Positions 1 to 64,000 of a DNA stretch of 64,000 bases are shown here, one piece after another. The position numbers were made by a program, and so were the translations under genes. This stretch comes from Bacteroidia bacterium (lineage in GTDB: Bacteria > Bacteroidota > Bacteroidia > Palsa-965): positions 284,198 through 348,197 of the forward strand of contig JALONL010000006.1 of assembly GCA_025454955.1 (NCBI GenBank), written 5' to 3'. How positions within the stretch are numbered: the first letter of the stretch is position 1; every line of letters starts with the position of its first letter. The notes beneath the pieces are model-generated. The model worked only from the letters and a program-made list of their open reading frames with translations. It ran no database searches and had not been told where the DNA came from.

Positions 1-400
1 CTTCGTCGCTCAATCCCTCGCGCGATTCGATGTGACCGGGATTAAGCAGTATGCGTGTTTCGCTCGTAAGCCGCAAACCCGAGGGCAGCGCGGCAATAAG
101 AATTTCGCCGCGGGTGCAGAGGTAGTAGGCCGACATCCATTCCCAGAGCTCGAGTTGTTTTTCGGTCACTACCGGCTCGGGATCGAGAATATGTTCGATG
201 TATTTGGCGGCGTATTGGGGCGCATTTTCGTGAACTTTCCACACCACAGCCGCATACAGCTTGCTTTTGCCAAACTGCACCACCACACGCATTCCCGGCA
301 CCACGCTGCCGCTCATGCTTTGCGGTATGCGATAGGTGAACAGGTTGGGCAGTGCAAGCGGTAAAACAATATCGGCAAAAAGATCGGTGCGCTCGGCCAT
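1..400 (-). CDS. priA: Primosomal protein N' (PriA), N-terminal part; the gene continues beyond the window edge
   Basis: Minus-strand translation from the ATG at 398-400 reads MAERTDLFADIVLPLALPNLFTYRIPQSMSGSVVPGMRVVVQFGKSKLYAAVVW..., which matches the conserved PriA N-terminal 3'-DNA-binding region. It is absent from the ORF track only because it has no in-window stop. Confidence 0.75.
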   Translation of the reverse strand, partial: MAERTDLFADIVLPLALPNLFTYRIPQSMSGSVVPGMRVVVQFGKSKLYAAVVWKVHENAPQYAAKYIEHILDPEPVVTEKQLELWEWMSAYYLCTRGEILIAALPSGLRLTSETRILLNPGHIESREGLSDE

Positions 401-433
401 TGCACAAAAGTACGAAGCAATCGCTGTAATAAA

Positions 434-2017
434 TTATAATTGATAATCGGGATGATCGGGGAAGGGATACACTATGGCGTTGGGAATATTATGCTGCACA
501 TTGAAGCGCTGAAAAAACAGCGGATGAAATACACAATCGTCGCGGTCGGTGAGAATGAGATTGTCTTCGTTGAAATATTCGAAATCGGCTTCAATTACGC
601 CCGATGCTTCGTTGTAACGGCGCACACGGCCAATAATGCCAAGCTCGGCACAGAGCATACGGAAATTGTAGGGCGAGTATTCTTCGTTTTCCCACTGCGA
701 ACTGGTTACACGGGCCACACGGTCGAGGTCTTTGCCTTTAAACATCATGGGCAGGCCGGTAAGTGCGTTCAGAATTTTATCGGCGTTGTGGTGAATTTTC
801 TTGTACGAGTTAATTACCTCGGTAGCCAGCAACGATTGTACCGAATCGACCGAACTGGCTGCATCGCGCGAAGGGTTATCGGAGTAATAATGGTTATCGC
901 TGATGATGTTAAAAAACTTGTTGCATATAATAACCAGTTGCCGTGGCCGAAGCTGGGTGTGGCGAAGAATGAACACAAATGAATTTTCGCGCACACCTGC
1001 ACCGTTTATCAGTTCCTTGCCGAAGTAAGGTTCCCACACTTTCTTCATTACATCGGCCGGGCGTTCAAAATCAACCGTGTCGCTTTCTTTCCAGCGTGAG
1101 GTTTCCTTGAGGTGCATGTACCAGCGCCAGCACACAAAGCGCAGCAGTTCTTTGGGGCGCCAGTGCATAACCAGCGGATCGCGCACCACTTTAAGCGGGT
1201 TTGGAATAACCGAGGAAAGAAGATGCGGAAACACTTCGGCCGACATGAATACTTTAAGGTGCAGACCGCGGAAGCAATACTCGCCGTTAAACTCCGACGC
1301 AAATTCGATGAGTGCCGAAATGGCCGCCATCATGGCCGAATTGCCGGTAGGATAATCTTCTATGGAATCTATGGCAATAACGGCTTCGTCGGCTTTCGAA
1401 TGCTTGAGCACGGCTTCCTGCGCACGGCGGAATACTTCGGAATTGAGGCGGTCTTCGATGGTGTCGAACACTGCTTCTATGCCGCCAATGCCGGTGAATT
1501 TATTGACTAAACTCTGAATGATGTTGAGTACAATGCGCGATGGTGTGTTCTTCTTTTCATCGCTCACATCCATAAACTCGGCAATGCGTATTTCATCGTC
1601 CTTGCCGGCATACTCGCGGAAAATAAGCGCCCAGATTACGTATTTCCAGATGAGCCTTGTTTTATGCGTAGTATGCAGCGCATTTTCTTCGAGCAGGCGC
1701 GCCACTTTTTCGAGCACCACCTGGTACAATTGTGGTTCGTTTACGTCGATACTGCGGTAATTCTTACCATGCAAATCGGCAAACGAAAAGTATTCGATGA
1801 GCGATGATTTTCCCGAACCTCTGCGGCCTACAATTAAATACGTATTGCGGTCGAGAAGTTTGTTTTCAAAACGACGGTTGCGGAAGTAGTACTTCTCGTA
1901 ATTATTATCCAGCAAACGTTTTTCATCTTCACAACTGTTTTCACCAAATGGCTTAATTAATATGGTCATACAATTCTGTTCGTTTCCGGTTCGGCAGTTG
2001 GGTCCTGCAAACTGCAA
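434..2017 (-). CDS. P-loop NTPase of unknown function (Walker A GRRGSGKSS, Walker-B-like VIAIDSIED); KAP/STAND-like ATP-binding protein
   Basis: A 527-aa ORF. Walker A lies about 60 aa from the N-terminus (LIVGRRGSGKSSLIEYF) with a downstream hhhhD..ED motif. The true start is probably the internal ATG at 1969 (MTILIKPF...). It is co-oriented with, and immediately downstream of, the HTH-TPR gene. Confidence 0.6.
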   Translation of the reverse strand: MQFAGPNCRTGNEQNCMTILIKPFGENSCEDEKRLLDNNYEKYYFRNRRFENKLLDRNTYLIVGRRGSGKSSLIEYFSFADLHGKNYRSIDVNEPQLYQVVLEKVARLLEENALHTTHKTRLIWKYVIWALIFREYAGKDDEIRIAEFMDVSDEKKNTPSRIVLNIIQSLVNKFTGIGGIEAVFDTIEDRLNSEVFRRAQEAVLKHSKADEAVIAIDSIEDYPTGNSAMMAAISALIEFASEFNGEYCFRGLHLKVFMSAEVFPHLLSSVIPNPLKVVRDPLVMHWRPKELLRFVCWRWYMHLKETSRWKESDTVDFERPADVMKKVWEPYFGKELINGAGVRENSFVFILRHTQLRPRQLVIICNKFFNIISDNHYYSDNPSRDAASSVDSVQSLLATEVINSYKKIHHNADKILNALTGLPMMFKGKDLDRVARVTSSQWENEEYSPYNFRMLCAELGIIGRVRRYNEASGVIEADFEYFNEDNLILTDRDDCVFHPLFFQRFNVQHNIPNAIVYPFPDHPDYQL

Positions 2018-2054
2018 TATACAACAATGAAGGGGTAAAAGTCCAGTGTGCGTG

Positions 2055-3515
2055 TTATGCGTTGCAACGCATCAGCCATTTGTCGAAACGGATGAGTTCG
2101 TAACCGGCGGGGTTCCACCAGAAATCGTCTTCGTTGCGCCGCAAAAGTTCTATGCGGTGGGCTTCCTGTATATCAAGCTGTTTGAAGCCGAGATTGGAGC
2201 GGATAAGTTTGTTGAGCAGCAGCATAATGGTGCCCAATCGTTTATCGTTTGGCGTTTTATCTGTCTCTGGCCGACGAACCGAATAACGGAATGCGTTGAG
2301 GCGGTGGGCGGCCACATCCATCATTCCGCGTTCGAGATTGAGTTGCAGGTCGATGAGGAAAAGGCCGGGCATCCAGCCGCGGTGGTCGTTTACCAGATCG
2401 CCGCAGCGGGCAATCTGGTTGGCGCTGGCTTTGTAGGCTTTCTCTTCGAGGGCAATGGCGGCAGTAAGCAGTTCGAGCCGGGCCCTGAGCAGCGGAAACT
2501 GTGCGACCTTGCGGTTGCCAAGCGCCTGCGAAATAACCTGTGTGGCGGCAAGGTGATTGCCGTTTCTGAAATGAGCCAGCGCCAGCATTCGTGCAGCCTG
2601 AAACTGCTGCTCGTACAGGCTGTCGCTCATCTCCAGGGCCTGCTGCGCATACTCGGCAGCCTGTGCATTTTCGCCCTGCGCCAGTGCTATTCCCGAAAGC
2701 TCTATGCTTACTGCCACTACGTTGCTTTCGGTATGCAAAATCGGGCTCGAACGAATGAGCGAAAGCAGGTGGTGGCCGTGTTCGCCAGCTTCGGGAAAAC
2801 TGCGCAGGGTATTGTAAAAATTCATCGCCGAGAGGTGGTAGTAAAAGCTCATGCGGTTTGATGACGACGAGGATATTTTTTTACCCATTTCGTTAAGCCG
2901 CTGCATGCCTTTCGACTGGAAATCGGCCAGGGAAACTGATTGGATAAGCTCGGGAGTTAAGAGTTCGTAGTGCAACTGTCGTGCGCGAAGCACATCGGCC
3001 TGGCAATCGTGCAGTTGCATAATTTCGCGGCTGAGCTGGCGGAACGACTCTGCGTTTTGTTGTATGGCTGGAGTGTTGCGGCGCAAATCATTCAGCAGAA
3101 GTTGTTCGGAAAACAATTCGCTCTTACGGGCCACACGCAGCGTGCGTTCGATAAGTGCATCGGCTTCGTCAAAACAGTTTCTCGACTGAAGCAGATCGGC
3201 CTGGAGCAGCGCACGACGGCAATCGAACTGAGCCTGCAAAAAAGGCATCTCCTCTTCGTTTTCCTGATCGGTAAGCAGCAAGGCTTTCAGTATATCATCC
3301 TGCAAACGCTGGCATAAGTTGATGAACGATGAAATGCGCGAATGGCTGTAACCGATTTCTTTTGCTGCTGCTTCTTCGTCCTTTCCCTCCAGAAGGAGTT
3401 CAAATAACTGATCGCGTTTCAGTCGCTCGCGATTTCCGTTTACCTGAATAATCAGACGCACGATGCGTATTTCGTATTTACTGAGTGACTGGATGAGGTT
3501 AGACAGGCCGGGCAT
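2055..3515 (-). CDS. Transcriptional-regulator-like protein with an N-terminal HTH (sigma-70 region-4/LuxR-like) and a long TPR-like alpha-helical repeat region
   Basis: A 486-aa ORF. The N-terminus (AAAKEIGYSHSRISSFINLCQRL) has an HTH pattern. The remainder consists of repeated Leu/Ala-rich ~34-aa helical-hairpin units (LALAHFRNGNHLAATQVISQAL, AAEYAQQALEMSDSLYEQ...). Confidence 0.5.
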   Translation of the reverse strand: MPGLSNLIQSLSKYEIRIVRLIIQVNGNRERLKRDQLFELLLEGKDEEAAAKEIGYSHSRISSFINLCQRLQDDILKALLLTDQENEEEMPFLQAQFDCRRALLQADLLQSRNCFDEADALIERTLRVARKSELFSEQLLLNDLRRNTPAIQQNAESFRQLSREIMQLHDCQADVLRARQLHYELLTPELIQSVSLADFQSKGMQRLNEMGKKISSSSSNRMSFYYHLSAMNFYNTLRSFPEAGEHGHHLLSLIRSSPILHTESNVVAVSIELSGIALAQGENAQAAEYAQQALEMSDSLYEQQFQAARMLALAHFRNGNHLAATQVISQALGNRKVAQFPLLRARLELLTAAIALEEKAYKASANQIARCGDLVNDHRGWMPGLFLIDLQLNLERGMMDVAAHRLNAFRYSVRRPETDKTPNDKRLGTIMLLLNKLIRSNLGFKQLDIQEAHRIELLRRNEDDFWWNPAGYELIRFDKWLMRCNA

Positions 3516-3851
3516 GAAGTATATAGACTTAGGGGATATGCACGTTTCAGATGAACCTGTATATTTTACAGATTCAAATAGTTTTCAAATAAAGCGTGAG
3601 CAGTTGCGGGGCAACAGAAAGTACGTGAATACTTCAGGGTTATGTTACTGAGGAAGAATGCAGGGAATCGAGGTTAGTTTTGAATTATTACAGAGGTTTA
3701 GGTTGTTGAATCTTTTTGTAATCTTCTGCAAAGTACAGGTATGAAGAACCAAAAGCAAACTTTTTTACATCTTTTATCATATTATTTTTTTATCAGGAAG
3801 ATTAGATTTATTTAACCGATTTAGACGGTAGTTGACACAATTTTAATTATA

Positions 3852-5429
3852 TTACCACGTTACATAAATCACTTTTTCGCTCCACGGATAGCGTATAATT
3901 GAAATCGGCCAGGGCACTTTATCAATGAGCACATCAAACGAATCGCGTTCAATGAGCAGTTCCCAGCCATCGTGCCCGGGCTGTAAACGCCCTTTATGTT
4001 GGAGAAACATTTTCCGGAATGAAGGTACGGTAGATCGTTTCAGCAATTCCCAGGTTTGAATGGCGTGTTGCACGGCTTTATCGGCTTCGGCCACAAATTC
4101 CATAAAGCGGCTATGTTCAAACTGATGCCATGCAGGCAGCGGTGTTTCGGGAGAAAGCCCTACTAAGATTTTATTAAGCAATAGCTGATGCTCGTCGAAC
4201 GGATGCGGGGCTTCTTCTTCCTGTTCGCTGAGGTTTATTTCTTCGGGGTTGCCCCAGACAAGAAGTTGCAGCAGCACGGCTGCCTCGGCCTGCGCCTGTT
4301 CACTCACAAATTTTTTATTTTCAATATGCCCGGTGCGCGCCAGAAATGTGCTGATGAATGGATAAAGCAGTACTAATCCTGCGTTTTCAATTACATAACC
4401 GTCTTCATCGGGAATGAGTGGTGTTTCGGTTTCGGGCTTTACCGGTTTATAGGGTTCATCGGTTTGCTGCGCGTCAGGCCGTTTGGCCTGTAATTCCGCA
4501 TCAGTTTGCCGGATGAGTTGAATAAGCTCCTGCCATTGTGCAGCAGATAACTGAGCCGGGGAAACACCGTTTTCTTTTGCAGCGGCTGCAGTAATTTCAT
4601 TTTCAGAAAACCCATGTGCAGCCGCAATTTCAAGAAGCCGCGCAAAGGGTTTCGAATACGAAGGCGCGGGGATGGTTTCAATTTCCCTGCGCAGTATGTA
4701 AAGCACACCTGCCGGTGAAATTTCCGGCTCACGGCTTTTTACAAAAAGCACGGTGGCTGCAAACTCTGCCGCAGCATAAGCACTGCCTTCGCTGCGGAGG
4801 TAACTGCCAAGCAGTTTCACGAAATGGCGAAGGCCGCTATCGGTAAACAGTTGCAGAAAAAACTCCTCTTTGAGTTGCAAAGCCAGCCTGAGAAATCCGT
4901 TGTATTGCTTTTGTACGGCAAGTTCACGCAGCAATTGGGTCATGGCTTCCTTACCAGCCAGTTGACTCACAAGTTCCTGCAAACTCTGTTTCACGGCCGA
5001 GCGCCAGGGCAGCAAACCGCTCACCAGCAAATGCCATATTATTTCCTGTGTGCTGTAAATCCTGCTTTTGAGATGTACGGCAATTTCAATACTGTTGCCT
5101 TGTTCATCGGTATCATAAAGAACCACTTCCCTGCCCGCCTCTTCGCGCGCCTGCTGTACAAGTCGCTCCAACTGGCTTGCAAGAACAGTTTTAAACTGTG
5201 TGGCAAAAGTTTCGCTGAAATTCGATACTGTAAAACGCCCGGCATCAATCACTAACCTGTCGATGGTAAGAAACTCATCAGGCCCCACAAATTCATCGAG
5301 TACAGCCGAAACAGACCGGATAATTTCGTCCTTTCTATCCCGCAGCACTTCATCCTGAATAGTAATTCCCTGTTGCTGGTCGGGCACCTGCAACTCGATT
5401 TCAAAACGACGAATAATGTGATTGTTCAT
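3852..5429 (-). CDS. Hypothetical protein (525 aa) with no recognisable domain and an acidic central linker
   Basis: A long ORF with coding-like composition and no convincing overlapping alternative. An AT-rich putative promoter region lies upstream at 5430-5690. Confidence 0.5.
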   Translation of the reverse strand: MNNHIIRRFEIELQVPDQQQGITIQDEVLRDRKDEIIRSVSAVLDEFVGPDEFLTIDRLVIDAGRFTVSNFSETFATQFKTVLASQLERLVQQAREEAGREVVLYDTDEQGNSIEIAVHLKSRIYSTQEIIWHLLVSGLLPWRSAVKQSLQELVSQLAGKEAMTQLLRELAVQKQYNGFLRLALQLKEEFFLQLFTDSGLRHFVKLLGSYLRSEGSAYAAAEFAATVLFVKSREPEISPAGVLYILRREIETIPAPSYSKPFARLLEIAAAHGFSENEITAAAAKENGVSPAQLSAAQWQELIQLIRQTDAELQAKRPDAQQTDEPYKPVKPETETPLIPDEDGYVIENAGLVLLYPFISTFLARTGHIENKKFVSEQAQAEAAVLLQLLVWGNPEEINLSEQEEEAPHPFDEHQLLLNKILVGLSPETPLPAWHQFEHSRFMEFVAEADKAVQHAIQTWELLKRSTVPSFRKMFLQHKGRLQPGHDGWELLIERDSFDVLIDKVPWPISIIRYPWSEKVIYVTW

Positions 5430-5629
5430 ACGGGGTTAATGTGGCATAAAGATACAACGGCCGGGAGCCGATGTCAAGCCAAAAAATGTAATAATTTAAC
5501 TTTATCATGCTGATTTTCAAATCATTTAATTTCAGAAAAATGTAACCCGAAATCACTCATTTAAAGCAATTCATTCAATGTATCAAACACCTGTTTCATC
5601 TTATAATTTCGAGGTGCCGGGAAATGGTA

Positions 5630-5675
5630 AAATAAAGAGCCGGACATTCGGCCCGGCTCTTTGTATAAAAGCAAT
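5630..5675 (-). terminator. Putative Rho-independent terminator downstream of the HIT gene
   Basis: Minus-strand read: AAAGAGCCGGGC-CGAATGT-CCGGCTCTTT followed by ATTTTA. The hairpin sits directly after the HIT stop. Confidence 0.45.
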
Positions 5676-5689
5676 CTTGTATTAAGTGT

Positions 5690-6091
5690 TTACCCGGCCA
5701 GAAAGGCTTCGCTTATTTTACGTGCGGTTTCGGCAAGTTCTTCGGGCGAAGGTTTGAGTTTTTCGCGGGTAAAATTGATGTCGTTTATTTCGTTGAGCGG
5801 CACTAAGTGAATGTGTGCGTGCGGCACTTCGAGACCGATTACGGCCATTCCCACCTTGCGGCAGGGAATTACTTTTTTCACCGCTTTTGCTACCTCGCGG
5901 GCAAAGAGATGCAGTTCGGAATACAACTCAGTGTCGAGATCAAAAATCAGGTCGGTTTCCTGTTTGGGAATAACCAGCACATGACCCTGAGCCAGCGGAA
6001 ACACATCGAGAAACGCCAGGCAGTTGGCCGTTTCGGCTACTTTGTGCGAGGGAATTTCGCCGTTTACAATGCGGGTGAAAATGGAAGCCAT
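5690..6091 (-). CDS. HIT-family (histidine triad) nucleotide hydrolase
   Basis: A 133-aa ORF containing the HIT motif HAHIHLVP and the conserved GQ.V.H.HVH.IPK-like N-terminal region (AQGHVLVIPK). Confidence 0.85.
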   Translation of the reverse strand: MASIFTRIVNGEIPSHKVAETANCLAFLDVFPLAQGHVLVIPKQETDLIFDLDTELYSELHLFAREVAKAVKKVIPCRKVGMAVIGLEVPHAHIHLVPLNEINDINFTREKLKPSPEELAETARKISEAFLAG

Positions 6092-6564
6092 CAGCGCGAA
6101 ATATCTACCACTTCAAACTGCATCATGCCCGAAGGAACTGTTACATCGCACACATCGCCCACCTTGCGGCCAAGAAGTCCTTTGGCAATGGGCGAGTTGA
6201 TGGATATTTTGCCCGATTTAAGATCGGCTTCGTTTTCGGGCACCAGCGTGTAGCTCATCCTGGCGCCATTCTTGGTGTTTTTAACCGTCACTTTACAAAG
6301 TATCAGCACTTTGGAAGTGTCGAGCTGGCTTTCATCCACAATGCGGGCATTGCTTACCAGTTCTTCCAGTTTAGAAATTTTGAGCTCCAGCATTCCCTGG
6401 GCATCCTTGGCTGCATCGTATTCGGCGTTTTCAGATAAATCGCCTTTATCGCGGGCTTCAGCAATCTGACGGGAAATGCTCGAACGCTCTTTGGTTTTCA
6501 GAAAATGCAATTCGTCTTTCAGCTTGCGCAGACCCTCTTCGGTAACATAAGTAATTTGTGACAT
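6091..6564 (-). CDS. greA: Transcription elongation factor GreA
   Basis: A 157-aa ORF. MSQITYVTEEGLRKLKDEL...GDLSENAEYDAAKD... is the canonical GreA coiled-coil plus FKBP-like C-domain. Its start overlaps the HIT stop. Confidence 0.9.
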   Translation of the reverse strand: MSQITYVTEEGLRKLKDELHFLKTKERSSISRQIAEARDKGDLSENAEYDAAKDAQGMLELKISKLEELVSNARIVDESQLDTSKVLILCKVTVKNTKNGARMSYTLVPENEADLKSGKISINSPIAKGLLGRKVGDVCDVTVPSGMMQFEVVDISR

Positions 6565-6754
6565 ACGATTTAAGTGTATGTGAGTAACTCAATGGAAAGC
6601 AGAAAGAGAATCCCGGTGTTTTTACACACCGGGACTCTCTTCTTGATTTACAAATATACACATTCAGGTAAAAAAGTCAAGTCCTTAATGTGTCAAAATT
6701 AACATCGGGGAATATTTAATCTATTGAATAACAAATACATACAAACTACCCGGA

Positions 6755-9700
6755 TTAATACGCATCCAGATCAAGCGGACGCATTACCCCAAACCATTTC
6801 AGTATCTTCTCTCCCACCCCGGGAACTTCCACATGAATAATATATAAACCGCTGGCCAACGGTATACCGGCCTGATTTTTCAAATCCCAGTCGAGCGAGG
6901 TAATCTGCGAATCGTCTTTGGTGTAGGTTCTTACCAGCGTGCCGCTTACGGTGTAAATCCTTATTCTGCACTTATCGGGCAGGTTGGTGATTTTTACGCG
7001 GTTGTCGAGCTGGTTTTTCTCGTAGCCCGAATAGGCGTAGTAAGGATTGGGCACCACGTTAATCAGGTCGAGCGCATTAACGGCGGCGTTTTGGTTTTGG
7101 GTAGCCACTTTCAGGTTTCGGGTATTGAAAGTGTACATCGGGTTGTTTCTGTTTTGAACGGGGGTGGCGGTGCCGGCGCTGTCGGTGGCCATTATCACGT
7201 TTCCGCCTGCGGGATTCATGCCGTTGTAAAAACGCTTGTAGGGCTTGGCCACACGCAGGCGCACACGGGCATCGCAGGGCAGCGGCGAACCGTTGTAATT
7301 CCAGTTGTGTGCAGCATAATCGCGGTCGAGCATCGGAATGCTTACCCACATGGCATCGGCCCAGATTTCGCGGCGGTACGTATTGGCCAGCGGCGATTGC
7401 ATGATGTCTATCATCGTTTTGCCCATGTCGTAAGCCGGAATGTCTCTCAGCCTGCCGTCGAGCGAGGGATCGATGCCGCTGAACACCGCGTTTCCGTTGT
7501 GGCCGAATACGTAGAGATAATGCATTCCGCCCCAGAGCACATTGTTAAACTGCGTCATTTCGTTGGCGCTCGGATTCCAGAGCATATCGCGGCCGTTTTC
7601 GGCAGCAAGGCCGGTGTTTTCGGAAAAGGCCATGTTGAGCCGCTCACCGGTTTCCACGTTTATGGCATAGCCCGGAAACCAGCCCATGCCCGTGCTGCTG
7701 ATGAGGTTGGCTTCTGCCGCATTGTTCTGCGTGCCCTGCTTGTCAACCGAAGGCGAATTGCGCAGCGTAAATGCTTCGCGCTGGCCCAGATTCATCTGCT
7801 TCACCGGGCCCGACTCAAACACAGGCACCCGCGTCCATTTCGATTTATCGTTCGTGAAAACGATGTCCACGCTGGCAATGTTCTCCAACTTGTTTGCCGA
7901 AAGCGATACCGCATTGTTCAGCGCAGGCCCGGCCGGATTGCAAATAGTGGTGGCCGAGGGCGAAGGATTAAGCGCACACATGCGATACGGTGCCCAGGTG
8001 CCGTCAATCAGTTTTTCAAATTCCTGCTGCTCGTCGAACCACGTTCCGCCGTACTGAAACTGCCGTTCATCGTCCCAGAAAATCCGGCAGGGATCAGTAG
8101 TATCGCCCCGCACCGTGCCCGAACGAATCCAGTTGCCAGGCTGTTGCCCGTCGCGGTCTTTCACGCCACTCAGCCAGCGTTTGGTTTCATCGCTGAATGT
8201 GATGTTGGCTTCCAGCACACCGTTTTTATCGGGGTTAAACTGCCAGCCCGGATTCTGTACCTGGCTCACGGTTATGGATAAACCAAGATCAGGAATCAAC
8301 TGCTCGTTGGCAAAAATGCTGGCCATGGAAATGGCACGGTCTGATACGGCCACCACACGGTTTACCGGAGTGGTTTGACGAAGTTCCCATCGTGCAGTAT
8401 CGGTTACAGTATATTTTGAATACGGGTTATTAATCAGTCGCAATTCAAAATCGCCCTCGGGCACGTTAAGCGGGTCAATCACTTTTATATTCACCGGCCC
8501 GCGTCCTGCCGCATAGGTAATCATATCGGCCCTGCTGGTGCCGCCATTGTTTACGGTGGCTGCATTTAAAATGGCAAGTTCCGATGCCGGGGTGAGATCA
8601 ATAACCTGATTGCCGTTTCCGCAACCTTCCACCCGCGTAATTTCAGGCCCTGAGCCATACTGCGAGCTTTGGAATGTGCCACCCAGTTCGGGCGAAGGAA
8701 TGTGCGGAATGGCAGTATATTTTACAATGTTTCCGCGACCGGCCAGATATGGCTTTTTCTGCCCGATGTTCGACGGTTTGTTCGGATTAAGCGTATCGAA
8801 CGATTCTTCGAGGTATTTTAAATATTCATTCTGTGCATAAGCGCGCACAGTGTAGTAATACGTTTTATGATTCACCAAACGCCGGTCGCCGCTGGCAAAA
8901 GCATCTTCACGAATGCTGAACGAATGTTGTATGCCTTTATCGTCGGCCTGCAAGGTCATATCCATTGGCACTTCCATTCCAAGCGACGCGTCGAGAGTGC
9001 GGTTTACCAGTTGGGCAATTCCGTTGCGCACATCGCACTGGGCCACTAAGCGGGCTTTGTCGGCATCATACACATCCGTTGGGCTTACCGTTTCGTCTTT
9101 CAGTTGAAAAATCTGATAGCCTTCAAAGTTGTAGGTGGTATCAAGTCCTGCTCCGCCGTAGCGTGTAACCAGATTGTGATAGGCCACAATATTCGCATCG
9201 GTGGTGCTGAAATTTCCGAGGTAATTATTGCTTGAAGGCGAATTCTTGAGGTAAATCACAATTTCTTTATCGAGTTCCTGAATATCCATATCAGGCGCAC
9301 GCGGGCCTTCGAGTGTGCGGAAACAGGAATTGAAAAGTGTTTGTGCCTTATCGTCGGTTACACGCAGCAGTTCAACCGATGCCAGCGGCCCGCCCGAGGC
9401 GGCACGGGCCCATACGGCACCTACGGTGATATAATTTACTTCACCCGGCTCCAATGTAAATGGGCCGGCCGAGGTGAGCATACGGCGGTCGTCGGGCGTA
9501 TTACCGGCCGTTACTTCTGTCCAGGGAGTAGTGCTGAATTGCGGATCGGTAGAACCCGGAAACATGAAATTGGCCGGTTGCGATCCACCATAGCCATTGC
9601 CTCCATACGTAATGGGTGTGCCGTCTTTCCAAAAGCCGCTCAGGTAGTTGTAATAATGCGTGGCATTTTGCGGCTCGCCAATTACCGACTCGTTATTGTT

Positions 9701-10837
9701 ATAATACACATATTTCGACATAATGATCTGCTCGCCCGTTTCGTCAGTCATTCCATCGCGGTCATTGTCCTCCCCATCAATCGCATCGGCCAGCGGCCCT
9801 TCGAAAAAGTCGAGACCAAATGCCGGAGGATTGGCGCCATAAGTGCCCAGCGAGGGTTGCGGGTTTCCTCCGTCGTTCGACACGCCGTTGTAAGTATAGC
9901 CCAAACCACGCTGTACATCGCAACCCACGTAATCGTCGAGGTAAAATCCCAGATCAGAATCCACCCATTGTCCGAAATACGTTTCTTCCAGTCTTACTGT
10001 ACTCCGGTTAATGATCTGATAGGTGTAAAAAGTCATGTTATTAATTTCATCGTTTGTGCCAAATGCAAAAGCCTGCGCACGTATTTCGAGGCCAATGGCT
10101 TCGCCGCCGGTTTGCGTGTGTATATTGCCACGATCGTTAAATACCCACCATAAATTCTGATCGCCAAACAACTGGTTTTTCGAGCAGTTGGCCTGGCCGG
10201 TTAAGTTAAATGCGGGATACTCGCATTGCTCCCACTCGTAAACGCCGTTGTTATTGTGGTCGGCAAACGGAGCCAGAAACTGCAACTGACCTAAAGCCAC
10301 ATTACCGTTGCCCGGCCAGTTGATAATATTGTTTGGCACAGTGTAGCCGATATAAAGATTTGGGTTTTCGCACCAGGCGGCAAAATCTTCCACCTCCTTT
10401 CTCGAGATTTCATAAATTTTATTGAACTGATTGCAGATGTCTGCATCTGTAGAAGCATTGTTATCGAGCGGGCCTGGAAAGAAATCGTTTCCTGCCTGAC
10501 GATACGTTTGTGCAGCCACTTTCAGTTGTCCGCCCGCATCCAATCCGCCGATCCACAGCGACGATGCAAACGAAGAGTGGGCACGGCTGCCTTTGGGAAT
10601 TTCGTAACGCGGCGAGTTGGTAAGATCCCACCACATATCACCACCATTGTAAATGGTAGTGCGCACGTTGTTTATGTCGAGATCGGTTTGTGCCGAAGCC
10701 GGTGTGCAGGACGAGGCCACTCTCAGGTCGGAAGCCGGTTGCGCCATCATACGGTTTCTTCCGGCGCCGCCCTCACGGGCGTGTGCAGCAAAACCCATCA
10801 GGGCAAAGGCAATAATTGTTGGGAAATAATTCTTCAT
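6755..10837 (-). CDS. Large secreted surface protein (1360 aa) with signal peptide and C-terminal T9SS type-A sorting domain; paralog of 12290..16393
   Basis: The N-terminal signal (MKNYFPTIIAFALMGFAAHA) and a C-terminal ~90 aa (VVPNPYYAYSGYE...IRIYTVSGTLVRTY...LASGLYIIHVEVPGVGEKILKWFGV) match the Por_Secre_tail pattern (PNP..., SGLYfv). The protein aligns along its whole length with the second giant ORF. Confidence 0.7.
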   Translation of the reverse strand: MKNYFPTIIAFALMGFAAHAREGGAGRNRMMAQPASDLRVASSCTPASAQTDLDINNVRTTIYNGGDMWWDLTNSPRYEIPKGSRAHSSFASSLWIGGLDAGGQLKVAAQTYRQAGNDFFPGPLDNNASTDADICNQFNKIYEISRKEVEDFAAWCENPNLYIGYTVPNNIINWPGNGNVALGQLQFLAPFADHNNNGVYEWEQCEYPAFNLTGQANCSKNQLFGDQNLWWVFNDRGNIHTQTGGEAIGLEIRAQAFAFGTNDEINNMTFYTYQIINRSTVRLEETYFGQWVDSDLGFYLDDYVGCDVQRGLGYTYNGVSNDGGNPQPSLGTYGANPPAFGLDFFEGPLADAIDGEDNDRDGMTDETGEQIIMSKYVYYNNNESVIGEPQNATHYYNYLSGFWKDGTPITYGGNGYGGSQPANFMFPGSTDPQFSTTPWTEVTAGNTPDDRRMLTSAGPFTLEPGEVNYITVGAVWARAASGGPLASVELLRVTDDKAQTLFNSCFRTLEGPRAPDMDIQELDKEIVIYLKNSPSSNNYLGNFSTTDANIVAYHNLVTRYGGAGLDTTYNFEGYQIFQLKDETVSPTDVYDADKARLVAQCDVRNGIAQLVNRTLDASLGMEVPMDMTLQADDKGIQHSFSIREDAFASGDRRLVNHKTYYYTVRAYAQNEYLKYLEESFDTLNPNKPSNIGQKKPYLAGRGNIVKYTAIPHIPSPELGGTFQSSQYGSGPEITRVEGCGNGNQVIDLTPASELAILNAATVNNGGTSRADMITYAAGRGPVNIKVIDPLNVPEGDFELRLINNPYSKYTVTDTARWELRQTTPVNRVVAVSDRAISMASIFANEQLIPDLGLSITVSQVQNPGWQFNPDKNGVLEANITFSDETKRWLSGVKDRDGQQPGNWIRSGTVRGDTTDPCRIFWDDERQFQYGGTWFDEQQEFEKLIDGTWAPYRMCALNPSPSATTICNPAGPALNNAVSLSANKLENIASVDIVFTNDKSKWTRVPVFESGPVKQMNLGQREAFTLRNSPSVDKQGTQNNAAEANLISSTGMGWFPGYAINVETGERLNMAFSENTGLAAENGRDMLWNPSANEMTQFNNVLWGGMHYLYVFGHNGNAVFSGIDPSLDGRLRDIPAYDMGKTMIDIMQSPLANTYRREIWADAMWVSIPMLDRDYAAHNWNYNGSPLPCDARVRLRVAKPYKRFYNGMNPAGGNVIMATDSAGTATPVQNRNNPMYTFNTRNLKVATQNQNAAVNALDLINVVPNPYYAYSGYEKNQLDNRVKITNLPDKCRIRIYTVSGTLVRTYTKDDSQITSLDWDLKNQAGIPLASGLYIIHVEVPGVGEKILKWFGVMRPLDLDAY

Positions 10838-11107
10838 ACGCTCAAAAAATTAATGAGTGATACAATAGCGTATTGATCAAATGGTCTGTTTCAAAGACAC
10901 ATTTAATGAATAAAAAGGGGGGATGAAAAACGGTTCATTAAAGAACCTGCGGGGATTAGCCGGCCGGGGATGGCCGCTGCAAAAAACAATAATAACCGGG
11001 GATACTTATTATCTTCTTAATAAACGATGATACAAATAAAACATGCCTCACTTCAACAATCAACCGCATTCACACATCCGGCAGGAAGTGCTTCACAAGT
11101 GGGTAAA

Positions 11108-11146
11108 AAAAAGGCATCCCTGAAAAATTCAGGGATGCCATTGTAC
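11108..11146 (-). terminator. Rho-independent terminator after the PorV-like gene
   Basis: Minus-strand read: GGCATCCCTGA-ATTTT-TCAGGGATGCC followed by TTTTTT. It lies immediately 3' of the stop at 11164. Confidence 0.6.
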
Positions 11147-11163
11147 TTTTTATTGTGTTGTGC

Positions 11164-12246
11164 TTACAGATTTATCCTTGCACCGAAACTATGAACCCCG
11201 TTAAACGGATTGGTAGCACGGTAAGAATAATCGATAGCGAAGGTTGAACCACGCTTGGAGAACGGAAGTTCGAGTGTAATACCGGCAGAGGGGCCGGTGA
11301 AAGCGGTGGTACGGGTTTCTTCGTCCAGAATACCTGCTTCGTAATCGTAACCGGCACGAATCATAAGCATGGAGCGCCATGCATATTCAACGCCCAAACG
11401 GTAGTTGTCTTTCTGGAAAGAGTTCGACACGAAGTTACCCGCCACAGTAATGCGGTTATTCTTCATCGAGGTGCTGTCTTTCGAGAAGTAGAAATCGTAA
11501 GAACCACCGATGTTGATGAGTGTGGGCAATTCGAAATCTGATGAACGCTGCTCAATGGTCATTGAATAGGTTCCCGACGGAGCCACACCGCGGAACGAAA
11601 GACCGTCGCCGCTGAAGCGCATACGGGGCCCTACGTTGCGAAGCGCAATACCGAATTTCAACTGCTCATACTTACCGGTTACGTACTGAATACCGGCATC
11701 AATGGCCACACCGCGTGCAGCCACATCGGCTGTTGACTGGGAAATGGCACGGAGTACGATACCACCGTAGATATTTTCGGAGAAGCCTTTGGCGTAAGAG
11801 AGGCCGATGTTGGTAAAGTTCGGACGGAAAGTACCGATACCGCCTTCGGGAAGGTCGGTGGTGGTGATCGGAATATCACCGAAATCCATCGACATTACAC
11901 CGAGACCAATAGCACCGGTTTCGCCCACACGCTGGGTAAAGCCGAATGAATTGATGTTGATTCCGGCACCTGAGAGCCAGTTGGTACGGCAAAACATAAG
12001 CTCAGTGCGCTTTGTAAATGCAGTACCGGCCACGTTAAAGTACATAGCTTCCAGGCCACGGATACCGGATGTATTGGCTCCGGCCCAACCTGATGAACGC
12101 GCCCAGGGATTTATCAGCAGTTCGCTGGCACCGGCCTGTCCGGCTCGGTCTTCGTTACCTGCCTGCAGGTTGCCGGCCGAACCGGCCAGCAACGCTGCTG
12201 CAAGAATAGAGGCAAGGACTTTATGCTGTTTCATGATCTTGTGCAA
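11164..12246 (-). CDS. porV: T9SS outer-membrane beta-barrel protein, PorV/PorQ (LptO) family, FadL-like
   Basis: A 360-aa ORF with a signal peptide. The N-terminal motif ELLINPWARSSGWAGANTSG resembles the PorV hallmark (FLLIsPDARsgGMGDaGvA). It has an alternating beta-strand pattern and is sandwiched between two T9SS-cargo genes. Confidence 0.6.
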   Translation of the reverse strand: MHKIMKQHKVLASILAAALLAGSAGNLQAGNEDRAGQAGASELLINPWARSSGWAGANTSGIRGLEAMYFNVAGTAFTKRTELMFCRTNWLSGAGININSFGFTQRVGETGAIGLGVMSMDFGDIPITTTDLPEGGIGTFRPNFTNIGLSYAKGFSENIYGGIVLRAISQSTADVAARGVAIDAGIQYVTGKYEQLKFGIALRNVGPRMRFSGDGLSFRGVAPSGTYSMTIEQRSSDFELPTLINIGGSYDFYFSKDSTSMKNNRITVAGNFVSNSFQKDNYRLGVEYAWRSMLMIRAGYDYEAGILDEETRTTAFTGPSAGITLELPFSKRGSTFAIDYSYRATNPFNGVHSFGARINL

Positions 12247-12289
12247 TAGAATGTTCTAAAATGGTCTGTCTGTTTCTGTTCCCTGCTTC

Positions 12290-15200
12290 TTAATAAGCAT
12301 CGAGGTCAAGCGGACGCATTACGCCAAACCATTTCAGGATTTTTTCACCCACACCGGGCACCTCTACGTGGATAATGTAAAGACCGCTGGCCACAGGAAT
12401 ATTGGCCTGGTTCTTCAGATCCCAGTCGAGTGATGTAATCGGTGAGTCTTTGGTGAATGTACGTATCAGTGTACCGCTTACCGTGTAAATGCGAATTGTA
12501 CACTTATCGGGCAGGTTGGTAATCTTGATACGGTTGTCGAGCTGGTTGGTCTCGTAACCCGAGTACGCATAGTACGGGTTGGGCACCACGTTAATCAGAT
12601 CAAGTGCATTCTTGGCAACCGTCTGATCTGATTTGGATGTTTTCAGATCGCGGGTGGTGAATGCATACATCGGGTTGTTAGCGTTCTGAATAGCAGGCTG
12701 TCCGGGGCCACCGGCCGTGTCGGCAGCATTAATAATGTTGCCGCTCAGGTTATTGATACCTGTGTAGAAACGACGGTAGGGCTTGGCTACACGCAGACGT
12801 ACTTTTACGTCGCAGGGCAGCGGTGAGCCGGCATAGTTAAAGGTGTAGCTTGCGTAGTCGTTATCCAGCACCGGAATGTTTACCCACATAGCATCAACGA
12901 AAATTTCGCGGCGCTCGGTGTTCACATTGGTAGAGGTGAGGATACGCTGCATGGTCACACCACGGTCGTAGGCCGGAATATCGCTGAGCTGACCATTCAG
13001 GTTCGGGTCAGAGTTACCCGAGTATCTGCGGTTGCCATTGTGGCCAAACACGTAGATATGGTGGAAACCACCCCAGAGAAGATCGCCAAAGGTTGTGCTA
13101 ACGTTTGCGGTGGGATTCCAGAGCATGTCGCGGCCGTTTTCGGCACCGAGTGCTGTGTTTTCACCAAAAGCCATATTGAGGCGCTCGCCTGTTTCTACGT
13201 TAATGGCGTAGCCGGGGAACCAGCTCATACCCGTTGCGGCTGTAAGATCGCCGGTAGCGTTGTCATAGCCCGGATCACCGGCTTTACGACCCCACTGATC
13301 TACTGAGGGAGAGTTGCGAATGGTAAACGCTTCGCGCTGACCCAGGTTAAGCTGACGAACAGGTCCAACCTCAATTACCGGCACACGGGTCCACTTCGAG
13401 CGGTCGTTGGTAAATACAACGTCCACGTTGGAAAGGAAACTCATACGTGTCTGGGTGAGGAGAGCCGCAGTAGTCGGGAATGCCGGACCGGCATCGTAGC
13501 AAATAGTTGTTTGATTGGGTGTCGGGTTGGTGGCGGCAAGGCGATAAGGAGCCCAGGTACCGTCAACCACACCTTCATATACACCATCTCTGTCTATAGG
13601 TACGTTTGCCTGTTCTTCGTCGTCAAGCTGAGCCTGACAGGGTCCCTGAGGTCCGGGGTTTGTACCCGCACGAATCCAGTTGAAAGCGTTCTGTCCGTCG
13701 GTATCCACAATACCCGAGAGCCAGCGGCGTGTTGTCTCACTGAAAGTCATGCTTGACTCAAGGTAGCCGTTGCGGTCGGGGTTGTTTTGCGAACCCGGAT
13801 CCTGCACCTGCGAAATGGTAATTGACATACCCAGATCAGGCAGAAGCTGTTCGTTGGCAAAAACACTTACCATGTTAATGGCACGCTCAGAGGTGGCAAT
13901 TACCGTGGGCGATGAAGCATTGGTTACATCAATCAGTTGCCAGTTGGCAGTGGTAGCCACAGAGAAATTACTGTACGGGTTGTTGATGAATTTCACCTGA
14001 TAATCACCTTCGGGTACGTTCAGCGGGTCGATCACTTTTACGTTAATCGGGCCACGGCCGTTTTCGTAGGTAATTTCGTTTAAGCGGCTGGTACCACCCT
14101 GATCTACTGAGGTCTGAGCCATAATGGCATCAATAGAGGCCTGGGTAAGATCAAGTACGTTGTTACCGTTACCACAACCTTCAATACGGGTAATTTTCGG
14201 ACCTGAACCATAAGATGAATTCAGACCGGTTCCGCCAAGTTCGGGTGAAGGAATGTGGGGAATTACCGAATACACACGCACGTTCTTACGACCTGCAAGG
14301 TAAGGCTTCTTCTGGCCAATGTTTGAGGGCGAAAGCGGGTTGAAAGGATCGTAGGTTACATCGTCGTAAGTAAGGTAACGGTTGTAAGAATACGACAACG
14401 CCATGAAGTAGTACGTCTTGTGGTTTACCAAACGACGGTCGCCAGCAGCAAACGCATCTTCGGTAATGCTGAACGACTTCACGATGCCACCATCTTCAGC
14501 AATCAGGGTCATGTCCTGCGGAACATCAGCGTTAAGTGCTTCGTTACGGTTCAGGTTCACAAGCTGGGTAACGCCGTTACGAATATCGCACTGGGCCACC
14601 AAACGGGCACGGTCGGGATCGTAAAGGTCGGCGGTGGTTACAGACTGATCTTTCAACTGGAAGATCTGATAACCTTCGAAGTTGAAGGTGGTATCGAGCG
14701 GTGAACCCACGAGGGCGCTGTAGGTAATTGAAGGGTCAGTAGCTTCGTAAGACTCAAGGTAGTTGTTGCTGGTGGGCTTGTTGCTCAGGTAAAGCACTAC
14801 CTGACGGTCGAGTTCCTGGAAGTCCATATCCGGAGCATCAGGGCCATCGAGTGTACGGAAGCAGGCATTGAACAGGCTCTGGGCTTTGTCGTCGGTAACG
14901 CGGAGCAGTTCTACAGAAGCTGCAGGACCACCGCTACCGGCACGGGCCCAAACCGCACCTACAGTTACATAGTTTACCGCACCGGGCTGGAGGGTGAAGG
15001 GTCCGGCCGACTGGATGAAGCGACGGTCGGCAGGAGTATTGTTCTCGGTAATTTCAGACCATACCACCGGGTTGTTGGGATCGGTATCGCCGGGGAACAT
15101 GAAGTTGTAGGGCTGCGCGCCACCATAACCGTTTCCGCCATAAGTTACAGGAGTACCGTCTTTCCAGAAACCGGTAAGGTAGTTGTAAATGTGAGTACCG

Positions 15201-16393
15201 TTTTCAGGGTTACCGGTAACCGAGAAGTCGTTGTTGTAGTAAATAAACTTAGCCATGATGATCTGCTCACCGGCTTCGTCGGTCACACCGTCACGGTCAT
15301 TGTCCACTCCGTCAAACGGATCGGCGGCAGGTCCTTCGAAGAAGTCCATACCAAACGCAGGCGGGTTGGCACCGTAAGTACCCAGGCTGGGCTGCGGGCT
15401 GCCACCGTCGTTTTGTGTACCGTTATAGGTATAACCCAAACCACGTACTACGTCGCAACCAACATAGTCATCGTTGTAAAGACCAAGGTCAGAATCCACC
15501 CACTTACCGAAATAAGTATTGTTGAGTGTAATTGACGAACGGTTAATTACCTGATAGGCGTAGAAGGTCATGTTGTTGATCTCGTCGTTGGTGGCAAAGG
15601 CAAAAGCCTGAGCGTGAATTTCGAGACCAATCGGGTTGGCACCTGTTTCAGAGTGTACGTTACCTTTATCGTTGAATACCCACCAGAGAGTCTGGTCGCC
15701 ATAAAGCTGGAATTTTGTACATCCCAGGCTGTTGGTAAGGTCGTAACCCGGATATTCACCGGCTGCCCATTCATACACACCGTTCTGGTTAATATCGGCA
15801 AACGGAGCCAGATAACGGCCCTGATTCAGCGATACATCACCGTTACCCGGCCAGTTCTGGATGGTAAGCGGCACGGTATAACCCGGAAATGCAGAAGGAT
15901 CGGCATACCATGCGGCATAGTCTTCTACTTCCTTACGGGTAATTTTCCAGTGACGATCGTAAGCCACGCACTGATCGGCTTCGATAGATGCCGTAGTGGT
16001 ATCGAGCGGACCGGGCCAGAAGTCGTTACCTGTCTGGCGATAGGTCATAGCAGCCACTTTAAGCTGGCCACCCGCATCAAGACCACCAATCCAGAGCGAT
16101 GCAGCGAATGAGGAGTGAGCACGGCCGCCTTTGGGAATTTCGTATTTGGCGTTGCTCAGATCCCACCACATATCGCCGCCACCAAGGATGGTTGTGCGTA
16201 CGTTGTTGATGTCAAGGTCTGTTTGTGAAGTAGCCGGTGTGCAGGACGACGCAAGTTGTTGCGACGAGTTGCCACGGTTTCCTGAATATCCCTGGCGGTT
16301 GCCAGAAGCACCGTTTTCACGGGCTCCGGCGGTAACCGCAAATGCCATCGCAGCTGCAACAGGGAGAATGTAGTATGGACGCTTGGTATTCAT
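12290..16393 (-). CDS. Large secreted surface protein (1367 aa) with C-terminal T9SS type-A sorting domain; paralog of 6755..10837 (PorU-like role possible but unproven)
   Basis: It has a signal peptide, the same internal motifs as the first giant (SSCTPA.SQTDLDINNVRTTI, WIGGLDAGGQLKVAA, DxDxDG-like Ca-binding stretch DGVDNDRDGVTDE) and a near-identical C-terminal sorting domain. It lies directly upstream of the PorV-like gene, as in porU-porV arrangements. Confidence 0.7.
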   Translation of the reverse strand: MNTKRPYYILPVAAAMAFAVTAGARENGASGNRQGYSGNRGNSSQQLASSCTPATSQTDLDINNVRTTILGGGDMWWDLSNAKYEIPKGGRAHSSFAASLWIGGLDAGGQLKVAAMTYRQTGNDFWPGPLDTTTASIEADQCVAYDRHWKITRKEVEDYAAWYADPSAFPGYTVPLTIQNWPGNGDVSLNQGRYLAPFADINQNGVYEWAAGEYPGYDLTNSLGCTKFQLYGDQTLWWVFNDKGNVHSETGANPIGLEIHAQAFAFATNDEINNMTFYAYQVINRSSITLNNTYFGKWVDSDLGLYNDDYVGCDVVRGLGYTYNGTQNDGGSPQPSLGTYGANPPAFGMDFFEGPAADPFDGVDNDRDGVTDEAGEQIIMAKFIYYNNDFSVTGNPENGTHIYNYLTGFWKDGTPVTYGGNGYGGAQPYNFMFPGDTDPNNPVVWSEITENNTPADRRFIQSAGPFTLQPGAVNYVTVGAVWARAGSGGPAASVELLRVTDDKAQSLFNACFRTLDGPDAPDMDFQELDRQVVLYLSNKPTSNNYLESYEATDPSITYSALVGSPLDTTFNFEGYQIFQLKDQSVTTADLYDPDRARLVAQCDIRNGVTQLVNLNRNEALNADVPQDMTLIAEDGGIVKSFSITEDAFAAGDRRLVNHKTYYFMALSYSYNRYLTYDDVTYDPFNPLSPSNIGQKKPYLAGRKNVRVYSVIPHIPSPELGGTGLNSSYGSGPKITRIEGCGNGNNVLDLTQASIDAIMAQTSVDQGGTSRLNEITYENGRGPINVKVIDPLNVPEGDYQVKFINNPYSNFSVATTANWQLIDVTNASSPTVIATSERAINMVSVFANEQLLPDLGMSITISQVQDPGSQNNPDRNGYLESSMTFSETTRRWLSGIVDTDGQNAFNWIRAGTNPGPQGPCQAQLDDEEQANVPIDRDGVYEGVVDGTWAPYRLAATNPTPNQTTICYDAGPAFPTTAALLTQTRMSFLSNVDVVFTNDRSKWTRVPVIEVGPVRQLNLGQREAFTIRNSPSVDQWGRKAGDPGYDNATGDLTAATGMSWFPGYAINVETGERLNMAFGENTALGAENGRDMLWNPTANVSTTFGDLLWGGFHHIYVFGHNGNRRYSGNSDPNLNGQLSDIPAYDRGVTMQRILTSTNVNTERREIFVDAMWVNIPVLDNDYASYTFNYAGSPLPCDVKVRLRVAKPYRRFYTGINNLSGNIINAADTAGGPGQPAIQNANNPMYAFTTRDLKTSKSDQTVAKNALDLINVVPNPYYAYSGYETNQLDNRIKITNLPDKCTIRIYTVSGTLIRTFTKDSPITSLDWDLKNQANIPVASGLYIIHVEVPGVGEKILKWFGVMRPLDLDAY

Positions 16394-16458
16394 TTTCGCT
16401 TCCTTTATTTAATTCGTTCGCTTCTTGTGTTTTGTGTATTGATCTATACAAACCGGGA

Positions 16459-19400
16459 TCAGAAGTCAAGCATGATGCCCAGACGAATACGGCGGGGGAT
16501 GCTGTAGAATGTCGGATCAGCCATTTTCACAGAATACAGATCGCGGAACGATTGGGGATCGTTTTGCGCAGCGATGAGCGCCTGAGTGCTGGCATCAGAC
16601 AGGTAGCCATCGTCGTTAGCGTTACCGGTGTAGCGGTAAACGTTAAGTACGTTTTGAGTGTTGAGGATGTTGAGCACCTGGAGGTAGATGTTCAGGGCAG
16701 CCACTTTCTGGTTGTCGCCTGAGCCCCAGGTAAGATCTACGTTCTTGTCGATACGAAGGTCGGCACGAACCTGCCAGGGCAGACGTGAACCGTTAATCAG
16801 ACCATCGAGCAGCGGACGGGCAGCCACACCGAACTGAGCTTCGGGAGTAGCGTTCGACTGGCGGGTGTAGGGTGTACCAGAACCGGCACGCAGTACCAGG
16901 TTGGCACCTACGTTGTCGAACACACGCACTTCGCGTTTGTTTTTGCCCATGGTCCACACGGGGCCACGGTAGTTGGCACCCGAACCAAAACGGTAGTCGA
17001 TGTTGGTAACGATGGCATGACGCTGGTCGAAGCTGAGCGGCAGGGTGGTGCGCAGGTTGGGCTGGCCGGCTGCTACGAGGTTCTGAGCTTCGGTGGCACC
17101 TGAACCGGTACCATCGGCAAACTGCAGGGTATAGCTGGCGGTAAGCTGTACGCCACCGGTACGACGGAGGTCATAAGCCACGGTGAAACCTTTTACTGTA
17201 CCGAAGTCGATGTTACCATAAGTAAGGTAGTTCGACGGGTAAGCAAACTGAACAGCCACTACCTGAATCATGTTTCGGAGTTCGCGGTAGAAACCAGAGA
17301 TGGTGATGGCTGAGTTCTTACGCTCGTTCAGGGTTTGTGTAAAACCAAGCTCGTAGTCGGTGGTGCGCTGCGGCTGGAGGTTCGGGTTGTTGTTAAACAA
17401 ACCTACACGGTTCTGAATGTAGAGGTACTGAATCGGGTCGAGACGGAAACCGTCGGTGGGACGCTGGGTAAGTACATCGTAGTGAGCAAAGAAGTTGGCT
17501 TCTTCCGAAATCGGGAACGCAAAAGCAATACGCGGCATAATGTTGAGCTGGGGCTCATAGTCGCGGAATGATTTGGCATTTACCACAGTCTGGCTGGGAT
17601 CAACCAGGTAAGGAGTAATACGGCCGGTTGAGGTAGCCTGGGCAATAAGAGAAACGTCAGAGATTTCGTTACCCTGAGCATTGTACCAGGTGTTCTCATC
17701 GCGGTAACCTACTACTGCGGTGGGGTTGTTCAGGTCGTTTACATATACTACGTAATCGCTGCCCATGTTGGTGGGGTGAGAGAAGTTTGTGGCTTCCGAC
17801 ACAGTTTTGGTTTCGTAGAATACATAAGGATCGCGGAGTACCTGCTGGTTGGCATCGAAACGGTCGATACGAACACCCACGTTGAACTTAATGTCTTTGA
17901 AGTCGAATTTATCCTGAATATAACCGGCCATGTAAATGGGGCGGAAAGAACCGATGGTGCGGCTCAGGTTACCATTGGCATCGGTGCCGGTGAGGAAATC
18001 ATCGAACGAAGGATTGCCTTTGATTTTTTTGCCGGTATGATCGTAACCGTAATAAGAAACGATGTTGCTGCCGTCGAGCAGAAGGTCTTCGGCGCTGAAC
18101 ATGTTCAGATTAAAGAAGGTCGGATCCATGTTGTCGATATCGATCCACTCGGTACCGGTGGCACTCAGGCCCATTGCTTCGCGCACAGAGCGGTCGAAAT
18201 AACGCTGCTGGCTGCCATCGTAAAGACGCTCGTAGAGGTAAGCGTTGTAGGTTCCGTAGTTTACTTCGAGGGGGTTGGCCAGATCAAGCTGTGTAAGGTG
18301 GAAGTTGGCCAACTGACGCATACGTGTCCAGAGGTCGATGGCGCTCAGACTGAATTCACTTTCGTCGCGCTGCTCGAACTCGAAACCAACCTGAATGGCG
18401 TGGTTCTTAATATCGGCAGAGAAGCTGGTGAATACGCGGAACTGACGACGATCCTGCTTGAGGTAACCCGGGAACTGACGGCCGGTATTCCACCAGAGCG
18501 AGTAAACGCTGGGGGCGCGTGAGCCGTTAAGCAAACCGAGAAGAGCCGGTACCTGATCGTAATTCTGAATCTGGCCGGTGAAATTATCGAATACGTAATC
18601 GGTGTAGTTGGTACCGAGCGGGTTCGAAGAGTTTGAACCGTCGAAAACAAGTGCCGAATCAGCGAAAGCCTGCTGTACAAAACCGCTTACCACATCGCCA
18701 TTGGGCAGGGTAACGGTTCCGGGCTGGAAGAAACGGGTTTTGTACTGGGTGAATTTACCCACATGTCCATAACGGAAATAATCGTCGCGGTGGGTATCAT
18801 CTTCGCGGGTAAAGGTGTAACGTGTGTAACCTACCTGCAGGGTATAGAACGCGTTCTTGATATTGGAAGCTGATTCCTGGTTGGTATTCCCGAAACGCTG
18901 CGTAAGACGGGCATATACACGCCAGGTGTTCTGGGTAACCTGCGGGTTGTTTACCGGGTTGAAAAGTGCATATTCATAGGTAAACGAGTGTTCGCGGCTG
19001 TAGTCGATAGAACCACCGAAGGTAATATTCAGGTTGGCGGTGGGTTTGAAGTCGATTTTGGCATTCAGACGCAGTGCACGTTCGGCCACGTTCTGGCGGG
19101 CCGCAATTTTTTCGAGATCATTCATACGAACGAATTCCGAGTTACGTACAAAGCCGGTGCCCAGAGGAGCCGGACGAAGCGGATTGGCTTCGAGGTTACG
19201 AAGCACATCGTCTTTTACCTTATATACACCAATAGCCGAAGGGTTGGCATCGCGCTCAGACACACCTTCACCGGAAAGAATAAAGCCAAGCACAGGCGAT
19301 TTGTTGCCTGCCGAGTCTTTACGCATCCAGATGGGGCCGCCCACGCTGAAACCTACGAAGTTGTAGCCAAAATCGTCGAGTACTTCGGAAGTGATTAATT

Positions 19401-20106
19401 CCACACCACCGAAATACTGGCTTTGCGGACCGCGTGTGGTAATGTTAATCACACCGCCGGCAGCATCGCCAAACTGGGCAGGAACACCACCGGTAATAAC
19501 GCTCACCTGTTCGATTGCCTGCTGCGGCATATTGGCAGAACCAATAACGCGCTGACCGTCGATAAAGTAAGCAGTACCGCCCGAACGTGTACCGCGCATG
19601 TTGATAGCTCTTCCTTCGTCGGCCTGATATACACCGGCTGTGGTAGAAGCTACTGAGTTAATGTTTTTGGAGGGCATGGCAAGGAACTCCTCGCGGGTTA
19701 CCGTACCACCCGATTTGGTATCGGGGTCGATAAGCGGTTCCTTATACTCCACAATTTCCACCTGCGTAAGCTGGGTGGCTGTGGCGTTCATTTCGATGGT
19801 GATATAGGTTGTTTTCAATTCTGAAACAACAATATCACGCATTTCGGTTGTCTGATAACCGGTGTACTGGGCTTTCACCGTGTACTTACCGGCATCAATC
19901 GGTTTAAGGGTAAAGTCACCGTTAATGTCGGTAACAGCCCCTGTGACATTTACACCATTGAGAGAAGCGGTAATGACAGCAAAGGGAATACCTTCCCTTG
20001 TGGCTTTGTCAATTGCTTTCCCTTTAATGGCACCGCCACTCTGGGCCCAGGAAACGCCCGTGCCTGCAATGAGCAGAACAAGTGCAACGTAGAGTTTTCG
20101 CAGCAT
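16459..20106 (-). CDS. TonB-dependent-receptor-like outer membrane protein (1215 aa) with N-terminal CarboxypepD_reg domain, plug domain and C-terminal beta-barrel
   Basis: It has a signal peptide. The stretch GAIKGKAIDKATREGIPFAVI...DINGDF..KPIDAGKYTVKAQYTGY is CarboxypepD_reg-like. A TonB plug follows (AINMRGTRSGG...IDGQRV...IEQVSVITGGVPAQFGDAAGGVINITT), and the protein ends in a C-terminal Phe (…GIMLDF). Confidence 0.8.
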   Translation of the reverse strand: MLRKLYVALVLLIAGTGVSWAQSGGAIKGKAIDKATREGIPFAVITASLNGVNVTGAVTDINGDFTLKPIDAGKYTVKAQYTGYQTTEMRDIVVSELKTTYITIEMNATATQLTQVEIVEYKEPLIDPDTKSGGTVTREEFLAMPSKNINSVASTTAGVYQADEGRAINMRGTRSGGTAYFIDGQRVIGSANMPQQAIEQVSVITGGVPAQFGDAAGGVINITTRGPQSQYFGGVELITSEVLDDFGYNFVGFSVGGPIWMRKDSAGNKSPVLGFILSGEGVSERDANPSAIGVYKVKDDVLRNLEANPLRPAPLGTGFVRNSEFVRMNDLEKIAARQNVAERALRLNAKIDFKPTANLNITFGGSIDYSREHSFTYEYALFNPVNNPQVTQNTWRVYARLTQRFGNTNQESASNIKNAFYTLQVGYTRYTFTREDDTHRDDYFRYGHVGKFTQYKTRFFQPGTVTLPNGDVVSGFVQQAFADSALVFDGSNSSNPLGTNYTDYVFDNFTGQIQNYDQVPALLGLLNGSRAPSVYSLWWNTGRQFPGYLKQDRRQFRVFTSFSADIKNHAIQVGFEFEQRDESEFSLSAIDLWTRMRQLANFHLTQLDLANPLEVNYGTYNAYLYERLYDGSQQRYFDRSVREAMGLSATGTEWIDIDNMDPTFFNLNMFSAEDLLLDGSNIVSYYGYDHTGKKIKGNPSFDDFLTGTDANGNLSRTIGSFRPIYMAGYIQDKFDFKDIKFNVGVRIDRFDANQQVLRDPYVFYETKTVSEATNFSHPTNMGSDYVVYVNDLNNPTAVVGYRDENTWYNAQGNEISDVSLIAQATSTGRITPYLVDPSQTVVNAKSFRDYEPQLNIMPRIAFAFPISEEANFFAHYDVLTQRPTDGFRLDPIQYLYIQNRVGLFNNNPNLQPQRTTDYELGFTQTLNERKNSAITISGFYRELRNMIQVVAVQFAYPSNYLTYGNIDFGTVKGFTVAYDLRRTGGVQLTASYTLQFADGTGSGATEAQNLVAAGQPNLRTTLPLSFDQRHAIVTNIDYRFGSGANYRGPVWTMGKNKREVRVFDNVGANLVLRAGSGTPYTRQSNATPEAQFGVAARPLLDGLINGSRLPWQVRADLRIDKNVDLTWGSGDNQKVAALNIYLQVLNILNTQNVLNVYRYTGNANDDGYLSDASTQALIAAQNDPQSFRDLYSVKMADPTFYSIPRRIRLGIMLDF

Positions 20107-20242
20107 AGTTTAATTCTGTTTCGTTGTACCTTTTAGATATAGGTCGTGCAAATTGAAGTCGGTAAATATAGAAAGTTTTGTTTTTGACCTGCAAAAGAAG
20201 TTTTAACAAATCTTTGCAGAATCTAAAACGAAGCACGAAAAC

Positions 20243-20704
20243 CTATTGCAGGCCTTTGGGCTTACCAAGTAACTCACTCATTATTACCGCATTCTGCCAG
20301 TCGGGAGAATCTGCTGCGGGGAGGGATGTGGAACTGTTTGCAGCAAAATTTAATCCGGCCGGGGTATTAGGGGGGGATGTATTCCGGTGTTCGAACTCGT
20401 AAAGTTCGGATTCGATGCTTAACTCGCCGTCACTTGCCATTTCATCAACCACTTCTTCCTGGCTGTATGACGCATACGTAGGATTTGGTGTTTGATAAGA
20501 AGCTTGTGGAGGCTGAGCCTGCACCTGATTTGAAAGAACGACTTGCCGCAGCCATTGATCAACCTGTTGCTGTGATGCCTGACGCTGCTGCGGCACCTGG
20601 GATGAACCCGTTGATTGTTTCTGCGCTTTAACCGCATTCCGGTACATGCGGTATATTAAAACAAAGATAATAATAGCTATGTAGAAATAATATCCCGGAG
20701 ACAT
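20243..20704 (-). CDS. Hypothetical membrane-anchored Q-rich protein (153 aa)
   Basis: An N-terminal TM helix (YYFYIAIIIFVLIY) is followed by a Gln/Pro-rich low-complexity region. Confidence 0.4.
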   Translation of the reverse strand: MSPGYYFYIAIIIFVLIYRMYRNAVKAQKQSTGSSQVPQQRQASQQQVDQWLRQVVLSNQVQAQPPQASYQTPNPTYASYSQEEVVDEMASDGELSIESELYEFEHRNTSPPNTPAGLNFAANSSTSLPAADSPDWQNAVIMSELLGKPKGLQ

Positions 20705-20774
20705 GATTCTTTTGTTTGGTTTATCTTACACCGTAATCGGACGTTTGGGCGGCATAAGTGGTATGCAGTTTAGG

Positions 20775-21131
20775 CTAATTTCTGGAAAACCAGCGAAAAA
20801 GGAAGAATTTCCGCTTGTTTTCGTTGTGTCTTTTCGATTTACGGGCGGTTTTCTTCATTTGTTTGCGGGTACGCTTGTCGTTATTGTACTTTTTGCGGTA
20901 CTCCTTGCGCGCCTTTTCGTCGATCATTTTCTTTTTGCGCTCGTCTTTCCACTTCTGCTTGGCTTTCTGGCGTTCGAGTTTGCTGCTGGGGGCTTTTTGT
21001 TCGGTTCCCGAACTGCCCGAATTTCCCGAACCTCCGCCCTCGCCGCCTGCGGTTTGGGCCGTGGCGAGAAGCGGCAATAAAAACAGGCTCAGCCACACAA
21101 CCCGTTTCAGGTATTTACGTCTGTAACTCAT
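20775..21131 (-). CDS. Hypothetical secreted lysine-rich basic protein (118 aa)
   Basis: A signal peptide (VVWLSLFLLPLLATAQ) is followed by a Gly/Ser-rich spacer, then an extremely K/R-rich tail (KQKWKDERKKKMIDEKARKEYRKKYNNDKRTRKQMKKTARKSKRHNENKRK). Confidence 0.45.
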   Translation of the reverse strand: MSYRRKYLKRVVWLSLFLLPLLATAQTAGGEGGGSGNSGSSGTEQKAPSSKLERQKAKQKWKDERKKKMIDEKARKEYRKKYNNDKRTRKQMKKTARKSKRHNENKRKFFLFRWFSRN

Positions 21132-21162
21132 TACTTACAAATTTAAGTTTTTTATCCACACC

Positions 21163-21615
21163 GTGTTTCACCGGCTTTGGCTTAACTTTATCAGCATGAA
21201 ACGTGCCTGTTTTATCTTTTGTGCAATGTCTTTGCTTTTGTTTTCCACCTGCCGCCGCGAGCAGCAGGTGGTGCCCAATGTGGCCGTTAATGTAATTATT
21301 TACCTCAACGACCCGCAAAACATCGCACTTACCACCGTGGGCGGCTGGATGTATGTAAACGGAGGAAACCGCGGCATTGTGGTACACCGCATCAGCCAGA
21401 ACGAGTTTGTGGCGTTCGACCGCACCTGCCCCTACCGGCCCGACGAAGCCGCCTCGCAGGTGAGTGTGGATTCGTCAAACGTAATACTCGAAGACCGCTC
21501 CTGCGGCTCCAAGTTCCTGCTTTCCGACGGCAGCCCCATTCAAACTCCCGCCCTTGTACCGCTCAGACAATACAACACCACGTTCGACGGGAATGCGATA
21601 CGCATTGTGAATTAG
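21163..21615 (+). CDS. Hypothetical lipoprotein/secreted protein (about 140 aa); the start is probably the ATG at 21196
   Basis: MKRACFIFCAMSLLLFSTC is a lipoprotein-type signal. The ORF is convergent with ahcY. Confidence 0.45.
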   Translation: MFHRLWLNFISMKRACFIFCAMSLLLFSTCRREQQVVPNVAVNVIIYLNDPQNIALTTVGGWMYVNGGNRGIVVHRISQNEFVAFDRTCPYRPDEAASQVSVDSSNVILEDRSCGSKFLLSDGSPIQTPALVPLRQYNTTFDGNAIRIVN

Positions 21616-21645
21616 CACTTACTCACCAATCAGTCATAAAACAGG

Positions 21646-21680
21646 AAGGGCTGCGATTTTGTCGCAGCCCTTTCTGTGAA
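21646..21680. terminator. Hairpin between convergent genes (putative bidirectional terminator)
   Basis: AAGGGCTGCGA-TTTTGT-CGCAGCCCTT lies in the 130-bp gap between the ends of 21163..21615(+) and ahcY(-). Confidence 0.4.
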
Positions 21681-21743
21681 ATAAAATGCAATCAGACTAT
21701 GTGCATTTCCGGCAAGCCGGAAGCACACGGCCCTTTTCGCGGC

Positions 21744-23060
<1,317 letters not shown>

Positions 23061-23183
23061 TGTAAAGTTTTGTTTATCCCCTTTTGGGAGTGCAAAGGTA
23101 CGGATTTATCGGCAAAAGCCAAACCGTGAAATACTGCCGGGCAGGGTGTATGAAGTAAAATTAATGTGTTCTTTTTCAGCCGT

Positions 23184-25313
23184 TTACTTCTCGCTCAGTA
23201 TTGTACTTCCGCCCACCTCGCCCGTGCGGCCCGATTCGAGTATGCCGCGGCAGCGCTGCAGGTACATTTCCACCACCTTATCGCCGGGCTTTAACGCTTC
23301 GCATTTCTCAAACTCCGCGTAAGCGTCTTTGATGCGCAAATCGAGATAAGCCTCCATTGCCTTTTCGTAAGCAGACACGAACGCTGTTTCCAGCGGAGCC
23401 AGCCTGTTTTTCCAGCCAATAATTTCCCAGATTTCGTGCGCCTCCTTTTTTCCTTTGGCCACTACCCGATCGACAAAGCGGAAAAGCAGTTCGTCTTTGC
23501 GTTCGAGGCGTTCCATGGTTTGGGAAGTGGCCAGCAGTTCCACGCCGTACATTTTGGTCATGCTCTCAATGCGCGAAGCAAGATTTACGGCATCGCCAAT
23601 GGCGGTTGAGTCCATGCGTTCGTTTCCGCCCAGTGTGCCCATAATTACAAAGCCCGAATGGATTCCGATGCCCATTTTCAGTTCGGGTGTTCCGGCTTTG
23701 GTGCGCTGGGTATTGAGTAAGGCAAGTGTTTGCTGCATTTCGAGGGCGGCGGTAACGGCGTTGGTGGCATCGGAGTGCAGGGCATTGCTTTCAAATAATG
23801 CCATAATTCCGTCGCCCATGTATTTATCTACAAATCCGTTTCCTGCGCGAATGGGCGGCTCCACAAACGAGAGGTACTGGTTGAGCATCACAAACACTTC
23901 CTCGGGAGTCATTTTCTCGGCGAGGGAAGTAAATGAGCGGATGTCGCTGAAAAGCACGCTGGCCTGCACTTTTTCGGCATTGCCGGGCTTTATCGATTCG
24001 ATGCCTTCTTTGGCAATACGATCGAGAAACTGCACCGGCACAAATTTGCGGAAAGTATCGGCATACAACTCGGTTTTGCGGAATGCACCTGCGTAGCGCG
24101 ACGAAAGCACATAAGCCTGAGCCATTGTAACCAGCAACAATCCAAAGGTGAGGTAAAGACCGGTGTAAATAAGTTCGAGCTGATTGAGTGTGTCGTTTAC
24201 AATGGTGAGCAGAAATAAAATGGAGGTGGCCAGAAAAACAATGGCGCCTTCTTTTTTCCGTCGTGCGGCTTTAATGAATACATAAATGGTGTAAAGACTG
24301 GTGAGCCAGGCATAACCTATAAACACGTAGGAAGTATTGGTATAAATAACCGAAGGTGTAAAAAGCACAAAAAGAATAAGCAGCACACCAAAGCCGGTAA
24401 TGATGCGGTACACCCATTTGTTCCATTCTTCGCGGTAAAGCATCCACACAAAAGTGACATACACCGGCGCACTGCAAAACGTGAGTATGTATTCGATTTT
24501 GCGGGCCACATACCAGTTGAGTTCGGGGAAAGCGAGGTGAATAAGATTTTCGCCGGTAAACATGCTTCGGATGCTGATTACCGCGCACATAATGCCGAAG
24601 TAAAGTGTGGAAGGATCTTTACGCCGCAGCCAGTAAAGGCTGAAATGATACAGCGCCATGATAAACAGCGAACCGAAGAGAAACATTTCGAGCAGCAAAC
24701 GTTTTTCGCGTTCCAGTTGCACCACGGGCGCATCGGCCAGTTCGATGGGCAGCCAGAAACCGCCTTTGCAATGCGCGAAATTGGATACCTGCAAAATGAT
24801 TCGCAGCTGGCGTGAATTTTCGTGAAAGAATACCACCTGCGGTTTATAGCCGGGTTCGCTTTCGCTGGCCGTGGTTCCGGTTTTTCCGCATCGGGCCACG
24901 GGCCTATCGTTTATCCAGAGGTTGAATGCGTTGCTTACGGTGAGTATGTTGAGTGCGGGCAGTGTAAGTGTATCGGCAAGTTGTATGTTGAGCACGTAGG
25001 TGGCGAAGCCGTGTGCGGGCATGGGACCGTTTGCGGTGGGCTGCGCATTCCAGATGCCGGGGACTTTTATATAGCCGTCGGGGGGCGGAGTGGTGCTGTC
25101 GAAATCGGCGGGAGTGAGGAATTTGTTGGCGTAAAAGGCCCATTCGCCATTAAGCGGCAGAGGCGCATCGGAGAAATGTGTCCATTGCCTGAGGTCTAAG
25201 TTGCCTTGCTGTGCTTTGGGTTTGGCGGCACGGGCCGTCTGGTTAAGCAGCACGTAAACAGCCACCAGCAGGGGCAGCAGCAAAAGCAGGGTGGTGCGTA
25301 TTTTATGGGTCAC
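23184..25313 (-). CDS. Class III adenylate/guanylate cyclase with 7TMR-DISM-type extracellular and 7-TM N-terminal region
   Basis: A 709-aa ORF with a signal peptide and a ~190-aa periplasmic domain, followed by 7 hydrophobic helices. The cyclase homology domain follows (FSDIRSFTSLAEKM...KYMGDGIMALF...GIGIHSGFVIMGTLG). Confidence 0.8.
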   Translation of the reverse strand: MTHKIRTTLLLLLPLLVAVYVLLNQTARAAKPKAQQGNLDLRQWTHFSDAPLPLNGEWAFYANKFLTPADFDSTTPPPDGYIKVPGIWNAQPTANGPMPAHGFATYVLNIQLADTLTLPALNILTVSNAFNLWINDRPVARCGKTGTTASESEPGYKPQVVFFHENSRQLRIILQVSNFAHCKGGFWLPIELADAPVVQLEREKRLLLEMFLFGSLFIMALYHFSLYWLRRKDPSTLYFGIMCAVISIRSMFTGENLIHLAFPELNWYVARKIEYILTFCSAPVYVTFVWMLYREEWNKWVYRIITGFGVLLILFVLFTPSVIYTNTSYVFIGYAWLTSLYTIYVFIKAARRKKEGAIVFLATSILFLLTIVNDTLNQLELIYTGLYLTFGLLLVTMAQAYVLSSRYAGAFRKTELYADTFRKFVPVQFLDRIAKEGIESIKPGNAEKVQASVLFSDIRSFTSLAEKMTPEEVFVMLNQYLSFVEPPIRAGNGFVDKYMGDGIMALFESNALHSDATNAVTAALEMQQTLALLNTQRTKAGTPELKMGIGIHSGFVIMGTLGGNERMDSTAIGDAVNLASRIESMTKMYGVELLATSQTMERLERKDELLFRFVDRVVAKGKKEAHEIWEIIGWKNRLAPLETAFVSAYEKAMEAYLDLRIKDAYAEFEKCEALKPGDKVVEMYLQRCRGILESGRTGEVGGSTILSEK

Positions 25314-25387
25314 AGTGTGCGGGTAAAATTATCCGGTAAAAACAGGCGAAGGTTTTGGCAATGGGTCACGGGAAAGCAAACGCAGAA

Positions 25388-26890
25388 TTATTGCACAAAG
25401 TACATTTCAATGCGGCCTTTGTTTTTGGCTTCAATTTTTCCGCGATACAGGCAGTTGTATTGATTACCGATAAGCTGAAAGGTATTGCCGGAAATATTGA
25501 TTTGTCCCGATTCAGAATTTTGTTCCATGCGTGCAGCCACGTTCACGGTATCGCCCCAGATATCGTACTGGAATTTATGGTTGCCCACCACGCCGGCAAT
25601 GAGCGGGCCGGTGTTTATGCCAATTCTGATATGAAATGCGGAAGGGTTTTGCTGCAGCCTTTCGTTGGCAAATTCCATCATTTCGCGGGCTGCTTTTACC
25701 ACATCGGTGGCGTGAGACTGATTGGCCACGGGCAATCCGCCCACGGCCATGTAGGCATCGCCAATGGTTTTAATTTTTTCAATGTTATTGCGGCGGATAA
25801 TCTGGTCGAATGCCTGGAAGTACACGTCGATTTCCTTTACCAGTTCTTCGGGCTTCATTTTTTCGGCCATGCCGGTAAAGTTTACGAAGTCTGAAAAAAG
25901 TACGGTGGCCGAATCGTAGTAGCGGGTGGTGGCCTTGCCCTGATTCATGAGCTCGTTGGCTGTTTCTTCGGGCAGGATGTTAAGCAGCAGGCGGCGCGAT
26001 TTGTTTCTTTCTTCTTCAATAACCTGCTTTTGTTCGAGAATTTCGTCGTAGCTTTTTTTCAGTTCAATATTGCGCAGGCGGAAAATTTCGTTGTCTCTTT
26101 CGCGAAGCGTTAGTTCGTGTTTAATTTTTTCCTGTTCGGCTTTCTGTTCGGCCAGGGCGAGTTCTTTTGTTTGCCTGGCCAGGATAATTTCGGCCCGGGT
26201 AATGGCAATATTGAGGTAATAGGCCCATATTCCGATAAAGCAGAACGAGAGAATAATATTCGACACATTAAACCAGCCCAAAGCTTCGGCACCGATGGCG
26301 TAAAGTGGAGAAATTTGCACCAGAAACAACTGTATGTAGAGGAATCCGGCCGTACAAAGCAGCAGCAGTGAGGTTTTCCAGATTACACTGCCGCCGGGCA
26401 TGAGAAACGGAAAAATGGCCACTACCGGAATGAAATACTGAAACCCTGCATCCACCCCAAGAAACATTACCGCCACAATCTGATGCAATACAATTTCGGA
26501 AAGCGAAATAGTCATGCTCACCATGTGATAGGCAAACCGGTTAAACACAATAGCCGCCACATAACAGGCCACACTGAAAAGCTGAACCCAGGCCAGCGGC
26601 TCCACATCGAGATAAAGCAGCACAAAAAACCAGCCGAGGTGTGCCATCCAGGCACCTGTTTGCGCTACGTTGGCCACCACATAAAACCTTGAGTTTTGTA
26701 TGGCCACACGACGCGGAAGAGTATCAAAATGCAGGTATAGTTTTACAAGCAGGCTCCACAGCCATCTCAAAGGTTGCATGATGAAAATTGGTTTGGCTCC
26801 GTGAAGATCGGGTTTTGTGATAATAATCATCGAATAAAAAACTCCCGGCATCAAAACATTTTTCAGATTTTTACGTTTTTGCAAGTACAT
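25388..26890 (-). CDS. Class III adenylate/guanylate cyclase with multi-TM N-terminal sensor region and coiled-coil linker
   Basis: A 500-aa ORF with ~6 TM helices and a coiled coil (LALAEQKAEQEKIKHELTLRERDNEIFRLRNIELKK). The cyclase homology domain follows (VLFSDFVNFTGMAEKM...IGDAYMAVGGLP...IGINTGPLIAGVVG..KFQYDIWGDTVNVAARME). Confidence 0.85.
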   Translation of the reverse strand: MYLQKRKNLKNVLMPGVFYSMIIITKPDLHGAKPIFIMQPLRWLWSLLVKLYLHFDTLPRRVAIQNSRFYVVANVAQTGAWMAHLGWFFVLLYLDVEPLAWVQLFSVACYVAAIVFNRFAYHMVSMTISLSEIVLHQIVAVMFLGVDAGFQYFIPVVAIFPFLMPGGSVIWKTSLLLLCTAGFLYIQLFLVQISPLYAIGAEALGWFNVSNIILSFCFIGIWAYYLNIAITRAEIILARQTKELALAEQKAEQEKIKHELTLRERDNEIFRLRNIELKKSYDEILEQKQVIEEERNKSRRLLLNILPEETANELMNQGKATTRYYDSATVLFSDFVNFTGMAEKMKPEELVKEIDVYFQAFDQIIRRNNIEKIKTIGDAYMAVGGLPVANQSHATDVVKAAREMMEFANERLQQNPSAFHIRIGINTGPLIAGVVGNHKFQYDIWGDTVNVAARMEQNSESGQINISGNTFQLIGNQYNCLYRGKIEAKNKGRIEMYFVQ

Positions 26891-26898
26891 TTCAACCC

Positions 26899-27495
26899 AT
26901 GAATCAACCCGATTACCACGCCGCAGCCTCGTATATGCTGCAAAAGCTTGATATGAGCCTGCCGGCGAATTATCATTACCACAATACCGCCCATACGGTT
27001 CAGGTACTTGATTCGGTGGAGATCATTGCACGCGGCGAAAATATTGCGGAGGATAAATTATTGCTGCTTAAAACTGCTGCGGTGTATCACGATTGCGGTT
27101 TTATGGAACAGTATCAGACTAATGAACCCGTAGCCGCCCGTATTGCAGGAGAAGTATTGCCTCAATTCAATTATTCGGCCGATGAGATTGAATTTGTGAA
27201 GCGGCTCATTCTGGTTACCGCAATTGGTGCCGAACCTGCTGATATTTTCGAAGAAATTATGAAGGATGCCGATTTCGATTATCTCGGTACCGAAAATTAT
27301 GCGCCGGTTTCGTTGCTGCTTAAAAAAGAATGGGAAACCCAGGGTATGACCTACTCCACTGCCGACTGGTTTTTGTTGCAACAAAAATTCCTTACCAATC
27401 ATCGCTATTACACAGCTACTGCGCAGCAACTACGCAACGCAGGCAAGCAAAAAAACCTCGCCGATATTGAACAGCAACTCATGGCCTTGCATTAG
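26899..27495 (+). CDS. HD-domain metal-dependent phosphohydrolase (candidate cNMP phosphodiesterase)
   Basis: A 198-aa ORF with H..H...D and the AAVYHDCGF HD motif. It is divergent from the two cyclase genes. Confidence 0.6.
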   Translation: MNQPDYHAAASYMLQKLDMSLPANYHYHNTAHTVQVLDSVEIIARGENIAEDKLLLLKTAAVYHDCGFMEQYQTNEPVAARIAGEVLPQFNYSADEIEFVKRLILVTAIGAEPADIFEEIMKDADFDYLGTENYAPVSLLLKKEWETQGMTYSTADWFLLQQKFLTNHRYYTATAQQLRNAGKQKNLADIEQQLMALH

Positions 27496-27510
27496 TTGAA
27501 TACCACTACG

Positions 27511-27551
27511 AAAAAAGAGGCTGTCTCAAAAGGTCGAGACAGCCTTTTTTT
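27511..27551 (+). terminator. Rho-independent terminator of the HD gene (the hairpin is built partly from the left IS inverted repeat)
   Basis: AGGCTGTCTC-AAAAGGTC-GAGACAGCCT followed by TTTTTTT, 16 nt after the HD stop. Confidence 0.6.
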
Positions 27552-27610
27552 GTTTGTACTCGTTTTTGCCACAGAGTTGGCAATCTTTTCTAAAAAAAGA
27601 GTTTCCCCTT

Positions 27611-29167
27611 TCAGTTTTTCGCACTTCGTGCGGCTTTTTTAGCCAGATTGTGTGCAATAGCGATTAATCCGGTCTCGATCTGTACTTTTTCCAAGCCACG
27701 TAGCATAAATCGTTTAAAACCTTTGTTGTGTTTGATCTGAGCAAACACAGGTTCAATCTCCACCGGTCGTTTCTTGCGGCGGATTATCCCTTTTTCACTG
27801 GTAAGTCGTTGTGCCGCTTGTTGCTTATATAATCGTAACTGATGATTGATCTGCACTTCCCTGTCGTGTTTACTCTGATGGCACTTTTCTCTCAAGACAC
27901 ATCCCTCACAAGATAAAGCACGATAATGCGTAATTACTTGTTCATATCCACTGTCATTCTTACACTTTCTTGTCCCCACATTATATAGTGTTTGTTGGGC
28001 CGGACAAGTGAGTGTATCAGTCTGTTCGTCGTAATGAAGCTGATTGACTGCAAACGGATTCTGCTTGTGTGGGCTGCGTTGCTCGCGGTCAAAGTGATTG
28101 TACTTTACAAAGTTCTCTACTTTTTCTTTTTCCAGATAAGCGTAATTCTGTTCCGATCCATAACCCGCATCGGCTGTTACTGCGGCAGGTGTTTGTTGAT
28201 AAAGCGTGCGATAGTGTTCAAGATGCTTGATTAATGCTTGCGTGTCGGTGGTTAACTGGTGGATGGTATAATTTACAATGTACTGGTTGTTACTGCTCAC
28301 TTGTAAATTGTAAGCGGGCTTGAGTTGCCCGTTGCGCATGTGATCTTCTTTCATGCGCATAAAGGTGGCATCGGTATCGGTTTTACTAAAGCTGCTGCGC
28401 TTTTCCCCTGCATTAATAAGACTTTCCTGATGCTGGTATTTACGAAGATTATCGGGCCAGTGTTTACGGGCGTAATTCAGTTTCTGTCGCACCTTGGGAT
28501 CCGTCGGCTTTTCGGCCAAGGTCTGATCAATGCGGGCGATGGCCTGTGCCACCTGTTCAGGATCGGCAGGATCAAATTCAAGCGGTGCCGTATCGGCCTC
28601 TTCTTCTTTAGCTACTTGTTGTGCATACGCCCAAAGACTGTCTATTTGCTCTTTAATACGTTCACGCCCCCGACTAATGTTTTTGCCCCATACAAAAGTG
28701 TAACGGTTGGCGTTGGCCTCTAACTTGGTGCCATCAGTATAAAGGTCGCGGATGTCTAACAAGCCCTCTGCACTTAATAGCTGAACAATTTGTACAAAGA
28801 TTTCTTTTAGTGGTGCTGCCAGGCGTTTTGACCGAAAGCGATTGATCGAGTTGTGATCGGGACGAGCCATGCCCGAGAGCCACATAAAATGAATGTTTTC
28901 TTTTAGCGCAGCTTCCAGTTTGCGGCTGCTGTAAATATTGCTCAGGTAACCATAAATCAGCACCTTGAGCATCATCTTCGGATGGTAGCTGGGCGCTCCG
29001 CCTCCTTGATAGGCCTCTTGTAAGGGACGGATGCTTATCGAGTCAATTACTTGATTAACAACCAATACAGGGTGGTTCGGCTCGATAAGTTCTTCCAGAC
29101 TCGGAGGAAGTAACTGCGCCTGCTGCGGAATGTAATCTTTAAAGATTACTTTTGTCGTTGATAGCAC
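27611..29167 (-). CDS. IS1182-family (IS5-like, DUF772 N-terminal domain) DDE transposase
   Basis: A 518-aa ORF with the N-terminal signature ...HPKMMLKVLIYGYLSNIYSSRKLEAALKENIHFMWLSGMARPDHNSINRFR characteristic of IS1182/ISL3-like DUF772 transposases. A C-terminal DDE region follows (LYTDGTKLEANANRYTFVW...ADAGYGSEQNY). Confidence 0.85.
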   Translation of the reverse strand: MLSTTKVIFKDYIPQQAQLLPPSLEELIEPNHPVLVVNQVIDSISIRPLQEAYQGGGAPSYHPKMMLKVLIYGYLSNIYSSRKLEAALKENIHFMWLSGMARPDHNSINRFRSKRLAAPLKEIFVQIVQLLSAEGLLDIRDLYTDGTKLEANANRYTFVWGKNISRGRERIKEQIDSLWAYAQQVAKEEEADTAPLEFDPADPEQVAQAIARIDQTLAEKPTDPKVRQKLNYARKHWPDNLRKYQHQESLINAGEKRSSFSKTDTDATFMRMKEDHMRNGQLKPAYNLQVSSNNQYIVNYTIHQLTTDTQALIKHLEHYRTLYQQTPAAVTADAGYGSEQNYAYLEKEKVENFVKYNHFDREQRSPHKQNPFAVNQLHYDEQTDTLTCPAQQTLYNVGTRKCKNDSGYEQVITHYRALSCEGCVLREKCHQSKHDREVQINHQLRLYKQQAAQRLTSEKGIIRRKKRPVEIEPVFAQIKHNKGFKRFMLRGLEKVQIETGLIAIAHNLAKKAARSAKN

Positions 29168-29291
29168 AACGCAAGACTAATCAACTTGCAAAGAATGGGA
29201 GCTTCGGCTCCTTTCTTTTTTTCAACACGTTTTAAATAAAAAGAGGCTGCCCCTTTTGAGACAGCCTCTTTTTTATGGGCGTTTCATTGGT

Positions 29292-30128
29292 TTACTGACC
29301 GGCAATGAAGTAGGCTATTTTGGAATTGGTAATGTTTAACGGGTTTACAATCATTACCGGTATTTCGGCTTCGTTGGTAATGGCTTCGCGTTCGGCGGTG
29401 CCGCTGAGCAGTTCGTGAACGCCGCGCTCCTGTGTGTTTACCACGGCAATAAGATCTGCATCTACAGAGGTGGCAAACTGAAGCATTTGTTTTACAAAGT
29501 TTCCGCTTTCGGTGGCGGCGTGTACTTCGCAGTCTATTTTATTCTTTTTGAGTTCGGCGTGTGCGTAGTTTGTATTGCGTTCGATGGCATTTTTCACAAA
29601 CTGATCGGATTCGTGCTGTGAGAAAATGTACACTTTGGAGCCGAAGTACTGGGCCATTTTGATGGTCAGGTTGAGGTTATGTTTCGACTCTTTGGTAAGG
29701 TCCATGGGGAGTACAATTTTTCCATAGCCGTTTCGCGGGGCGCGTTCCTGCACCACCACAAATGGGGTGTTGGAGTTGGTAATTACTTTCACGGCATAGC
29801 TTCCCAGTATGTGCTGCACGCCTTTTACGCCGTGTGTGCCCATGAAAATAAGTTTGGCGCCAAGCGTTTCGGCCACACCGCCGATATCGTCGAAAATATT
29901 TCCTTCGCGGGTTACCGTGGTTACGGCAATTCCGGTGCGTTCGGTTGCTTTCTTTGCCAGAATATCTAATTTCTCCTGCGCTTTTGCACGGTCTTTTTCT
30001 TTGAGAATAACATGGAGCAGCACTACCGAGCCGTTTACGGTTTTTGCCACCGAAAGGGCATGTTCAAGCGCACAGTCTGCAACGGGAGTAAAATCGGTGG
30101 GTACCAGAAAGATATTGGAAGAAGACAT
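29292..30128 (-). CDS. Universal stress protein, tandem UspA domains
   Basis: A 278-aa ORF with two USP modules (…VVLLHVI…, …GTHGVKGVQHILGSYAVKVI…, …LIAVVNTQERGVHELLSGTAEREAI…). Confidence 0.8.
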   Translation of the reverse strand: MSSSNIFLVPTDFTPVADCALEHALSVAKTVNGSVVLLHVILKEKDRAKAQEKLDILAKKATERTGIAVTTVTREGNIFDDIGGVAETLGAKLIFMGTHGVKGVQHILGSYAVKVITNSNTPFVVVQERAPRNGYGKIVLPMDLTKESKHNLNLTIKMAQYFGSKVYIFSQHESDQFVKNAIERNTNYAHAELKKNKIDCEVHAATESGNFVKQMLQFATSVDADLIAVVNTQERGVHELLSGTAEREAITNEAEIPVMIVNPLNITNSKIAYFIAGQ

Positions 30129-30217
30129 AAAGTGTGGTGTTTGGACGTGTACAAAAATAGAATTTTCGGCGAATCGGTTGCCGTTATACTATCAAATCAC
30201 TTACTGCGGCCATATTC

Positions 30218-31486
30218 CTAAATACTCCGGTTACCGGCAAGTATGGTTTCCTTGTAGGTTTTGATAAACGATTTTATGCTGCCAATATCCCACTCTGTAT
30301 TAAGATCAAACCCAACCTGATCGAGTGTATCCACATAAGTTAAAAGCGTATTACGCGGCGTGTTCATTTCATCGAAAAGTGCATCGTCTGATGCTTTTTG
30401 AAGTTTCAGAAGCGATTTTAAAGCGGTATCAAGGCATAAAGCGAGTGCTGATTTTTTGATGGTCACAAATGTTTCGGGGCGGATATTTCCCAAAATGCTG
30501 TTTTCAATTTTCCATCCGAGCAGGTGTGCATCTTTTTCTATTTCCAAACTGCGGTAAGCGGAAACAATTCCTTCCATAATTTCAAATGGCTTGTATATTT
30601 TTTTCGGATTCAGCGCATCGGTACAGGTTTTAATTGAATCATCAGCATCCTTCATGGTTTTTGATGCCCCTGCGGTAGAGTTTAATTTTGTTTTCAGATC
30701 TTTGGCAAGCGCCCGTAAGTGTTTGGAGATGGGATCGAGTGAGGCAATGAGCATCTTTTCGGCTTCGGCGGCTATCATACCTAATTTTACTACATCTTTC
30801 TGAGCCGCATCACCTTTGTGCCTGCTGTCGTACCATTTACAAGCCTGCTGATCGTTGCCCGAATCGGCTGTTACTCCGGCTTTGACTTCGAGAAATAATG
30901 CATCCGGTATTCCCAAATCATGTGTAATGCTGGCTTGTGATTTATTTTTTGCCACAGCCCACCTTACCGAACGCACCAACTGTTCGGCATGACGCAATTC
31001 GTGAAAAACAGCGCCCATAATCAGAGCCGAGTTTTCGCTGTTTACGCTTTCGGTTGGTGTAGAGGCACCTACAATAAGCTCCCAGGTACTCCAATCGAGT
31101 GCCCCGTCGCCGGCAACAATTTCGGGATCGATGGCTATTTTTGGGGGCGTTACTTTTAATTGTTGAAAAAACGTCCCCGCAAAATCTATTACTGCTTTAG
31201 TGGCAATTTCCGCATAGACGGGGCAAAGCAAAAGGTTGGCTCCAATTTTCCCGGCCATTTTTACATAAGGTGTAAACACATCTGGATTATCAAGGCTTAC
31301 CGCACGCTGCACAACTCGCTGTGCACCTGGCATTGCAGATGGCGTGAGCCGGTTTTCGGGTTGCCCGGATAGCATGATGGCACCCGACACCAGCACCGGT
31401 GCCGGAAAAGACAACGCCTGCTTACCTGATTCACCGGCGGCAGGTTGTGACTGATTTACCCTGTTGGCTTGCTCATGCATCGGCAT
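30218..31486 (-). CDS. Hypothetical protein (422 aa) with HExxH zincin-like motif (FHELRHAEQ) and a disordered N-terminus; no signal peptide
   Basis: Long ORF. A single HELRH..Q motif sits at about residue 165. The first ~60 aa are low-complexity and proline-rich (MPMHEQANRVNQSQPAAGESGKQALSFPAP...). Confidence 0.45.
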   Translation of the reverse strand: MPMHEQANRVNQSQPAAGESGKQALSFPAPVLVSGAIMLSGQPENRLTPSAMPGAQRVVQRAVSLDNPDVFTPYVKMAGKIGANLLLCPVYAEIATKAVIDFAGTFFQQLKVTPPKIAIDPEIVAGDGALDWSTWELIVGASTPTESVNSENSALIMGAVFHELRHAEQLVRSVRWAVAKNKSQASITHDLGIPDALFLEVKAGVTADSGNDQQACKWYDSRHKGDAAQKDVVKLGMIAAEAEKMLIASLDPISKHLRALAKDLKTKLNSTAGASKTMKDADDSIKTCTDALNPKKIYKPFEIMEGIVSAYRSLEIEKDAHLLGWKIENSILGNIRPETFVTIKKSALALCLDTALKSLLKLQKASDDALFDEMNTPRNTLLTYVDTLDQVGFDLNTEWDIGSIKSFIKTYKETILAGNRSI

Positions 31487-31633
31487 TCGGTTAAAACTTC
31501 GATTACTGATCTTCGGGTTATCAGGTATATCAAATATAGGAATGTATCAGTGAAACGAGTAAGACATCGTATAATCAGGTAATATTACTCACAGGCGTAT
31601 ATACGCTACACGTAAAAACCTTTTCTTTGTGCC

Positions 31634-32284
31634 ATGCCATTACTTCTGCACAAACACTTAGGCATACAACAATTAGGAATCTGGGAAACAAAAGAGCCGG
31701 AATCGGAATTGCTGGAACAATGGCCTGACATTGAAGCAGGAAAAATCATTCCCGATACCCTCACCCATCCTCATCGCCGCGCACAGTGGCTGGCTTCGCG
31801 TGTGTTGCTTCATCATATTCATCCCAACGAAAAGGTAATTTATGATGCCCACGGCAAACCCTGGCTGTCGGTGACCGGAAGGCATATTTCGTTTTCGCAT
31901 ACGGGCAATTTCATTGCCCTGCTCAGCAGCCCCGAAGCCTGCGGCGTGGATATTGAAATGATAAGTCCGAAAATAGAACGCATTGCCCGCAAGTTTCTCA
32001 AACCAGCCGAACTGGATGCCGCACTGGCCGGCGTAAACCCCGAAACGCTGTATGTGTATTGGTGCGCCAAAGAGGCGTTGTACAAAGTACACGGACAAAA
32101 AGGCGTTTCGCTGAAAGACAATATTACCGTTTCGCCTTTTACGTATCTCGAAAACGGCGGCACACTGACGGCCGTTTTGAGCCACGAAAACATTACTTTT
32201 GAAAAAACAATCCGGTATATACGTCATAATACGTATATGATGGCCTACACCATGCCCGCCGCTGAATGCGACACGAACTCCTGA
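31634..32284 (+). CDS. 4'-phosphopantetheinyl transferase (Sfp/EntD type)
   Basis: A 216-aa ORF with GKPWL...ISFSHTGNF (the 'GKP' and 'FN.SHS' motifs), GVDIE and W.AKEALYK motifs. Confidence 0.8.
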   Translation: MPLLLHKHLGIQQLGIWETKEPESELLEQWPDIEAGKIIPDTLTHPHRRAQWLASRVLLHHIHPNEKVIYDAHGKPWLSVTGRHISFSHTGNFIALLSSPEACGVDIEMISPKIERIARKFLKPAELDAALAGVNPETLYVYWCAKEALYKVHGQKGVSLKDNITVSPFTYLENGGTLTAVLSHENITFEKTIRYIRHNTYMMAYTMPAAECDTNS

Positions 32285-33012
32285 ACCTGCTTCACGCCCG
32301 CAAGGCTGCCGGAAAGAAAAGTCTGGCCGTGTTGATTGACCCCGACAAAACCCGCGCCCTGCCCGAATTGCTTGCCCAGGCCACAGAAGCTGAGGTGGAT
32401 TTGTTTCTGGTAGGCGGCAGTCTTTTGCATACTTCGGCGGTGGATGAGTGCATTGCCACCATAAAAGCGGCAAGCCATGTTCCGGTAGTGCTGTTTCCCG
32501 GCAATGCCCTTCAGCTAAGCACACGGGCCGATGCCCTGCTGCTGCTCTCGGTTATTTCGGGGCGCAATGCCGAACTGCTCATTGGCAAGCATGTGGCGGC
32601 GGCTCCGCAAATAAAAAGCAGCGGACTCGAAATACTTTCTACCGGCTACATGCTGGTAGAAACCGGCCGCCCTACCACGGTGCATTACATGAGCCAGACC
32701 ATTCCGCTGCCCGCCCACAAGCCCGACATAGCAGCCTGCACGGCACTGGCCGGCGAACAGCTTGGCCTCTCGCTGCTTTACCTCGAAGCCGGAAGCGGTG
32801 CCGATGCTCCCGTGCCTGCCGAAATGATTAAAGCCGTGCGCGCAGTTACCACAATTCCGCTGCTGGCCGGGGGCGGAATAAAAACACCCGAACAGGCCGC
32901 CACCGCCTGCGCAGCCGGTGCCGACGTAATTGTGGTGGGAAATATTCTCGAAGATTCACCATTTTTACTGCAATCCATTTCAGCATCCGTTCATGCCTCT
33001 CCCTGCACATGA
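32266..33012 (+). CDS. Geranylgeranylglyceryl/heptaprenylglyceryl phosphate synthase family (PcrB/GGGPS-like TIM barrel)
   Basis: A 248-aa ORF with ...VDLFLVGGS..., ...LLYLEAGSGA..., ...IPLLAGGGIKTPEQAA..., ...GADVIVVGN.... It overlaps the upstream gene by 19 nt. Confidence 0.7.
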   Translation: MRHELLNLLHARKAAGKKSLAVLIDPDKTRALPELLAQATEAEVDLFLVGGSLLHTSAVDECIATIKAASHVPVVLFPGNALQLSTRADALLLLSVISGRNAELLIGKHVAAAPQIKSSGLEILSTGYMLVETGRPTTVHYMSQTIPLPAHKPDIAACTALAGEQLGLSLLYLEAGSGADAPVPAEMIKAVRAVTTIPLLAGGGIKTPEQAATACAAGADVIVVGNILEDSPFLLQSISASVHASPCT

Positions 33013-33638
33013 ATCTGATTCTTATTACCAATCCTGAAAACATCAGTCAGGAACCACAGGTGGTGACTGCACTTTTCGAGCACGGGCTCGAACGGCTGCA
33101 CCTGCGCAAACCCGGCATGAGCACGGTAGAAATGCGCAAGTACTTAGATGCCATTCCAAAACATTTTCACAAGCACATAATCATTCACAGCCATCACCGG
33201 CTGGCACTTTCATACGGCGTGGGCGGCATCCATTTAACCCGCGTACACCGCCGCCGCAAACTCAGCAACTGGATACGCCTGCGCTGGATCAAATCGCGCC
33301 GGAGCCAGCTTATTGTTACGGCAAGCTATCATAAACTCAATCATATTTACACCGATAAAGGCCGCTACAATTACGTACTGCTTGGGCCGATATTTGAGCG
33401 GCAGGCCGGTAAGTTTGGCAACGGTTTCAATGCCGTGAGTTTGCAAACCGCGCTCAAAAAAAATGCCGTAAAAGTGGTTGCCCGCGGCGGAGTTTCGCCC
33501 GAAAATATGTCGCAGATATTACAGCTTGGCTTTGCGGGTATGGCTTTTCAGCATCTTATCTGGAAAGCTGCCGACCCTGTGAAAGAATTTCTGCATCTTG
33601 CAGAACTGCTTCGCCAGTGTGAAGCAGAAAACCAATGA
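33009..33638 (+). CDS. Thiamine-phosphate synthase-like (ThiE/TenI family) protein
   Basis: A 209-aa ORF with a TMP-TENI-like pattern (…LHLRKPG…, …GIHLT…, …YVLLGPIFE…, …VVARGGVSPENM…). Whether it is catalytic ThiE or a TenI-like protein cannot be decided by eye. Confidence 0.5.
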   Translation: MNLILITNPENISQEPQVVTALFEHGLERLHLRKPGMSTVEMRKYLDAIPKHFHKHIIIHSHHRLALSYGVGGIHLTRVHRRRKLSNWIRLRWIKSRRSQLIVTASYHKLNHIYTDKGRYNYVLLGPIFERQAGKFGNGFNAVSLQTALKKNAVKVVARGGVSPENMSQILQLGFAGMAFQHLIWKAADPVKEFLHLAELLRQCEAENQ

Positions 33639-34258
33639 ACAGCAGCGCCAGCGAGTTTCTTACGGAATTACTGCACGCCCTCAAAGCCACCGGCCTCATC
33701 GAATGGCTGGCGGTGATAAGCGGTACGGTGTACGTTATTCTGGCGGCGCTGCAAAATCCATTGTGCTGGCCTGCGGGCATTATCAGTTCGGCGTTGTATG
33801 TGGGTATTAATTTTCACATTGGCTTAAACCTCGATGCATTGCTGCAAGTGTATTACTGCGGCGTGGGTGTGTATGGCTGGTGGCTGTGGATGCAGAAAAG
33901 CAGCGATAAGCAGCAAACGCTACACATAAGCCGGATGCCCGGAAAATACTGGCGCCTGCTGGCCGCCTTGTGCATTCCGGCGGCGGTGCTGTTTGGGTAT
34001 TTGCAGCATCGTTTTACCTCCTCGCCTGCCCCGTATGCCGATGCCGCATTAACCGTGGTTAGTTTTGCGGCCACCTGGATGACCGCCCGTAAATTTCTCG
34101 AAAACTGGCTCATCTGGATTGCGGCCGACTGCTGTTACATTATTTTATATGCACAGCGGGGCTATCCGCTTACTTCGGTATTGTATCTGATTTTTACCTT
34201 TACGGCTGTAACCGGCTTTCTTTTATGGCGCAAACAAATCCACACATCAAACGCGTAG
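33635..34258 (+). CDS. pnuC: PnuC-family nicotinamide riboside (or thiamine, PnuT) transporter
   Basis: A 207-aa multi-TM ORF with WL.V.SG..YV.LAA..N..CWP.GII and YYCGVGVYGWWLW motifs typical of PnuC. Confidence 0.7.
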   Translation: MNSSASEFLTELLHALKATGLIEWLAVISGTVYVILAALQNPLCWPAGIISSALYVGINFHIGLNLDALLQVYYCGVGVYGWWLWMQKSSDKQQTLHISRMPGKYWRLLAALCIPAAVLFGYLQHRFTSSPAPYADAALTVVSFAATWMTARKFLENWLIWIAADCCYIILYAQRGYPLTSVLYLIFTFTAVTGFLLWRKQIHTSNA

Positions 34259-34767
34259 CCCTGCTGGGTGCCGAAAGCACGGGGAAAACCACGCTTGCGC
34301 GGGCACTTGCGCTGCGTTTTAATACGGTATGGGTGCCCGAATACGCACGCGAGTATATGTCGCTGCATCCCGGCGAATATACGGCCGACGATGTGGAAGA
34401 CATTGCCCGCGAACAGTTACGCAACGAAGATGAACTGGCTGTGAGGGCACGCGGACTGCTCATTACCGATACCGAATTTATTACCTCGGCCGTGTGGTGC
34501 GAAGATGTGTTTGGCTATTGCCCGAAATGGATTTCAGAAAAAATTACCGAACACCGCTACGACCTCTATCTGCTTACGAGCAACGACCTTGCGTGGGTGC
34601 CCGATCCGGTGCGTGTAAACTCGCAGCGCCGCGATTACTTTTACAACTGGTACAAACGCCTGCTGGAGCAAAACAATCTTCCACACGAAATAATAAAAGG
34701 CCGTTACGAGGCACGTTTGATGTGTGCCATTACCGCTATCCGCAAACATTTCGGGCCGCTTATTTAG
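34225..34767 (+). CDS. NadR-type AAA-domain ATPase (ribosylnicotinamide kinase-like)
   Basis: A 180-aa ORF with Walker A GAESTGKTTLARALA and the following VPEYAREY motif typical of the NadR C-terminal kinase domain. It overlaps the pnuC stop. Confidence 0.65.
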   Translation: MAQTNPHIKRVALLGAESTGKTTLARALALRFNTVWVPEYAREYMSLHPGEYTADDVEDIAREQLRNEDELAVRARGLLITDTEFITSAVWCEDVFGYCPKWISEKITEHRYDLYLLTSNDLAWVPDPVRVNSQRRDYFYNWYKRLLEQNNLPHEIIKGRYEARLMCAITAIRKHFGPLI

Positions 34768-35365
34768 TCAGCAGCAATTGTAAGTGACTGCGCACACGGC
34801 TGTGCCATTCCTCTTTAAGAATACTCAGCACAATACTGTCGCGCCGGGGGCCTTCGGGCATGGGAAGATTGCTTCGGAGAATGCCTTCGACTGTGCAGCC
34901 GATTTTTTTCATGGCCTCAATGCTTCGCTCGTTTCGTGCATCGGCCCTGAATTCCACACGTTCAAAACCACATTGTTCAAACGCAAATTGAAGCAGCAGA
35001 AATTTACAGTGGCGGTTTAAACCGGTTTGCTGAAAGGCTTTACCGTACCAGGTGTAACCCAACTGCAACGTAGCATACGAAAGCTGTATATCATAAAAAC
35101 GTGTGCTGCCCGCATACTGCCCGTTTCGTTTGTCGAAGACCACAAACGGATATTCCTTTTGCAGTTCGCGTGCCTGTAGGGTTTGTGAAACATACTCCTG
35201 CAAATCGTCGGCCGAGACAATGCGCATGAGCGAGTATTTCCAGATGTCGGGATCCTGTGCGGGAAAATGCCGGAGATGTGCCACATCAGTAAGTTGAAGC
35301 GGGCGAAGTAATGCTACTTCATCTTCAAGCACATAATTTTCGGTGGTCGAAAAATTCACCTGCAT
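34760..35365 (-). CDS. GNAT-family N-acetyltransferase (RimJ/RimL-like)
   Basis: A 201-aa ORF with an acetyl-CoA-binding-like segment (…ARNERSIEAMKKIGCTVEGILR…). Confidence 0.65.
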   Translation of the reverse strand: MQVNFSTTENYVLEDEVALLRPLQLTDVAHLRHFPAQDPDIWKYSLMRIVSADDLQEYVSQTLQARELQKEYPFVVFDKRNGQYAGSTRFYDIQLSYATLQLGYTWYGKAFQQTGLNRHCKFLLLQFAFEQCGFERVEFRADARNERSIEAMKKIGCTVEGILRSNLPMPEGPRRDSIVLSILKEEWHSRVRSHLQLLLTK

Positions 35366-35449
35366 AAAATTTGTATCAGAATGCGCAGCGAAGATAGAAA
35401 GAATGAGCCGCCTGAATTCTTAAACAACTTCAATGCACGTTAAGAAATG

Positions 35450-36325
35450 TTACAAATCGCTTACCCGCCTCACGGTGCTTATTTTACGGTAAATGCGCGC
35501 CGAGGCATTTACCGGTTCGAAAAGCAGTTTAAACGCTTCGGGAGTAATATCGTAGTAACCGATAATCAGGTAACCGCCATCGCGAAGCGCGCTGTGAAAT
35601 TTCTTAATCACTTTCATCTTCAGATTTTCATCAAAATAAATCATCACATTCCGGCAAAAGATGATATCACAAGGACCGATAGGTTCTTCGTGAACAAGGT
35701 TGTGACGTAAAAAAGTAATTCGCTTTTTCAATGCATCGGTAATGGTGAAATGCTTTTCTTCGCGCACAAAGAAATTGGGCATTTGCACGGCCGCCATCGG
35801 ATCGTATTTCAGAAAGTTGATCCTGTAACGCTCCCAAAGCATATTGTTGTACACTGCTTCTTTGGCTTCTACAAGTGCCTGCGACGATAAATCGGTGGCA
35901 ATAAGCGAGGTTTTATCCTGCATATTTTTCTGGCGCAGCACAATGGCCATCGAATATACTTCTTCGCCGGTAGAGCAGCCTGCGTGCCAGATTTTGAGCG
36001 ATTCTTTTTTTTCAAACACCGGCAGCACTTCATTTCTCACCGCCTGCCAGGCATCGGGATTTCTGAAAAGCTCGGTGAGGTTTACCATCAGTTCATCCAC
36101 ATACTTAATAATCACCGATCGATCCTGAAGCATTTTGGCCCACACTTCCATGAGGTTGCCAAAGCCATACCGGGTCATTAAACGACCCAGTCCGCGCCGC
36201 AGCGATTTGCGTTCGTAATCGGTAAAGTCGAGTCCGAAGCGCGCGTTTACGGCCGTTACAAAGGCATTCAGCTCTTCGTCGGTAAAATCAACCTGCCTGT
36301 CTGTGTCTCCGGAAATCAGCATCAT
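35450..36325 (-). CDS. cheR: Chemotaxis protein methyltransferase CheR
   Basis: A 291-aa ORF. TELFRNPDAW...LKIWHAGCSTGEEVYSMAIVL... is the CheR SAM-binding signature. Confidence 0.85.
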   Translation of the reverse strand: MMLISGDTDRQVDFTDEELNAFVTAVNARFGLDFTDYERKSLRRGLGRLMTRYGFGNLMEVWAKMLQDRSVIIKYVDELMVNLTELFRNPDAWQAVRNEVLPVFEKKESLKIWHAGCSTGEEVYSMAIVLRQKNMQDKTSLIATDLSSQALVEAKEAVYNNMLWERYRINFLKYDPMAAVQMPNFFVREEKHFTITDALKKRITFLRHNLVHEEPIGPCDIIFCRNVMIYFDENLKMKVIKKFHSALRDGGYLIIGYYDITPEAFKLLFEPVNASARIYRKISTVRRVSDL

Positions 36326-36927
36326 CCGGCAGTTTGAACGGTTTGATTGACATTGCGGATGAGTTCCACAAACTGCTGATCGAAGAACCAGATGAATTCG
36401 GGAGTAAAATTCATCTCCTGGGTGATGAAGCTTGATTTAAAATTAATGGCGAATGTGTCGCGGTAAATCTGATTTCGTAAAAACCCGCGCAGTGCTTCCC
36501 CGCTCATTCGCTGCAACTGAGGCACATCGCCATAAATTTTCACATTCATGCGGTTGGCAAATTCGGTAACCACCGAAGCCGAAATGATATTATCCATTTC
36601 AAGCAGAATGGCATCCTGCATTTCGGCATTTCCGGCCAGGGCTGCGGGCAGGGCGGTCTGGTACAAATGCCCGGCTTCAGAATATGAGAAAACAAGGCAG
36701 CAGGTGCCCGGCAACTCGCCTTTTACGTGCGTAATAAGCAGGCAGACATCTTCCTTGTCATTCACCGGAAAATCGTCGAGTTCGGAAGCCTGTCGTAAAC
36801 GAAAATCCGACTCATCCACACGAATTTCCTTCTTCATGATTGCACTCATCGACACGGCAGCGCGGCCAAGACCGGCACGCGCCATCTGCATGGCGAAAAG
36901 AAATTCGGGAGTAGAAAACGACATCAT
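36322..36927 (-). CDS. CheC/CheX-like chemotaxis phosphatase-domain protein (tentative)
   Basis: A 201-aa ORF inside the che operon, with a weak CheC-like E..N segment (LLEMDNIISASVVTEF). The assignment rests mainly on context. Confidence 0.4.
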   Translation of the reverse strand: MMSFSTPEFLFAMQMARAGLGRAAVSMSAIMKKEIRVDESDFRLRQASELDDFPVNDKEDVCLLITHVKGELPGTCCLVFSYSEAGHLYQTALPAALAGNAEMQDAILLEMDNIISASVVTEFANRMNVKIYGDVPQLQRMSGEALRGFLRNQIYRDTFAINFKSSFITQEMNFTPEFIWFFDQQFVELIRNVNQTVQTAG

Positions 36928-36939
36928 ATTCAGAGGCGA

Positions 36940-38652
36940 TTAATAGTGCAGTGATTCGATAAATCTTTCTTTCCACAATCCCGATAAAATTCCGGGAACA
37001 TTTAGCACAAGGCATACATCGCCCGTACCCAATATGGTGGCTCCGCTGAAAAGCGGATGATGGTTCAGCGGTTCGCTTAGCGTTTTCTCCACAATTTCTT
37101 TTTGCTGAAGCAAACGATCCACCACAAAACCCACGGTGCTGGTTGAGGAGGATACAATGATTACATCGAACTCAGTTTCTGACGAGGTTTCGAATGTATC
37201 GGCTCCCGAAGCAATTTGCCCGTTTTGTTTGCCGTAAAAAATATCCGACAAAAAGAAAAGGGCAATGGTTTTTCCGAGATAATCGGCAATGAGTCCGCTG
37301 GTAGTGCGGTGAATTTGCTGTCGGTTATATGAAATAACGGCTTCGGTATTGCTTAGTGCAATGGCAAAGGGCTGGTTGCGCACTTCAAAAATCATGGCAC
37401 CTTTTACGGCCATTGTCGAAGGCAGGATGAGTTCGAAAGTGGTGCCGCTGCCGGGCAGTGTGCGCAGGTTTATTTTTCCGCCAACCGACTCGGCAGCACG
37501 TTTTACCACGTCCATTCCCACACCGCGTCCGGCAATGGAGTTAATGGAATCGGCACTCGAAAAGCCCGGTTCGAAGATGAGGTAAATTATATCCTCGTCG
37601 CTGAGCAGTGCGGCACGTTCGGCGGTGAGCAGTCCTTTTTCAATGGCTTTGCTTCTTATTACGGGTGCGTGAATTCCTTTGCCGTCGTCGGTAACTTCAA
37701 TAATTACATTTTCTTTTTCCGAACGTGCCGCAAGTTTTACGGTTCCGGTTTCGGGTTTCAGGGCGGCCAGTCTTTCGGCGGGTGTTTCTATGCCGTGTGC
37801 GGCGGCGTTGCGGATAAGATGCACAAGCGAATCGCTGAGTATGCGCAAAATGCTGCGGTCTATTTCTATTTCGGTGCCTTCGGTAATGAGTTCGGCTTTT
37901 TTCTGTTCCACACTGGCCGCATCGCGCAGCACGCGGTGAAACTTGCTGAACAAAAATCCGATCTGCACCAGGCGCACATCCATAACTGCATACTGAAGAT
38001 CGGAAGTGATGCGCTGCAACCGTACCATTTCGCTTTGCGCATTGCCTTTGGCGGTGTTGCGGGCAATGAGCGTATCGCGCTCAATAATGAGTTCGCCGAT
38101 GATGTTGAGCAGATTATCCAGTTTGCGCACCGGCACCTGCACCATGTCTGATACCGACAACTCGTGGTTCAGCTCTTCCTCTTCACCGGCATCGGTTTGC
38201 AGCAATTCATCGGCGGTGTGTTCAGTAGCCACAGCGTTATCGTTGCCGGCTGTTTCGTTTTCGCTTTGCTGCAAGGCATTGCGCAGGGCCACTTCTAGTT
38301 TTGTTTTGATGCCTTTGTAGCGCACGGTTTCGCCTGTTCGCAGCGAAGCGATAAGCTGGCACAGTGTATCGTTGGCCCGGTACAGTGCATCAAAGAAGGC
38401 GGTATCAATGGAAATGCGTTTTTGCTTGAGCGCATTAAACACATCTTCCATTACATGGCTCAGTGCCGCAATATCGTCGAAGCCCAGCCCCATTGCATTG
38501 CCTTTGAGCGTATGCGTGATGCGGAAAATGGCATCAATGGACTGTGCATTGTTCACGTCTTTTTCGAGAAGGGTAAACAGGCGGTTCAGTTCACTGCACT
38601 GCTCTTCAGCTTCGGCCAGAAAAAGTTCGCGGTATTCGTCGTTGCGGCTCAT
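36940..38652 (-). CDS. cheA: Chemotaxis histidine kinase CheA
   Basis: A 570-aa ORF with an Hpt domain (ITHTLKGNAMGLGF), an HATPase_c domain (…HLIRNAAAHGIE…, …DDGKGI…, …GRGVGMDVV…) and a C-terminal CheW-like domain. Confidence 0.9.
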   Translation of the reverse strand: MSRNDEYRELFLAEAEEQCSELNRLFTLLEKDVNNAQSIDAIFRITHTLKGNAMGLGFDDIAALSHVMEDVFNALKQKRISIDTAFFDALYRANDTLCQLIASLRTGETVRYKGIKTKLEVALRNALQQSENETAGNDNAVATEHTADELLQTDAGEEEELNHELSVSDMVQVPVRKLDNLLNIIGELIIERDTLIARNTAKGNAQSEMVRLQRITSDLQYAVMDVRLVQIGFLFSKFHRVLRDAASVEQKKAELITEGTEIEIDRSILRILSDSLVHLIRNAAAHGIETPAERLAALKPETGTVKLAARSEKENVIIEVTDDGKGIHAPVIRSKAIEKGLLTAERAALLSDEDIIYLIFEPGFSSADSINSIAGRGVGMDVVKRAAESVGGKINLRTLPGSGTTFELILPSTMAVKGAMIFEVRNQPFAIALSNTEAVISYNRQQIHRTTSGLIADYLGKTIALFFLSDIFYGKQNGQIASGADTFETSSETEFDVIIVSSSTSTVGFVVDRLLQQKEIVEKTLSEPLNHHPLFSGATILGTGDVCLVLNVPGILSGLWKERFIESLHY

Positions 38653-38669
38653 GAAAATTTATTGACCTG

Positions 38670-39047
38670 TTAAGCCGGCAAGGCATTCATTACTTTGTTT
38701 ACGGCAGCAGTGAGGCTTTCGGAAGTAAACGGCTTCACAATGTAATCGGCCGCACCCAGCGTCATTCCTTCGCTGATTACCGACTCCTGCCCTACTGCAC
38801 TGATCATAATTATCTGCGCCCTGATATTTTCTTCCTGCTTGAGTACTTTCAGAATATCAGTACCAATCATATCGGGCAGAATATTATCGAGCGTAATCAG
38901 ATCGGGATCAAGTTCAATGGCCAGATCAATAGCCGATTCGCCATTGGCCGCCTGCCCGGTTACTGTATATCCGGCAGCGATAAGTGCTTCGCTTATCATG
39001 GTTCGCATGTACAGCGAATCGTCAACAATAAGAACAGATTTCGACAT
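38670..39047 (-). CDS. cheY: Chemotaxis response regulator CheY
   Basis: A 125-aa ORF with VLIVDDS...DLITLD...DYIVKPF receiver-domain motifs. Confidence 0.9.
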   Translation of the reverse strand: MSKSVLIVDDSLYMRTMISEALIAAGYTVTGQAANGESAIDLAIELDPDLITLDNILPDMIGTDILKVLKQEENIRAQIIMISAVGQESVISEGMTLGAADYIVKPFTSESLTAAVNKVMNALPA

Positions 39048-39058
39048 CGTGTATGGGT

Positions 39059-39619
39059 TTAATCGTTTTGCATATTGAGTTTGTCCTGTATATCGGCTTC
39101 GGTGCGTACGAGGTGATTGAGGTGAAGCAACATAATTAACCGCGTACCGTCTTTCACCACGCCCGAAATAGCAGCCATGTCGAGCGACGAGTATTGCACA
39201 AAACCTGCCGCATCTTCAATCTGTTCTTCGTACACGTTAATGGTATCGGGCACTTCGTTTACAATTATGCCGGCTTTCACCGTTTCGTGTTCGAGCACCA
39301 GGGCATAGCGTTCCTGCAATTGCGTAGTTTTTTCGATTCCGAATTTTATTTCCGGATCGATTATGGCCAATATGTTGCCGCGAATATTTACCACGCCCAG
39401 AAAATAATCGGGCATTTGCGGTACGTGTGCAATTTTGGGGGCAGGCACAATTTCTTTGATCTTGTCGATAGACAGTGCGTACTCTTCGCGGCCAATTTTA
39501 AACACTACCAGCTGAATGCGGCGGCCGTTGGTTTCTTTTTCCTGAACTTCGGCGGCGGCTTCGCGCTTCACATCGTCGAGCGTGTAATGGCCGGGAGTAA
39601 TGGAGTTCGATGTATCCAT
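39059..39619 (-). CDS. cheW: Chemotaxis coupling protein CheW
   Basis: A 186-aa ORF with CheW-like domain features (…LVVFKIGREEYALSIDKIKEIV…, …GVVNIRGNILAIID…). Confidence 0.8.
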   Translation of the reverse strand: MDTSNSITPGHYTLDDVKREAAAEVQEKETNGRRIQLVVFKIGREEYALSIDKIKEIVPAPKIAHVPQMPDYFLGVVNIRGNILAIIDPEIKFGIEKTTQLQERYALVLEHETVKAGIIVNEVPDTINVYEEQIEDAAGFVQYSSLDMAAISGVVKDGTRLIMLLHLNHLVRTEADIQDKLNMQND

Positions 39620-39626
39620 GTCCGGC

Positions 39627-41582
39627 TCAGAGTTTAAATTTGCTTACACCGTCGAGCAGTTGCGTGGCTACATCGGCCAGGTCGCGGCTTGTGGCGGTCA
39701 CTTCGTTCATGCCAAGACTGAGTTCTTTCGACGAGGAGGCAATTTGTTCGGTGCCCGAAGCGGTTTCTTCGGCCACCACCACAATTTTCTCGATGTTTTT
39801 TACGGTCGATTGTATGGCCTGTTTCTGCGAGTTGGTGGCATCCACAATGCTGCGCGAGAGTGCGAGGGTTTCGCTGCTCATTTTCTCGATTTGCTGAAAC
39901 ACGGTTTCGGCATCTTTAGAAGCAGAGTTGCCGTTTATTACCGAACGTTCCATGGCATCAATGGCTTTGGAGGCCGAAATAATGTCTTTCTGCACTTCAC
40001 GGATTACCTTTTCAATTTCCACCGCCGAGCGGCGCGAGTCTTCGGCCAGTTTGCGTATTTCGTCGGCCACCACCGAAAAGCCGCGTCCTGCCTCGCCTGC
40101 GCGGGCAGCTTCAATGGCGGCGTTGAGGGCAAGCAGGTTGGTTTGCGAAGCAATGCCGGTAATAACGGTAAGTGCGCGTGTAATTTCTTCCGAGCGTTCG
40201 GTGAGCACGTTAATGGAAGCCGAAGACGAATGGGCCGAGCTTTGAATCTGCTGCATACTTTCCACCACCTTGCGCACAGTGCCTAAGCCTTCAGACGCAT
40301 TGGTCTTGCCCGTTTCGGCGGCCGACTGAATCAGTTCGGCCTTGGTGTTTACCTCATTCGATTCGCCGAGCACGGCATCAATAAGGCGGCTCGACTCGTC
40401 GGTTTGCTGAGCCTGTTGCTGTGTGCCTTCGGCCATTTGCTGTGTGGCTGAGGCCACTTCGCGGGTGGTGTTGCGCATTTGTTCGCCCTTGGTGAGCATT
40501 TCTTCGGCCGAAGAGGCTACCAGATTGGCCATTTTGGAAATGCGGTTGAGCAGTTGTCCCACATTATCGAGCGCATTATTGAGACCATCGCCCATGCGCT
40601 GCAATTCTTCATTATCGGTAATGCGCAGCGAAAAACGTTCGCGCAAATCGCCTTCGGCCATTTTATTTATCACGCGGCGTACTTCGTCGTTGGCTTTGTT
40701 GCGTTTTTCCACTTCCTCGTCTTTGGCCTTCAAACTCTTGCGCATCAGCCCCAGCGAGTTGTTGAGTTCAAGCATTTCGCCCGAAGTTTTGATCTTTACT
40801 TCTTCATCGAGATTGCCGCGGGCCACTTCATTTACCACCCGGTTTACTTCATGAATGGGTCTGATAATGGAACGCATAAGAATAAGTCCGAACACCACCG
40901 AAATGCCGAGCACCAAAAAAATGGCAATGGCCGTAAACGTGATGGTTTGTGCAAATGCTTCGGAAGATTCATCGCGAAGTATTTCCGATTTTTTCATAAT
41001 GGTTTCGCTCAGTGCTTCCATTTCCACGGCCAGCTTGTCGTAGGTAATTTCATATTCAGGCAAACGTGCTTTTACCATAAACTCCGCCATCGAATCGCCC
41101 GAAAAGGCAATTTTTACCAGTTCGTTGCTTACATCGGTATAAGATTGAAGCGCGGGCCTTACCGTGGCTAACTTGTCTTTTATTTCGGGCCCCAGGTCAA
41201 AAGCCGAAAGCCTGTCAATGGCCGACATGAAAGAACCCGTATGCAGGTTGAGACTTTCCCTGGTGTCTTTTACCTCATCGGCATTGGTTTCATCGGCCAC
41301 CACGGCACTAAGCACATCGGCCTTAATGGCATCGTGCGCCATGTCGGCTGTCATTTGCTGATAAATGGCACCGGATACATCCACGATACCATTTTTTGTT
41401 TTTTCTATCCGGCTCAAAGAGAAATAGGCATACACGCCCAGCGCAATAAAGAACAAGGCGTTTATTGCAATGATGAGTCCGACTTTTGTAATGATTTTCA
41501 TGGGGGGGAGTCTGTTGTTATTGGTGTGAAGTGTAGCGTGTAGTGTGTATATGCTTTTATTTTCTAGAAAGAAACTATACAT
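39627..41582 (-). CDS. Methyl-accepting chemotaxis protein (N-terminal TM sensor, HAMP, MCP signalling domain)
   Basis: A 651-aa ORF with two TM helices, a HAMP domain (…[21 protein letters not shown]…) and the highly conserved MCP tip (…[40 protein letters not shown]…). Confidence 0.9.
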
Positions 41583-42859
41583 CGTACAGTTCCCACGCAG
41601 GCGTTTTTGTTGGCCGGATTGAGTCCGGGATTGATGATGTATTGAAAATCGGGTTGCACAAAAAAGTGTTCGCCGAGCGGTTCTTTCCAGGTAATTTCAA
41701 TTACACTTTCAAATGTATCGGCAGGAGCGCCGGGCATACTGCGCCAGGCATTGCTTATGCGTGAGTGTGCGTAGGCAATTCCCAACTGGTCGTTTCTTCC
41801 GTGCCATACTCCGCGGTAATTAAAACCAAAGCCCACATAAAAATCGGTCATGTTGCTTTGCGTGGGTGCGTATGCAATTTGTCCGAAAATGCCTGGGCCT
41901 TTTCCTTCGTCGCCATCAAAATGAAAAAGCTGCTGATCGAAGTGCAGGTAAAGTCCCCAGTTTCCGGCGGCAGTGTATGCACCTGTATCGGTATATCGTT
42001 CGAAATCGGCGGTGTGATAGTAGCCGCCTAATTTCCAGGTGCCGGTTACTTCATCGCCACTCACAAAATGATAGTGCAGTTCGCCAATGCCCAATGCGCC
42101 TTCTTCTTTCGACATGCGCATACTGAGTCCATAAGGATCGGTATCAAAACTTTCGGGATCGCCGTCATATACTGCAGCCCTGAAACCCCAGCGGGCATTG
42201 AAATCGGCACTCACCAGCAGGGCCAGACTGGTGCGCGGATAAATGGCCAGCGGCACATTTAACGAGCCCGACGACATTACACCGAAAGCACTGTTTACAT
42301 ACAGCAAACCATAATCGGTAACCATGAATACAGAATTAAGGTCGTGCTTACCGGCAAGTAATGATACATTTCCGAAGGTTTGCTGATACCAAAGCTGATA
42401 GAGATAAGTAGCAGGCGTACTTTCGATATTGGAAAACACCTGCACATCGCCCACATAATCGCCGGTAACGGCCGCTCCGTGCGAGTGTTCGGCGTGCAGC
42501 ATAAACTCGCCGCCTTTAAACCATCCTGCCGAATCGGTGCTGAATCGTGCCGCAAGATCAATAAGCCCCATCTGCCCGTGCCCGGTTTGGCCGCCTCCCG
42601 AAAAATTGCGCGAAAAATCGCTGATATACTGAGCCGAAAATTCTACCGGCTCAGGGCGACTTGCCTCAGCCTGCGAACTGTTTGTGGTGGAGGAAACCGT
42701 GACATACCCTGCCGAATCGCCACGAAGGGCGGCAAGTTCTGAGGGCGTAAAAAACGCTTTCAGCTTTGCGCTGTCTGCCTGTGCCTGCAAAATGCCTGGC
42801 AAAAGGCAAAGCAAAATCAGTACCCAAAGCCGTGGGCCTGGGGGCGAGGGGTAATGCAT
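41564..42859 (-). CDS. Putative outer-membrane beta-barrel porin
   Basis: A 431-aa ORF with a signal peptide ([18 protein letters not shown]), alternating amphipathic strands and a C-terminal Phe (…VSF). Confidence 0.45.
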
Positions 42860-43414
42860 TGAGGTTGAGTTTTGGGCCTTTGATTTACAATAGGTCTGAG
42901 GGTAAACTTATTGCAAACTGATGCTTATACATCTATTAATCATGAATGGTTACCGTTGCGGGATTAAAAACAATTATTTCCATCCTTTTTCCTAAAATTG
43001 AAAAAATACATCCATGTAAACCGGTACAAAAATAGCTCAGTCAACATTTATTGTTGCACCATCATTCCGTACACTACACGTTTCCCTTAGCTTGAAAGTA
43101 CTGTAAAAACAACTCATTTGCATTAGCGCATCAATAATCATTGACACTTTATTTCATTTGTAAATAAAAACCATGGGAGAAATGTGTACAGTTTTCAAAT
43201 GAAATCTTCCTTTCAAAGCCGAGCTAAAAATGCAAGAAAAAAATCATTCATAAATTGATTTAATTCTATTGTATTATTAAAATATATTTAAAAGGAAATT
43301 TCAGCCCCCGGGGTTAACACCATGCATTTCCGGCCGGAAAGAGCAGAACCTTATTTTTTTATAGAATAATACCTGCGTTTTGTAAACAGAAAAAAATATA
43401 CCTTTGTCGAAGAT

Positions 43415-43580
43415 CAAAAGGGGTGCTGAGGGGCAAATTGCCGCGAGGCTGAGATCATACCCGGTGTAATACATTTTCTCAAAAAATGTGTACACGCACC
43501 TGAACAAGGTAATTCTTGCGTAGGGACAGGATCCGGTGAAAGAAGCGTTTCCCTTTAACGAAGAATTCACCGGGTCGCAA
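43415..43580 (+). ncRNA. TPP (thiamine pyrophosphate) riboswitch with downstream expression-platform hairpin
   Basis: GGGGUGC...CUGAGA..UACCC...ACCUGAACAAGGUAAUUCUUGCGUAGGGA matches the THI-element conserved cores (CUGAGA, ACCUGA.C, GGAUAAU-like GGUAAUU, GCGUAGGGA). It is followed by the hairpin CCGGTGAA...TTCACCGG 15 nt before the ATG of the TonB-dependent transporter. Confidence 0.8.
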
Positions 43581-43591
43581 CGAATCATTAA

Positions 43592-45991
43592 ATGAAAAAC
43601 ACATTATTCAGCCTCGCGGTACTGTGGATACCGCTGTGCGCAACGGCCCAGCTCAGACTGAGTGGAACCGTATCAGACCCAAACGGGCAACCAGTAAGTT
43701 TTGCCGCCGTGCAGATTTCGGGCACGTTCAGCGGGGCAATTACCAATGCCGCCGGGCAGTATCAGCTTCTCAATTTAAGCCGCGGCACGTATTCCATAAA
43801 GGCAAGCTGCCTCGGCTACACGCCCGAAATCAAAACCATTACGCTGAACAGCGACACCGTAGTTAATTTCCAACTCACTGCCGCCGCGTATCTCCAGCAG
43901 GAAGTGGTGGTGCAATCGACCAGGGCCAATGCCAACTCGGCCATGGCAAGCACCGAAGTAAGCAAAGACGATCTGGCGCAGGTAAATTACGGGCAGGATT
44001 TGCCCATACTGCTCAACCTGCTACCCTCGGTAGTGACCACTTCCGATGCCGGTGCGGGCGTGGGTTACACGGGCATACGCATACGCGGCACCGATGCCTC
44101 GCGCATTAATGTGACCATTAACGGCATTCCGGTAAACGATGCCGAATCGCAGGGTGTGTTTTGGGTGAATATGCCCGACTTTGCCTCGTCGGTGCAAAGC
44201 ATTCAGGTGCAGCGCGGCGTGGGCACGTCAACCAACGGAGCCGGTGCGTTTGGCGGTTCGGTAAATATGCAGACTGATGATTTGCGCGACTCGGCCTATA
44301 CCGATTTGGTGGTGTCGGCAGGCTCGTTCAATACGCGGCGCGTGTCGTTTAAAACAGGCACAGGGCTAATCAAAAAACACTGGGCTTTCGACGGCCGCCT
44401 TTCGCGTATCAGCAGCGACGGGTTTATAGACCGGGCATCGTCTGAACTGCAATCGTGGTACGGCAGCGGAGGCTGGTATGGCGATCGTTTTTTTGTGAAA
44501 GCCGTGGTATTTTCGGGCAACGAAAAAACGTATCAGGCATGGTACGGTGTGCCCGAAGATTCGGTGCGTGCCGGAAATTATACCTACAATCCTGCCGGAG
44601 AAATTTACACGCCACAGGGCAATGTAATATACTACGACAACGAAACCGACAATTACCGACAAACGCATTACCAGCTCATCAGCGCCTATACCCTCTCGCC
44701 CGAGTGGACGCTCAACACTGCGCTGCACGCCACACGCGGACTGGGCTACTACGAGCAATACAGGGCTGGCGAAACTTTTGCCGAATATAATTTGCCCGAT
44801 TACATTTCGGGTAACGACACCATTTCCACCACCGATCTTGTGCGCCGTCTCTGGCTCGACAATTGGTTTTACGGCCTCACCTTTTCGCTCAACGGCCGCA
44901 TAAACAACCGCTGGCAAATTGTGGCAGGCGGTGCAGCCAATCAGTACAACGGCGATCACTACGGCACAGTGGAATGGACGCAGGCCCCGCTCGTGCAGCC
45001 GCGCGATTTTAAATACTACTTCAACAACGGTCTCAAAAACGATATTACCGTTTACCTGAAATCGAACTGGCAGGCCACCAAAACAATCAACCTTTTTGGC
45101 GATGTGCAGGCGCGTTACGTAAGCTACACGTTTGAAGGATTCGACCGCAATGCCAACAACGTGACGCAGGAAGTGAGTTACTTTTTCCTGAATCCCAAAG
45201 CCGGTGTGACTTTTACGCCCAATGATGCACACTCGTTTTACGCCTCGGTGAGTGTGGGCAACAAAGAACCCAACCGCGACGATCTCACCGAATCGTCGCC
45301 CGAAAGCCGACCGAAACACGAAACACTTTACGACGGCGAGGCAGGCTGGAAATACACCCGGCGCAAACTCCGCGCAGGAGTCAATTTGTATTACATGTAT
45401 TACATCAATCAGCTTGTGGTAACCGGCAAACTGAATGATGTGGGCGCATACACGCGGCAGAATGTAGATCGCAGCTACCGCGCCGGTGTGGAACTGGAAG
45501 CCGCCTGGCAGCCGTTTAAAAAATTGGGCGTGGCCGGAAACCTTACACTGAGCCAAAACCGCATTCTCGATTTCGAAGAGTTTGTGGATGATTTTGATAA
45601 TGGCGGACAGGTGATAAACAAATTTGCCGAAACCGATATTGCGCTTTCGCCCGCCGTGGTGGCTGCCGCGCAGCTCAACTGGATGCCTGCGAAACCGCTG
45701 CTGTTTACGCTTACTGCAAAACATGTGGGAAGACAATACTTAGACAACACCACTAATACAAACCGCAGCATTGATCCGTTTACGGTAAGTGATTTCAGGG
45801 CGCAGTGGAAATTTCCGGTAAAGGAAATGCGCGAACTTACGCTGGGCGTACAGGTAAACAACCTGCTTAATTTGCGGTACAGCAACAATGGCTACACCTT
45901 CGGCTTCATTGCCGGCGGGCCACAGCAGTTCAATTATTTTTTCCCGCAGGCGGGGCGTAATTTTATGATTATGCTTACTGCAAGATTTTAA
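43592..45991 (+). CDS. TonB-dependent outer-membrane transporter (CarboxypepD_reg + plug + barrel), riboswitch-controlled; likely thiamine/thiamine-precursor uptake
   Basis: A 799-aa ORF with a signal peptide, a CarboxypepD_reg-like N-terminus (LSGTVSDPNGQPVSFAAVQISG…GQYQL) and a plug (…GIRIRGTDASRINVTINGIPVND…). It ends in a terminal Phe. Confidence 0.85.
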   Translation: MKNTLFSLAVLWIPLCATAQLRLSGTVSDPNGQPVSFAAVQISGTFSGAITNAAGQYQLLNLSRGTYSIKASCLGYTPEIKTITLNSDTVVNFQLTAAAYLQQEVVVQSTRANANSAMASTEVSKDDLAQVNYGQDLPILLNLLPSVVTTSDAGAGVGYTGIRIRGTDASRINVTINGIPVNDAESQGVFWVNMPDFASSVQSIQVQRGVGTSTNGAGAFGGSVNMQTDDLRDSAYTDLVVSAGSFNTRRVSFKTGTGLIKKHWAFDGRLSRISSDGFIDRASSELQSWYGSGGWYGDRFFVKAVVFSGNEKTYQAWYGVPEDSVRAGNYTYNPAGEIYTPQGNVIYYDNETDNYRQTHYQLISAYTLSPEWTLNTALHATRGLGYYEQYRAGETFAEYNLPDYISGNDTISTTDLVRRLWLDNWFYGLTFSLNGRINNRWQIVAGGAANQYNGDHYGTVEWTQAPLVQPRDFKYYFNNGLKNDITVYLKSNWQATKTINLFGDVQARYVSYTFEGFDRNANNVTQEVSYFFLNPKAGVTFTPNDAHSFYASVSVGNKEPNRDDLTESSPESRPKHETLYDGEAGWKYTRRKLRAGVNLYYMYYINQLVVTGKLNDVGAYTRQNVDRSYRAGVELEAAWQPFKKLGVAGNLTLSQNRILDFEEFVDDFDNGGQVINKFAETDIALSPAVVAAAQLNWMPAKPLLFTLTAKHVGRQYLDNTTNTNRSIDPFTVSDFRAQWKFPVKEMRELTLGVQVNNLLNLRYSNNGYTFGFIAGGPQQFNYFFPQAGRNFMIMLTARF

Positions 45992-46006
45992 ACGGAATAT
46001 TTTTCT

Positions 46007-46045
46007 CTCAAAACGCCGCTCTTTTCAGGGCGGCGTTTTTATTAT
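46007..46045 (+). terminator. Rho-independent terminator after the TonB-dependent transporter
   Basis: AAAACGCCGC-TCTTTTCAGG-GCGGCGTTTT followed by TATTAT. Confidence 0.65.
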
Positions 46046-46423
46046 ATTATTTCAATGAATATAAATTGATTTCCCAAAACTGCTCCCACAGGCAGGAAAT
46101 GGCCAAAAAGCCCTTTAACCGACAACAAACGGCTGATTTTGGGGATTATTTATTTTCCATCAACAAATAACTACACCATCAACAAATTTATTGTCTGTAA
46201 ATTTTGGCCCTATTTAAAAACGTTAAAATGCAATAAATCAACTATTTATCAAGTTATCAACATGGCAATCCTATGAAAATTCCGGCGAAAATTTCTCTTG
46301 ACAAGGGCTTTTTGAGGTGTGACCTTGTAAGGGTAAGTACAATGCAATAAGGCAGGTATTGCCTGAATGCGAATTGATAGAAAGTAATTAACCCTGTTCC
46401 TCGATTATAAATTAGATCAGAAG

Positions 46424-47860
46424 ATGTACATCCACAATCATCCTTCAAACAGTCCGTTTCTGTATGAATCGGAAGGAAAATTTACCGCCGGTGCACTTGA
46501 GGCGTACAATGAATTGCTGCGAAACGAAACAGACTGGCTCGTGCGTGTAATGCTGTTGCGTTTCCCGAAATCGTCCAACGGCGGTTACGAATTTGCTTCG
46601 GAAGCAAACTGGGAACAACTGCCTCCGCCCGATTTGCGCGATGGCAAAGGTCCGTATGCCGCGCTGGTAAATGCGCTCGAACTTGGTGCCGAAGAACGTT
46701 TGCTGCTCATCCTCACGCTGGCGCGGCAAATGAGCAAGCACTCGCTCAAGGTGCTTACGGATATTCTGATGACTCAGGCAGAGTATCACGACGAAATTGG
46801 CTGTTACTTCGTTACACCCAACCGTTCGCTGGTGTTTACGCTCAATACGGTGCTTACGCTCATTGCGGGCAATCATGCAGGACGGCGCGGTATGGCGTTT
46901 ACCAAACTGGTGCAGGAAAGTAAATTGGTGCGTGAGCAGATTCTTGAATTTGAAACACCTACCAATTTCAGCATTCAGTTTGGCGAGGGCGAAAAAGCAC
47001 CGGTGCTGGCCAAAGAGTATGTCACATTTCTGCTCAGCGGAAAACCGCCACGTCCTGATTTTGGCGAGAATTTCCCGGCCAAATTGGTAAGCACCAATCT
47101 CGACTGGCATCACCTCGTGGTACAGAAAGCCACGCGCGACGAAATAAACTGGGTGGTGCAATGGATCAGCCACGGCAGGCCGTTTACCGAACGTGTGGGC
47201 AGCAGGGCAATAAGCAGTTTTCCGGTGTTGTTTTTCGGCCCTCCCGGCACGGGCAAAACACTGGCGGCAAAACTCATCGGCAAGCAGTTTGGCAAAATGG
47301 TATTTCGTATCGACCTCTCGATGATGGTGAGCAAATACATCGGCGAAACCGAAAAAAACCTCGCCCGCCTGTTTGACCGCGCACAGGGCAAAGACTGGAT
47401 TCTGTTCTTCGACGAGGCCGATTCGCTCTTCAGCAAACGCACACAGGTAAACGACTCGCACGATAAATGGGCCAACCTCGAAACCAGCTACCTCCTGCAG
47501 CGCATCGAAGAATACGACGGTCTCTGCATCCTCGCCACCAACCTGCGCGACAATATTGATGCCGCCATGCTGCGTCGTTTTCAATACACCATCCATTTCC
47601 CGCGTCCCACAGAGGAACTCCGCGAACAACTCTGGAAAAGCCTGCTGCCAAACGGCTATGAGTTCGACCAGCTCGACTTCCGCAAACTCTGCGTGCAGGA
47701 TTTAACCGGTGCCAACATATCCAACGTACTCAACCACGCCTGCCTCGCCGCCGAAGCCGAGGGGCGAACGGTGTTGAAGAACTCAGAAATTGTACAGTTC
47801 ATGGCACTGGAGCTGATGAAGGAAAGTCGTACACTGAAATCGACCGATCATATTAAGTAA
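46424..47860 (+). CDS. AAA+ ATPase of the eCIS-associated (Afp15/Pvc15-like, CDC48-type) family
   Basis: A 478-aa ORF. The C-terminal AAA domain has Walker A FFGPPGTGKTLAAKLIG, Walker B ILFFDEAD, sensor-1 ILATN and an arginine finger region. …MMVSKYIGETEKNLARLFDRA… is the hallmark stretch of this ATPase family. The N-terminal ~270 aa are of unknown function. Confidence 0.75.
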   Translation: MYIHNHPSNSPFLYESEGKFTAGALEAYNELLRNETDWLVRVMLLRFPKSSNGGYEFASEANWEQLPPPDLRDGKGPYAALVNALELGAEERLLLILTLARQMSKHSLKVLTDILMTQAEYHDEIGCYFVTPNRSLVFTLNTVLTLIAGNHAGRRGMAFTKLVQESKLVREQILEFETPTNFSIQFGEGEKAPVLAKEYVTFLLSGKPPRPDFGENFPAKLVSTNLDWHHLVVQKATRDEINWVVQWISHGRPFTERVGSRAISSFPVLFFGPPGTGKTLAAKLIGKQFGKMVFRIDLSMMVSKYIGETEKNLARLFDRAQGKDWILFFDEADSLFSKRTQVNDSHDKWANLETSYLLQRIEEYDGLCILATNLRDNIDAAMLRRFQYTIHFPRPTEELREQLWKSLLPNGYEFDQLDFRKLCVQDLTGANISNVLNHACLAAEAEGRTVLKNSEIVQFMALELMKESRTLKSTDHIK

Positions 47861-47892
47861 GAAGTTTCCGTTTACATTTTCATTGCACAGTT

Positions 47893-50800
47893 ATGTCGCA
47901 TCGCCGCAATTTATATTCCTATCACGACGACGATTATTTCAAAACCCCGCAGCAACGCGCCTCCGAAGCCGCCAACAAAGCACAGGCCGATGCCGAGATG
48001 GATTTTGAGTATAACACCTGGCCGCGTTTGCAGCAAAAAATGGACGCGGGTCTTACACTCACGAAATATGAGTTGTATGATACGCGCATGTTTGGCGGGC
48101 CGCTGCACCGGACAAAGACTTTTGCCTACGTGCGTGCGCAGCAGAATGCGGAGAAGCTGAGTGTGGCTGCGGCCGATTCGGCTGAGGAGAAACAGGCGGA
48201 TGCGGTGGCCAACGCCGTGGCCACTGGCGGCGAGGTGCAAACCACCTCTACTGCCTCAGGGAAAACCGAAAGTTCGTCGCTTACTGTTTCGCCGGAGTTT
48301 GAGGAAAAACTGCTGGCAGGTAAAGGCCAGGGCGAACCACTCAACAGTGCATTGCGTGGGGAGATGGAAAGCAAAATGAATGGCGATTTCGGTGATGTGC
48401 GTGTGCATACCGGTGCTGATGCAGCGGAGATGAGCGCGGAGATAAATGCGCGGGCGTTTACGCATGGGAAAGATGTGTACCTGGGCAGCGGGGAGAGTGT
48501 GGAGGATAAGGAGTTGATGGCGCATGAGTTGGTGCATACGATCACTCCGGGAAATATCATTAAGCGCAAAGGAATAAACGATCCGTTGAATTACGGACTG
48601 CACCCCGAAGTAAAACCTAATTTCTTAAAAGGCAAAACCCTGTTAATGGATGCCGACGGCGATGGTTATCAGGAATTAGAACTTGTATTATATCTCGATA
48701 AAGACAAGGTTTTACAATTACAGGTGCATCATCTCGATAGCGACGTGTGGACCAACCGGCAGCACTTCCAGTCAGATAAAGAAGCATTGGTGGTATTAAA
48801 CTTTCAGACTCTGGGTGCAGCACATAAAACCTCAAAATTTACGCCCAACGATACCGAACTGAATACAAATTATATCAATCAGTTCAAACTCTATGATGAA
48901 GTCGATCCGGATAAAAAATCATATCAGCTAAATTTTGGTGCCGATGTGAATTTCAGACAGAATGGACAATACCATGCTGCTTTGGGCCCACACAAAATTA
49001 CATTCACTGTTAACCCATCAAAAATAAAGAAGCGCAGTGAAGATATTTCGTTTACCGAAACACGAAAGGCCGAAGCATTATCAGGCCCAATATATACGTT
49101 TCAGGCAGGGCAGCAGGGCGATGAAATAGAACTGCAAATTCAACAGGATTTCGAAGCTGCCATTCCTCAGGAAATGATAGCACAGAACCGAACCTCGGCA
49201 TATTCCATTTATGGATATATGAAAAGGCTAAATGGAAAAATTGTCCGATGGACAGAGCCGGTAATGGTTTATGCCGTAAACAATCAAATGCCGGCTTCAT
49301 TAAATCCGGTATATCAGGATGAAAAACTCATAGAACTGGGCATATCCGGATCATTCCTGCCTGATATAACCATTCATTATTATACGCTCTCCGAAAAAAA
49401 CAAATTCTATCATAATCGAAAAATACAACTTCATTTTTCAGGCCCTGCATTGTTCGGCGGTAAAGACTTCAGATCATTTATCCTCGTTAATAATTTCCCC
49501 GTAGCCAATTCAAACTTCCGTGGGGAAGATGATTACCATTCACTTTTAGATTATGAAGCACCAGCCATGCTGAATAATCAGGGTAAACCGTTGTCGGTGG
49601 AAGAAGATATTGCAAAAACAGAGGCCATACTTCTGCAACTGATGCAGCGACTTGTTCTCGACGGGAGTATGAATGAAATGGTTTTTCTTTCCTGGAAAGA
49701 ATACCTCCTGTCAAGAACTGTTCTTGAGGTAGTAAAGAATGCTAAAGTAAATAGTGAAGAAGAAAAAGCGCAAAGAAATTCCATTATTTTCAACGCAGCC
49801 ATGAAAGCCGACGCGTTTGCGTACCAGCTCATGAGGGAAACGAAAGCTTATGGCTATGTGCTTTCAAACAGTTATCCATCAAAAACAATTATCGTCGGGA
49901 ACTGGTCTAAAGAAGAGAAAGAATTTGAAGAGTTACATGCTTTATTAGATAATTATGTATTGAATATTGCTTCACGGAATACCGGCAATACTCCACCCGA
50001 TTATATTCACGACATTACATCATCGCCATCTGCTCAGCCCTACAGTGTTCAATACCGCTTACCTACCGAAGAAGAATTTACAGCCTACGAAAAGAGCAAA
50101 AAACAAGAAACAGACAGTATAAGAACCAACCTGAGAAACGAAGCAAAGGCCGAAGGATTAAATGAAGCGCAACAGCATGATAAACTTGTGGGGTCATACT
50201 CACATTTTGCCACTTACCGCAACCAGTTAAAAGAAATTGAGAAAAAGCAGTACCTGCAAAAAATAAATGCCGTTTTCTATGGCACTACTCCCGAACATAT
50301 TAACCAGTTTAATACGTCGTCAAGTACAAATGCGGTGGCGGTGCCGCTGCCGATTTGGGTGTATGTGGAAAACAACGAATGGCATATTGTGGATTTAATT
50401 AATCCTCAACAGCCATTCAAAGCTGCAGTACCGTATTATTCAGAAAACGGGAGCAATCCGCCCGAAGCACTTTTCGAGCAGCTAAACCACGAAAAGCATT
50501 TGCCCAAAGGTTATATATACTATCAGATCGGCGACCAAAAGAAAGTGGTAATTACCCAGGGCGAACAAACACAGTGGTATGATATTTTGGGTTATATCGC
50601 ACTGGGATTGGGGTTTGTAGGATTAAGCATAGCTACTTTTGGAGCAGCACTGCCTGCCAAAATTGCCGTACTGGGCACCGTAGTAAGCTACGCCAGCATA
50701 ATTACCGGCGCACTGAGCACCGCCGGCGACATGTGGGACAGTTACAAACACGGGCAGCTTACCGATCAGACACTCATGCTCAATATGCTCGATCTGGCCG

Positions 50801-52770
50801 GAGCATTGCTGCAATTAAAAACATTGTCGATAAGCCTTCTGCTTCGTTCAGAAACTATGGCCGCAAAACTGCCCAAAGCATTGCAGGCAGCCAAATTGGT
50901 TTACATGCCGCTGAAAATTGGCGAATACGCCACCGAAGGCACAAGACTATTTATCATTACTGCCGATGCTGCCGAACAAATTACTCAGATCATAAATGCT
51001 CCGGGCGACGATGAAGCCAAAAAGCGGGCATTGGTTACACTACTCTCGCAAATGGCACTTTCGTTGAGCATGTACGTGCTCGACGTGAAAGACTATGGCG
51101 ATGAAGTAAACTTAGTGCGTAATGCCGGAAAAAAATCAGGAGCAACCACACATTCACCACATACCGAACCTGATATAAATATTAAGATAAATGAACTATC
51201 CGGCAATGAAAATGTGGGCAAATCGGTAGTGGAGGCGGCTGGCGAAACTCAGGAAGAAATTCTCGGCGGTGACTCCGAAACACCAGTCACTACGGCACAA
51301 CAACGTGTGACGTATGGAAAGGACGAAAAGGGTTTTTACCGTACCAATCTCGACCAGCCTCACATACAACAACGTATAACCGAAGCCGAGTTCTACAACG
51401 CACGGGTAAGCATTGCCAATGCGCAGGTCAAAAAAACAGGCAAAATCGAAAACCCCGCCAAGGTTTCGGTCGATGCGTTGTTGCTGCTTGTGGCCTTTGC
51501 CGATCTGCAAATACAAGCCGTGAATTATCCGGCAGGCATTCTCGCCGGTGTGTCCACCGCCACGCTGTTGCTCCGCAAAGGTATGCGGGGCATGATTGGC
51601 AAACTCAAAGCAAAGAACCCCGGCATCAGCGACAAAGAATTATTGGATGAACTTAAAAAGACGATTCACAGCGATGGGGAACTAAACCGTTCGTTGAAGG
51701 AAAAGAATTTTAACTCTATTGATGAGGTGGATTTTGAAATGCCCGATGGCTCGAAGAAAAAGTTTGACGAGATAGCGCAGGAAGAAATTGACCATTCAAA
51801 ATTGCCCGACGAGGAGCGTAAGAAGATTGAGGCCGAACAGGAGGCAGAGCTAAAACCTGAGCAAAAGGAAAAGATCACCACGGAGGACGAAACGGTAAAG
51901 CCGAAAGAGGAAACACCTGAGATAAAACCGGAAATTACGTCTAAGAAAAAGATTGAGTACTGGGCAGAGGATCAGCTAACGCATGTACCCGGCAACCCGG
52001 AGTACCTGAAAATTATGCTTAATGGCGATCCGAAGCAGATTATTACGCTCAAGCGGGAGAAGGATAAGGATTGGATTGTACAGAGAGGAACGAAAGAAGC
52101 GAACGATAATAATAAGTTGACGAATGAAGAGATTTTGGAGAGAGTGCCGGAGAAGTATCGTAAAAAAAGTGAGACAATAAATCCGAATGAGGATGTAACA
52201 CAGAATACCTCCAATGAGGTTGAGAATAAAAAATCTGAAATACAAAAAGACAATTCAGAAAAATTAACATCTAAAAAGGCTGAGACCGGTGAACCTCCTT
52301 TTGCAAAGAGGAAAACAATATTGAAAGTTGGAGAGCCAATACTTAATGGTAAAATAAACCGGGTGCGTGCTGGCGATGAGAAGAAAATTGTTATTATCGG
52401 ATTAGATATGAACGGGCATGTAATTCCAATTGCCAAAGAATTACAAAGTCAGGGATTTGACGTGGAAATTTTAGAGGATAATTTTCTAAATGGTCGTACA
52501 TTTGAAATTGATGGTAAACAATGGACAGTTACCGAGGCTTTTAATGATATGGTTGAAAATGATAAATACGATGGCATGAGAGGGTTAGATAATAAAATTT
52601 TGCCAGAGTTTTTAGATCAAATACCAATGTATAAGCTAAACGAACAATGGATAACAGAACATAAAACGTCTGGAAAAACGATTCTTGATGTTGGAGGGCC
52701 TGCTAACTCAAATAAAACAAGCACCTTCTATAATATGGAAATTAACTCAATAAATTGGAACACGCAATGA
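47893..52770 (+). CDS. Giant polymorphic-toxin-like protein (1625 aa): N-terminal DUF4157 zincin-like domain, long central region with TM helices, K/E-rich disordered linker, variable C-terminal (toxin) domain
   Basis: Residues ~150-215 (coordinates ~48340-48540) read RGEMESKMNGDFGDVRVHTGADAAEMSAEINARAFTHGKDVYLGSGESVEDKELMAHELVHTI. This matches the DUF4157 consensus (fG.DFs.VRvH.d..A...a..l.ArAfT.G.diyf........LlAHEL.Hv). Hydrophobic helices lie at ~50580-50740 (ILGYIALGLGFVGLSIATFGAALPAKIAVLGTVVSYASIITGAL). A ~147-aa charged linker, repeated twice more downstream, precedes a unique C-terminal ~190 aa. Confidence 0.8.
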   Translation: MSHRRNLYSYHDDDYFKTPQQRASEAANKAQADAEMDFEYNTWPRLQQKMDAGLTLTKYELYDTRMFGGPLHRTKTFAYVRAQQNAEKLSVAAADSAEEKQADAVANAVATGGEVQTTSTASGKTESSSLTVSPEFEEKLLAGKGQGEPLNSALRGEMESKMNGDFGDVRVHTGADAAEMSAEINARAFTHGKDVYLGSGESVEDKELMAHELVHTITPGNIIKRKGINDPLNYGLHPEVKPNFLKGKTLLMDADGDGYQELELVLYLDKDKVLQLQVHHLDSDVWTNRQHFQSDKEALVVLNFQTLGAAHKTSKFTPNDTELNTNYINQFKLYDEVDPDKKSYQLNFGADVNFRQNGQYHAALGPHKITFTVNPSKIKKRSEDISFTETRKAEALSGPIYTFQAGQQGDEIELQIQQDFEAAIPQEMIAQNRTSAYSIYGYMKRLNGKIVRWTEPVMVYAVNNQMPASLNPVYQDEKLIELGISGSFLPDITIHYYTLSEKNKFYHNRKIQLHFSGPALFGGKDFRSFILVNNFPVANSNFRGEDDYHSLLDYEAPAMLNNQGKPLSVEEDIAKTEAILLQLMQRLVLDGSMNEMVFLSWKEYLLSRTVLEVVKNAKVNSEEEKAQRNSIIFNAAMKADAFAYQLMRETKAYGYVLSNSYPSKTIIVGNWSKEEKEFEELHALLDNYVLNIASRNTGNTPPDYIHDITSSPSAQPYSVQYRLPTEEEFTAYEKSKKQETDSIRTNLRNEAKAEGLNEAQQHDKLVGSYSHFATYRNQLKEIEKKQYLQKINAVFYGTTPEHINQFNTSSSTNAVAVPLPIWVYVENNEWHIVDLINPQQPFKAAVPYYSENGSNPPEALFEQLNHEKHLPKGYIYYQIGDQKKVVITQGEQTQWYDILGYIALGLGFVGLSIATFGAALPAKIAVLGTVVSYASIITGALSTAGDMWDSYKHGQLTDQTLMLNMLDLAGALLQLKTLSISLLLRSETMAAKLPKALQAAKLVYMPLKIGEYATEGTRLFIITADAAEQITQIINAPGDDEAKKRALVTLLSQMALSLSMYVLDVKDYGDEVNLVRNAGKKSGATTHSPHTEPDINIKINELSGNENVGKSVVEAAGETQEEILGGDSETPVTTAQQRVTYGKDEKGFYRTNLDQPHIQQRITEAEFYNARVSIANAQVKKTGKIENPAKVSVDALLLLVAFADLQIQAVNYPAGILAGVSTATLLLRKGMRGMIGKLKAKNPGISDKELLDELKKTIHSDGELNRSLKEKNFNSIDEVDFEMPDGSKKKFDEIAQEEIDHSKLPDEERKKIEAEQEAELKPEQKEKITTEDETVKPKEETPEIKPEITSKKKIEYWAEDQLTHVPGNPEYLKIMLNGDPKQIITLKREKDKDWIVQRGTKEANDNNKLTNEEILERVPEKYRKKSETINPNEDVTQNTSNEVENKKSEIQKDNSEKLTSKKAETGEPPFAKRKTILKVGEPILNGKINRVRAGDEKKIVIIGLDMNGHVIPIAKELQSQGFDVEILEDNFLNGRTFEIDGKQWTVTEAFNDMVENDKYDGMRGLDNKILPEFLDQIPMYKLNEQWITEHKTSGKTILDVGGPANSNKTSTFYNMEINSINWNTQ
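51717..52157 (+). repeat. Copy 1 of a ~440-bp direct repeat (encodes the K/E-rich pre-toxin linker) inside the giant gene
   Basis: TCTATTGATGAGGTGGATTTTGAAATGCCCGATGGCTCGAAGAAAAAGTTTGACGAGATAGCGCAGGAAGAAATTGACC... is near-identical to 53377-53820 and 54648-55095. Confidence 0.85.
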
Positions 52771-53270
52771 ATTCAGAAATCGTAAATTTAGCAAATAGAA
52801 TACAGATAAAAGTATTAAATCATTTCTCGTCAGTAATTGCAAATTTTGCTATAGAGATTGATGTTAAATACAGTGAGGAAAAAAACCTTCACATAATTAA
52901 CGATTCATTTAGACAAAGTAACTTTAGAATGGATATCTTCTTTCGAAGACCAAGTGCCAATAAAGTACTTCTCTTTACTTTTTATGATGGATATAATGGG
53001 AATAAGGAATTATCATATAAAATTGATTTTAAAATCTCGTCGCCGGGCAATAAACGTAACATCTATTCAGCAAAAGTACTATTTAAGCATTTGAATATTC
53101 CATACAGTTTCAATAATTTTTTTCTCCAACAAGGGGTAGATAATTTGTTTCTTCAAACTGATATTTTCTTAAAAAATATTGACGAATTGCTTGCTCTGCC
53201 AGAAATACAAACAATACTTTACACTGATGCTTGGATAGATATTCCGATAGATATGAGTGAGTACAAATAA
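52755..53270 (+). CDS. Putative cognate immunity protein of the resident C-terminal toxin domain (171 aa)
   Basis: Its start ATG overlaps the stop of the giant gene (CGCAATGAATTC, ATGA overlap). It is AT-rich, has no signal peptide and sits in the typical position of an immunity gene. Confidence 0.5.
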   Translation: MEHAMNSEIVNLANRIQIKVLNHFSSVIANFAIEIDVKYSEEKNLHIINDSFRQSNFRMDIFFRRPSANKVLLFTFYDGYNGNKELSYKIDFKISSPGNKRNIYSAKVLFKHLNIPYSFNNFFLQQGVDNLFLQTDIFLKNIDELLALPEIQTILYTDAWIDIPIDMSEYK

Positions 53271-53337
53271 TGGATAGGAATTTACATGTGAAGTCTCCCC
53301 GGAAACAGATAAATCTGAAAAATCAATTCACGATGAT

Positions 53338-54342
53338 GTGGAGTTAACCAAATCACTGCAAGAAAAAGGATTGACTTCTATTGACGATGTAGAGTTTGAA
53401 ATGCCCGATGGCTCGAAGAAAAAGTTTGACGAGATAGCGCAGGAAGAAATTGACCATTCAAAATTGCCCGACGAGGAGCGCAGGAAGATTGAAGCAGAAC
53501 AGGAGGAAGAGCTAAAACCAGAGCAAAACGAAAAGGCCACCACGGAGGACGAAACGGTAAAGCCGAAAGAGGAAACACCTGAGATAAAACCGGAAATTAC
53601 GTCTGAGAAAAGGATTGAGTACTGGGCAGAGGATCAGCTAACGCATGAACCCGGTAACCCGGAGTACCTGAAAATTATGCTTAATGGTGATCCGAAACAG
53701 ATTATTACGCTCAAGCGGGAGAAGGATAAGGATTGGATTGTACAGAGAGGAACGAAAGAAGCGAACGATAATAATAAGTTGACGAATGAGGAGATTTTGG
53801 AAAGGGTGCCGGAGAGGTATAGGAATAAATATCAGCCTAATGAAGTTAAATATAAAGATGGATGGACAAAGGAAAGAGTTCTTTCAAAGCCCAAAGGAGA
53901 GAGAGAGGTCCCTGAAATTTATTTATCAAATGATTACATTGAGAACCACTTGAGTATTTTTGAAAAAGAAGGCATTGTTTCTAGGATTGTTCTAAAGACA
54001 GCATATGATAAATATGGAATTGGTAAGCCGGATAAAGGGAAAACAGAGTTTGTCAGCTTGAAATCAGATATAGATAAACTCATTTCGGATTCAAATGGTG
54101 ACATCGAAATCTTATCAAGTGTACTTGGTGTCAGTAAAGAACAATTATCGGGTGGATTAGTACGTGTAGATTTTTATTTAAATTCACAGAATAAAGTTCA
54201 CATGCCATCAGGCAACGAGTTTGGTACAAATAGCCAATGGATTCCCGGTGGGAAATTGCCAACTGGGCAGCTTGAAGCAATCATTAAAACTGAAGGACTG
54301 ATTGTGAACGTAGATTACATTGTAAAAGACATAACATGGTAA
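53338..54342 (+). CDS. Orphan toxin cassette 2: linker repeat copy 2 fused to a different C-terminal domain (~175 aa); lacks the DUF4157/TM N-terminal part
   Basis: Residues ~14-160 are about 95% identical to the linker of the giant protein (SIDDVEFEMPDGSKKKFDEIAQEEIDHSKLPDEER...ILERVPERYR). The sequence then diverges completely (NKYQPNEVKYKDGW...IVNVDYIVKDITW). Confidence 0.6.
   Translation: MELTKSLQEKGLTSIDDVEFEMPDGSKKKFDEIAQEEIDHSKLPDEERRKIEAEQEEELKPEQNEKATTEDETVKPKEETPEIKPEITSEKRIEYWAEDQLTHEPGNPEYLKIMLNGDPKQIITLKREKDKDWIVQRGTKEANDNNKLTNEEILERVPERYRNKYQPNEVKYKDGWTKERVLSKPKGEREVPEIYLSNDYIENHLSIFEKEGIVSRIVLKTAYDKYGIGKPDKGKTEFVSLKSDIDKLISDSNGDIEILSSVLGVSKEQLSGGLVRVDFYLNSQNKVHMPSGNEFGTNSQWIPGGKLPTGQLEAIIKTEGLIVNVDYIVKDITW
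53377..53820 (+). repeat. Copy 2 of the ~440-bp direct repeat
   Basis: Near-identical nucleotide sequence to 51717-52157. Confidence 0.85.
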
Positions 54343-54569
54343 CAGAAATTTATTGTAAACCCTGGGATTTTACCTTATACCAAGTAAATAATGACTTGGT
54401 AATTAGTGTGGTTTTTTTTGGCTTAGTGGACTATCATAGAAGTTTTAGGATTGAAACTGGTACAGTTGATACCAGTAACTATGAATCCTTAGGAATTCTA
54501 TCTGAAAAAATTCGAAGAGCACCTGATGAGTACTCTGAGTCAGAAGTTAAACCAGCTATATTTTTTTAA
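54336..54569 (+). CDS. Small putative immunity protein for cassette 2 (77 aa)
   Basis: Its start overlaps the cassette-2 stop (CATGGTAA). It has a hydrophobic segment (LVISVVFFGLV). Confidence 0.35.
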   Translation: MVTEIYCKPWDFTLYQVNNDLVISVVFFGLVDYHRSFRIETGTVDTSNYESLGILSEKIRRAPDEYSESEVKPAIFF

Positions 54570-54639
54570 TGATTTTCGATTAATTGAAAAGAAATTTGAT
54601 TAATCGGATTTTTGATTCTATTTTCCTTTAATGAAAGGG

Positions 54640-55531
54640 CTCCACTTCTATTGACGATGTAGAGTTTGAAATGCCCGATGGTTCAAAGAAAAAGTTTGAC
54701 GAGATAGCGCAGGAAGAAATTGACCATTCAAAATTGCCCGACGAGGAACGTAAGAAGATTGAGGCTGAACAGGAAGCAGCGCTAAAACCTGAGCAAAAGT
54801 AAAAGACCACCACGGAGGACGAAACGGTAAAGCCGAAAGAGGAAACACCTGAGATAAAACCGGAAATTACGTCTGAGAAAAAGATTGAGTACTGGGCAGA
54901 GGATCAGCTTACGTATGAACCCGGCAACCCGGAGTACTTGAAAATTATGCTCAATGGTGATCCGAAACAGATTATTACGCTCAAGCGGGAAAAGGATAAG
55001 GATTGGATTGTAGAGTCAGGAACGAAAGAAGCGAACGATAATAATAAGTTGAAGGATGATGAGATTTTGGAGAAGGTGCCGGAGAAGTATAAAAGTAAAA
55101 AAAATGGGAATGAGTGGAAAAGCGTCCAGAAAATCAAGAATAAATACCCAGATGAAAAAATGCCTTCTGATGGTGTACTATATGGAATAGCTGAAATTAA
55201 AGACGGGCTAATCCAGTCTATTGGAAATAAGGGTAATAATTTTAATGAAATTGATTTTGTCGTAACAACAAAAGGCGAACTCATAATTGGGAAAAAACAT
55301 CATTTCCTAGGGAATGCCTTGGAAGTAGAAGCCGCTGGAACACTAAAAATTGTAAATGGGAAAGTCAAAAAAATAACAAACGCTTCAGGACATTATTTAC
55401 CATCTGTTGAAGAAACTCTTAACTTTGAAGCTGTATTCAAAAACTTAGGAATCAATACCACTAATACAGCATTAGAGATATATTATATCGACGGAAACAA
55501 ATTAAAATCAACTACAAAATTTTTGAAGTAA
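54640..55531 (+). pseudogene. Orphan toxin cassette 3: linker repeat copy 3 with an in-frame nonsense codon (TAA at 54799-54801, GAA in copies 1/2) fused to a third distinct C-terminal domain
   Basis: In GAGCAAAAG TAA AAGACCACCACGGAGGAC the third codon is GAA in the other copies (EQKEKITTED becomes EQK*KTTTED). The distal ORF 54938..55531 encodes the remainder plus a unique C-terminal domain (…GKKHHFLGNALEVEAAGTLKIVNGKVKKITNASGHYLP…). Confidence 0.6.
54648..55095 (+). repeat. Copy 3 of the ~440-bp direct repeat (slightly more diverged)
   Basis: It shares the TCTATTGACGATGTAGAGTTTGAAATGCCCGATGG... start and aligns to copies 1 and 2 throughout. Confidence 0.8.
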
Positions 55532-56046
55532 TGGAATACACAGAGTTAATTAATACTATTCATAAAGCAGATTTCAATATCAACAAGCATAATCTTTCAG
55601 CAATTGATATTGATAAAATTTGTGCTGTGCCTGATAAATTTGACTTTATGAAATCTCTTTTTGAAAATTTCGACTCCCGATTTTGCGAAGGATTACTGTT
55701 AACCTGTCCTTGTTTATGGACAAATTTCACTCTTAAAGATTGGGAAAAAATTATAGTTTCTATATCTCCAAGGGTTAAATTAAATGACAACATTACTTTT
55801 CATATAAATAATAATTCAGGATACGCAGATGTGATATTCATAAGACGATACTTCAATATAGACATCGAAAATTTAATTGAGAAATTACCTCAAATGCTTA
55901 GCGATGATAAGAAAAAAATAAGAGACTTTATTTCATTTTATGATGAAAAAATTTGCAAAAATAAAAATGAGATTACCGAAGACCTCAATGACTTCTACAA
56001 TATTTCGTTTGAGGAGTTAAGTGACTATGTAGCTCACATGAAATAA
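55531..56046 (+). CDS. Putative immunity protein for cassette 3 (171 aa)
   Basis: Its start overlaps the cassette-3 stop (GAAGTAATGG, TAATG overlap). It is cysteine-containing and AT-rich, with no signal peptide. Confidence 0.45.
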   Translation: MEYTELINTIHKADFNINKHNLSAIDIDKICAVPDKFDFMKSLFENFDSRFCEGLLLTCPCLWTNFTLKDWEKIIVSISPRVKLNDNITFHINNNSGYADVIFIRRYFNIDIENLIEKLPQMLSDDKKKIRDFISFYDEKICKNKNEITEDLNDFYNISFEELSDYVAHMK

Positions 56047-56070
56047 GATTTTAATTTATAATTCGACTTC

Positions 56071-56307
56071 ATGAATATTTCATTTGAAATAATATCGAAA
56101 GGCAGTTTGTTAGTTCATTACCATAACAAAACTGCTCTTATCAGCGGAGAACTTGTTTTTTCCCCGCCAGTATTTTATGCCGATCTATCTTCTTTAATTT
56201 ATTGGCAGCCTCCATATGAAATGGATGCAATATCTCAAAGCGAAAAAAGCGATATAATTTCGTTTTTAATAAGTCAAAATACAGGAACAAAAATTGTGTT
56301 TGATTAA
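56071..56307 (+). CDS. Small hypothetical protein (78 aa), candidate orphan immunity gene
   Basis: ORF in the AT-rich immunity island; no recognisable domain. Confidence 0.3.
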   Translation: MNISFEIISKGSLLVHYHNKTALISGELVFSPPVFYADLSSLIYWQPPYEMDAISQSEKSDIISFLISQNTGTKIVFD

Positions 56308-56401
56308 TAGTAATTGAGAAATTTTGATCGGAAAGTCTGGGGGTGAGTTGTAAATTTTCCTATAGTATCAGTTCGGTGAAAGTTAGTAGTTTTGAGCGTA
56401 G

Positions 56402-56935
56402 TTGTTTTTTGAAAGATTTCAATCTGATGCTCAAACAAAGATAAATATGCAAAACATAGACATAAAAGTAAATGAATGTCAATCAACACTAACCTCAGTT
56501 TTTACTAAAAACGAGGATAATTTTTCACATCATTGGAACATAAAAATTGAGGCTGGTCCCCATTCATTTTACTTAGAATTTTTGCAATTAGAAAACTCGC
56601 AGTCTATTTTTGATCTTTCGAATAAGTCATTTAGAATTAGCGATACAGATTTATTACAGTTGCAGTCCTGTTTCATCAATGATTCGGGGATTAAGATTGC
56701 GAATCAAATTCAAATTTCATTTGATGAATTTGATAGTGAAATAAGAAAAATCCATTCAAAAGTAAAGCTGAATTTTAATTCATATATCGTGAGTGTAGAA
56801 ACAGATATGTTATTTGCTGGATATAATTTTTATGAGGTTCCCGAAATCAATATAGAAAGGATTATTATCGAAAAAAAATTAGGTGAAATTAGAGTTCAAG
56901 ATATTGGCATTAATAATAGGCTATATAATTACTAA
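56402..56935 (+). CDS. Hypothetical protein (about 165 aa; likely start MQNIDIK at 56447), candidate orphan immunity gene
   Basis: ORF in the AT-rich island; no recognisable domain. Confidence 0.35.
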   Translation: MFFERFQSDAQTKINMQNIDIKVNECQSTLTSVFTKNEDNFSHHWNIKIEAGPHSFYLEFLQLENSQSIFDLSNKSFRISDTDLLQLQSCFINDSGIKIANQIQISFDEFDSEIRKIHSKVKLNFNSYIVSVETDMLFAGYNFYEVPEINIERIIIEKKLGEIRVQDIGINNRLYNY

Positions 56936-57042
56936 AATCCCCAACATTTCCTCAATGCTTTTCCTCACTTAAAATATTTATAATTCGACAACTATTGAAT
57001 AGATGAAGCCCAAAACAATCATTACATTTTATACTCAATAAT

Positions 57043-57489
57043 ATGAAATGTTTAACAATACTAAACAATCAAGAATCCAAGGTACAGCCAAGTGATATTG
57101 ACTACTTTGAAGAAAGGTATAAGATCAAAATTCCCGAAAAACTGAAAGACTTTTTTTTGTTATTTGGGGGCTCTAGAATCAAAGAGATGTATTATCATAG
57201 AGGTGAATCTTTGGATCAAGTTTGTGATATACTTTTAGTTAAGTCAATACAAGGAAAACCATCATGTGAGTCGATATATCAGGGACACCTATCTTATGGA
57301 GATATTGGCTTTATTCCATTTGCAATTGACTCCGGCGGCTGGGATTACAACGTATCTATAAACCCTGACACCTACGGCCAAGTTTGGGTTGATAAATTCG
57401 ACAGCGGCGAAGAAACCCCTTTTGAGTTTGTATGTAATTCCTTTGAAGAATTTATTGATGGGCTTACTGAGCAAGAAAAGGACTTTTAA
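57043..57489 (+). CDS. SMI1/KNR4 (SUKH-1 superfamily) immunity protein
   Basis: A 148-aa ORF. IDYFEERYKIKIPEKLKDFF...GG, IPFAIDSGGWDYNV and the C-terminal FVCNSFEEFIDGL fit the SUKH fold pattern. That pattern has an N-terminal ligand-binding helix, a central GG and [ILV]PFA.D..G..[FY] strands, and a C-terminal F..FL motif. Confidence 0.7.
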   Translation: MKCLTILNNQESKVQPSDIDYFEERYKIKIPEKLKDFFLLFGGSRIKEMYYHRGESLDQVCDILLVKSIQGKPSCESIYQGHLSYGDIGFIPFAIDSGGWDYNVSINPDTYGQVWVDKFDSGEETPFEFVCNSFEEFIDGLTEQEKDF

Positions 57490-57533
57490 CTCACTCGAAT
57501 TAGCAATTGGGATTTGAATTTTGAGAAAAAAAA

Positions 57534-58028
57534 TCAATACGGAAACAACGTCATAAACGCATCCATATCCTTCTCTAACTTCGTATCCACCGTAAAATGA
57601 TACAACCCCCGCGTCCACCCGAAAAACGCACTTTGCTCGTCCACAATTTTCACATAGCTCGGGTCGCGGCCGGTTACCAGTATGCGGGGTTTTACCCGTC
57701 CGTTGCTGGTAGCACCCGACACGATGAGGCGGAAACTGGTTTGCACTTCTTCCTGCGAAAGCGAGCGGCCAAACTGCATATAAATTTTTGTGGCGCCGTT
57801 CTGATAAATCACTGATCCGTCTTCGCCGCCCTTGGGGGGCATTACCGTGCCGCGTTTAAACGGGCCAACGCTTACGGGTAAGAGTTTGTTGAAATCGACA
57901 CCGCGGGGTTTGGGGCGTTTTTCTATGCCGTAGGGAGCCGGACCGCTTTGCTGCTGGGTTGAATACATGTTCAGCCCGGCCGCAACCAGCAACATAAAAA
58001 GCGTAAAAACAAACCTGGGTCTGAGCAC
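57534..58028 (-). CDS. Hypothetical secreted protein (about 155-165 aa)
   Basis: A signal-peptide-like N-terminus (…RPRFVFTLFMLLVAAGL). The probable start is the ATG at 57995 or the GTG at 58028. The 341-aa version in the ORF track overlaps ribF by about 500 bp and is rejected. Confidence 0.4.
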   Translation of the reverse strand: MLRPRFVFTLFMLLVAAGLNMYSTQQQSGPAPYGIEKRPKPRGVDFNKLLPVSVGPFKRGTVMPPKGGEDGSVIYQNGATKIYMQFGRSLSQEEVQTSFRLIVSGATSNGRVKPRILVTGRDPSYVKIVDEQSAFFGWTRGLYHFTVDTKLEKDMDAFMTLFPY

Positions 58029-58052
58029 GGGCCGTGTATTCCTGTTGAGCAA

Positions 58053-59093
58053 ATGCGGCTGTTGGGTGCAAGGGGGGGCAACGAGCGGCACACAAAAATG
58101 GTTATTTTTGGCGAAATACAAACACTTGATCGTTATACTGTTTATTTTGTGAAGATATACTCCCAAATCGCCGATTTTGTTCCCCCTCGTTTTCCTGTAG
58201 TTACCACCGGCACTTTCGACGGGGTACACCACGGGCACCGGCAAATTATTGACCGGCTCCGGGAAACGGCCCGCAAAAACGGCGGCGAAACCGTGCTGCT
58301 TACCTTTTTTCCCCACCCCCGCATGGTACTTTTTCCCGATCAGCAGCAGCTTTTGCTCAATACGCCCGAGGAAAAAAAGCAGCTTCTCGAAAAAGCCGGT
58401 ATCGACCACCTTGTTGTTCATCCGTTTACCCGTGAGTTTTCGATGCTTTCCTCCAAAGAATTCATCGAACAAATACTGGTAAACAAATTCAATACCAAAA
58501 AGCTGGTTATCGGCTACGACCACCATTTTGGCCGCAACCGCGAGGGCAGTTTCGATCATTTGCGCGAGTTTGGCCCGGTTTATGGCTTTGAAGTGGAAGA
58601 AATACCGGCCCAGGAAGTGGACAACGAAAAAGTAAGCTCAACCCGCATACGCAACGCCCTGCAAACCGGCGATGTACGCACCGCCGCCGCCTGGCTCGGA
58701 TACCGCTACCCCCTGAGCGGCACCGTGGTAAAGGGAAGACAGCTCGGACGCACCATCGGATTCCCCACGGCCAACCTTGTGCCCGACAATACGTATAAAA
58801 TAATTCCTGCCGATGGCGTGTATGCCGTTTTTGTGCAGCGCGGAAACGATACACTGCCCGGCATGATGAATATAGGTATGCGCCCCACCATTGACCAGGG
58901 CCTGAGCCGTACCATAGAAGTACACCTGCCCGGTTTCAGCGGCGATTTGTATGGCGAAACCCTGAAAGTGCTGTTTGTGGAACGCCTGCGCGACGAACAA
59001 AAGTTCGGTTCGATTGACTTATTAAAGGAACAACTTCATACCGACCGCCTCCGGGCCACGACCCTGCTGAGTAATGAAAAAACTGATCTTTAA
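58053..59093 (+). CDS. ribF: Bifunctional riboflavin kinase / FMN adenylyltransferase
   Basis: VVTTGTFDGVHHGHRQII (nucleotidyltransferase HxGH motif) and the C-terminal riboflavin kinase region (GTVVKGRQLGRTIGFPTANL…, …MRPT…). The true start is probably ~58100-58150. Confidence 0.9.
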   Translation: MRLLGARGGNERHTKMVIFGEIQTLDRYTVYFVKIYSQIADFVPPRFPVVTTGTFDGVHHGHRQIIDRLRETARKNGGETVLLTFFPHPRMVLFPDQQQLLLNTPEEKKQLLEKAGIDHLVVHPFTREFSMLSSKEFIEQILVNKFNTKKLVIGYDHHFGRNREGSFDHLREFGPVYGFEVEEIPAQEVDNEKVSSTRIRNALQTGDVRTAAAWLGYRYPLSGTVVKGRQLGRTIGFPTANLVPDNTYKIIPADGVYAVFVQRGNDTLPGMMNIGMRPTIDQGLSRTIEVHLPGFSGDLYGETLKVLFVERLRDEQKFGSIDLLKEQLHTDRLRATTLLSNEKTDL

Positions 59094-59691
59094 CATATTG
59101 CTCGCCCTGCTGCTGCCCTTAGCCGCAGGCGCACAGCAAACCGCCCCCGCCCTGCTCGACTCGCTCACGCTCGACACCATGCCCGCGTTTACGAGTCTGG
59201 CCGAAGCCCTCAAACAGCCCGATAAAGTGGTAAAACTCGTGCTGCGCAAACAAAAGCTCGACAGCTTCCCCCAAGCCATTTTCCAGTTTAAAAACCTCCA
59301 GTACCTCGACCTGAGCCGAAACAATATCCACGAAATTCCCGACTCCATCGGTACACTCAAAAACCTGCAGGTGCTGCAGCTTTCGCGTAATAAAATAGAA
59401 TACATACCCCGCACCATTGGCGATTTAAGCCAGCTGCGCATATTAAACATCAACCAGAACGAACTTTATGTGATTCCGCCCCAGATCGGGAAACTGAAAA
59501 AGCTTGAAGTGCTCGATTTATGGAGCAACAATATCACGGTTTTCCCCGACGAGCTTAAAGACATCAGCGGAAACCTCAAAGTGCTCGACCTCCGCACCAT
59601 TCTCATCAACCGCGAAACACAGGACCGGGTAAAGGCCATGCTGCCCCATACGAAGGTATATTTTTCGCCTCCTTGCAAGTGCAATGGCTGA
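59074..59691 (+). CDS. Secreted leucine-rich-repeat (LRR) protein
   Basis: A signal peptide followed by ~6 tandem 23-aa LRRs (LQYLDLSRNNIHEIPDSIGTLKNLQVLQLSRNKIEYIPRTIGDLSQLRILNINQNEL…). Confidence 0.8.
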   Translation: MKKLIFNILLALLLPLAAGAQQTAPALLDSLTLDTMPAFTSLAEALKQPDKVVKLVLRKQKLDSFPQAIFQFKNLQYLDLSRNNIHEIPDSIGTLKNLQVLQLSRNKIEYIPRTIGDLSQLRILNINQNELYVIPPQIGKLKKLEVLDLWSNNITVFPDELKDISGNLKVLDLRTILINRETQDRVKAMLPHTKVYFSPPCKCNG

Positions 59692-59834
59692 TATTTAATT
59701 GACTATATTTCAACGAATTACCCATTACCCGGGATAATCTGACGAGAATCAGACCGAGTTATGGAGCAATTATTAACATTGCCGCTGTTTATCCGAATAA
59801 AAGTTGCTACTTTTGCGCCGAATTTCAGACATAA

Positions 59835-61346
<1,512 letters not shown>

Positions 61347-61367
61347 TAAGCATAGAAATAAATAAAG

Positions 61368-61604
61368 ATGAAACTCGACATCATTACACCCGATAAAAAG
61401 CTGTACAGCGGCGAAGTGAAATCGGTAGTACTGCCCGGCAGCGAAGGTTCGTTCGGCATTTTGAACAACCATGCCGCCATGATTTCGACGCTCATCAAAG
61501 GCCGCATCAAGGTAACGGACGCCAACCAGTCCACACAAACTTTCGAAATTAACGGAGGTGTGGTGGAAGTGTTTCGCAACACCATTACCGTGCTGGCCGA
61601 ATAA
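61368..61604 (+). CDS. atpC: F0F1 ATP synthase subunit epsilon
   Basis: A 78-aa ORF directly after atpD. MKLDIITPDKKLYSGEVKSVVLPGSEGSFGIL.NHA is typical of the epsilon N-terminal beta-sandwich. Confidence 0.85.
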   Translation: MKLDIITPDKKLYSGEVKSVVLPGSEGSFGILNNHAAMISTLIKGRIKVTDANQSTQTFEINGGVVEVFRNTITVLAE

Positions 61605-61634
61605 GCGAAGGTGATTCCTTCATTTGTTGTTGTC

Positions 61635-62345
61635 AAAACACAAACCGCTCCCTCCTTCGACAGGCTCAGGGAGCGGTTTTTGTTTTGTGATAAGCATTGA
61701 AAGTAAATACAAACCGTTCCCTTCGACAAGCTCAGGGAGCGGTTTGCATTTTACCCGCGGAGCGGTTTGTTTTAGTGTGAAAGAAGTGTACGAATATATT
61801 TTTCCGGAAATTCCAAAACCACATTTCAAACAATAATGCCAAAACCCGTTCCCTGAGCTTGTCGAAGGGCGGGTTTTGTTTTTGATTGTGATAATACAAA
61901 CCGTTCCCTTCGACAAGCTCAGGGAGCGGTTTGCATTTTACCCGCGGAGCGGTTTGTATTCTGAACAGTTTGCATTTTACTCAGGGAACAGTTTGCTTTC
62001 GTATGAATACCGTGAGTAAAATTTTTATCCCAAAAATCACAACGAGGTTACAAAACCCGGCCCCTGAGCTTGTCGAAGGGCCGGGTTGCATTTTACACAG
62101 TGAACAGTTTGCATTTATGTGAAAACAGTGAGTAAAATTTTCATCCAAGAAAAACGAGATTACAAAACCCGGCCCCTGAGCTTGTCGAAGGGCCGGGATT
62201 TGTATTCGTATAAATACAGTAAGTAAAATTTAATCCAAGAAATCACAACAAGGTTATAAAACCCGCCCCCTAAGCCTGTCGAAGGGGCCAAATAATAACA
62301 ATAATCCTTCACGAAAAAATCCCCGTCCCCCTGAGCGGAGCCGAA
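61635..62345. repeat. Array of at least 9 short hairpin/palindromic repeats (REP/BIME-like) in both orientations, with a ~100-bp higher-order unit repeated 3 times
   Basis: The core CCGTTCCCTTCGACAAGCTCAGGGAGCGG (or its complement CCGGCCCCTGAGCTTGTCGAAGGGCCGG) recurs at about 61645, 61716, 61845, 61895, 62058, 62160 and 62262, plus degenerate copies at 61753, 61935 and 62312. The unit GTGAGTAAAATTTT.ATCC.AG.AA.ACA.GGTTACAAAACCCGGCCCCTGAGCTTGTCGAAGGGCCGG recurs at about 62012, 62128 and 62218. Confidence 0.8.
61638..61690 (+). terminator. Rho-independent terminator after atpC (first element of the hairpin-repeat array)
   Basis: AAACCGCTCCCT-CCTTCGACAGGCTC-AGGGAGCGGTTT followed by TTGTTTTG. 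Confidence 0.6.
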
Positions 62346-62372
62346 GGGGGGGGGGACGTAACTACAAAAGAA

Positions 62373-64000
62373 TTATTCCACCGCAAAACGATGCGTTTCA
62401 TTAATTCCATTTCCGGAAATACTCAGCAGATATACTCCCGAAGTAATTTCGGAGGGCAACTGTATCTGTTGCAATGATTCGCCTGAAGCAAGCATGAGTT
62501 GCTGGTTAAGCACTTCGCGGCCGAGCATATCGGTAATGCGGATTTCGATCTGCTGTTCGGCGGGCGAGTTGAGTTTTAACTGCAGCACGGGCGAACTGAG
62601 CGACACCGGATTGGGATAAAGCGAGGTGTTTACCGATGTTTCGGCATCGTTGCCGGTACTGGCCTGGCGGGCGTTGCTGCCACCGAATACCGTTTGCGCA
62701 AAGCAAAGCTGTGTCATAAATGCCTGCTGCGGTGTGCTGAGTGCCAGTGAAGTACTTGATACACTTCCGATGGCCACATACGTCGGAAACTTCTGCGAAA
62801 CCTGATAACGCTGGGTAACAGGCGTATCCTTGTTTACGTTGCAGGCGGTAACTCCGTTGTAATAGGCTTTCACGAAATACTCATCGCCGAGGTCGAAACC
62901 GAAACTGTAATTGCGGTTACCAAATACGGTAAATCCATCGGCATTGGTATTGCTGAAACTCGACAACTCGGCTGAATATTCGAGATCGGATGTGCCATAC
63001 GTCCATTCGGTAAGTCCGTTGCCAAGATCATCGAGCCATGTAACCACCATATCCTGATTGCCGAAGAAACCGGCATCGGGAGTGGATGAAAGGTAGTAGG
63101 TCCAGCGTCCGCTGGTGGTTTGACGCTGAATAATGTCGGAGGCAATGCTTTCGTTGCCACCCGAATATTTATAATTGTTTGCCCAGCGAACAACCGTTCC
63201 GGTAGGATCAATTTTCATGGCAAAGGGCTGGCGCGAGCCATACGCCACGTTATGTCCGGCAAGTACAAAACCGTTTCCGCCTCCGCTGGTGCCTGTGGCC
63301 ACGGTTACGGCTACGCAGTTATCTTCCTTGCCGCTGTCGTAAAGGTTTACGGTGCCTACGGGATTGCCATTCACCGTATTCAGACGATAGCTGAACACGA
63401 AGTTATCGCCCATATCGTCGTAAAGATCACCAACTACCATTACTTCATTCACCAAAGCGGGCTGGTAGGGAGAAGCAACCACATCGGTGGGAAGGAATTT
63501 GTAGGCAGTGGAGAATACGGGAGGATTGAAATCGTAGATGCGTCCCCAGATCAGCGCATTGGTGCTTCCGTTTATGGCCATGGTAAGTGCACGCGCGCCG
63601 TTGTTGAGTGTGGTGGCATCGGAAAAGCCGCTGATGTAAATGATGTTGCTGGTAACGGGCAGCGCATTGCAGGCCGAGGTAGCCCACATCACGCTGCTTA
63701 CCGCTGGTGTTACCGTTTGCCAGCCCACCACATTGATAATGGCACCACCCGGATTGAGCACCGCCGTAAAAATACCCGAAGGCACATTGGCCACTGAGGA
63801 GTAGTAATTGCCTACCACGCAGATACGGCCGTTGGGAATCTGCAATATTTTTACCGGTACGGCATTTAGCACTACGTTGGCGGTGGTTGACAGGCGATAT
63901 ACCTGGTTAAATGAGTTGAGCCCGACAATGTTTCCATTTACATCGGTGCGGGTAAGGAGCAGATCATTGTTACCGAGCACGGTGGTGCTGCCGGCAATTA
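62373..64000 (-). CDS. Secreted protein with C-terminal T9SS type-A sorting domain (partial; probably extends beyond the window)
   Basis: The C-terminal ~80 aa (SLYPNPVSLSSPVLQLKLNSPAEQQIEIRITDMLGREVLNQQL...ITSGVYLLSISGNGINETHRFAVE) fit the Por_Secre_tail consensus (LYPNP..., G.Y.L, K). The upstream repeat-rich beta-like sequence runs to the window end. Confidence 0.7.
   Translation of the reverse strand, partial: IAGSTTVLGNNDLLLTRTDVNGNIVGLNSFNQVYRLSTTANVVLNAVPVKILQIPNGRICVVGNYYSSVANVPSGIFTAVLNPGGAIINVVGWQTVTPAVSSVMWATSACNALPVTSNIIYISGFSDATTLNNGARALTMAINGSTNALIWGRIYDFNPPVFSTAYKFLPTDVVASPYQPALVNEVMVVGDLYDDMGDNFVFSYRLNTVNGNPVGTVNLYDSGKEDNCVAVTVATGTSGGGNGFVLAGHNVAYGSRQPFAMKIDPTGTVVRWANNYKYSGGNESIASDIIQRQTTSGRWTYYLSSTPDAGFFGNQDMVVTWLDDLGNGLTEWTYGTSDLEYSAELSSFSNTNADGFTVFGNRNYSFGFDLGDEYFVKAYYNGVTACNVNKDTPVTQRYQVSQKFPTYVAIGSVSSTSLALSTPQQAFMTQLCFAQTVFGGSNARQASTGNDAETSVNTSLYPNPVSLSSPVLQLKLNSPAEQQIEIRITDMLGREVLNQQLMLASGESLQQIQLPSEITSGVYLLSISGNGINETHRFAVE

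Follow-up and report, generated by a model that had tools for sequence, protein, structure and literature searches.

The region between priA and the HIT/greA pair is probably a composite: we favor, with moderate confidence, a reading in which the tape-measure gene of a dispersed extracellular contractile injection system (eCIS; gene A) stands beside a lineage-specific TPR accessory gene (gene B) and the gene of an independent signaling ATPase (gene C). ORF positions place all three genes on the minus strand between these flanks, as an earlier note on this DNA had described (Table 1). The same note had treated the trio as one unit, but it is a unit by adjacency only, and only inside one Bacteroidota clade. 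Within the clade of the window (the whole 64-kb stretch of DNA analyzed) the A-B-C synteny is conserved, which bears on the proposed check of accessory versus core: the trio is not a variable island. The order has been kept over long divergence, with gene C still 71% identical. Low dN/dS values show that all three genes are functional: A has 0.12-0.23, B has 0.06-0.13, and C has 0.01-0.03, and dS is in many comparisons >1.

By sequence, gene A is a contractile injection system tape-measure protein of the Afp14/Pvc14/Alg14 family. This 525-aa protein had been noted as having no detectable domain, which is incorrect: the whole PF19268 (CIS_TMP) profile, positions 1-463 of 463, matches it at E = 2e-76 and 258.6 bits (cut-off 27.8), and a profile made from 87 tape-measure proteins of canonical eCIS loci matches at E = 1e-118. 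PF19268 is present in all gene A homologues found, several of which NCBI names “contractile injection system tape measure protein.” Conserved N-terminal (~1-230) and C-terminal (~345-525) domains enclose a central region of variable length, and the homologues in alignment A3 range from 482 to 612 aa with length differences confined to that region; gene A thus has the conserved ends and variable center of a ruler. Its C-terminal domain matches the annotated tape-measure genes of Serratia and Aureibacter clusters. There was no significant match to PDB sequences, and a scan of viral contigs with gene A and gene B profiles gave no relatives. In characterized systems, which resemble phage tails, the tape measure lies in the tube lumen during assembly, with its C-terminal domain binding the baseplate or spike, and sets the length of the particle. 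If length scales at ~0.22-0.23 nm per residue, as published for the ruler (bioRxiv 10.64898/2026.05.27.728243), 525 aa would correspond to a particle of ~115-120 nm.

The gene order around distant relatives ties this family to eCIS clusters. In ~80 distant loci, the relatives of gene A are flanked on one side by large genes in the baseplate position and on the other by genes for an AAA ATPase and DUF4157 cargo. Of the distant homologue loci, 41 have upstream sequence, and 38 of these carry large baseplate-position genes there, with gp25 farther up; among the 51 with downstream sequence, the tape measure is followed by an AAA ATPase in 40 and by an eCIS_core gene in 39. A Serratia cluster of the Afp/PVC type has the annotated order VgrG, gp25, tape measure, ATPase, Pvc16. 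Gene A itself does not lie inside such a cluster: HIT/greA is upstream, B and C are downstream, and the ATPase is 41 kb off. This ATPase matches a profile of ATPases adjoining tape-measure genes at E = 2.5e-123, and its identity to the ATPase encoded upstream of gene A in two other loci (L013/L014) is 35-38%. The 1625-aa DUF4157 protein of the window also matches cluster 2, and DUF4157 proteins are the cargo of AlgoCIS (PMC8894135). Sheath, tube, spike, and baseplate genes were sought by Pfam searches of ~45 window proteins and with profiles of baseplate-position clusters run against all six frames, and none turned up in the 64 kb of the window or in the adjoining 10 kb on the left. That this genome encodes a complete eCIS is therefore an assumption.

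Table 1. Genes and other sequence features of the region and of the remaining window, by position in the window.
Feature	Position	Strand	Description or basis
priA start	~400	minus	One flank of trio
Gene C, from ATG at 1969	434..1969	minus	Sll1717-family AAA+ P-loop ATPase, 511 aa
Gene C, longest ORF	434-2017	minus	527 aa; orthologue-based start at 1969 gives 511 aa
B-C spacer	1970..2054	minus	Highly conserved in clade; promoter-like motif TTGTATATTGCA
Gene B	2055..3515	minus	All-helical TPR protein (predicted), 486 aa; ~85-aa conserved N-terminal helical domain; invariant C-terminal motif WNPAGYELIRFDKW
A-B spacer	3516..3851	minus	336 nt, AT-rich; alignment of 7 orthologous spacers, base composition
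Leader block of gene B	3598..3642	minus	Conserved, ~45 nt; two short hairpins (AAGTA/TACTT, GTTGC/GCAAC)
Promoter-like block in A-B spacer	~3781-3728	minus	Bacteroidetes-type, conserved; 7-spacer alignment
Gene A	3852-5429	minus	525 aa
Terminator-like hairpin 3' of HIT	5637..5654	minus	Parts gene A from upstream housekeeping genes
HIT/greA	5690-6564		Other flank of trio
AAA ATPase	46424..47860	plus	eCIS cargo-loading type (Afp15/Alg15 position); PF00004; 41 kb from gene A
eCIS_core (DUF4157) protein	47893..52770	plus	1625 aa, candidate eCIS cargo or toxin; PF13699, E = 5e-21

Under the composite reading, gene A would serve as the tape measure of an eCIS whose genes are dispersed in this lineage: the tape-measure gene would sit between HIT and priA, the cargo-loading ATPase and DUF4157 cargo genes 41 kb away, and the sheath, tube, and baseplate genes outside the window. 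A different history, which we regard as unlikely, is that an eCIS cluster lost its structural genes by deletion and left A and B behind, with A exapted outside any particle or in the course of being lost. It would fit the lack of structural eCIS genes in the window, the presence of baseplate-position genes directly upstream of A-B in two loci (L170 and L008) at the place held by greA-HIT in the window clade, and the downstream markers that L170 and the window have in common (FA_hydroxylase, DsbH). However, at least 11 genomes have gene A in intact form, with purifying selection acting on it over dS >1. The window also retains an intact gene for the eCIS ATPase along with a cargo gene, which is sensible only if particles are still made.

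Gene B is modeled as a TPR helical-hairpin solenoid protein. Its AlphaFold2 model is all-helical (pLDDT 70), and Foldseek matches the model to LGN, Rap, APC, and STAND-type TPR domains (E = 5.6e-5 to 1e-3). The best single-sequence Pfam match is below its cut-off (TPR_16, 23.4 vs. 32.7); among 100 members of the family, TPR_12 is found in 40 and TPR_MalT in 23. Of the earlier designation as an HTH-TPR regulator, the TPR part stands on the model, the Foldseek matches, and the TPR_12 hits in relatives, and the HTH part is without statistical support. Pfam detected no HTH family in gene B or the 100 family members, and a profile of the N-terminal domain matched no HTH protein in the PDB. Comparisons by hhalign with two manually assembled sets gave a probability of 12% for LuxR and 0.2% for XRE proteins. 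Judged by eye only, the classical Ala5/Gly9/Ile15 pattern of an HTH can be placed on residues 47-66.

The family of gene B is large and unnamed, with 332 representatives at E <= 1e-30. In Bacteroidota, at least three or four different gene settings have a member of it downstream of a tape-measure gene: the window clade; L013/L014, where an eCIS ATPase and toxins are neighbors; L008; and L170, where genes in the baseplate position come immediately before. Relatives were also found apart from tape-measure genes, in L171 and L173. We infer that gene B, which in one subgroup of Bacteroidota would have accompanied the tape-measure gene, is most likely an eCIS-specific accessory. Its role could be regulation, with the TPR region as a MalT-like sensor, or protein binding, as an adaptor or chaperone of the tape measure.

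Gene C is that of an unrelated and strongly conserved ATPase. The length of 527 aa first given for it is too long: the TTG at 2017 lies inside a conserved promoter-like motif, and orthologue starts are called at the ATG at 1969. The Walker A (GRRGSGKSS) and Walker-B-like (AIDSIED) motifs reported earlier are present, in columns that are invariant in 24 homologues from several phyla. The NCBIfam model of the Sll1717 family, NF047389, matches at 153 bits (cut-off 75) over profile positions 1-452 of 454. Fold neighbors include the archaeal AAA+ ATPases SSO1545 and PAB2304 as well as ORC/Cdc6 and STAND ATPases; the PDB holds no relative at the sequence level. The conserved C-terminal half, with the motifs LRHTQxRPRQ and PFPDHPDY, is unique. 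Members of the family are ~40% identical across phyla, and dN/dS of gene C (~0.02) equals that of greA and priA. A literature search for “sll1717” gave no papers.

In ~75 loci from Cyanobacteria, Chloroflexota, Acidobacteriota, and Proteobacteria, gene C occurs without A or B. Its neighbors in other phyla include aaRS, P-II, citrate synthase, MDH, and PNPase genes, and in two acidobacterial lineages it is fused to a Ser/Thr kinase. Clustering the neighbors over 80 loci revealed no universal partner, only lineage-specific synteny. Gene C is a strongly constrained AAA+ ATPase, independent of the other two genes under the composite reading and probably an ATP-driven signaling switch. That it adjoins B and priA here seems to reflect synteny specific to the lineage, not a part in the same machine.

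The spacers bear on how the three genes are expressed. Separate promoters had been suggested from an AT-rich region of ~340 bp upstream of gene B, and this suggestion is borne out as probable: the spacer has a GC content of 33-40% and contains a conserved promoter-like block. Each of the three genes has a promoter-like sequence of its own ahead of it, so A, B, and C are probably transcribed separately, as judged from these motifs. Within the predicted structured leader of gene B, ~200 nt long, RNAalifold gave 12 pairs for the conserved block, five of which vary in both partner bases, from an alignment in which two sub-lineages only are represented. An Rfam search of positions 1-6800 gave only a chance sRNA match (E = 0.3). 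Between B and C the gap is 14-85 nt wherever a genome has both; this short spacing and the long-kept A-B-C order may reflect a functional link between B and C, which would count against the composite reading.

One form of such a link would be a split STAND-like switch, in which B supplies a TPR sensor, possibly with an HTH, and C the AAA+ NTPase, much like a MalT/LAL/AfsR protein on two polypeptides; it would control eCIS expression or assembly, with the tape-measure gene under its control. The short, conserved B-C gap, the stability of the A-B-C order in the clade and in L013/L014, the MalT-type TPR matches in 23 of 100 B-family members, and the resemblance of the fold of C to STAND and ORC ATPases are all consistent with this idea, as is the fact that GerE/LuxR-type and BTAD regulators are known eCIS neighbors (Geller et al., 2021, PMC8213781). 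We nonetheless consider it improbable. The two genes occur separately (C without B in the ~75 loci, B without C in L008, L170, L171, and L173), a conserved promoter-like motif lies between them, C is constrained like a housekeeping gene whereas B evolves 4-5 times faster, and the Pfam and PDB profile searches gave no HTH for B. STAND profiles match gene C at E = 0.02-0.25 and 11-15 bits (nSTAND3, nSTAND6, and nSTAND1; cut-offs ~27), and no TPR, WD40, or LRR sensor repeats were found on its chain.

A more elaborate version, and to us a less probable one still, is that the eCIS of a Bacteroidota subgroup has been split into separately transcribed modules, with the tape-measure gene retained next to B (TPR sensor or adaptor) and C (AAA+/STAND-like), which as its dedicated control pair would gate particle assembly or length in an ATP-dependent manner. 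If true, no such checkpoint would have been described for an eCIS before, and the widespread Sll1717 family would gain its first function.

The earlier note had likened the trio to STAND/KAP-type signaling or defense ATPases. This did not hold up: no KAP, NACHT, or NB-ARC model reaches its threshold, KAP_NTPase does not match gene C at E <= 1, and the model of C has no hydrophobic insertion. The PADLOC check proposed there (PADLOC-DB 2.0) identified no defense system; genes A and B had no matches, and those of gene C were at the P-loop level only, the best being to GajA (E = 8e-6, profile 9-130 of 670). We consider it very improbable that an anti-phage defense or conflict system of the STAND, KAP, or Gabija-like kind is formed by the trio or by C on its own. 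Besides GajA, gene C weakly matches a PADLOC candidate model and an NCBIfam “anti-phage protein”; BrxC, Avs, and RdrA are among its fold neighbors, its distribution over phyla is patchy, and distant relatives with 23% identity (“HypX”) are found on enterobacterial plasmids. However, such matches span the P-loop region only and fall far under family cut-offs, and the neighborhoods of C consist of housekeeping genes in stable synteny rather than defense islands. Gene C also evolves at the dN/dS level of greA and priA and has no effector domain, and gene A, as a structural eCIS protein, ties the locus to eCIS rather than to defense. The defense reading of the trio can be dropped.

eCIS loci are usually detected and engineered as single operons. 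If, as the composite reading would have it, purifying selection acts on a tape measure, an ATPase with its cargo, and a set of structural genes that lie at separate sites, then an eCIS can be modular, and cluster-based detection could miss such dispersed systems. Members of the TPR family that recurs after the tape measure are candidates for regulating the eCIS or chaperoning the tape measure; to our knowledge, neither role has been much studied in Bacteroidota. Sll1717 proteins are an uncharacterized ATPase family, conserved across phyla with greA-like constraint and sometimes fused to a kinase.

Compared with the known tape-measure proteins Afp14, Pvc14, and Alg14, gene A is alike in its full-length match to the family profile and in its conserved terminal domains around a variable center, and its homologues hold the afp14 position, with baseplate or fiber genes on one side and an AAA ATPase on the other. 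Gene A differs from them in being detached from the structural genes, the ATPase, and the cargo module, with housekeeping genes around it. It also differs in being followed by a TPR gene and a Sll1717-family ATPase gene, both absent from the 51 distant tape-measure loci with downstream sequence.

Unlike classical STAND proteins, gene C does not carry sensor repeats on the same polypeptide, the TPR protein B being encoded by a separate gene. The TPR region of MalT/LAL-type regulators has its like in 23 of 100 gene B family members, but gene B, unlike those regulators, has no NTPase domain on its own chain. It also differs from the GerE and BTAD regulators, as no GerE, BTAD, or other HTH model matched it. 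With the regulators associated with eCIS, gene B shares its arrangement, a predicted separate transcription unit adjoining an eCIS gene.

Gene A, one of three minus-strand genes near the start of the window, was described in the earlier note as encoding a 525-aa protein without a detectable domain. Its product in fact matches the entire Pfam profile PF19268 (CIS_TMP; E = 2e-76, 258.6 bits, cut-off 27.8), a domain found in 15 of 15 gene A homologues, several of which are already named contractile-injection-system tape measure by NCBI and JGI. In an alignment of the family the N-terminal domain and the C-terminal domain (NAGLVLL..PF, LPWPISIIRYPW) are both conserved, and the centre between them varies in length (total protein, 482 to 612 aa), which is the layout expected of a ruler. 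Gene A is a member of the contractile-injection-system tape-measure family.

The three co-oriented ORFs are present between priA and HIT/greA, and each is preceded by a promoter-like sequence of its own, as had been suspected. Gene C is probably shorter than the 527 aa first assigned to it; gene callers start its orthologues at the ATG equivalent to 1969, giving 511 aa, and the TTG at 2017 that opens the longer ORF falls within a conserved promoter-like motif, TTGTATATTGCA. The earlier observation is confirmed in part, and the interpretation drawn from it, a STAND/KAP-type signalling or defence unit, is only partly supported.

Coordinates of the three-gene region, its flanks and the eCIS-related genes of the window
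Feature	Position	Strand	Remarks
priA	start ~400, leftward	-	one flank of the trio
gene C	434-2017 (longest ORF)	-	527 aa
gene B	2055-3515	-	486-aa ORF
gene B leader element	3598-3642	-	~45 nt, two short hairpins; conserved in the window clade
gene A	3852-5429	-	525-aa ORF
terminator-like hairpin	5654-5637		3' of HIT
HIT	5690-6091		upstream of gene A
greA	6091-6564		upstream of gene A
AAA ATPase	46424-47860	+	478 aa, eCIS cargo-loading type; member of eCIS ATPase cluster
eCIS_core/DUF4157 protein	47893-52770	+	1625 aa; directly after the AAA ATPase

A metagenome scan yielded 80 loci with distant gene A relatives (23-38% identity), whose neighbours were clustered and representatives scanned with Pfam. 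In the typical arrangement gp25 (PF04965) comes first, then three large proteins (800-1400 aa) that occupy the Afp11-13 position of extracellular contractile injection systems (eCIS), then the tape measure, next to it an AAA ATPase of ~450 aa (PF00004), and finally eCIS_core/DUF4157 proteins. Large proteins lie upstream in 38 of the 41 loci with upstream sequence; among the 51 with downstream sequence, the ATPase is found in 40 and an eCIS_core gene in 39. The three large-protein clusters had no Pfam matches, so their identity as baseplate or fibre proteins is read from position alone. Two related loci (L013, 2-3265; L014, 2-2867) carry polymorphic-toxin-type genes with Ntox47 and RES domains upstream of the eCIS ATPase, trailed by strings of small ORFs that resemble immunity genes. 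The C-terminal domain of gene A also matches annotated tape-measure genes on plasmids. On Aureibacter tunicatorum pAT3 (L174, 1150-12681), the annotated tape measure reaches 3,843 aa, ~7 times the usual length, within a cluster of VgrG, PAAR, gp25, DUF4255 and sheath genes; under the ruler rule, should it apply, the particle would be very long.

Pfam scans of ~45 window proteins revealed no sheath, tube, spike or baseplate genes, and profiles of the baseplate-position clusters found nothing in all six frames of the window. The window does contain an ATPase and eCIS_core module (46424-52770, +), which adjoins a TonB-dependent receptor and is remote from any structural eCIS gene; its ATPase matches the eCIS ATPase cluster profile (E = 2.5e-123) and shares 35-38% identity with the ATPase that lies just upstream of gene A in L013/L014. 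Several small ORFs without Pfam matches follow (52755-56935). Because gene A and this pair lie apart and the window holds no structural genes, the eCIS genes of this genome appear to be dispersed, and the structural core must lie elsewhere in the genome or be absent altogether. That gene A is an eCIS relic or an exapted tape-measure gene seems unlikely: at least 11 genomes have an intact copy, and purifying selection acts on it (dN/dS 0.12-0.23, dS often > 1), which together argue against decay.

Other regions of the window are also of note. Two ~1360-aa paralogues (6755-10837 and 12290-16393, -; 66% identical) carry a signal peptide and end in a T9SS-like C-terminus, and Pfam recognises no domain in them; with the 360-aa protein between them and an adjoining TonB-dependent receptor (16459-20106), they are kept across the clade. 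Two neighbouring adenylate/guanylate cyclase genes (23184-26890, -), of which one encodes a 7TMR-DISM sensor domain, lie near an IS transposase (DDE_Tnp_1_6/DUF772; 27611-29167). A chemosensory cluster in this Bacteroidia genome (35450-42859, -) holds, in this order, CheR, an ORF of 201 aa, a fusion of CheA to CheW that has Hpt, dimerisation, HATPase and CheW domains, an ORF of 186 aa, a HAMP-containing MCP and an OprB-family porin.

For gene B, the TPR half of the earlier HTH-TPR assignment stands. Its AlphaFold2 model (pLDDT 70) consists entirely of helices and resembles TPR solenoids, including LGN/Pins, Rap proteins, APC subunits and a STAND TPR domain (E = 5.6e-5 to 1e-3, TM-score 0.35-0.47). 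Word-based searching found 11 relatives and an exhaustive profile search 1496, of which 332 have E <= 1e-30, nearly all ~485 aa and matched over their full length. Pfam scans of 100 family members returned only TPR families (TPR_12 in 40, TPR_2 in 36, TPR_MalT in 23) and no HTH family, nor did a profile of the N-terminus match any HTH protein in the PDB. The hhalign probability was 12% when gene B was compared with a LuxR set and 0.2% with an XRE set. A classical HTH pattern at residues 47-66 and a likeness to the LuxR 'LTxRExEVL' helix at residues 11-23, both seen by eye only, are leads rather than findings.

Gene B is the gene after the tape measure in the window clade (the Bacteroidota group sharing this gene order), in L013/L014, and in L008 and in L170, where A-B comes straight after two baseplate-position genes; L013/L014 run from toxins through the eCIS ATPase and a protein of 474 aa to A, B, C and priA. 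It was not found in the 51 distant loci with downstream sequence. Relatives also occur as a tandem pair (L173) and alone (L171; 829-7808, -), the latter beside a divergent cluster encoding proteins of 1130 aa (Tubulin_2 domain) and 691 aa and a DUF350 protein. The A-B spacer is always long (336 to ~1270 nt) and in the window clade includes a conserved promoter-like block. The leader hairpins show compensatory changes (UA<->CG), though between two sub-lineages only, and the spacer has no Rfam match; the element may act as an RNA leader or as an operator palindrome.

Gene C belongs to the Sll1717 family of P-loop ATPases (NCBIfam NF047389; 153 bits, cut-off 75), with more than 426 homologues of ~510 aa at ~40% identity across Bacteroidota, Cyanobacteria, Chloroflexota, Acidobacteriota, Planctomycetota and some Proteobacteria. 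Its alignment has 69 invariant columns, and 24 homologues, drawn from several phyla, all share the previously noted Walker A GRRGSGK and the D-x-x-E of AIDSIED without change. A PDB sequence search found no sequence-level relative. In two acidobacterial lineages (L029, 902-3370; L069, 8921-11527) a Hanks-type Ser/Thr protein kinase domain is fused to the N-terminus of the ATPase, which points to a role in signalling. Anti-phage defence is very improbable, PADLOC matches of gene C being limited to the P-loop. Relatives on plasmids are remote (23% identity). One, 'HypX' of Citrobacter freundii plasmid NZ_OW849211.1 (L176, 4986-7055), aligns over gene C residues 8-353; it occurs on 79 enterobacterial plasmids, mostly non-mobilizable (ten listed, ~110-124 kb), with phage-like genes around it in one region examined.

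Nine loci keep the order greA, HIT, A, B, C, priA; across them A is only 43-65% and C 92-95% identical, and A-B-C-priA is retained in L013/L014. The three genes have evolved at very different rates, gene C at a dN/dS of 0.01-0.03, which is also the value for greA and priA from the same genomes. Gene C has neither A or B nor any common partner nearby in 75 loci outside the Bacteroidota subclade; its neighbours there are housekeeping genes (aaRS, P-II, TetR regulator, citrate synthase, MDH, PNPase). Elsewhere A-B and C are found independently of each other; A-B is the pair that recurs, and gene C is most simply a neighbour. A functional B-C link is possible given their constant close spacing (14-85 nt), and a split regulatory switch for an eCIS, formed by B and C, is doubtful. 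The reading we find probable is that gene A is an orphaned, still functional eCIS tape-measure gene, gene B a lineage-specific TPR accessory, and gene C an independent AAA+ ATPase of the Sll1717 family.

In characterised eCIS, Afp14 and Alg14 are the length rulers, and DUF4157 cargo is put into the tube by the Alg15 ATPase (PMC6899500; PMC8894135; bioRxiv 10.64898/2026.05.27.728243). One of the plasmid matches to the C-terminal domain of gene A lies in an Afp/PVC-type cluster of Serratia marcescens, which comprises VgrG/Pvc8, gp25, two large proteins, the tape measure, the ATPase and Pvc16.

Follow-up and report, generated by a model that had tools for sequence, protein, structure and literature searches.

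A conserved gene trio of Bacteroidota encoding a TonB-dependent transporter, a giant protein with a PorZ-like T9SS C-terminal domain and a PorV/PorQ-family barrel

Cargo proteins of the T9SS are thought to be anchored to LPS after cleavage of their C-terminal domain (CTD) when this domain is of type A, or held by PorP/SprF when it is of type B. To our knowledge, only the machinery proteins PorU and PorZ stay on PorV/PorQ barrels via an intact CTD. Furthermore, Bacteroidota have TonB-dependent transporters (TBDTs) with surface-exposed lipoprotein partners, as in SusC-SusD and BtuB-BtuG. PorZ is translocated by the T9SS, keeps its CTD uncleaved and is held on the surface by PorQ, a 14-strand barrel of the PorV family for which a role in picking up PorZ at the translocon was proposed (PMC10947112). 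The CTD of PorU is also retained and is bound by PorV (PMC10202324). For type B CTDs, cognate barrel-cargo gene pairs are established (PMC12618676), the dedicated barrel governing both the secretion and the surface localisation of the cargo (PMC12618676; PMC9143113).

Here, we analysed a 64-kb window (the whole stretch of DNA under study, 64,000 nucleotides) in which four ORFs lie on the minus strand, in the order TBDT of 1215 aa, giant protein (giant A), PorV/PorQ-family barrel and second giant protein (giant B) (Table 1). An earlier note had described them as four large genes encoding a plug-and-barrel protein, a 360-aa barrel of the PorV family and two paralogous proteins of ~1360 aa. The ORF check confirmed the four genes at their stated coordinates, with intergenic gaps of 65, 43-55 and 326 bp, and the family assignments were borne out by the searches presented below. 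The four genes had also been viewed as a single unit. The first three do constitute a conserved trio, whereas giant B, located between the barrel gene and greA, is a lineage-specific duplicate, probably transcribed separately since it lies behind a gap of 326 bp and a strong terminator that follows the barrel gene. In Bacteroidota, the promoter consensus consists of TTTG at -33 and TAnnTTTG at -7, and we take the similar segment that we read directly from the sequence upstream of the TBDT gene to be a putative promoter of the trio. A scan for sigma-70 promoters gave counts that did not exceed those obtained with shuffled sequence and was disregarded.

Table 1. Position of the features of the locus in the window.
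Feature	Coordinates	Strand	Remarks
Putative Bacteroidota-type promoter of the trio	20163..20195	-	TTTG, 21 nt, TATATTTA; start codon of the TBDT gene ~57 nt downstream
TBDT-like outer-membrane protein, 1215 aa	16459..20106	-	Pfam domains above gathering thresholds
Giant A, 1367 aa, in-operon copy	12290..16393	-	Signal peptide; PorZ-like T9SS CTD at the end
CTD of giant A, ~aa 1262-1367	12293..12610	-	Invariant VPNPYYAYS.YE insert; conserved C-terminal RP.DLD.[YF] extension
PorV/PorQ-family outer-membrane barrel	11164..12234	-	356 aa from the ATG at 12234
Intrinsic terminator, end of the three-gene unit	11113..11139	-	12-bp stem (7 GC pairs), 3-nt loop, T8 tail
Giant B, 1360 aa, paralogue of giant A	6755..10837	-	Extra copy, probably its own transcription unit
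CTD of giant B	6758..7075	-	NCBIfam PorZ C-terminal region 30.4 bits; TIGR04183 17.9 bits

The first protein of the trio starts with a signal peptide, after which come an N-terminal CarboxypepD_reg-like domain (aa 27-116) and a plug (aa 135-219); its barrel is very long, with ...MLDF as last residues. Its Pfam scores are 48.8 bits for CarbopepD_reg_2 (threshold 32.2), 40 for the plug (23.9) and 38.2 for the TonB-dependent receptor barrel (27). It was assigned to the TBDTs, which are defined by a plug and a 22-strand barrel, since PF07715 and PF00593 both match above their gathering thresholds. A profile built from 22 orthologues retrieves from the PDB plugs, namely those of Cir and PfeA with E from 1e-11 to 1e-6, as well as N-terminal extension domains of SusC. 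Between the N-terminal domain and the plug, a conserved 'VEVV.YKVPLID' motif that resembles the 'EVVVTGY' box of Bacteroidota is a candidate TonB box. As in the SusC-SusD and BtuB-BtuG systems, a TBDT with an N-terminal extension of the CarboxypepD_reg type is encoded beside a large surface protein that might capture a ligand. However, the giant, which is no lipoprotein, resembles neither SusD nor BtuG, and it would reach the surface via the T9SS, with a separate barrel holding it there. A SusC/RagA-SusD pair was rejected, as the NCBIfam scan of the TBDT found no match to the SusC/RagA signature TIGR04056 and the downstream gene encodes the giant, without any SusD Pfam match. Furthermore, the locus gives no clue to a substrate: no regulator, SusD-like gene or catabolic enzyme was found near the trio, and the Rfam search returned no riboswitch in the whole window.

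The ORF of the barrel opens at a TTG (12246, 360 aa), but translation probably starts at the ATG at 12234, which gives a clean signal peptide. The protein matches the NCBIfam PorV family model NF033709 with 146 bits (cut-off 90) from aa 39 to 359, covering positions 3-325 of the 326 of the model. A PorP/SprF protein, the other candidate, was rejected by the NCBIfam scan (no TIGR03519 match at E<=0.01). All equivalog scores are below their cut-offs, the highest being that of PorQ (NF033711, 70.1/220), followed by PorV (NF033710, 61.6/250) and PorV2 (NF052325, 48/325), and the matches to the PorV and PorQ models are restricted to the N-terminal half. No Pfam family, including PorV PF19572, was found at E<=0.01. 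The sequence taken singly matches nothing in the PDB; PorV of F. johnsoniae (6h3i_F, E=7e-16) was retrieved only with the profile of the orthologues. We propose that this barrel is the cognate shuttle or anchor of the giants. Its genetic linkage with a putative cargo recalls type B cargo and PorP/SprF-like barrels (SprB-SprF and the Fjoh pairs), but here the barrel is of the PorV/PorQ family and the putative cargo has a type A/PorZ-like CTD.

The giants are proteins of ~150 kDa, and A and B are 66% identical over their full length. Their AF2 models are confident and mostly consist of beta-strands. In giant A, the N-terminal half is predicted to contain a galactose-mutarotase-like beta-supersandwich, of the type seen in carbohydrate enzymes, as well as FN3-like domains, the body from ~aa 730 to 1260 has no counterpart among solved structures and the last ~100 aa alone resemble PorZ and PorU, as a T9SS CTD. 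The supersandwich is a weak indicator of function since this fold is also found in the P1 domain of YidC and in amine oxidases. A GH174 protein was also among the matches. In sequence searches, neither giant A alone nor a profile of 30 members matched the PDB at E<=1. Neither Pfam nor NCBIfam has a family for the giant, and we found no solved homologue and no paper on it.

A gene for a large protein with a CTD precedes that of a PorV-family barrel, as in porU-porV, and the earlier note had therefore considered that giant A could be a divergent PorU-like sortase, the giant and the barrel being a second porU-porV pair. We consider this extremely improbable. PorU is defined by a C25 gingipain-like catalytic domain with a His-Cys dyad, which the giants lack: no Pfam match, including Peptidase_C25, was obtained with either giant or with ~240 homologues among the matches listed. 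The PorU model NF033707 gives only 14.6-17.7 bits (cut-off 420), confined to the last ~80 aa, and the C-terminal half resembles PorU through the CTD only. Furthermore, the predicted fold of the N-terminal half is not of the caspase/gingipain type, no protease was among the top matches of the PDB fold searches with the giant models and the score of the barrel with the PorV equivalog model is much too low (62/250). No canonical porU, porV, porQ or porZ was found in the window.

The earlier note had assigned type A CTDs to both giants. Both indeed carry a CTD, an Ig-like 3+4 beta-sandwich of ~70-80 aa located at the extreme C-terminus and superposable on solved CTDs, but this domain is PorZ-like and its TIGR04183 scores (19.4 and 17.9 bits in the two giants) are under the cut-off of 23 of this type A model. 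PF18962 (Pfam cut-off 27) does not match the giants. In HMM comparisons, the CTD is closer to that of PorZ than to the generic type A model, and its fold is also nearest to PorZ. No other segment of the giant family is as conserved (0.82 versus 0.65), and the junction ahead of it is ordered and conserved, without a floppy linker. The last 88 aa of giants A and B share 87-100% amino-acid identity, whereas the identity of the third codon positions of the CTD is 0.5-0.62, slightly above the 0.32-0.50 of the rest of the gene. Near-identical proteins with diverged third positions point to purifying selection, and gene conversion is ruled out as the source of the near-identical CTDs. The conservation of the CTD and its similarity to those of PorZ and PorU suggest that it may be retained uncleaved.

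These data can also be viewed in another way, the giant being an ordinary cargo with its own shuttle: the barrel would ferry it, PorU would cleave the CTD, the giant would be anchored to LPS or released and the TBDT would simply be co-transcribed. We find this unlikely, although several observations are in its favor. TIGR04183 is matched at E<=0.01 by 26 of 30 relatives of the giant (best 6e-7), and NCBI labels homologues of the giant as type A sorting domain proteins. The genome clearly carries type A cargo, hence the PorU/PorV pathway is probably present, and shuttles specialised for subsets of cargo are on record (PMC12618676). A private shuttle that hands the giant to PorU for cleavage would also be expected to entail comparable conservation of the CTD. 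On the other hand, one would not expect a throwaway signal to surpass the rest of a 1360-aa protein in conservation, nor to include an insert that is invariant and a C-terminal extension that is conserved. The CTD also scores higher against the retained CTD of PorZ than against the generic model. Moreover, such a shuttle gives no account of the near-obligate linkage and co-variation of the TBDT described below.

The trio is an ancestral and vertically inherited unit of Bacteroidota, found in hundreds of species. The giant family includes more than 7600 clusters at 90% identity, and at least 596 stretches were confirmed in genomes taken as one representative per species. Sequence identity across orders is 40-65%. 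Cultured hosts were sought through further homologues, which led to MAGs and metagenome contigs only. In genomes representing other species, the complete series TBDT-giant-barrel is present at 57 of the 67 testable giant copies, which supports the dedicated unit of cargo, shuttle and receptor that the earlier note had put forward as an alternative to the sortase. Its carriers span several orders, including lineages of Flavobacteriales and Bacteroidales, and the trio is usually flanked by ahcY on one side and by greA-HIT on the other. In one locus (L001), the called genes of the TBDT (6277-10011) and of the giant (10001-14278) even overlap by 11 bases. When their pairwise-distance matrices are compared, the three proteins co-vary strongly, with r=0.95 for TBDT and giant (0.90 after controlling for GreA+HIT), a correlation that is inflated since long proteins yield less noisy distances than GreA or HIT. 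The trio occurs in lineages that abound in water, soil and sludge, among them Crocinitomicaceae, Cryomorphaceae and Lentimicrobiaceae. In most genomes, the giant is present as one copy. The arrangement of giant B is repeated in L005, and extra copies are found elsewhere in the genome in L040 and L057 as well as in L006, L009, L022, L030 and L054, where these orphan giants have no second barrel or TBDT and are surrounded by unrelated housekeeping genes.

The housekeeping neighborhood of the trio and its high conservation across orders would suit envelope biogenesis as well as nutrient uptake. The trio could be an accessory module of the envelope or of the T9SS, in which giant and barrel would be analogues of PorZ and PorQ that handle a surface glycolipid or glycan and the TBDT-like protein would be a structural or export partner. 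The likeness with PorZ-PorQ of P. gingivalis lies in the CTD, nearest to PorZ by HMM and fold, and in the barrel, whose best equivalog is PorQ. The sugar-binding-type domain of the giant, its conservation, unusually high for a surface protein, and the deeply conserved synteny without nutrient-related regulators are also consistent with this hypothesis, which we nevertheless regard as quite unlikely. PorZ is defined by two beta-propeller domains and a CTD, with an equivalog score of at least 260 bits (NF052228), whereas the giant reaches 34.8 bits and has, in place of propellers, an unrelated body made up of the supersandwich, the FN3-like domains and the unmatched region; the PorQ cut-off is also widely missed. 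Furthermore, the genes of giant and barrel are adjacent here and linked to that of a TBDT, whose intact and conserved plug is typical of gated importers, and the recurrent duplication of giants with a variable body is more readily explained by ligand diversification than by a core machine. Finally, the retention of the CTD, established for PorZ, is for the giant a prediction from sequence.

According to another hypothesis, the giants would be exported or assembled by the TBDT-like protein, as in the Oar-dependent secretion of PopC in Myxococcus, or would make up a surface coat or S-layer unrelated to transport. This appears very unlikely: the T9SS CTD already supplies an export route, most genomes hold only one giant, the S-layer match is a generic Ig-like one and the Pfam scan of the TBDT found no barrel family of the Oar type.

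We therefore tentatively favor, while stopping short of endorsing it, a model in which the T9SS exports the giant, whose uncleaved PorZ-like CTD then keeps it on the surface, bound to its own barrel and at the service of the adjacent TBDT. The three proteins, whose sequences all display a signal peptide, would cross the inner membrane via Sec. The translocon of the T9SS would then recognise the giant through its CTD, whose fold is predicted, and the co-encoded barrel, instead of or alongside the general PorV, would collect this CTD. In this model, the CTD would not be cleaved since it is PorZ/PorU-like, and it would tether the giant non-covalently to the surface, as for PorQ-PorZ and PorV-PorU. 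The tethered giant may be a partner of the TBDT for surface capture or processing, perhaps of a glycan, which is the most speculative step. Delivered by the T9SS, it would play the part that lipoproteins play for transporters of the SusC or BtuB type. It is gene linkage that suggests a role for the TBDT in this unit, and the giant may contact either the barrel or the TBDT. Extra giants, for instance giant B, would vary in their exposed body and keep a near-identical CTD, which we propose to reflect their fit to the same barrel. In a bolder version, possible but doubtful, the trio would be an ancient outer-membrane machine, the giant being permanently docked by its uncleaved CTD on private barrels that make up a third clade of the PorV/PorQ type, and physically feeding or gating a dedicated TBDT.

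No description of the trio turned up in our literature searches, and it is a previously uncharacterised three-gene module of the outer membrane. Since the giant has neither family nor solved homologue and most of its C-terminal half is unmatched in the PDB, it is a target for the discovery of structure and function. If the model is true, anchoring by an intact CTD on PorV/PorQ-type barrels would extend to ordinary surface proteins that are not part of the machinery, and PorV-family barrels would be general surface anchors beyond the attachment complex. The linkage of giant and TBDT would also tie the T9SS to TonB-dependent uptake. Hence, the trio would be a T9SS-dependent alternative to the lipoprotein-TBDT design of SusCD and BtuBG.

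Four long minus-strand ORFs, with exactly the coordinates given in an earlier note made from the sequence alone, lie within 6755-20106 (see table). They encode a TonB-dependent transporter (TBDT), two paralogous giants (A and B, 66% identical end to end) and a PorV/PorQ-family barrel. A putative promoter 5' of the TBDT gene consists of a TTTG-N21-TATATTTA motif, which resembles the Bacteroidota-type consensus. The barrel gene is directly followed by a strong intrinsic terminator (stem of 12 bp, T8 tail), with a 326-bp gap between this gene and that of giant B. From this layout, TBDT, giant A and barrel genes (the trio) likely form one operon, giant B being transcribed independently. Two small ORFs, both without Pfam match, separate ahcY from the TBDT gene: one encodes a 153-aa membrane-anchored Gln/Pro-rich protein, the other a secreted, highly basic protein of 118 aa with weak conservation at the equivalent position in three relatives' loci (L001, L004 and L071).

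Features of the window, with positions on the whole stretch
Feature	Position	Strand	Remarks
TBDT gene	16459-20106	-	1215 aa, signal peptide
Giant A gene	12290-16393	-	1367 aa
PorV/PorQ-family barrel gene	11164-12246	-	ORF span; likely start, ATG at 12234
Giant B gene	6755-10837	-	1360 aa
N-terminal motif regions of giants	16240-16330, 10690-10780
C-terminal tails of giants	12293-12320, 6758-6785
Small ORFs between ahcY and TBDT gene	20243-20704, 20775-21131	-, -
Ordinary type A cargo	62373-63980
Insertion relative to related genomes	23184-31486
IS1182 transposase	27611-29167		431 bits
Chemotaxis-like cluster and porin	35450-42859	-
eCIS-related pieces	3852-5429, 46424-47860, 47893-52770	-, +, +
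Low-GC stretch	52000-58000

In Pfam, the 1215-aa protein, previously described as TonB-receptor-like, scores above threshold with CarbopepD_reg_2, Plug and the barrel of TonB-dependent receptors. Furthermore, a profile of 22 orthologues matches the plugs of Cir and PfeA and a SusC-type N-terminal extension in the PDB. It is a genuine TBDT. An NCBIfam scan did not find the SusC/RagA signature, and neither Pfam nor NCBIfam has a family specific to this clade. The barrel passes the NCBIfam PorV_fam cut-off (146 bits for a cut-off of 90) and is far under the equivalog cut-offs of PorQ (70/220), PorV (62/250) and PorV2 (48/325), and its orthologue profile matches the solved F. johnsoniae PorV (E=7e-16). 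Hence, it represents a distinct clade within the PorV/PorQ family. The PorV-like assignment of the earlier note holds at the family level, with no PorP/SprF match in the NCBIfam scan, but below the PorV equivalog cut-off; a Pfam scan gave zero matches.

No Pfam domain scores above threshold in either giant, and neither Pfam nor NCBIfam has a family for them; HMM matches are confined to the last ~80-100 aa. This C-terminus matches the PorZ model over the C-terminal region (30-35 bits), TIGR04183 below threshold (18-19 bits, cut-off 23) and the PorU model at the C-terminus (15-18 bits). Both the PorZ region and TIGR04183 were matched at E<=0.01 in 26 of 30 diverse relatives. Since an ordinary type A cargo from the same window scores 43 bits with TIGR04183 and does not match PorZ, the PorZ-likeness is specific to the giants. 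The T9SS C-terminal domain (CTD) that the earlier note attributed to them is present, but the type A model scores below its cut-off. PDB sequence searches with a single giant or the family profile gave zero matches. AlphaFold2 models, built from 65-sequence alignments, were confident for aa 45-720 (pLDDT 79.7, pTM 0.77) and aa 700-1367 (pLDDT 85.7, pTM 0.80). In a PDB fold search, the C-terminal half gave CTD-type matches only, and no counterpart was found for ~aa 730-1260. By the fold of their CTD, the giants are predicted T9SS substrates with a new body. The idea that the upstream giant could be a PorU-like sortase is refuted at the sequence and predicted-fold level, with no C25 signal and no protease among the top fold-search matches.

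In our alignment (A1), the signal peptide of every giant-family member is immediately followed by 'A-[R/K/H]-E', in which the Glu is invariant, and then by a variable Gly/Asn/Arg-rich linker and an invariant Cys in 'A-S-C-x-P'. This region may serve as a signal for processing or sorting.

The giant family is very large and uniform. Over 7600 clusters at 90% identity match giant A, and virtually all of those listed span 1250-1430 aa and lack Pfam domains; a search from a Bacteroidales member had a similar outcome. The C-terminal half matches 610 clusters at 50% identity (E<=1e-30), and the GTDB collection, with one genome per species, contains at least 596 confirmed giant stretches. Among the best 80 of these loci, 67 giant copies had sufficient flanking DNA, and 57 of them are preceded by a TBDT orthologue and followed by a barrel orthologue. 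This makes the trio the conserved unit, in agreement with the cargo, shuttle and receptor unit offered as an alternative in the earlier note. Carriers, all retrieved as MAGs or metagenome contigs, are by record title Crocinitomicaceae, Cryomorphaceae, Salibacteraceae, Vicingaceae, Fluviicola, Lentimicrobiaceae, Prolixibacteraceae and many unclassified Bacteroidia. The trio is flanked by ahcY and small ORFs upstream and by greA and a HIT-family gene downstream; this conserved neighbourhood points to old, vertical inheritance.

Giant copies outside this order are extras: two are located 3' of greA (L040, L057) and one, as in the window, 3' of the barrel gene (L005); five are orphans amid unrelated housekeeping genes. 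One contig (PACT01000037.1, Crocinitomicaceae MAG) carries a split trio, TBDT-giant (L075) and giant-barrel-greA-HIT (L066), in opposite orientations with giant copies ~44 kb apart, a pattern suggestive of an inversion between two copies of the giant gene. The genes called for TBDT and giant in L001 share an 11-base overlap. Evolutionary distances correlate between TBDT and giant (r=0.95; 0.90 with a GreA+HIT control) and between giant and barrel (r=0.84; 0.72 with this control), with the caveat that distances between long proteins are less noisy. Near-invariant gene order, the L001 overlap and this strong co-variation argue for functional coupling within the trio.

Elsewhere in the window, an insertion between ahcY and the ACPS-PcrB genes contains a pair of class III nucleotide cyclases, of which one has a 7TMR-DISM sensor, a universal stress protein and an IS1182 transposase; the ACPS-PcrB genes adjoin ahcY in L001, L084 and L085, and one extra ORF intervenes in L002. 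A chemotaxis-like cluster (CheR, CheA with CheW domain, MCP with HAMP), here in a Bacteroidota genome, is followed by an OprB-family porin. Pieces related to an extracellular contractile injection system (eCIS), ~40 kb apart, encode a tape-measure protein of the CIS type (PF19268, 258 bits), an AAA ATPase and an eCIS_core-domain protein of 1625 aa. Directly 3' of the latter, a low-GC stretch (0.34-0.36 vs ~0.50 elsewhere), whose ORFs have no Pfam match, may be an island of effector or immunity genes gained by horizontal transfer.

Conservation of the giant is highest in its CTD (aa 1262-1367), with a mean majority-residue frequency of 0.82 vs 0.65 elsewhere in 30 relatives. It includes an invariant VPNPYYAYS.YE insert and, past its last strand, a conserved 9-aa RP.DLD.[YF] tail with an aromatic last residue. 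This tail resembles an outer-membrane-protein beta-signal and might either insert into the partner barrel or complement it. The stretch preceding the CTD is ordered and conserved, unlike a flexible linker. Over their last 88 aa, giants A and B are 87-100% identical in protein and 50-62% identical at third codon positions, the remaining gene being slightly lower (0.32-0.50). Since third positions diverged nearly as elsewhere in the gene, this similarity reflects purifying selection, and the same divergence contradicts recent gene conversion. Both paralogues are being kept compatible with something, and the one barrel encoded alongside them stands out as the candidate. The barrel may instead be a mere private shuttle, the CTD being cleaved as usual; the weak type A signal agrees with this, but the hyper-conserved CTD and the linkage to a TBDT conflict with it.

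PorU and PorZ are T9SS substrates with uncleaved CTDs that stay bound to PorV and PorQ, and it has been suggested that PorQ picks up PorZ at the translocon (PMC10947112; PMC10202324). With this biology as a template, and starting from what is shown here on the genes present, their domain and fold assignments, their synteny and their pattern of conservation, we propose that the giant would be exported by Sec, translocated by the T9SS through its PorZ-like CTD, collected by its private PorV/Q-like barrel and held on the surface by an uncleaved CTD. There, it would cooperate in uptake with the TBDT whose gene shares the operon; given its carbohydrate-enzyme-type domain, it would probably capture or process the ligand for this partner. 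No linked riboswitch (Rfam, whole window), regulator or catabolic gene hints at the ligand. Canonical porU, porV, porQ and porZ are absent from the 64-kb window, and the type A cargo suggests that the genome has them. Giant and barrel may also be a PorZ/PorQ-like envelope or attachment accessory, as the housekeeping context and high sequence conservation would allow; however, the intact gated plug of the TBDT and the repeated duplication of giants with variable body regions conflict with such a role. TBDT-mediated export of the giants, or an S-layer function, has little support.

In working mode, the proposed module would be nearest to PorZ-PorQ, although equivalog tests for both failed. Its gene order is like that of porU-porV, whereas its proteins fail the PorU and PorV tests. 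For type B CTDs, it is proven that a cargo gene can be paired with that of a dedicated barrel (PMC12618676); type B cargo with SprF-like pairs follows a similar logic in a different family. As in SusCD and BtuBG, a TBDT is paired with a surface protein, but the targeting route differs. Our literature search found no paper describing the trio. We rate it as a third clade of the PorV/PorQ family that has its cognate cargo and is coupled to a TBDT: a new variant on a known theme, relevant to specialists of the T9SS and of the Bacteroidota outer membrane.

Follow-up and report, generated by a model that had tools for sequence, protein, structure and literature searches.

How does an intact insertion sequence (IS) come to lie in the narrow gap between two convergent genes, with one of its terminal repeats folding as a terminator immediately past the stop codon of a neighbor? 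The initial annotation of the 64,000-nucleotide stretch of DNA analysed here (the window) described an IS1182-family element at 27511-29275 and offered two alternatives: either the IS supplies the terminator for the flanking gene, or it inserted into a terminator hairpin that already existed. We addressed this question by delimiting the element, comparing the locus with an uninserted allele, and examining the ends and insertion sites of related elements.

The transposase gene (27611-29167, minus strand) is intact, encodes 518 amino acids and has a perfect 23-nt inverted repeat on either side (AAAAAAGAGGCTGTCTCAAAAGG / CCTTTTGAGACAGCCTCTTTTTT, at 27511-27533 and 29252-29274); 100 shuffles of the window that preserved dinucleotide composition yielded no match at three or fewer mismatches. 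The family assignment holds, as the protein scores 431 bits against NCBIfam NF033551 (cutoff 270), covering model positions 2-487 of 488, and its single ORF contains the Pfam domains PF05598 (DUF772, residues 57-127), PF13751 (DDE_Tnp_1_6, 387-510) and PF01609 (DDE_Tnp_1, 262-508). The closest named element is ISMsp1, whose transposase is 57% identical over 512 residues, a level that indicates the same subgroup and not the same IS, such that a new name is due. By ISfinder convention, copies count as the same IS above ~95% amino acid or 90% nucleotide identity. By its sequence, the window element is a distinct, unnamed IS of the ISMsp1 (Bacteroidota-type) subgroup of the IS1182 family. A search for further copies, which the initial annotation had proposed, returned only the same locus by exact-protein look-up, and scans of genome and metagenome contigs for the exact IS yielded only relatives of at most 59% amino acid identity. 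Because one copy is known, the ends of the window IS are defined from one occupied/empty pair plus these relatives, and multi-copy relatives were used to compare several insertions of one element. No solo end modules or MITE-like derivatives were present in the window at three or fewer mismatches.

The genes on both sides are transcribed toward the IS. On the left is an HD-like gene (26899-27495, plus strand) encoding 198 amino acids, with a weak Pfam HD match (20.4 bits, under the cutoff of 22), and on the right is a gene (29292-30128, minus strand) encoding a 278-amino acid protein with tandem universal stress protein (Usp) domains (95.7 bits). One contig (L082) is identical to the window. 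Another (L083), with flanks ~99% identical and with identical HD-like and Usp proteins adjoining the site, is empty, and in this allele the two convergent genes share a native terminator, AAAAAAG-CCCGGAC-GAAAAATT-GTCCGGG-CTTTTTT. The hairpin (AAAAAAGCCCGGAC-GAAAAATT-GTCCGGGCTTTTTT) folds at -26.4 / -22.9 kcal/mol (z -6.8 at -26.4) and is the predicted native bidirectional terminator of both genes. Where the empty allele reads AAAAAAG-CCCGGACGAAAAATTGTCCGGG-CTTTTTT, the window reads AAAAAAG-[IS]-CTTTTTT. The IS sits exactly between AAAAAAG and CTTTTTT, and the 22-24 nt stem-loop present in L083 is missing from the window, although the 7-nt identity at both junctions makes the exact cut positions ambiguous, so the deletion could measure anywhere from 22 to 36 nt. 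Setting the occupied allele against the empty one, the check that had been suggested, thus reveals the loss of the terminator hairpin and, as had been noted from the window itself, no target-site duplication (TSD; 0 nt). The ~99% identity between the flanks of these alleles indicates that little time has passed since insertion.

The allele comparison also redefines the ends of the element. The left junction heptamer AAAAAAG (27511-27517) is common to the IS arm and to the A-tract foot of the empty target, and its origin is ambiguous; L083 matches the window through this heptamer and diverges immediately afterward. The right heptamer CTTTTTT (29268-29274) is likewise found both in the IS arm and in the native terminator, where it forms the T-tract foot. 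Because the uninserted allele already contains the outermost 7 bp of either arm, the IS-specific repeat is 16-17 bp, occupying 27518-27533 on the left (17 bp with G27517) and 29252-29267 on the right (17 bp with C29268). The 23-bp match described previously is perfect, as stated, but only this inner part is specific to the IS, and the possibility that the match includes flanking non-IS sequence, raised at the time, proved partly correct; judged from the two alleles, the outer part of each arm is target-derived or indistinguishable from target. G27517 and C29268, which are family-conserved termini, are probably part of the IS. The unambiguous IS body spans 27518-29267 (minus strand, 1750 bp) and the maximal extent 27511-29274 (1764 bp), matching the start given originally and ending one base short of the end. 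A 2015 review by Siguier et al. reportedly gives IS1182 family members terminal inverted repeats, lengths of ~1.3-1.95 kb and direct repeats of 0-60 bp. The window IS falls within these ranges, with IS-specific repeats of 16-17 bp (23 bp with the target-shared feet), 1750-1764 bp and a TSD of 0 bp. The 7-nt junction identity is also compatible with a microhomology-assisted process.

We consider it very likely that an intact, recent IS of the ISMsp1 subgroup replaced the shared bidirectional terminator in the manner published for IS1272, namely stem-loop (inverted-repeat) replacing transposition. The two neighboring genes have lost their native terminator hairpin, which draws attention to what the IS brought with it. 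The left terminal module (27511-27551, plus strand; the 3' end relative to the transposase gene) consists of the core GAGGCTGTCTC, a loop and the inner arm GAGACAGCC, with hairpin arms at 27512-27527 and 27536-27551 followed by T7. It folds at -24.2 kcal/mol on the plus strand (z -5.65 versus shuffles) and -22.0 on the minus strand, and a terminator scan flagged it on both strands. The HD-like ORF stops at 27495 and the A-run begins 16 nt downstream, so the earlier description of an intrinsic terminator at this distance stands. The right terminal module (29238-29274, minus strand; the 5' end relative to the transposase gene) reads A6-GAGGCUGUCUC-AAAA-GGGGCAGCCUC-U5, with arms at 29238-29249 and 29262-29273 that include two G.U pairs. 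It lies 17 nt past the Usp stop, is followed by T5ATTT and folds best on the strand of the Usp gene (-25.1 kcal/mol, z -6.2 versus shuffles, on the minus strand; -16.8 on the plus strand). A hairpin had been noted at each end, and both fold far better than shuffles, but the proposal that one end doubles as a terminator understated the symmetry, as the right end is placed in the same way as the left. Both modules face inward and have the layout of intrinsic terminators, with a G+C-containing stem, a short loop and a U-tract just past a same-strand stop codon. Given these positions, the left module is now the putative terminator of the HD-like gene and could, on the minus strand, also terminate the transposase gene, while the right module is the putative Usp terminator and a candidate barrier upstream of the transposase gene. 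Comparison of the modules with Rfam returned only sub-threshold matches, to leader families that contain terminators.

These features are not peculiar to the window. A covarying module of hairpin and T-run occurs at both ends of 110 distinct related elements (220 modules), and its conserved parts run from a repeat core of 16-17 bp through a short loop and a partly complementary inner arm to the T-run. The core termini are conserved in 141 of 161 relatives, and the boundaries of multi-copy relatives place the hairpins inside the IS. Modules reaching -15 kcal/mol or better make up 96-98% of those in the 110 elements, compared with ~1% of shuffles. Folding energies are -20.4 / -21.5 kcal/mol for the inward strand and -13.8 / -14.6 for the outward strand, a bias of ~6.7 kcal/mol with the same orientation at both ends (Wilcoxon p ~3e-19 per end, values that overstate independence because the asymmetry is drawn from related sequences). 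Inward strands contain a mean of 2.6 G.U pairs per module, outward strands 0.33, and core positions 3, 5, 6 and 9 show compensatory changes. A T-run of at least five follows the stem in 84% of modules, measured as the longest T-run downstream of the core; a plain count of T residues after the predicted stem was uninformative, as the minimum-energy fold pairs the T-run with the A-run of the flank. We infer terminator activity from sequence, folding, covariation and strand asymmetry, and the inward-facing modules are most likely terminator-like elements that would restore termination for both neighbors.

Alternatively, the sub-terminal hairpins could be chiefly DNA-level signals, serving transposase binding or forming cruciform ends that mimic the targets, with their likeness to terminators a by-product. 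The hairpin is made from an inverted repeat that the transposase must bind, having the same shape at the ends and in the target hairpins would presumably be economical, and the outward-strand hairpins are still reasonably stable. In addition, an IS1272-like copy (L168) has weak hairpins and no T-run, indicating that strong terminators are inessential to the chemistry of the family. However, the excess of G.U pairs and the energetic bias of the inward strand are properties of RNA, as duplex or cruciform DNA would be symmetric, and the prevalence of the T-run also counts against a DNA-level role as the main one. We regard it as unlikely. The combination of strand-specific G.U pairs and compensatory changes is the sequence signature expected of selection on the RNA form of the modules. 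The DNA-level and terminator roles of the hairpins are mutually compatible.

Whether loss of the terminator is a property of the transposition reaction can be judged from other loci. A second, independent occupied/empty pair comes from a gut Bacteroidales relative with ~48% transposase identity. Exact look-up of the MscS-like protein flanking the occupied locus L165 (P0001) returned one 2.3-kb contig that ends inside an IS end, and the empty allele, L169, was found through a 97% identical protein (P0002). The empty allele reads ...ATATGAAAAG-ACTGTCTTTGTAAATGAAGACAGT-CTTTTCATAT... and the occupied allele ...ATATGAAAAG-[IS]-CTTTTCATAT...; the target has a 25-bp stem (-31.9 kcal/mol), and 22-24 nt are gone from L165 relative to L169. 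Among 120 related loci, TSD-like repeats are 0 nt in 105 and 1-2 nt in the rest, and for ~8-9 nt the left flank is rich in A and the right flank in T. Complementary runs of at least eight between left and right flanks occur in 10.8% of cases versus 1.1% in shuffled pairings (permutation p < 0.0002). The nearest flanking genes are aimed at the IS in 127 of 167 cases (p = 9e-12); the median gap from stop codon to IS is 27 nt, and 39 of 66 elements lie between convergent genes. Two other explanations of the arms and flanks were discarded. The IS does not sit in the loop of a target hairpin whose halves are the 23-bp arms, as the GAGGCTGTCTC core accompanies the transposase in different phyla and between unrelated flanks, and the flanks are not palindromic TSDs, as they are mutually inverted and not direct repeats (e.g., L005).

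Both occupied/empty pairs lack a TSD and have lost target DNA, which is also what would be expected if the terminator palindrome had been broken first, by host nuclease cleavage of the hairpin or cruciform or by a replication accident, and the IS had then integrated into the double-strand break. Insertions of this kind, without TSDs and with deletions, have been read as insertion into existing breaks (bioRxiv 10.1101/2024.06.02.596822), but those events are large rearrangements (62 kb) involving other, much smaller elements. In the window and L165 pairs, by contrast, the loss is symmetric, is confined to the apical stem-loop and ends at the same AAAAG|...|CTTTT position. Furthermore, the family-wide bias toward terminators, together with the IS1272 data (PMC4923244, PMC5678879), points to a property of this transposase family that is absent from IS elements generally. 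We judge insertion into a prior break to be very improbable.

The exact identity between IS arm and target at the junctions (7 nt in the window, 5-6 nt in the L165/L169 pair) and the A/T-rich flanks of the relatives would also be expected if an IS that already lay between A-run and T-run feet at another site had been copied in by recombination through the AAAAAAG and CTTTTTT microhomologies, either through template switching where a hairpin had stalled the fork or through microhomology-mediated repair. Flanks of copies of the same IS within one genome, however, differ beyond 2-3 nt, and the Acidobacteriota relatives L068-L070 have no A/T-run flanks at all, meaning that A/T feet are preferred but not required. 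The conserved transposase gene is intact, A/T feet are the ordinary look of bidirectional terminators, and IS1272 targets are mutually dissimilar in sequence (PMC5678879). There is, in our estimation, only a slim chance that recombination accounts for the replacement. Canonical insertion into the terminator loop with a small TSD, followed by deletion of the stem halves, is the default expectation for a DDE transposon and has nothing specific in its favor; it is effectively refuted, as it requires two independent, exactly symmetric deletions ending at the stem feet at each of two unrelated loci, in the little time that ~99% identical flanks allow, and neither GC-rich stem halves nor TSDs are retained beside the IS in any of the 120 relatives.

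Stem-loop-replacing transposition would proceed as follows. In the IS1272 model, the transposase would recognize a structure (hairpin or cruciform) instead of a sequence, and its 3'-OH ends would attack the 3' feet of the extruded stem-loops, the hairpins being lost as flaps. At the window locus, the host terminator has lost its apical stem-loop of 22-24 nt and the IS is joined at the stem feet with no target duplication, an outcome compatible with strand transfer at cruciform 3' feet as modelled in Fig. 13 of PMC5678879. The end modules would then supply the HD-like and Usp genes with a substitute for the destroyed terminator, and would stop transcription entering from these neighbors, shielding the transposase gene from read-through and antisense transcription. 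Both alternatives offered for this locus accordingly have a place, the IS with its terminator-like ends having taken the position of a native terminator; it is their mutual exclusivity that fails. A more speculative view, which we put forward only tentatively and think more apt to be wrong than right, is that the ISMsp1 subgroup constitutes a "mobile terminator cassette", the ends of which evolved to imitate a bidirectional terminator's foot (A-tract-G ... C-T-tract) and to present one transposase surface with both ends and target hairpin, such that each transposition swaps a host stem-loop for an IS with two inward terminators and leaves host transcription units intact. In a stronger version, excision may reseal or re-deposit the hairpin at the donor site. 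If true, this would be a fitness-neutral landing strategy, undescribed for DDE transposons, and could explain the wide spread of the subgroup in Bacteroidota.

The insertion style itself is already published for IS1272, and the window represents a well-documented new example and not a new phenomenon. Its value lies in placing stem-loop-replacing transposition, so far documented for staphylococcal IS1272, also in a Bacteroidota-type branch of IS1182 that is distant and very widespread, an extension based on two occupied/empty pairs and consistent statistics from ~120 loci. IS-borne inward terminator modules are less documented, and their conservation suggests how such elements can destroy host terminators without causing read-through between convergent genes. 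For annotation, a missing TSD does not imply a decayed element, and apparent terminal repeats overestimate the true IS ends because the A/T feet of the target extend them.

According to Furi et al. 2016 (PMC4923244), IS1272 and TnSha1 of Staphylococcus insert into hairpins, most of them terminators, deleting the stem-loop and leaving no TSD. Wan et al. 2017 (PMC5678879) present an "IR-replacing / cut-paste-and-cut" model in which the IRs are 16 bp long and the target IR structures measure 21-85 bp, a range that includes the 22-24 nt deletion in the window. The window likewise shows a hairpin target, absence of the stem-loop when occupied and no TSD. IS1272 resembles the window IS in family, in hairpin targets with little sequence specificity, in stem-loop deletion without TSD and in repeats of ~16 bp, and the repeat core of the IS1272-like copy L168 (GAGTCTGGGACATAAA) matches that of the window (GAGGCTGTCTCAAAAG) at 10 of 16 positions. 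The transposases, however, are only ~33% identical, and IS1272 has a Bacillota host while the relatives of the window IS are Bacteroidota-type. The junctions in the window and L165 pairs lie at A-tract/T-tract feet with the U-tract context retained, and window-type elements have strong inward terminator-like modules at both ends, unlike L168 with its weak sub-terminal hairpins and lack of a T-run. The passages available from PMC4923244 and PMC5678879 call the target hairpins terminators and do not describe replacement terminators borne by the IS.

ISMsp1 itself (Microscilla sp. PRE1 plasmid pSD15, NC_002806.1) is of the same size class (1749 bp), has the same termini (AGAAGAGGCTGTCTCAAAAG...) as the window IS, and has end hairpins with a similar inward bias (-19.0 / -18.9 kcal/mol inward versus -8.6 / -10.5 outward); a literature search found no paper on its target choice or end structure. 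A 2026 survey (PMC13548323), which does not mention IS1182, reports an excess of terminator-like sequences within IS elements and immediately upstream of them, and finds that half of IS families prefer sites between convergent genes. IS200 carries a bidirectional terminator at its left end, and its functional logic matches that proposed here, but its HUH/Y1 transposase is unrelated and its terminator is at one end only, whereas the modules of the window IS are made of the inverted repeats, face inward and are present at both ends. Homing beside intrinsic terminators is a trait of bacterial class C group II introns. Like the window IS, these introns and REP-targeting elements such as ISPpu9 (PMC1525189, PMC8450116) use extragenic palindromes or terminator hairpins as safe landing sites where no gene is disrupted. 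Both, however, leave the palindrome in place, entering it or the sequence next to it, often by retrohoming or with a TSD, whereas the hairpin at the window locus was excised and replaced.

The element lies between two convergent genes, an HD-like gene (26899-27495, + strand) whose stop is 16 nt short of the left arm and a tandem-Usp gene (29292-30128, - strand) whose stop is 17 nt short of the right arm. Its two ends, AAAAAAGAGGCTGTCTCAAAAGG (27511-27533) and the complementary sequence at 29252-29274, are inverted repeats that match perfectly over 23 nt (the initial annotation had placed the end one base too far, at 29275); 100 dinucleotide-preserving shuffles of the window gave no match to them, even when up to 3 mismatches were allowed. 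The sole ORF between the arms, tnp (27611-29167, - strand), encodes a 518-aa product with a DUF772 + DDE_Tnp_1_6 architecture; its match to the NCBIfam model NF033551, "IS1182 family transposase", reaches 431 bits where the cutoff is 270, bearing out the family assignment made initially. Each arm does fold with internal sequence, as had been proposed: 27512-27527 pairs with 27536-27551, followed by T7, and 29238-29249 pairs with 29262-29273. The left hairpin, rightly read as terminator-like and 16 nt past the HD stop, was called by a terminator scan on both the + and - strands. The element is new and apparently active, and belongs to the ISMsp1 subgroup within the IS1182 family.

Two more terminator-like hairpins with T-runs are present on the + strand just within the left end (27566-27583 and 27619-27633, the latter overlapping the final tnp codons), so that, with the left terminal module (hairpin plus T-run), three terminator-like sites facing inward are stacked there. 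A GGGAGC-TTCG-GCTCC hairpin (29197-29212), located between the start of tnp and the right end module, is followed on the + strand by TTCTTTTTTT, in which direction it is terminator-like and outward-facing (antisense); on the - strand its position would be the tnp 5' UTR. Directly left of the HD-like gene are two adjacent adenylate/guanylate-cyclase-domain genes (25388-26890, - strand, and the gene upstream; 500 aa, and 709 aa with a 7TMR-DISM domain), which together with the HD-like protein may constitute a cyclic-nucleotide signalling neighbourhood.

Exact-sequence look-ups of both flanking proteins matched L082, a contig with the same sequence as the window, and L083, a contig from a different metagenome in which identical HD-like and Usp proteins are encoded by adjacent genes, with no transposase between them and flanks ~99% identical to those of the window. 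The L083 junction reads ...CACTACG AAAAAAG CCCGGAC GAAAAATT GTCCGGG CTTTTTT ATGGGCG..., and that of the window reads ...CACTACG AAAAAAG [ AGGCTGTCTC...GAGACAGCCT ] CTTTTTT ATGGGCG... (IS in square brackets). As predicted from its sequence and folding (-26.4 / -22.9 kcal/mol, z ~ -6.5), the L083 junction is a textbook bidirectional intrinsic terminator, and comparison of the two junctions indicates that this terminator was already at the site before the IS; the reverse history, in which an ancestral IS was later swapped exactly for a perfect terminator hairpin, is implausible. The initial annotation had proposed searching related strains for an empty site, and the one found shows a native terminator hairpin replaced by the IS, with no target-site duplication (TSD), as had been noted. 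The stem-loop missing from the occupied allele is 22 nt long (24 nt if the junction G/C is counted as stem), and the loss may be up to 36 nt if the A/T tracts are taken as IS sequence. Because the target already has the outer 7 bp of both 23-bp arms, the repeat noted initially is exact as a match, but its IS-specific part is only 16-17 bp; the unambiguous extent of the IS is 27518-29267. Farther right, an indel region begins ~2.2 kb from the insertion site, and the hypothetical protein downstream of Usp (30218-31486, - strand) has 422 aa in the window and 420 aa in IS-free L083; these differences are of the usual kind between strains and have nothing to do with the IS.

No second copy of exactly this IS was present in the genome and metagenome collections searched, so the comparison with other genomic copies that had been suggested was made with relatives of 47-59% aa identity (80 genome loci and 80 metagenome loci). 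In five genomes, IS boundaries were read from the limits of similarity among 2-6 near-identical copies per genome, and all five have the same end architecture: a GAGGCTGTCTC(A)AAAG-type core outermost, then a short loop, an arm of partial complementarity to the core and a T-run, with the same order mirrored at the opposite end. The copy boundaries enclose the hairpins, and hence the sub-terminal hairpins are part of the IS. Of 161 loci, 141 carry the core at both ends, and the ends of ISMsp1, the closest named element (57% aa; from Microscilla plasmid pSD15), are the same. That the IS supplies a terminator and that it inserted into an existing hairpin, offered by the initial annotation as alternatives, are both true given the L083 allele and the end modules. 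Three identical copies in an Acidobacteriota MAG (CP065003; L068-L070) have exact GAGGCTGTCTG...CAGACAGCCTC ends and flanks without A/T runs that hold GC-rich REP-like hairpins (ggggctttagcccc, gccggctgaagccggc); the 11 nt abutting the left end of L070 match, in reverse complement, those abutting the right end of L068.

A second allele pair has the same AAAAG|...|CTTTT junction as the window pair. L165 is a human-gut Bacteroidales element with flanks palindromic over 15 nt (...ATAAAAATATGAAAAG-[ AGGCTGTCTC...GAGACAGCCT ]-CTTTTCATATTTTTAT..., IS in square brackets), and L169 is an allele of the neighbouring MscS-like gene without the IS (...ATAAAAATATGAAAAG-ACTGTCTT-TGTAAATG-AAGACAGT-CTTTTCATATTTTTAT..., a 25-bp stem of -31.9 kcal/mol). 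The apical 22-24 nt were replaced with no TSD, and the outer A/T stem was retained. The native L169 stem (1619-1642; GACTGTCTT / AAGACAGTC) resembles the IS core (GAGGCTGTCTC / GAGACAGCCTC), which could be fortuitous, stem from a preference for such targets, or be left over from an older hairpin derived from an IS; the native hairpin of the window (GCCCGGAC) bears no such likeness to the core. An ISL3-like transposase lies ~800 nt left of the L165 element. L161 and L165 agree on the right (98.7% identical across 4.2 kb, IS included) but have unrelated left flanks, and L159 and L160 share the left flank only, patterns suggesting that recombination between IS copies has caused rearrangements in gut Bacteroidales. 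Several short-read (Logan) assemblies end exactly within IS end hairpins (L001 at ~27522 and L084 at 27545 of the window; L170 in an IS end), which could reflect the inverted repeat itself or coexistence of occupied and empty alleles in a sample; the practical warning is that these ISs fragment assemblies at terminators.

Consistent features are seen across the 120 loci for which both flanks were available. A TSD-like repeat is absent (0 nt) in 105 of them and only 1-2 nt long in the remainder. Left flanks are rich in A (85-92% at positions 1-2, ~70% at positions 3-5, ~57% at positions 6-8) and right flanks mirror this with T, both reaching background by ~10 nt. Complementary runs of at least 8 nt between left and right flanks occur in 10.8% of same-locus pairs versus 1.1% of shuffled pairings (permutation p < 0.0002). 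These positions differ among copies of one IS in one genome, indicating that the flanks are target sequence. Of 167 flanks, 127 have a nearest gene directed at the IS (p = 9e-12), the median gap between stop and IS is 27 nt, and 39 of 66 elements sit between convergent genes (divergent, only 2 of 66). Entry of the IS into a pre-existing break at a palindrome (after bioRxiv 10.1101/2024.06.02.596822) is an unlikely source of this pattern, since both the symmetric foot-to-foot loss at two unrelated loci and the family-wide bias point to a property of the transposase. Microhomology-mediated replacement could exploit the 7-nt junction identities, but it is less probable still, as flanks are variable and some copies lack A/T feet; canonical insertion with later deletions is scarcely credible, requiring repeated, exactly symmetric deletions. 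At L109 (a 2319-nt contig) and L158, the flanks form a perfect palindrome that continues past the IS ends for at least 29 and 15 nt, respectively, to the limit of the displayed sequence; either the targets were very long palindromes or these short contigs contain fold-back artefacts of assembly.

The end modules differ between strands. The window's left module folds at -24.2 kcal/mol on the + strand (that of the HD gene), and the right at -25.1 on the - strand (that of Usp and tnp) versus -16.8 on the +, a difference due to two G.U pairs; these energies are on par with the native terminator. Among 110 distinct relatives, the inward strand is more stable than the outward strand at both the 5' end (-20.4 versus -13.8 kcal/mol) and the 3' end (-21.5 versus -14.6; Wilcoxon p ~3e-19 per end, inflated by kinship of the sequences, though the direction is uniform), and 96-98% of inward modules reach -15 kcal/mol or better, versus ~1% of shuffles. 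With modules anchored on the aligned core, compensatory changes were counted at core positions 3 (G-C 156, A-T 21, G-T 42), 5 (C-G 183, G-C 26) and 6 (T-A 120, C-G 63, T-G 34). Modules average 2.6 G.U pairs inward versus 0.33 on the other strand, and 84% have a T-run of at least 5 after the stem. G.U pairing is a property of RNA, absent from duplex DNA, and we infer from it that the modules were selected to terminate transcription entering the IS from both sides. The hairpins may have a role at the DNA level as well, but that would leave the strand asymmetry unexplained. As inward-facing terminators, the 5' module would insulate tnp against read-through and the 3' module against antisense transcription, and both would give terminators back to genes whose own was destroyed by insertion.

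We found no description of such modules for the ISMsp1 group or IS1182 in the literature searched. At its left end, IS200 carries a bidirectional terminator that acts against impinging transcription (PMC4513863), and a 2026 survey, in which IS1182 was not treated, reported terminator-like sequences enriched upstream of and within IS elements and a preference of many IS families for convergent gene pairs (PMC13548323). The insertion mode itself has been published for IS1272, a staphylococcal element of the IS1182 family. According to Furi et al. 2016 (PMC4923244), IS1272 and TnSha1 always insert into hairpins, several of them terminators by RNA-seq, partly deleting the stem-loop without duplication. 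Wan et al. 2017 (PMC5678879), whose terms for it are "IR-replacing", "stem-loop-replacing" and "cut-paste-and-cut", give 16-bp IRs for IS1272 and target IR structures of 21-85 bp. In their proposed model, both extruded stem-loops are attacked at their 3' feet by the 3'-OH ends of the transposon, with loss of the hairpins (5'-foot attack would instead duplicate the entire stem-loop). Both papers cite a 2015 review by Siguier for palindrome targeting by some IS1182 members. By every sequence-level criterion the window element displays this stem-loop-replacing mode. An IS1272-like copy (L168, 33% aa) has palindromic flanks and a repeat core akin to that of the window IS (the same base at 10 of 16 positions) but, unlike the window IS, only weak sub-terminal hairpins and no T-run. 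What is modestly new is that this mode extends to a large clade outside the staphylococci, that junctions fall consistently at the A/T feet of bidirectional terminators, and that there are conserved, RNA-asymmetric, predicted inward-facing terminator modules at both IS ends.

Follow-up and report, generated by a model that had tools for sequence, protein, structure and literature searches.

The RNA encoded at positions 43412-43533 of the window (the whole 64,000-nt stretch of Bacteroidia DNA analysed here, in which all features described below lie on the plus strand) is very probably a TPP aptamer that carries an extra helix, PX, in its J2/4 segment and controls an OMthi-type transporter gene through a strand-exchange expression platform. 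The TPP-sensing aptamer would comprise the canonical helices P1, P2, P3 and P4/P5, the CUGAGA box and a fifth helix emerging from J2/4, which would replace L2/L3 in the kink-turn (k-turn) of the three-way k-junction. The downstream, monocistronic gene would provide the outer-membrane step of Bacteroidota thiamine uptake. Ligand binding probably switches expression off, by analogy with every characterised TPP riboswitch that precedes an uptake gene, that of Bacteroides OMthi among them; TPP-stabilised P1 would exclude the full platform hairpin by exchange of a GAUC strand. The arrangement of a riboswitch ahead of an OMthi-type gene is already documented in Bacteroidetes, and the structural variant in J2/4 appears to be the new part; the biology is otherwise as expected, namely TPP-repressed thiamine uptake.

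Ligand boxes and helices of the aptamer core

The sequence-only reading had proposed a well-formed THI-box aptamer, and its motifs are in place: the CUGAGA box (J3/2) occupies 43449-43454, and the second motif pair, ACCUGAAC...GCGUAGGGA, spans 43498-43526. CUGAGA forms the pyrimidine-binding pocket, its ligand contact being known from the thiM/thiC crystal structures (Serganov 2006 and Thore 2006, summarised in PMC10573300). It is invariant in every alignment and, together with CCUGA (43499-43503) and GCG.AGGGA (43518-43526), throughout alignments A2-A5. As the ligand-contacting boxes are intact, TPP sensing by the leader is, judging from sequence, very likely. The nucleotide that follows CCUGA is A in the window and U in the consensus.

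The MFE fold of the window leader (z=-3.5) pairs the P2 5′ strand GGGU (43421-43424, preceded by A-A-A-G) with ACCC (43459-43462). P2 is paired in 100% of A3 and 99.4% of A5, its pairs being invariant, so that these counts carry no covariation information. Between the P2 strands lies P3 (43425-43449), a hairpin of variable length closed by G43425-C43449, C43426-G43448 and U43427-G43447, with 98.8-100% pairing and some covariation in A3 and A5. The pyrophosphate-sensor arm P4/P5 (43499-43524; CCUG-AA-CAAG-GUAAUU-CUUG-CG-UAGG) shows 89% pairing in P4 and 98% in P5, where compensatory changes occur as well. Of all the helices, P1 is the weakest. Its strands, GAUC at 43412-43415 and GAUC at 43530-43533, form 4 bp in the window as against 5-7 bp in relatives (GAUCC/GGAUC); two-sided changes occur at all five pairs, but only 60% of cells are paired in A5 (84 sequences), and pairing across A3 and A5 amounts to 60-65% with many pair types. 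Over the whole aptamer, 84.5% (A3) and 86.7% (A5) of cells are paired, compared with 27-54% when the partners are slid, and none of 500 shuffles matches the observed values. Every variable helix covaries, and the ligand-box nucleotides are kept in more than 100 PX-bearing aptamers.

A hairpin branching from J2/4

The hairpin at 43464-43495 (GUGUAAUACAUUUU/AAAAUGUGUACAC) consists of 13 bp with one bulged A and the loop CUCAA, and folds as one unit flush with the junction (z=-3.84). The sequence-only reading had noticed it as a long, partly palindromic insert in P3. The hairpin is real, but its placement has to be corrected: it lies 3′ of P2′ (ACCC, 43459-43462), within J2/4 and before P4. J2/4 thereby measures 36 nt in the window, 32 of which belong to PX, whereas about 6 nt are expected of a TPP three-way junction. 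PX makes this junction formally four-way, and owing to the length of J2/4 we class the element as an RF00059 variant, not as a plain member.

It is extremely unlikely that this hairpin lengthens P3 or represents the optional P3a stem. The cmscan alignment does use the P3a insertion slot, but only at the price of several non-canonical P1/P2 pairs, and it ignores the invariant AUACCC directly 3′ of CUGAGAUC, which is the same in canonical orthologues. Taking ACCC as P2′ instead leaves P2 99-100% paired and the hairpin 3′ of P2′, an arrangement that recurs in 96 distinct aptamers.

PX and the Rfam score

At its gathering score, RF00059 returned no match anywhere in the 64-kb window. A permissive scan of the leader gave 28.2 bits (E=0.0015), about 26 bits short of the gathering score of 54.3, which is an operational threshold and no biological feature; this sub-threshold alignment is mis-registered, cmscan having put the extra bases into the P3a slot. 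Together with a P1 of 4 bp, the deficit weighs against reading the element as a TPP riboswitch, and the sequence-only reading had itself named a low Rfam bit score as grounds for giving up its claim. The score is indeed low, but the inference from it does not hold, because the PX helix itself depresses the score: orthologous leaders without PX reach 54.1-68.2 bits, those with PX 27.6-45.9, and all 12 PX-bearing leaders tested fall under the threshold. A low Rfam score is thus no valid evidence against a riboswitch here.

A variant covariance model was trained on 11 other genomes, with the window and its relatives L001 and L002 left out. It scored the leader at 85.4 bits (E about 1e-27), the sole match on both strands of the 64 kb, and the element is well above chance. 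Its location, in a 5′ leader before a thiamine transport gene, is likewise that of RF00059 members, which precede thiamine biosynthesis or transport genes.

The sub-threshold score and the A in place of the consensus U after CCUGA could also be read as marks of a decayed THI-box relic, or of an aptamer that has changed its specificity to thiamine precursors instead of TPP. We consider this very unlikely: the ligand-box nucleotides are conserved and the variable helices covary in the PX-bearing set, the association with uptake genes is maintained, and PX fully accounts for the low score.

Distribution and covariation of PX

PX is found in ~35% of 83 orthologous OMthi leaders across Bacteroidota, including those of cultured Pedobacter and Mucilaginibacter, and in 77 metagenomic THI-boxes, where all identifiable downstream genes are uptake genes. 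Across leaders it comes in two size classes (spans of ~15-45 nt and ~65-95 nt). The architecture is constant, with a single hairpin flush with the junction in 31/31 inserts of the genome set and 77/77 of the metagenome set and only 1-2 unpaired nucleotides 5′ of PX in the 96 PX-bearing aptamers. Two-sided changes were seen at 13 of the 13 PX pairs (11 sequences); at the base of the helix, 89% of cells are paired with 4-6 pair types (~29 sequences).

Might PX nevertheless be a passenger, that is, a REP/MITE-like or slippage-generated palindromic insertion tolerated at the one solvent-exposed spot of the junction and devoid of any role? We lean against this possibility while taking it seriously. 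In its favour, different lineages have PX sequences with no relation to each other, distributed over the two size classes, the Mucilaginibacter inserts are GC-rich palindromes of ~73-95 nt that resemble repeat elements, orthologues without PX are common and score canonically, and the L3 nucleotide of k-turns is directed into the solvent (PMC4005666). Against it, compensatory changes keep the helix paired even among such close relatives as the window, L001 and L002, the helix is always flush with linkers of 1-2 nt, and its presence coincides with an unvarying C between 1b and A2b, a site at which A predominates in canonical orthologues. PX is, moreover, single-copy in the window, leaving no repeat copies there, and the identifiable downstream genes in the sample are all uptake genes. 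These points prove no function, however, since a hairpin of any kind would have to remain paired here so as not to poison the aptamer. Most simply, PX would be a peripheral, structurally tolerated helix, which may help folding or be neutral.

A predicted helix within the k-turn loop

Solved TPP riboswitches use J2/4 as the k-turn loop of their three-way k-junction. We set the register of the junction from the k-junction described in PMC4005666, by which the last C of P2′ (43462) corresponds to the k-turn loop nucleotide L1 and G43463 to L1.1. PX follows, and after it come G-C-A (43496-43498), namely G1b, an inserted nucleotide and A2b; G1b faces A1n (43526) and A2b faces G2n (43525), so that the tandem G.A/A.G pairs of a k-junction can be formed by sequence (G43496...A43526 and A43498...G43525). 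Within what is otherwise a 3-4-nt loop of the bulged strand (L1, L1.1, L2, L3), a helix takes the place of L2/L3. Position 1b is G in 65/96 (68%) and A in 26/96 (27%) of the PX-bearing aptamers, compared with published frequencies of 76% and 17% (PMC4005666). The two nucleotides after 1b are C-A in all 96, although A2b was fixed by the search pattern and its constancy conveys no information on conservation; the preceding C contrasts with the A found mostly in canonical orthologues. With L1/L1.1, G1b, A2b and A1n/G2n retained, both ligand-sensing arms could probably keep their geometry.

The literature searched describes neither a helix in J2/4 nor a TPP variant with a four-way junction or an ‘additional stem’, though an earlier mention elsewhere is possible. 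The TPP riboswitch junction was the founding example of the k-junction, and a natural, covarying helix at L2/L3 would show that branching from a k-turn loop is possible, which would be useful for RNA design and motif searches. In addition, thiamine-regulation surveys that rely on RF00059 would arrive at too few transporter riboswitches for the Bacteroidota of soil and freshwater.

The transporter gene and its thiamine context

The sequence-only reading of a 799-aa TonB-dependent transporter is borne out by an ATG-initiated ORF at 43592-45991, whose product has a signal peptide and CarboxypepD_reg, Plug and TonB-dependent beta-barrel domains. The protein is 100% identical to a protein of a Bacteroidia MAG and has >8000 homologues. 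An intrinsic terminator consisting of a 13-bp stem and a U-run (46010-46039) makes the gene monocistronic. Like OMthi-type proteins, the product combines a Plug with a 22-strand barrel, belongs to Bacteroidota and has a TPP riboswitch upstream of its gene; we apply the OMthi-type label provisionally, on the basis of this architecture, the preceding riboswitch and the linkage to thiamine genes.

OMthi is regulated by a TPP riboswitch in Bacteroides, and in a set of 114 Bacteroidetes genomes it is the gene downstream of 85 of the 97 riboswitches linked to transport (10.1101/867226; PMC5613172). The idea of a Bacteroidota-type arrangement agrees with these publications and with the 84 loci we fetched, 82 of which have a THI-box upstream of the orthologous gene; the other two come without upstream sequence, and the window is an additional case. 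The proposed link to thiamine uptake also finds support in the neighbourhood. Genes for a TenI-like protein (TMP-TENI), a Pnu-family transporter and an AAA_28 protein adjoin the riboswitch-transporter unit in relatives, whereas in the window they are located 8-10 kb upstream of it (33009-34767). A Pnu-family gene is present within 1.2 kb in 25/84 loci, in nine of them directly downstream in the same orientation, as opposed to 9 kb upstream in the window. Neither RF00059 at its gathering score nor the variant model detected a riboswitch before the TenI-Pnu operon of the window. The Pnu proteins are probably thiamine-specific; in principle, however, nicotinamide riboside might be the substrate for which the Pnu/AAA_28 pair is used.

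A predicted strand-exchange platform between P1 and the start codon

Upstream of P1, the sequence TACCTTTG (43399-43406) is a putative Bacteroidetes-type -7 promoter box, matching the Bacteroides promoter consensus TAnnTTTG; a possible -33 TTTG lies at 43379-43382. T-A-C-.-T-T-T-G is invariant in a five-leader alignment, and in most other leaders ...TTTG occurs 4-9 nt upstream of P1.

Downstream of the aptamer core, MFE folds predict a 47-nt hairpin (43530-43576) with an outer stem of 43530-43540/43566-43576 and an inner stem of 43546-43549/43557-43560. The consensus fold of six clade members contains 12 pairs, three of them with compensatory changes, and its GAU is common to P1′. As the P1 3′ strand GAUC (43530-43533) is at the same time the foot of this hairpin, ligand-stabilised P1 and the full hairpin are predicted to be mutually exclusive, a strand exchange that is evident at the level of sequence and covariation.

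The platform loop UCCCUUU (43550-43556) is complementary to AAAGGGG (43417-43423). As an anti-P2 element it did not reach significance for the window (-11 kcal/mol, z=-0.55). Complementarity of this loop is enriched family-wide, with 25% of leaders beating 95% of their own shuffles (median z=-1.2), and we offer the anti-P2 role as a suggestion.

No U-tract follows the platform hairpin, and no intrinsic terminator was found in the leader of the window or of five clade relatives; a lenient criterion detected a terminator-like hairpin with a U-tract in 36 of 74 other leaders. Because the leader lacks an intrinsic terminator, we favour control of translation or mRNA fate, to which we give roughly an even chance, over intrinsic termination, which appears quite improbable. 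Constraint folding indicated no difference in start-codon masking between the bound and apo states (unpaired probability ~0.6-0.7 either way). The start codon is equally open in both modelled states, which counts against the favoured reading.

A part in masking the start codon might be assigned to PX itself, as CAUUU in the PX 5′ arm of the window is complementary to AAAUG at the start codon. We give this reading almost no credence. The match amounts to just 5 bp, complementarity between aptamer and downstream sequence is ≤9 bp across 84 leaders save for the P3/CDS match of the window discussed below, PX is not regularly the location of the best sites, and it is predicted to persist in both modelled states.

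A coding-region match confined to this genome

Codons 6-10 of the transporter gene (UUCAGCCUCGCGGUA, 43607-43621) are complementary to aptamer positions 43439-43453 over 12 Watson-Crick base pairs, or 15 when G.U pairs are counted. The pairing was scored by a longest-run statistic, since the giant interior loops tolerated by RNAduplex make its output uninformative. Not one of 2000 mono- or codon-shuffles reached 12 bp, and the longest run is ≤9 bp in all 83 other leaders. When the fold extends over the first 50 coding bases, the MFE without constraint comes to -77.6 kcal/mol as compared to -61.3 kcal/mol with the aptamer enforced, a gap of 16 kcal/mol that counts against the aptamer reading.

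The segment could accordingly be imagined as an effective anti-aptamer that pairs with the P3 3′ arm and CUGAG, competes with the aptamer and couples sensing to the early coding region. The 12 contiguous base pairs, which surpass the shuffles and the other leaders, argue for it, as do the predicted presence of this very helix in the unconstrained MFE structure and two A-to-G differences from L001 in the P3 3′ arm of the window, both of which raise the complementarity while one loses a P3 pair. Yet the match is not conserved, with two A.C mismatches in L001 and its absence from L002, L003 and L005; predicted start-codon accessibility is equal between the states; and pairing of the coding region in the apo state would, by the simplest logic, regulate in the wrong direction, a difficulty avoided only by assuming a weak local hairpin at the AUG. 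One lineage-specific match may, after many comparisons, also be due to chance. Altogether, we regard such an anti-aptamer as rather unlikely.

A broader interpretation would treat PX-bearing aptamers as a distinct TPP-riboswitch subclass, defined by the helix in the k-turn loop, a co-varying C at the 1b/2b bulge and association with uptake genes (OMthi, pnuT and ABC binding proteins). For such transporters, PX would then adjust how the aptamer folds or responds to its ligand, and in this genome the coding-region anti-aptamer at 43607-43621 would join the switch. We put this forward tentatively, as it is unlikely to hold in full. The reading we prefer remains that of a TPP aptamer with PX in J2/4 and a strand-exchange platform.

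Comparison with known systems

The element shares P1-P5, CUGAGA, ACCUGA...GCGUAGGGA, the G.A/A.G core and the association with thiamine genes with RF00059, as represented by the E. coli thiM and A. thaliana thiC structures; unlike these, it has a fifth helix in J2/4, ~15-93 nt long in the variants and 32 nt in the window, and C instead of the usual A between 1b and 2b. With BtTPP2 of Bacteroides OMthi (BT2390; Costliow and Degnan 2017; Costliow, Degnan and Vanderpool 2019) it has in common a riboswitch directly upstream of a TonB-dependent transporter. The BT2390 transporter works together with PnuT, and repression by thiamine would, by analogy, likewise be expected here. In B. thetaiotaomicron, however, fewer than 5 nt lie between the BtTPP2 aptamer and the start codon, and its target is translation, whereas in the window P1 and the AUG are 58 nt apart, with a conserved hairpin in between, and pnu lies outside the regulated unit. 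Both PX and the optional P3a of bacterial TPP riboswitches are facultative peripheral hairpins of variable length and sequence; P3a belongs to the pyrimidine arm, following CUGAGA and preceding P2′, and PX comes after P2′, at the junction. In terms of the k-junction (Wang et al. 2014; Li et al. 2023, Lilley laboratory), P2 is the C helix, P4 the NC helix and P1 the T helix, with 1b.1n and 2b.2n retained. In the known k-junctions, the extra helix is found only on the non-bulged strand, while here a further helix emerges from the bulged strand at L2/L3.

A THI-box leader precedes a solitary outer-membrane transporter gene

Inspection of the sequence placed a CUGAGA box (43449-43454), the elements ACCUGAAC...GCGUAGGGA (43498-43526) and a 13-bp hairpin (43464-43495; GUGUA-A-UACAUUUU / AAAAUGUG-UACAC), hereafter PX, within a leader spanning 43399-43591 on the plus strand. 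The 799-aa ORF that follows (43592-45991, plus strand) has a CarboxypepD_reg domain, a Plug domain and a TonB-dependent barrel; as far as motifs go, leader and ORF match their description in the sequence-only reading. Since a strong terminator (46010-46039, plus strand) lies directly after the ORF, the transporter gene stands alone. Its product is 100% identical to a protein of an uncultured Bacteroidia MAG, and homologues at ~50% identity number in the thousands across Bacteroidota. A 95-aa antisense ORF spanning the entire riboswitch (43301-43588, minus strand) is almost certainly a mechanical ORF, not a gene.

To assess the structure, we wrote it from the window onto an 11-sequence MAFFT alignment. 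Paired cells amounted to 84.5%, versus 27-49% with partners slid, covariation reached the observed level in 0 of 500 shuffles, and all 13 PX pairs varied on both sides. A covariance model trained on 11 other genomes, with neither the window nor its two nearest relatives among them, scored the window leader at 85.4 bits (E ~1e-27), returned no second match on either strand of the 64 kb and placed a THI-box ahead of the transporter gene in 82 of 84 loci from all sources, the two misses having no upstream sequence. The proposed THI-box was borne out. In an alignment of 84 rows, ~29 of which carry PX, 89% of the cells at the four basal pairs of this helix were paired in the PX-carrying rows, and each pair occurred as four to six pair types; this alignment was fitted to the model and so leans towards the structure, a bias of which the 11-sequence alignment is free.

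The extra helix lies in J2/4 and explains the low Rfam score

The minimum free energy (MFE) fold (z=-3.5) pairs GGGU (43421-43424) with ACCC (43459-43462) as P2. The same pairing is found in canonical TPP riboswitches, in which CUGAGAUCAUACCC is contiguous. As PX comes after ACCC and before P4, it falls within J2/4, and its earlier description as a P3 insert has to be corrected. In the four relatives closest to the window (83-56% protein identity), the invariant core is shared, and each carries a ~32-nt segment of differing sequence at the same place. Among 80 orthologous loci, obtained by scanning one genome per species, J2/4 had the canonical 4-5 nt in 22, while 31 leaders (window counted) bore an insert of 21-98 nt. 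Every insert formed a single hairpin with its closing pair 1-3 nt from each end, and most were much more stable than their own shuffles (z down to -11.5), the exceptions being L017 and L052; the z-score of the L004 insert is unreliable, as the pattern clipped it.

At its gathering score, the Rfam TPP riboswitch model RF00059 matched nowhere in the 64-kb window, and a permissive scan gave the leader 28.2 bits (threshold 54.3; E=0.0015), forcing the hairpin into the P3a insertion slot at the cost of several non-canonical P1 and P2 pairs. All four closest relatives likewise scored 27.6-37.2 bits. The Rfam check suggested by the sequence-only reading therefore came out low, yet RF00059 cleanly divided leaders without an insert (54.1-68.2 bits) from those with one (29.8-45.9 bits), and 12 of 12 insert-bearing leaders, scored window and relatives included, fell under the threshold. 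PX explains the failed test. A published Bacteroidetes riboswitch survey relied on RF00059 (10.1101/867226) and, with this search model, would miss sub-threshold PX variants.

The expression platform points away from intrinsic termination

The 58 nt from the P1 3' strand (43530-43533) to the AUG are dominated by a 47-nt hairpin (43530-43576). P1 and this hairpin are mutually exclusive because both use the same GAUC; a strand exchange between them is visible in the sequence. Six clade members keep the hairpin, with three compensatory pairs. The UCCCUUU of its loop could pair with AAAGGGG, a stretch that takes in the P2 5' strand, and such CCCCU elements are enriched in platforms family-wide, a signal that is not significant for the window alone. 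About half of the other leaders carry a terminator-like hairpin and U-tract in the platform; the leaders of the window's clade contained none. Folding predicted equal start-codon accessibility with the aptamer enforced or disrupted. The ligand-sensing part of the riboswitch is well supported, and control of translation or mRNA fate is favoured over intrinsic termination.

The aptamer segment 43439-43453 (P3 3' arm and CUGAG) is complementary to codons 6-10 (43607-43621) over 12 contiguous, perfect Watson-Crick pairs (15 with G.U), a match equalled by 0 of 2000 shuffles and 0 of 83 other leaders, and the unconstrained MFE fold forms this helix. The closest relatives do not conserve the complementarity; it may represent a lineage-specific anti-aptamer, or chance.

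In several Sphingobacteriaceae (L017, L023, L024, L047, L052 and others), genes for the outer-membrane thiamine transporter OMthi appear to use a TTG or GTG start within ...AAAUUGAAAAAAUU... at the leader 3' end, and restricting start calls to ATG cuts their signal peptides short.

Thiamine genes accompany the transporter in related genomes

A plus-strand operon (31634-34767) encodes ACPS, PcrB-like, TenI-like (TMP-TENI), Pnu-family transporter and AAA_28 kinase-like proteins, the last three at 33009-34767. No THI-box was detected before it, so that, of the window's thiamine genes, only that of the outer-membrane transporter is under riboswitch control. In the related loci L001, L003 and L004, Pnu and AAA_28 genes precede the transporter, joined in L003 by a TenI-like gene. 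The window's GNAT gene (34760-35365) is the one adjoining the riboswitch in L001 and L002. Here, the riboswitch is set apart from the GNAT gene, and with it from the thiamine genes, by a 7.5-kb minus-strand block (35450-42859; CheR, CheA, CheY-like receiver, CheW, MCP and an OprB-family porin); given the adjacency in L001 and L002, this block looks like an insertion or rearrangement. Chemotaxis genes are unusual in Bacteroidia. Downstream (46424-52770, plus strand), the gene of an AAA ATPase that weakly resembles IteA-like proteins and proteasomal ATPases is followed by that of a 1625-aa eCIS_core protein; the two probably belong to a locus for an extracellular contractile injection system.

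In nine genomes, a Pnu gene directly follows the transporter, mirroring the Bacteroides OMthi-pnuT-tnr3 operon; published work assigns both OMthi and PnuT a part in thiamine-dependent growth (PMC5613172). The window's element is a genuine THI-box in the leader of an OMthi-type transporter gene, and the riboswitch-transporter arrangement for thiamine uptake that had been proposed is a known one in Bacteroidota.

PX recurs in metagenomes and in several Bacteroidota lineages

A single metagenomic scan with the pattern ACCC-N22-50-CACYUGA retrieved 77 complete THI-boxes, all with single flush hairpins as inserts (median z -4.1). Downstream lay OMthi-type transporters (48), ~210-aa proteins resembling Pnu-family transporters (17; three checked and Pfam-confirmed), ABC substrate-binding proteins (2) or the contig end (10), and no biosynthesis genes, in a sample that the scan pattern may bias. 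In the genome set, PX occurred mainly in Sphingobacteriales (Pedobacter, Mucilaginibacter), some Flavobacteriales and the window's own lineage, and was not found in the Cytophagales, Crocinitomicaceae and Cyclobacteriaceae representatives. The long PX helices of three Mucilaginibacter loci (L029, L035, L049; inserts ~73-95 nt) are GC-rich palindromes with common CCCCUAAAGGGGAG...-type arms; they look like REP-like repeats, and some PX helices may be of mobile origin.

Among other leaders, a Marivirga MAG (L037) has two tandem THI-boxes (861-949 and 1027-1115) upstream of an OMthi-type gene. Two Flavo-1 RNA copies (L017, 550-789) and an Acido-Lenti-1 RNA (L028, 727-771), all above Rfam gathering thresholds, lie just upstream of the respective riboswitches.

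PX probably occupies the loop of the k-junction

TPP riboswitches are built around a k-junction. The P2/P3 pyrimidine arm serves as its C helix, the P4/P5 pyrophosphate arm as its NC helix, and P1, placed on the non-bulged strand, as its third (PMC10573300), which makes J2/4 the bulged strand. In Arabidopsis, the J2/4 sequence is C-U-U-U (L1, L1.1, L2, L3) followed by G1b, one inserted A and A2b; of the loop nucleotides, L2 is stacked against the NC helix and L3 is directed into solvent (PMC4005666). In the window, it reads C(L1)-G(L1.1)-[PX]-G(1b)-C-A(2b), with A1n at 43526 and G2n at 43525. Across 96 distinct PX-bearing aptamers, one or two unpaired nt flank PX on each side, and 68% have G at 1b and 27% have A, compared with 76% and 17% over 11,056 sequences (PMC4005666). 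Between 1b and 2b, all 96 have C, a residue imposed by the search pattern in the metagenome subset but free, and also constant, in the genome subset; 16 of 22 canonical orthologues have A. A structural co-adaptation is possible.

From this comparison with the literature, we infer that PX takes the place of L2/L3 while the k-turn core is kept, formally yielding a four-way junction. The literature searched, which did not extend to the 2002 THI-element paper, contained no description of a PX-type helix in J2/4. The pairing of riboswitch and transporter was already known; the fifth helix that this leader carries in the k-junction loop is well supported and has apparently not been described before.
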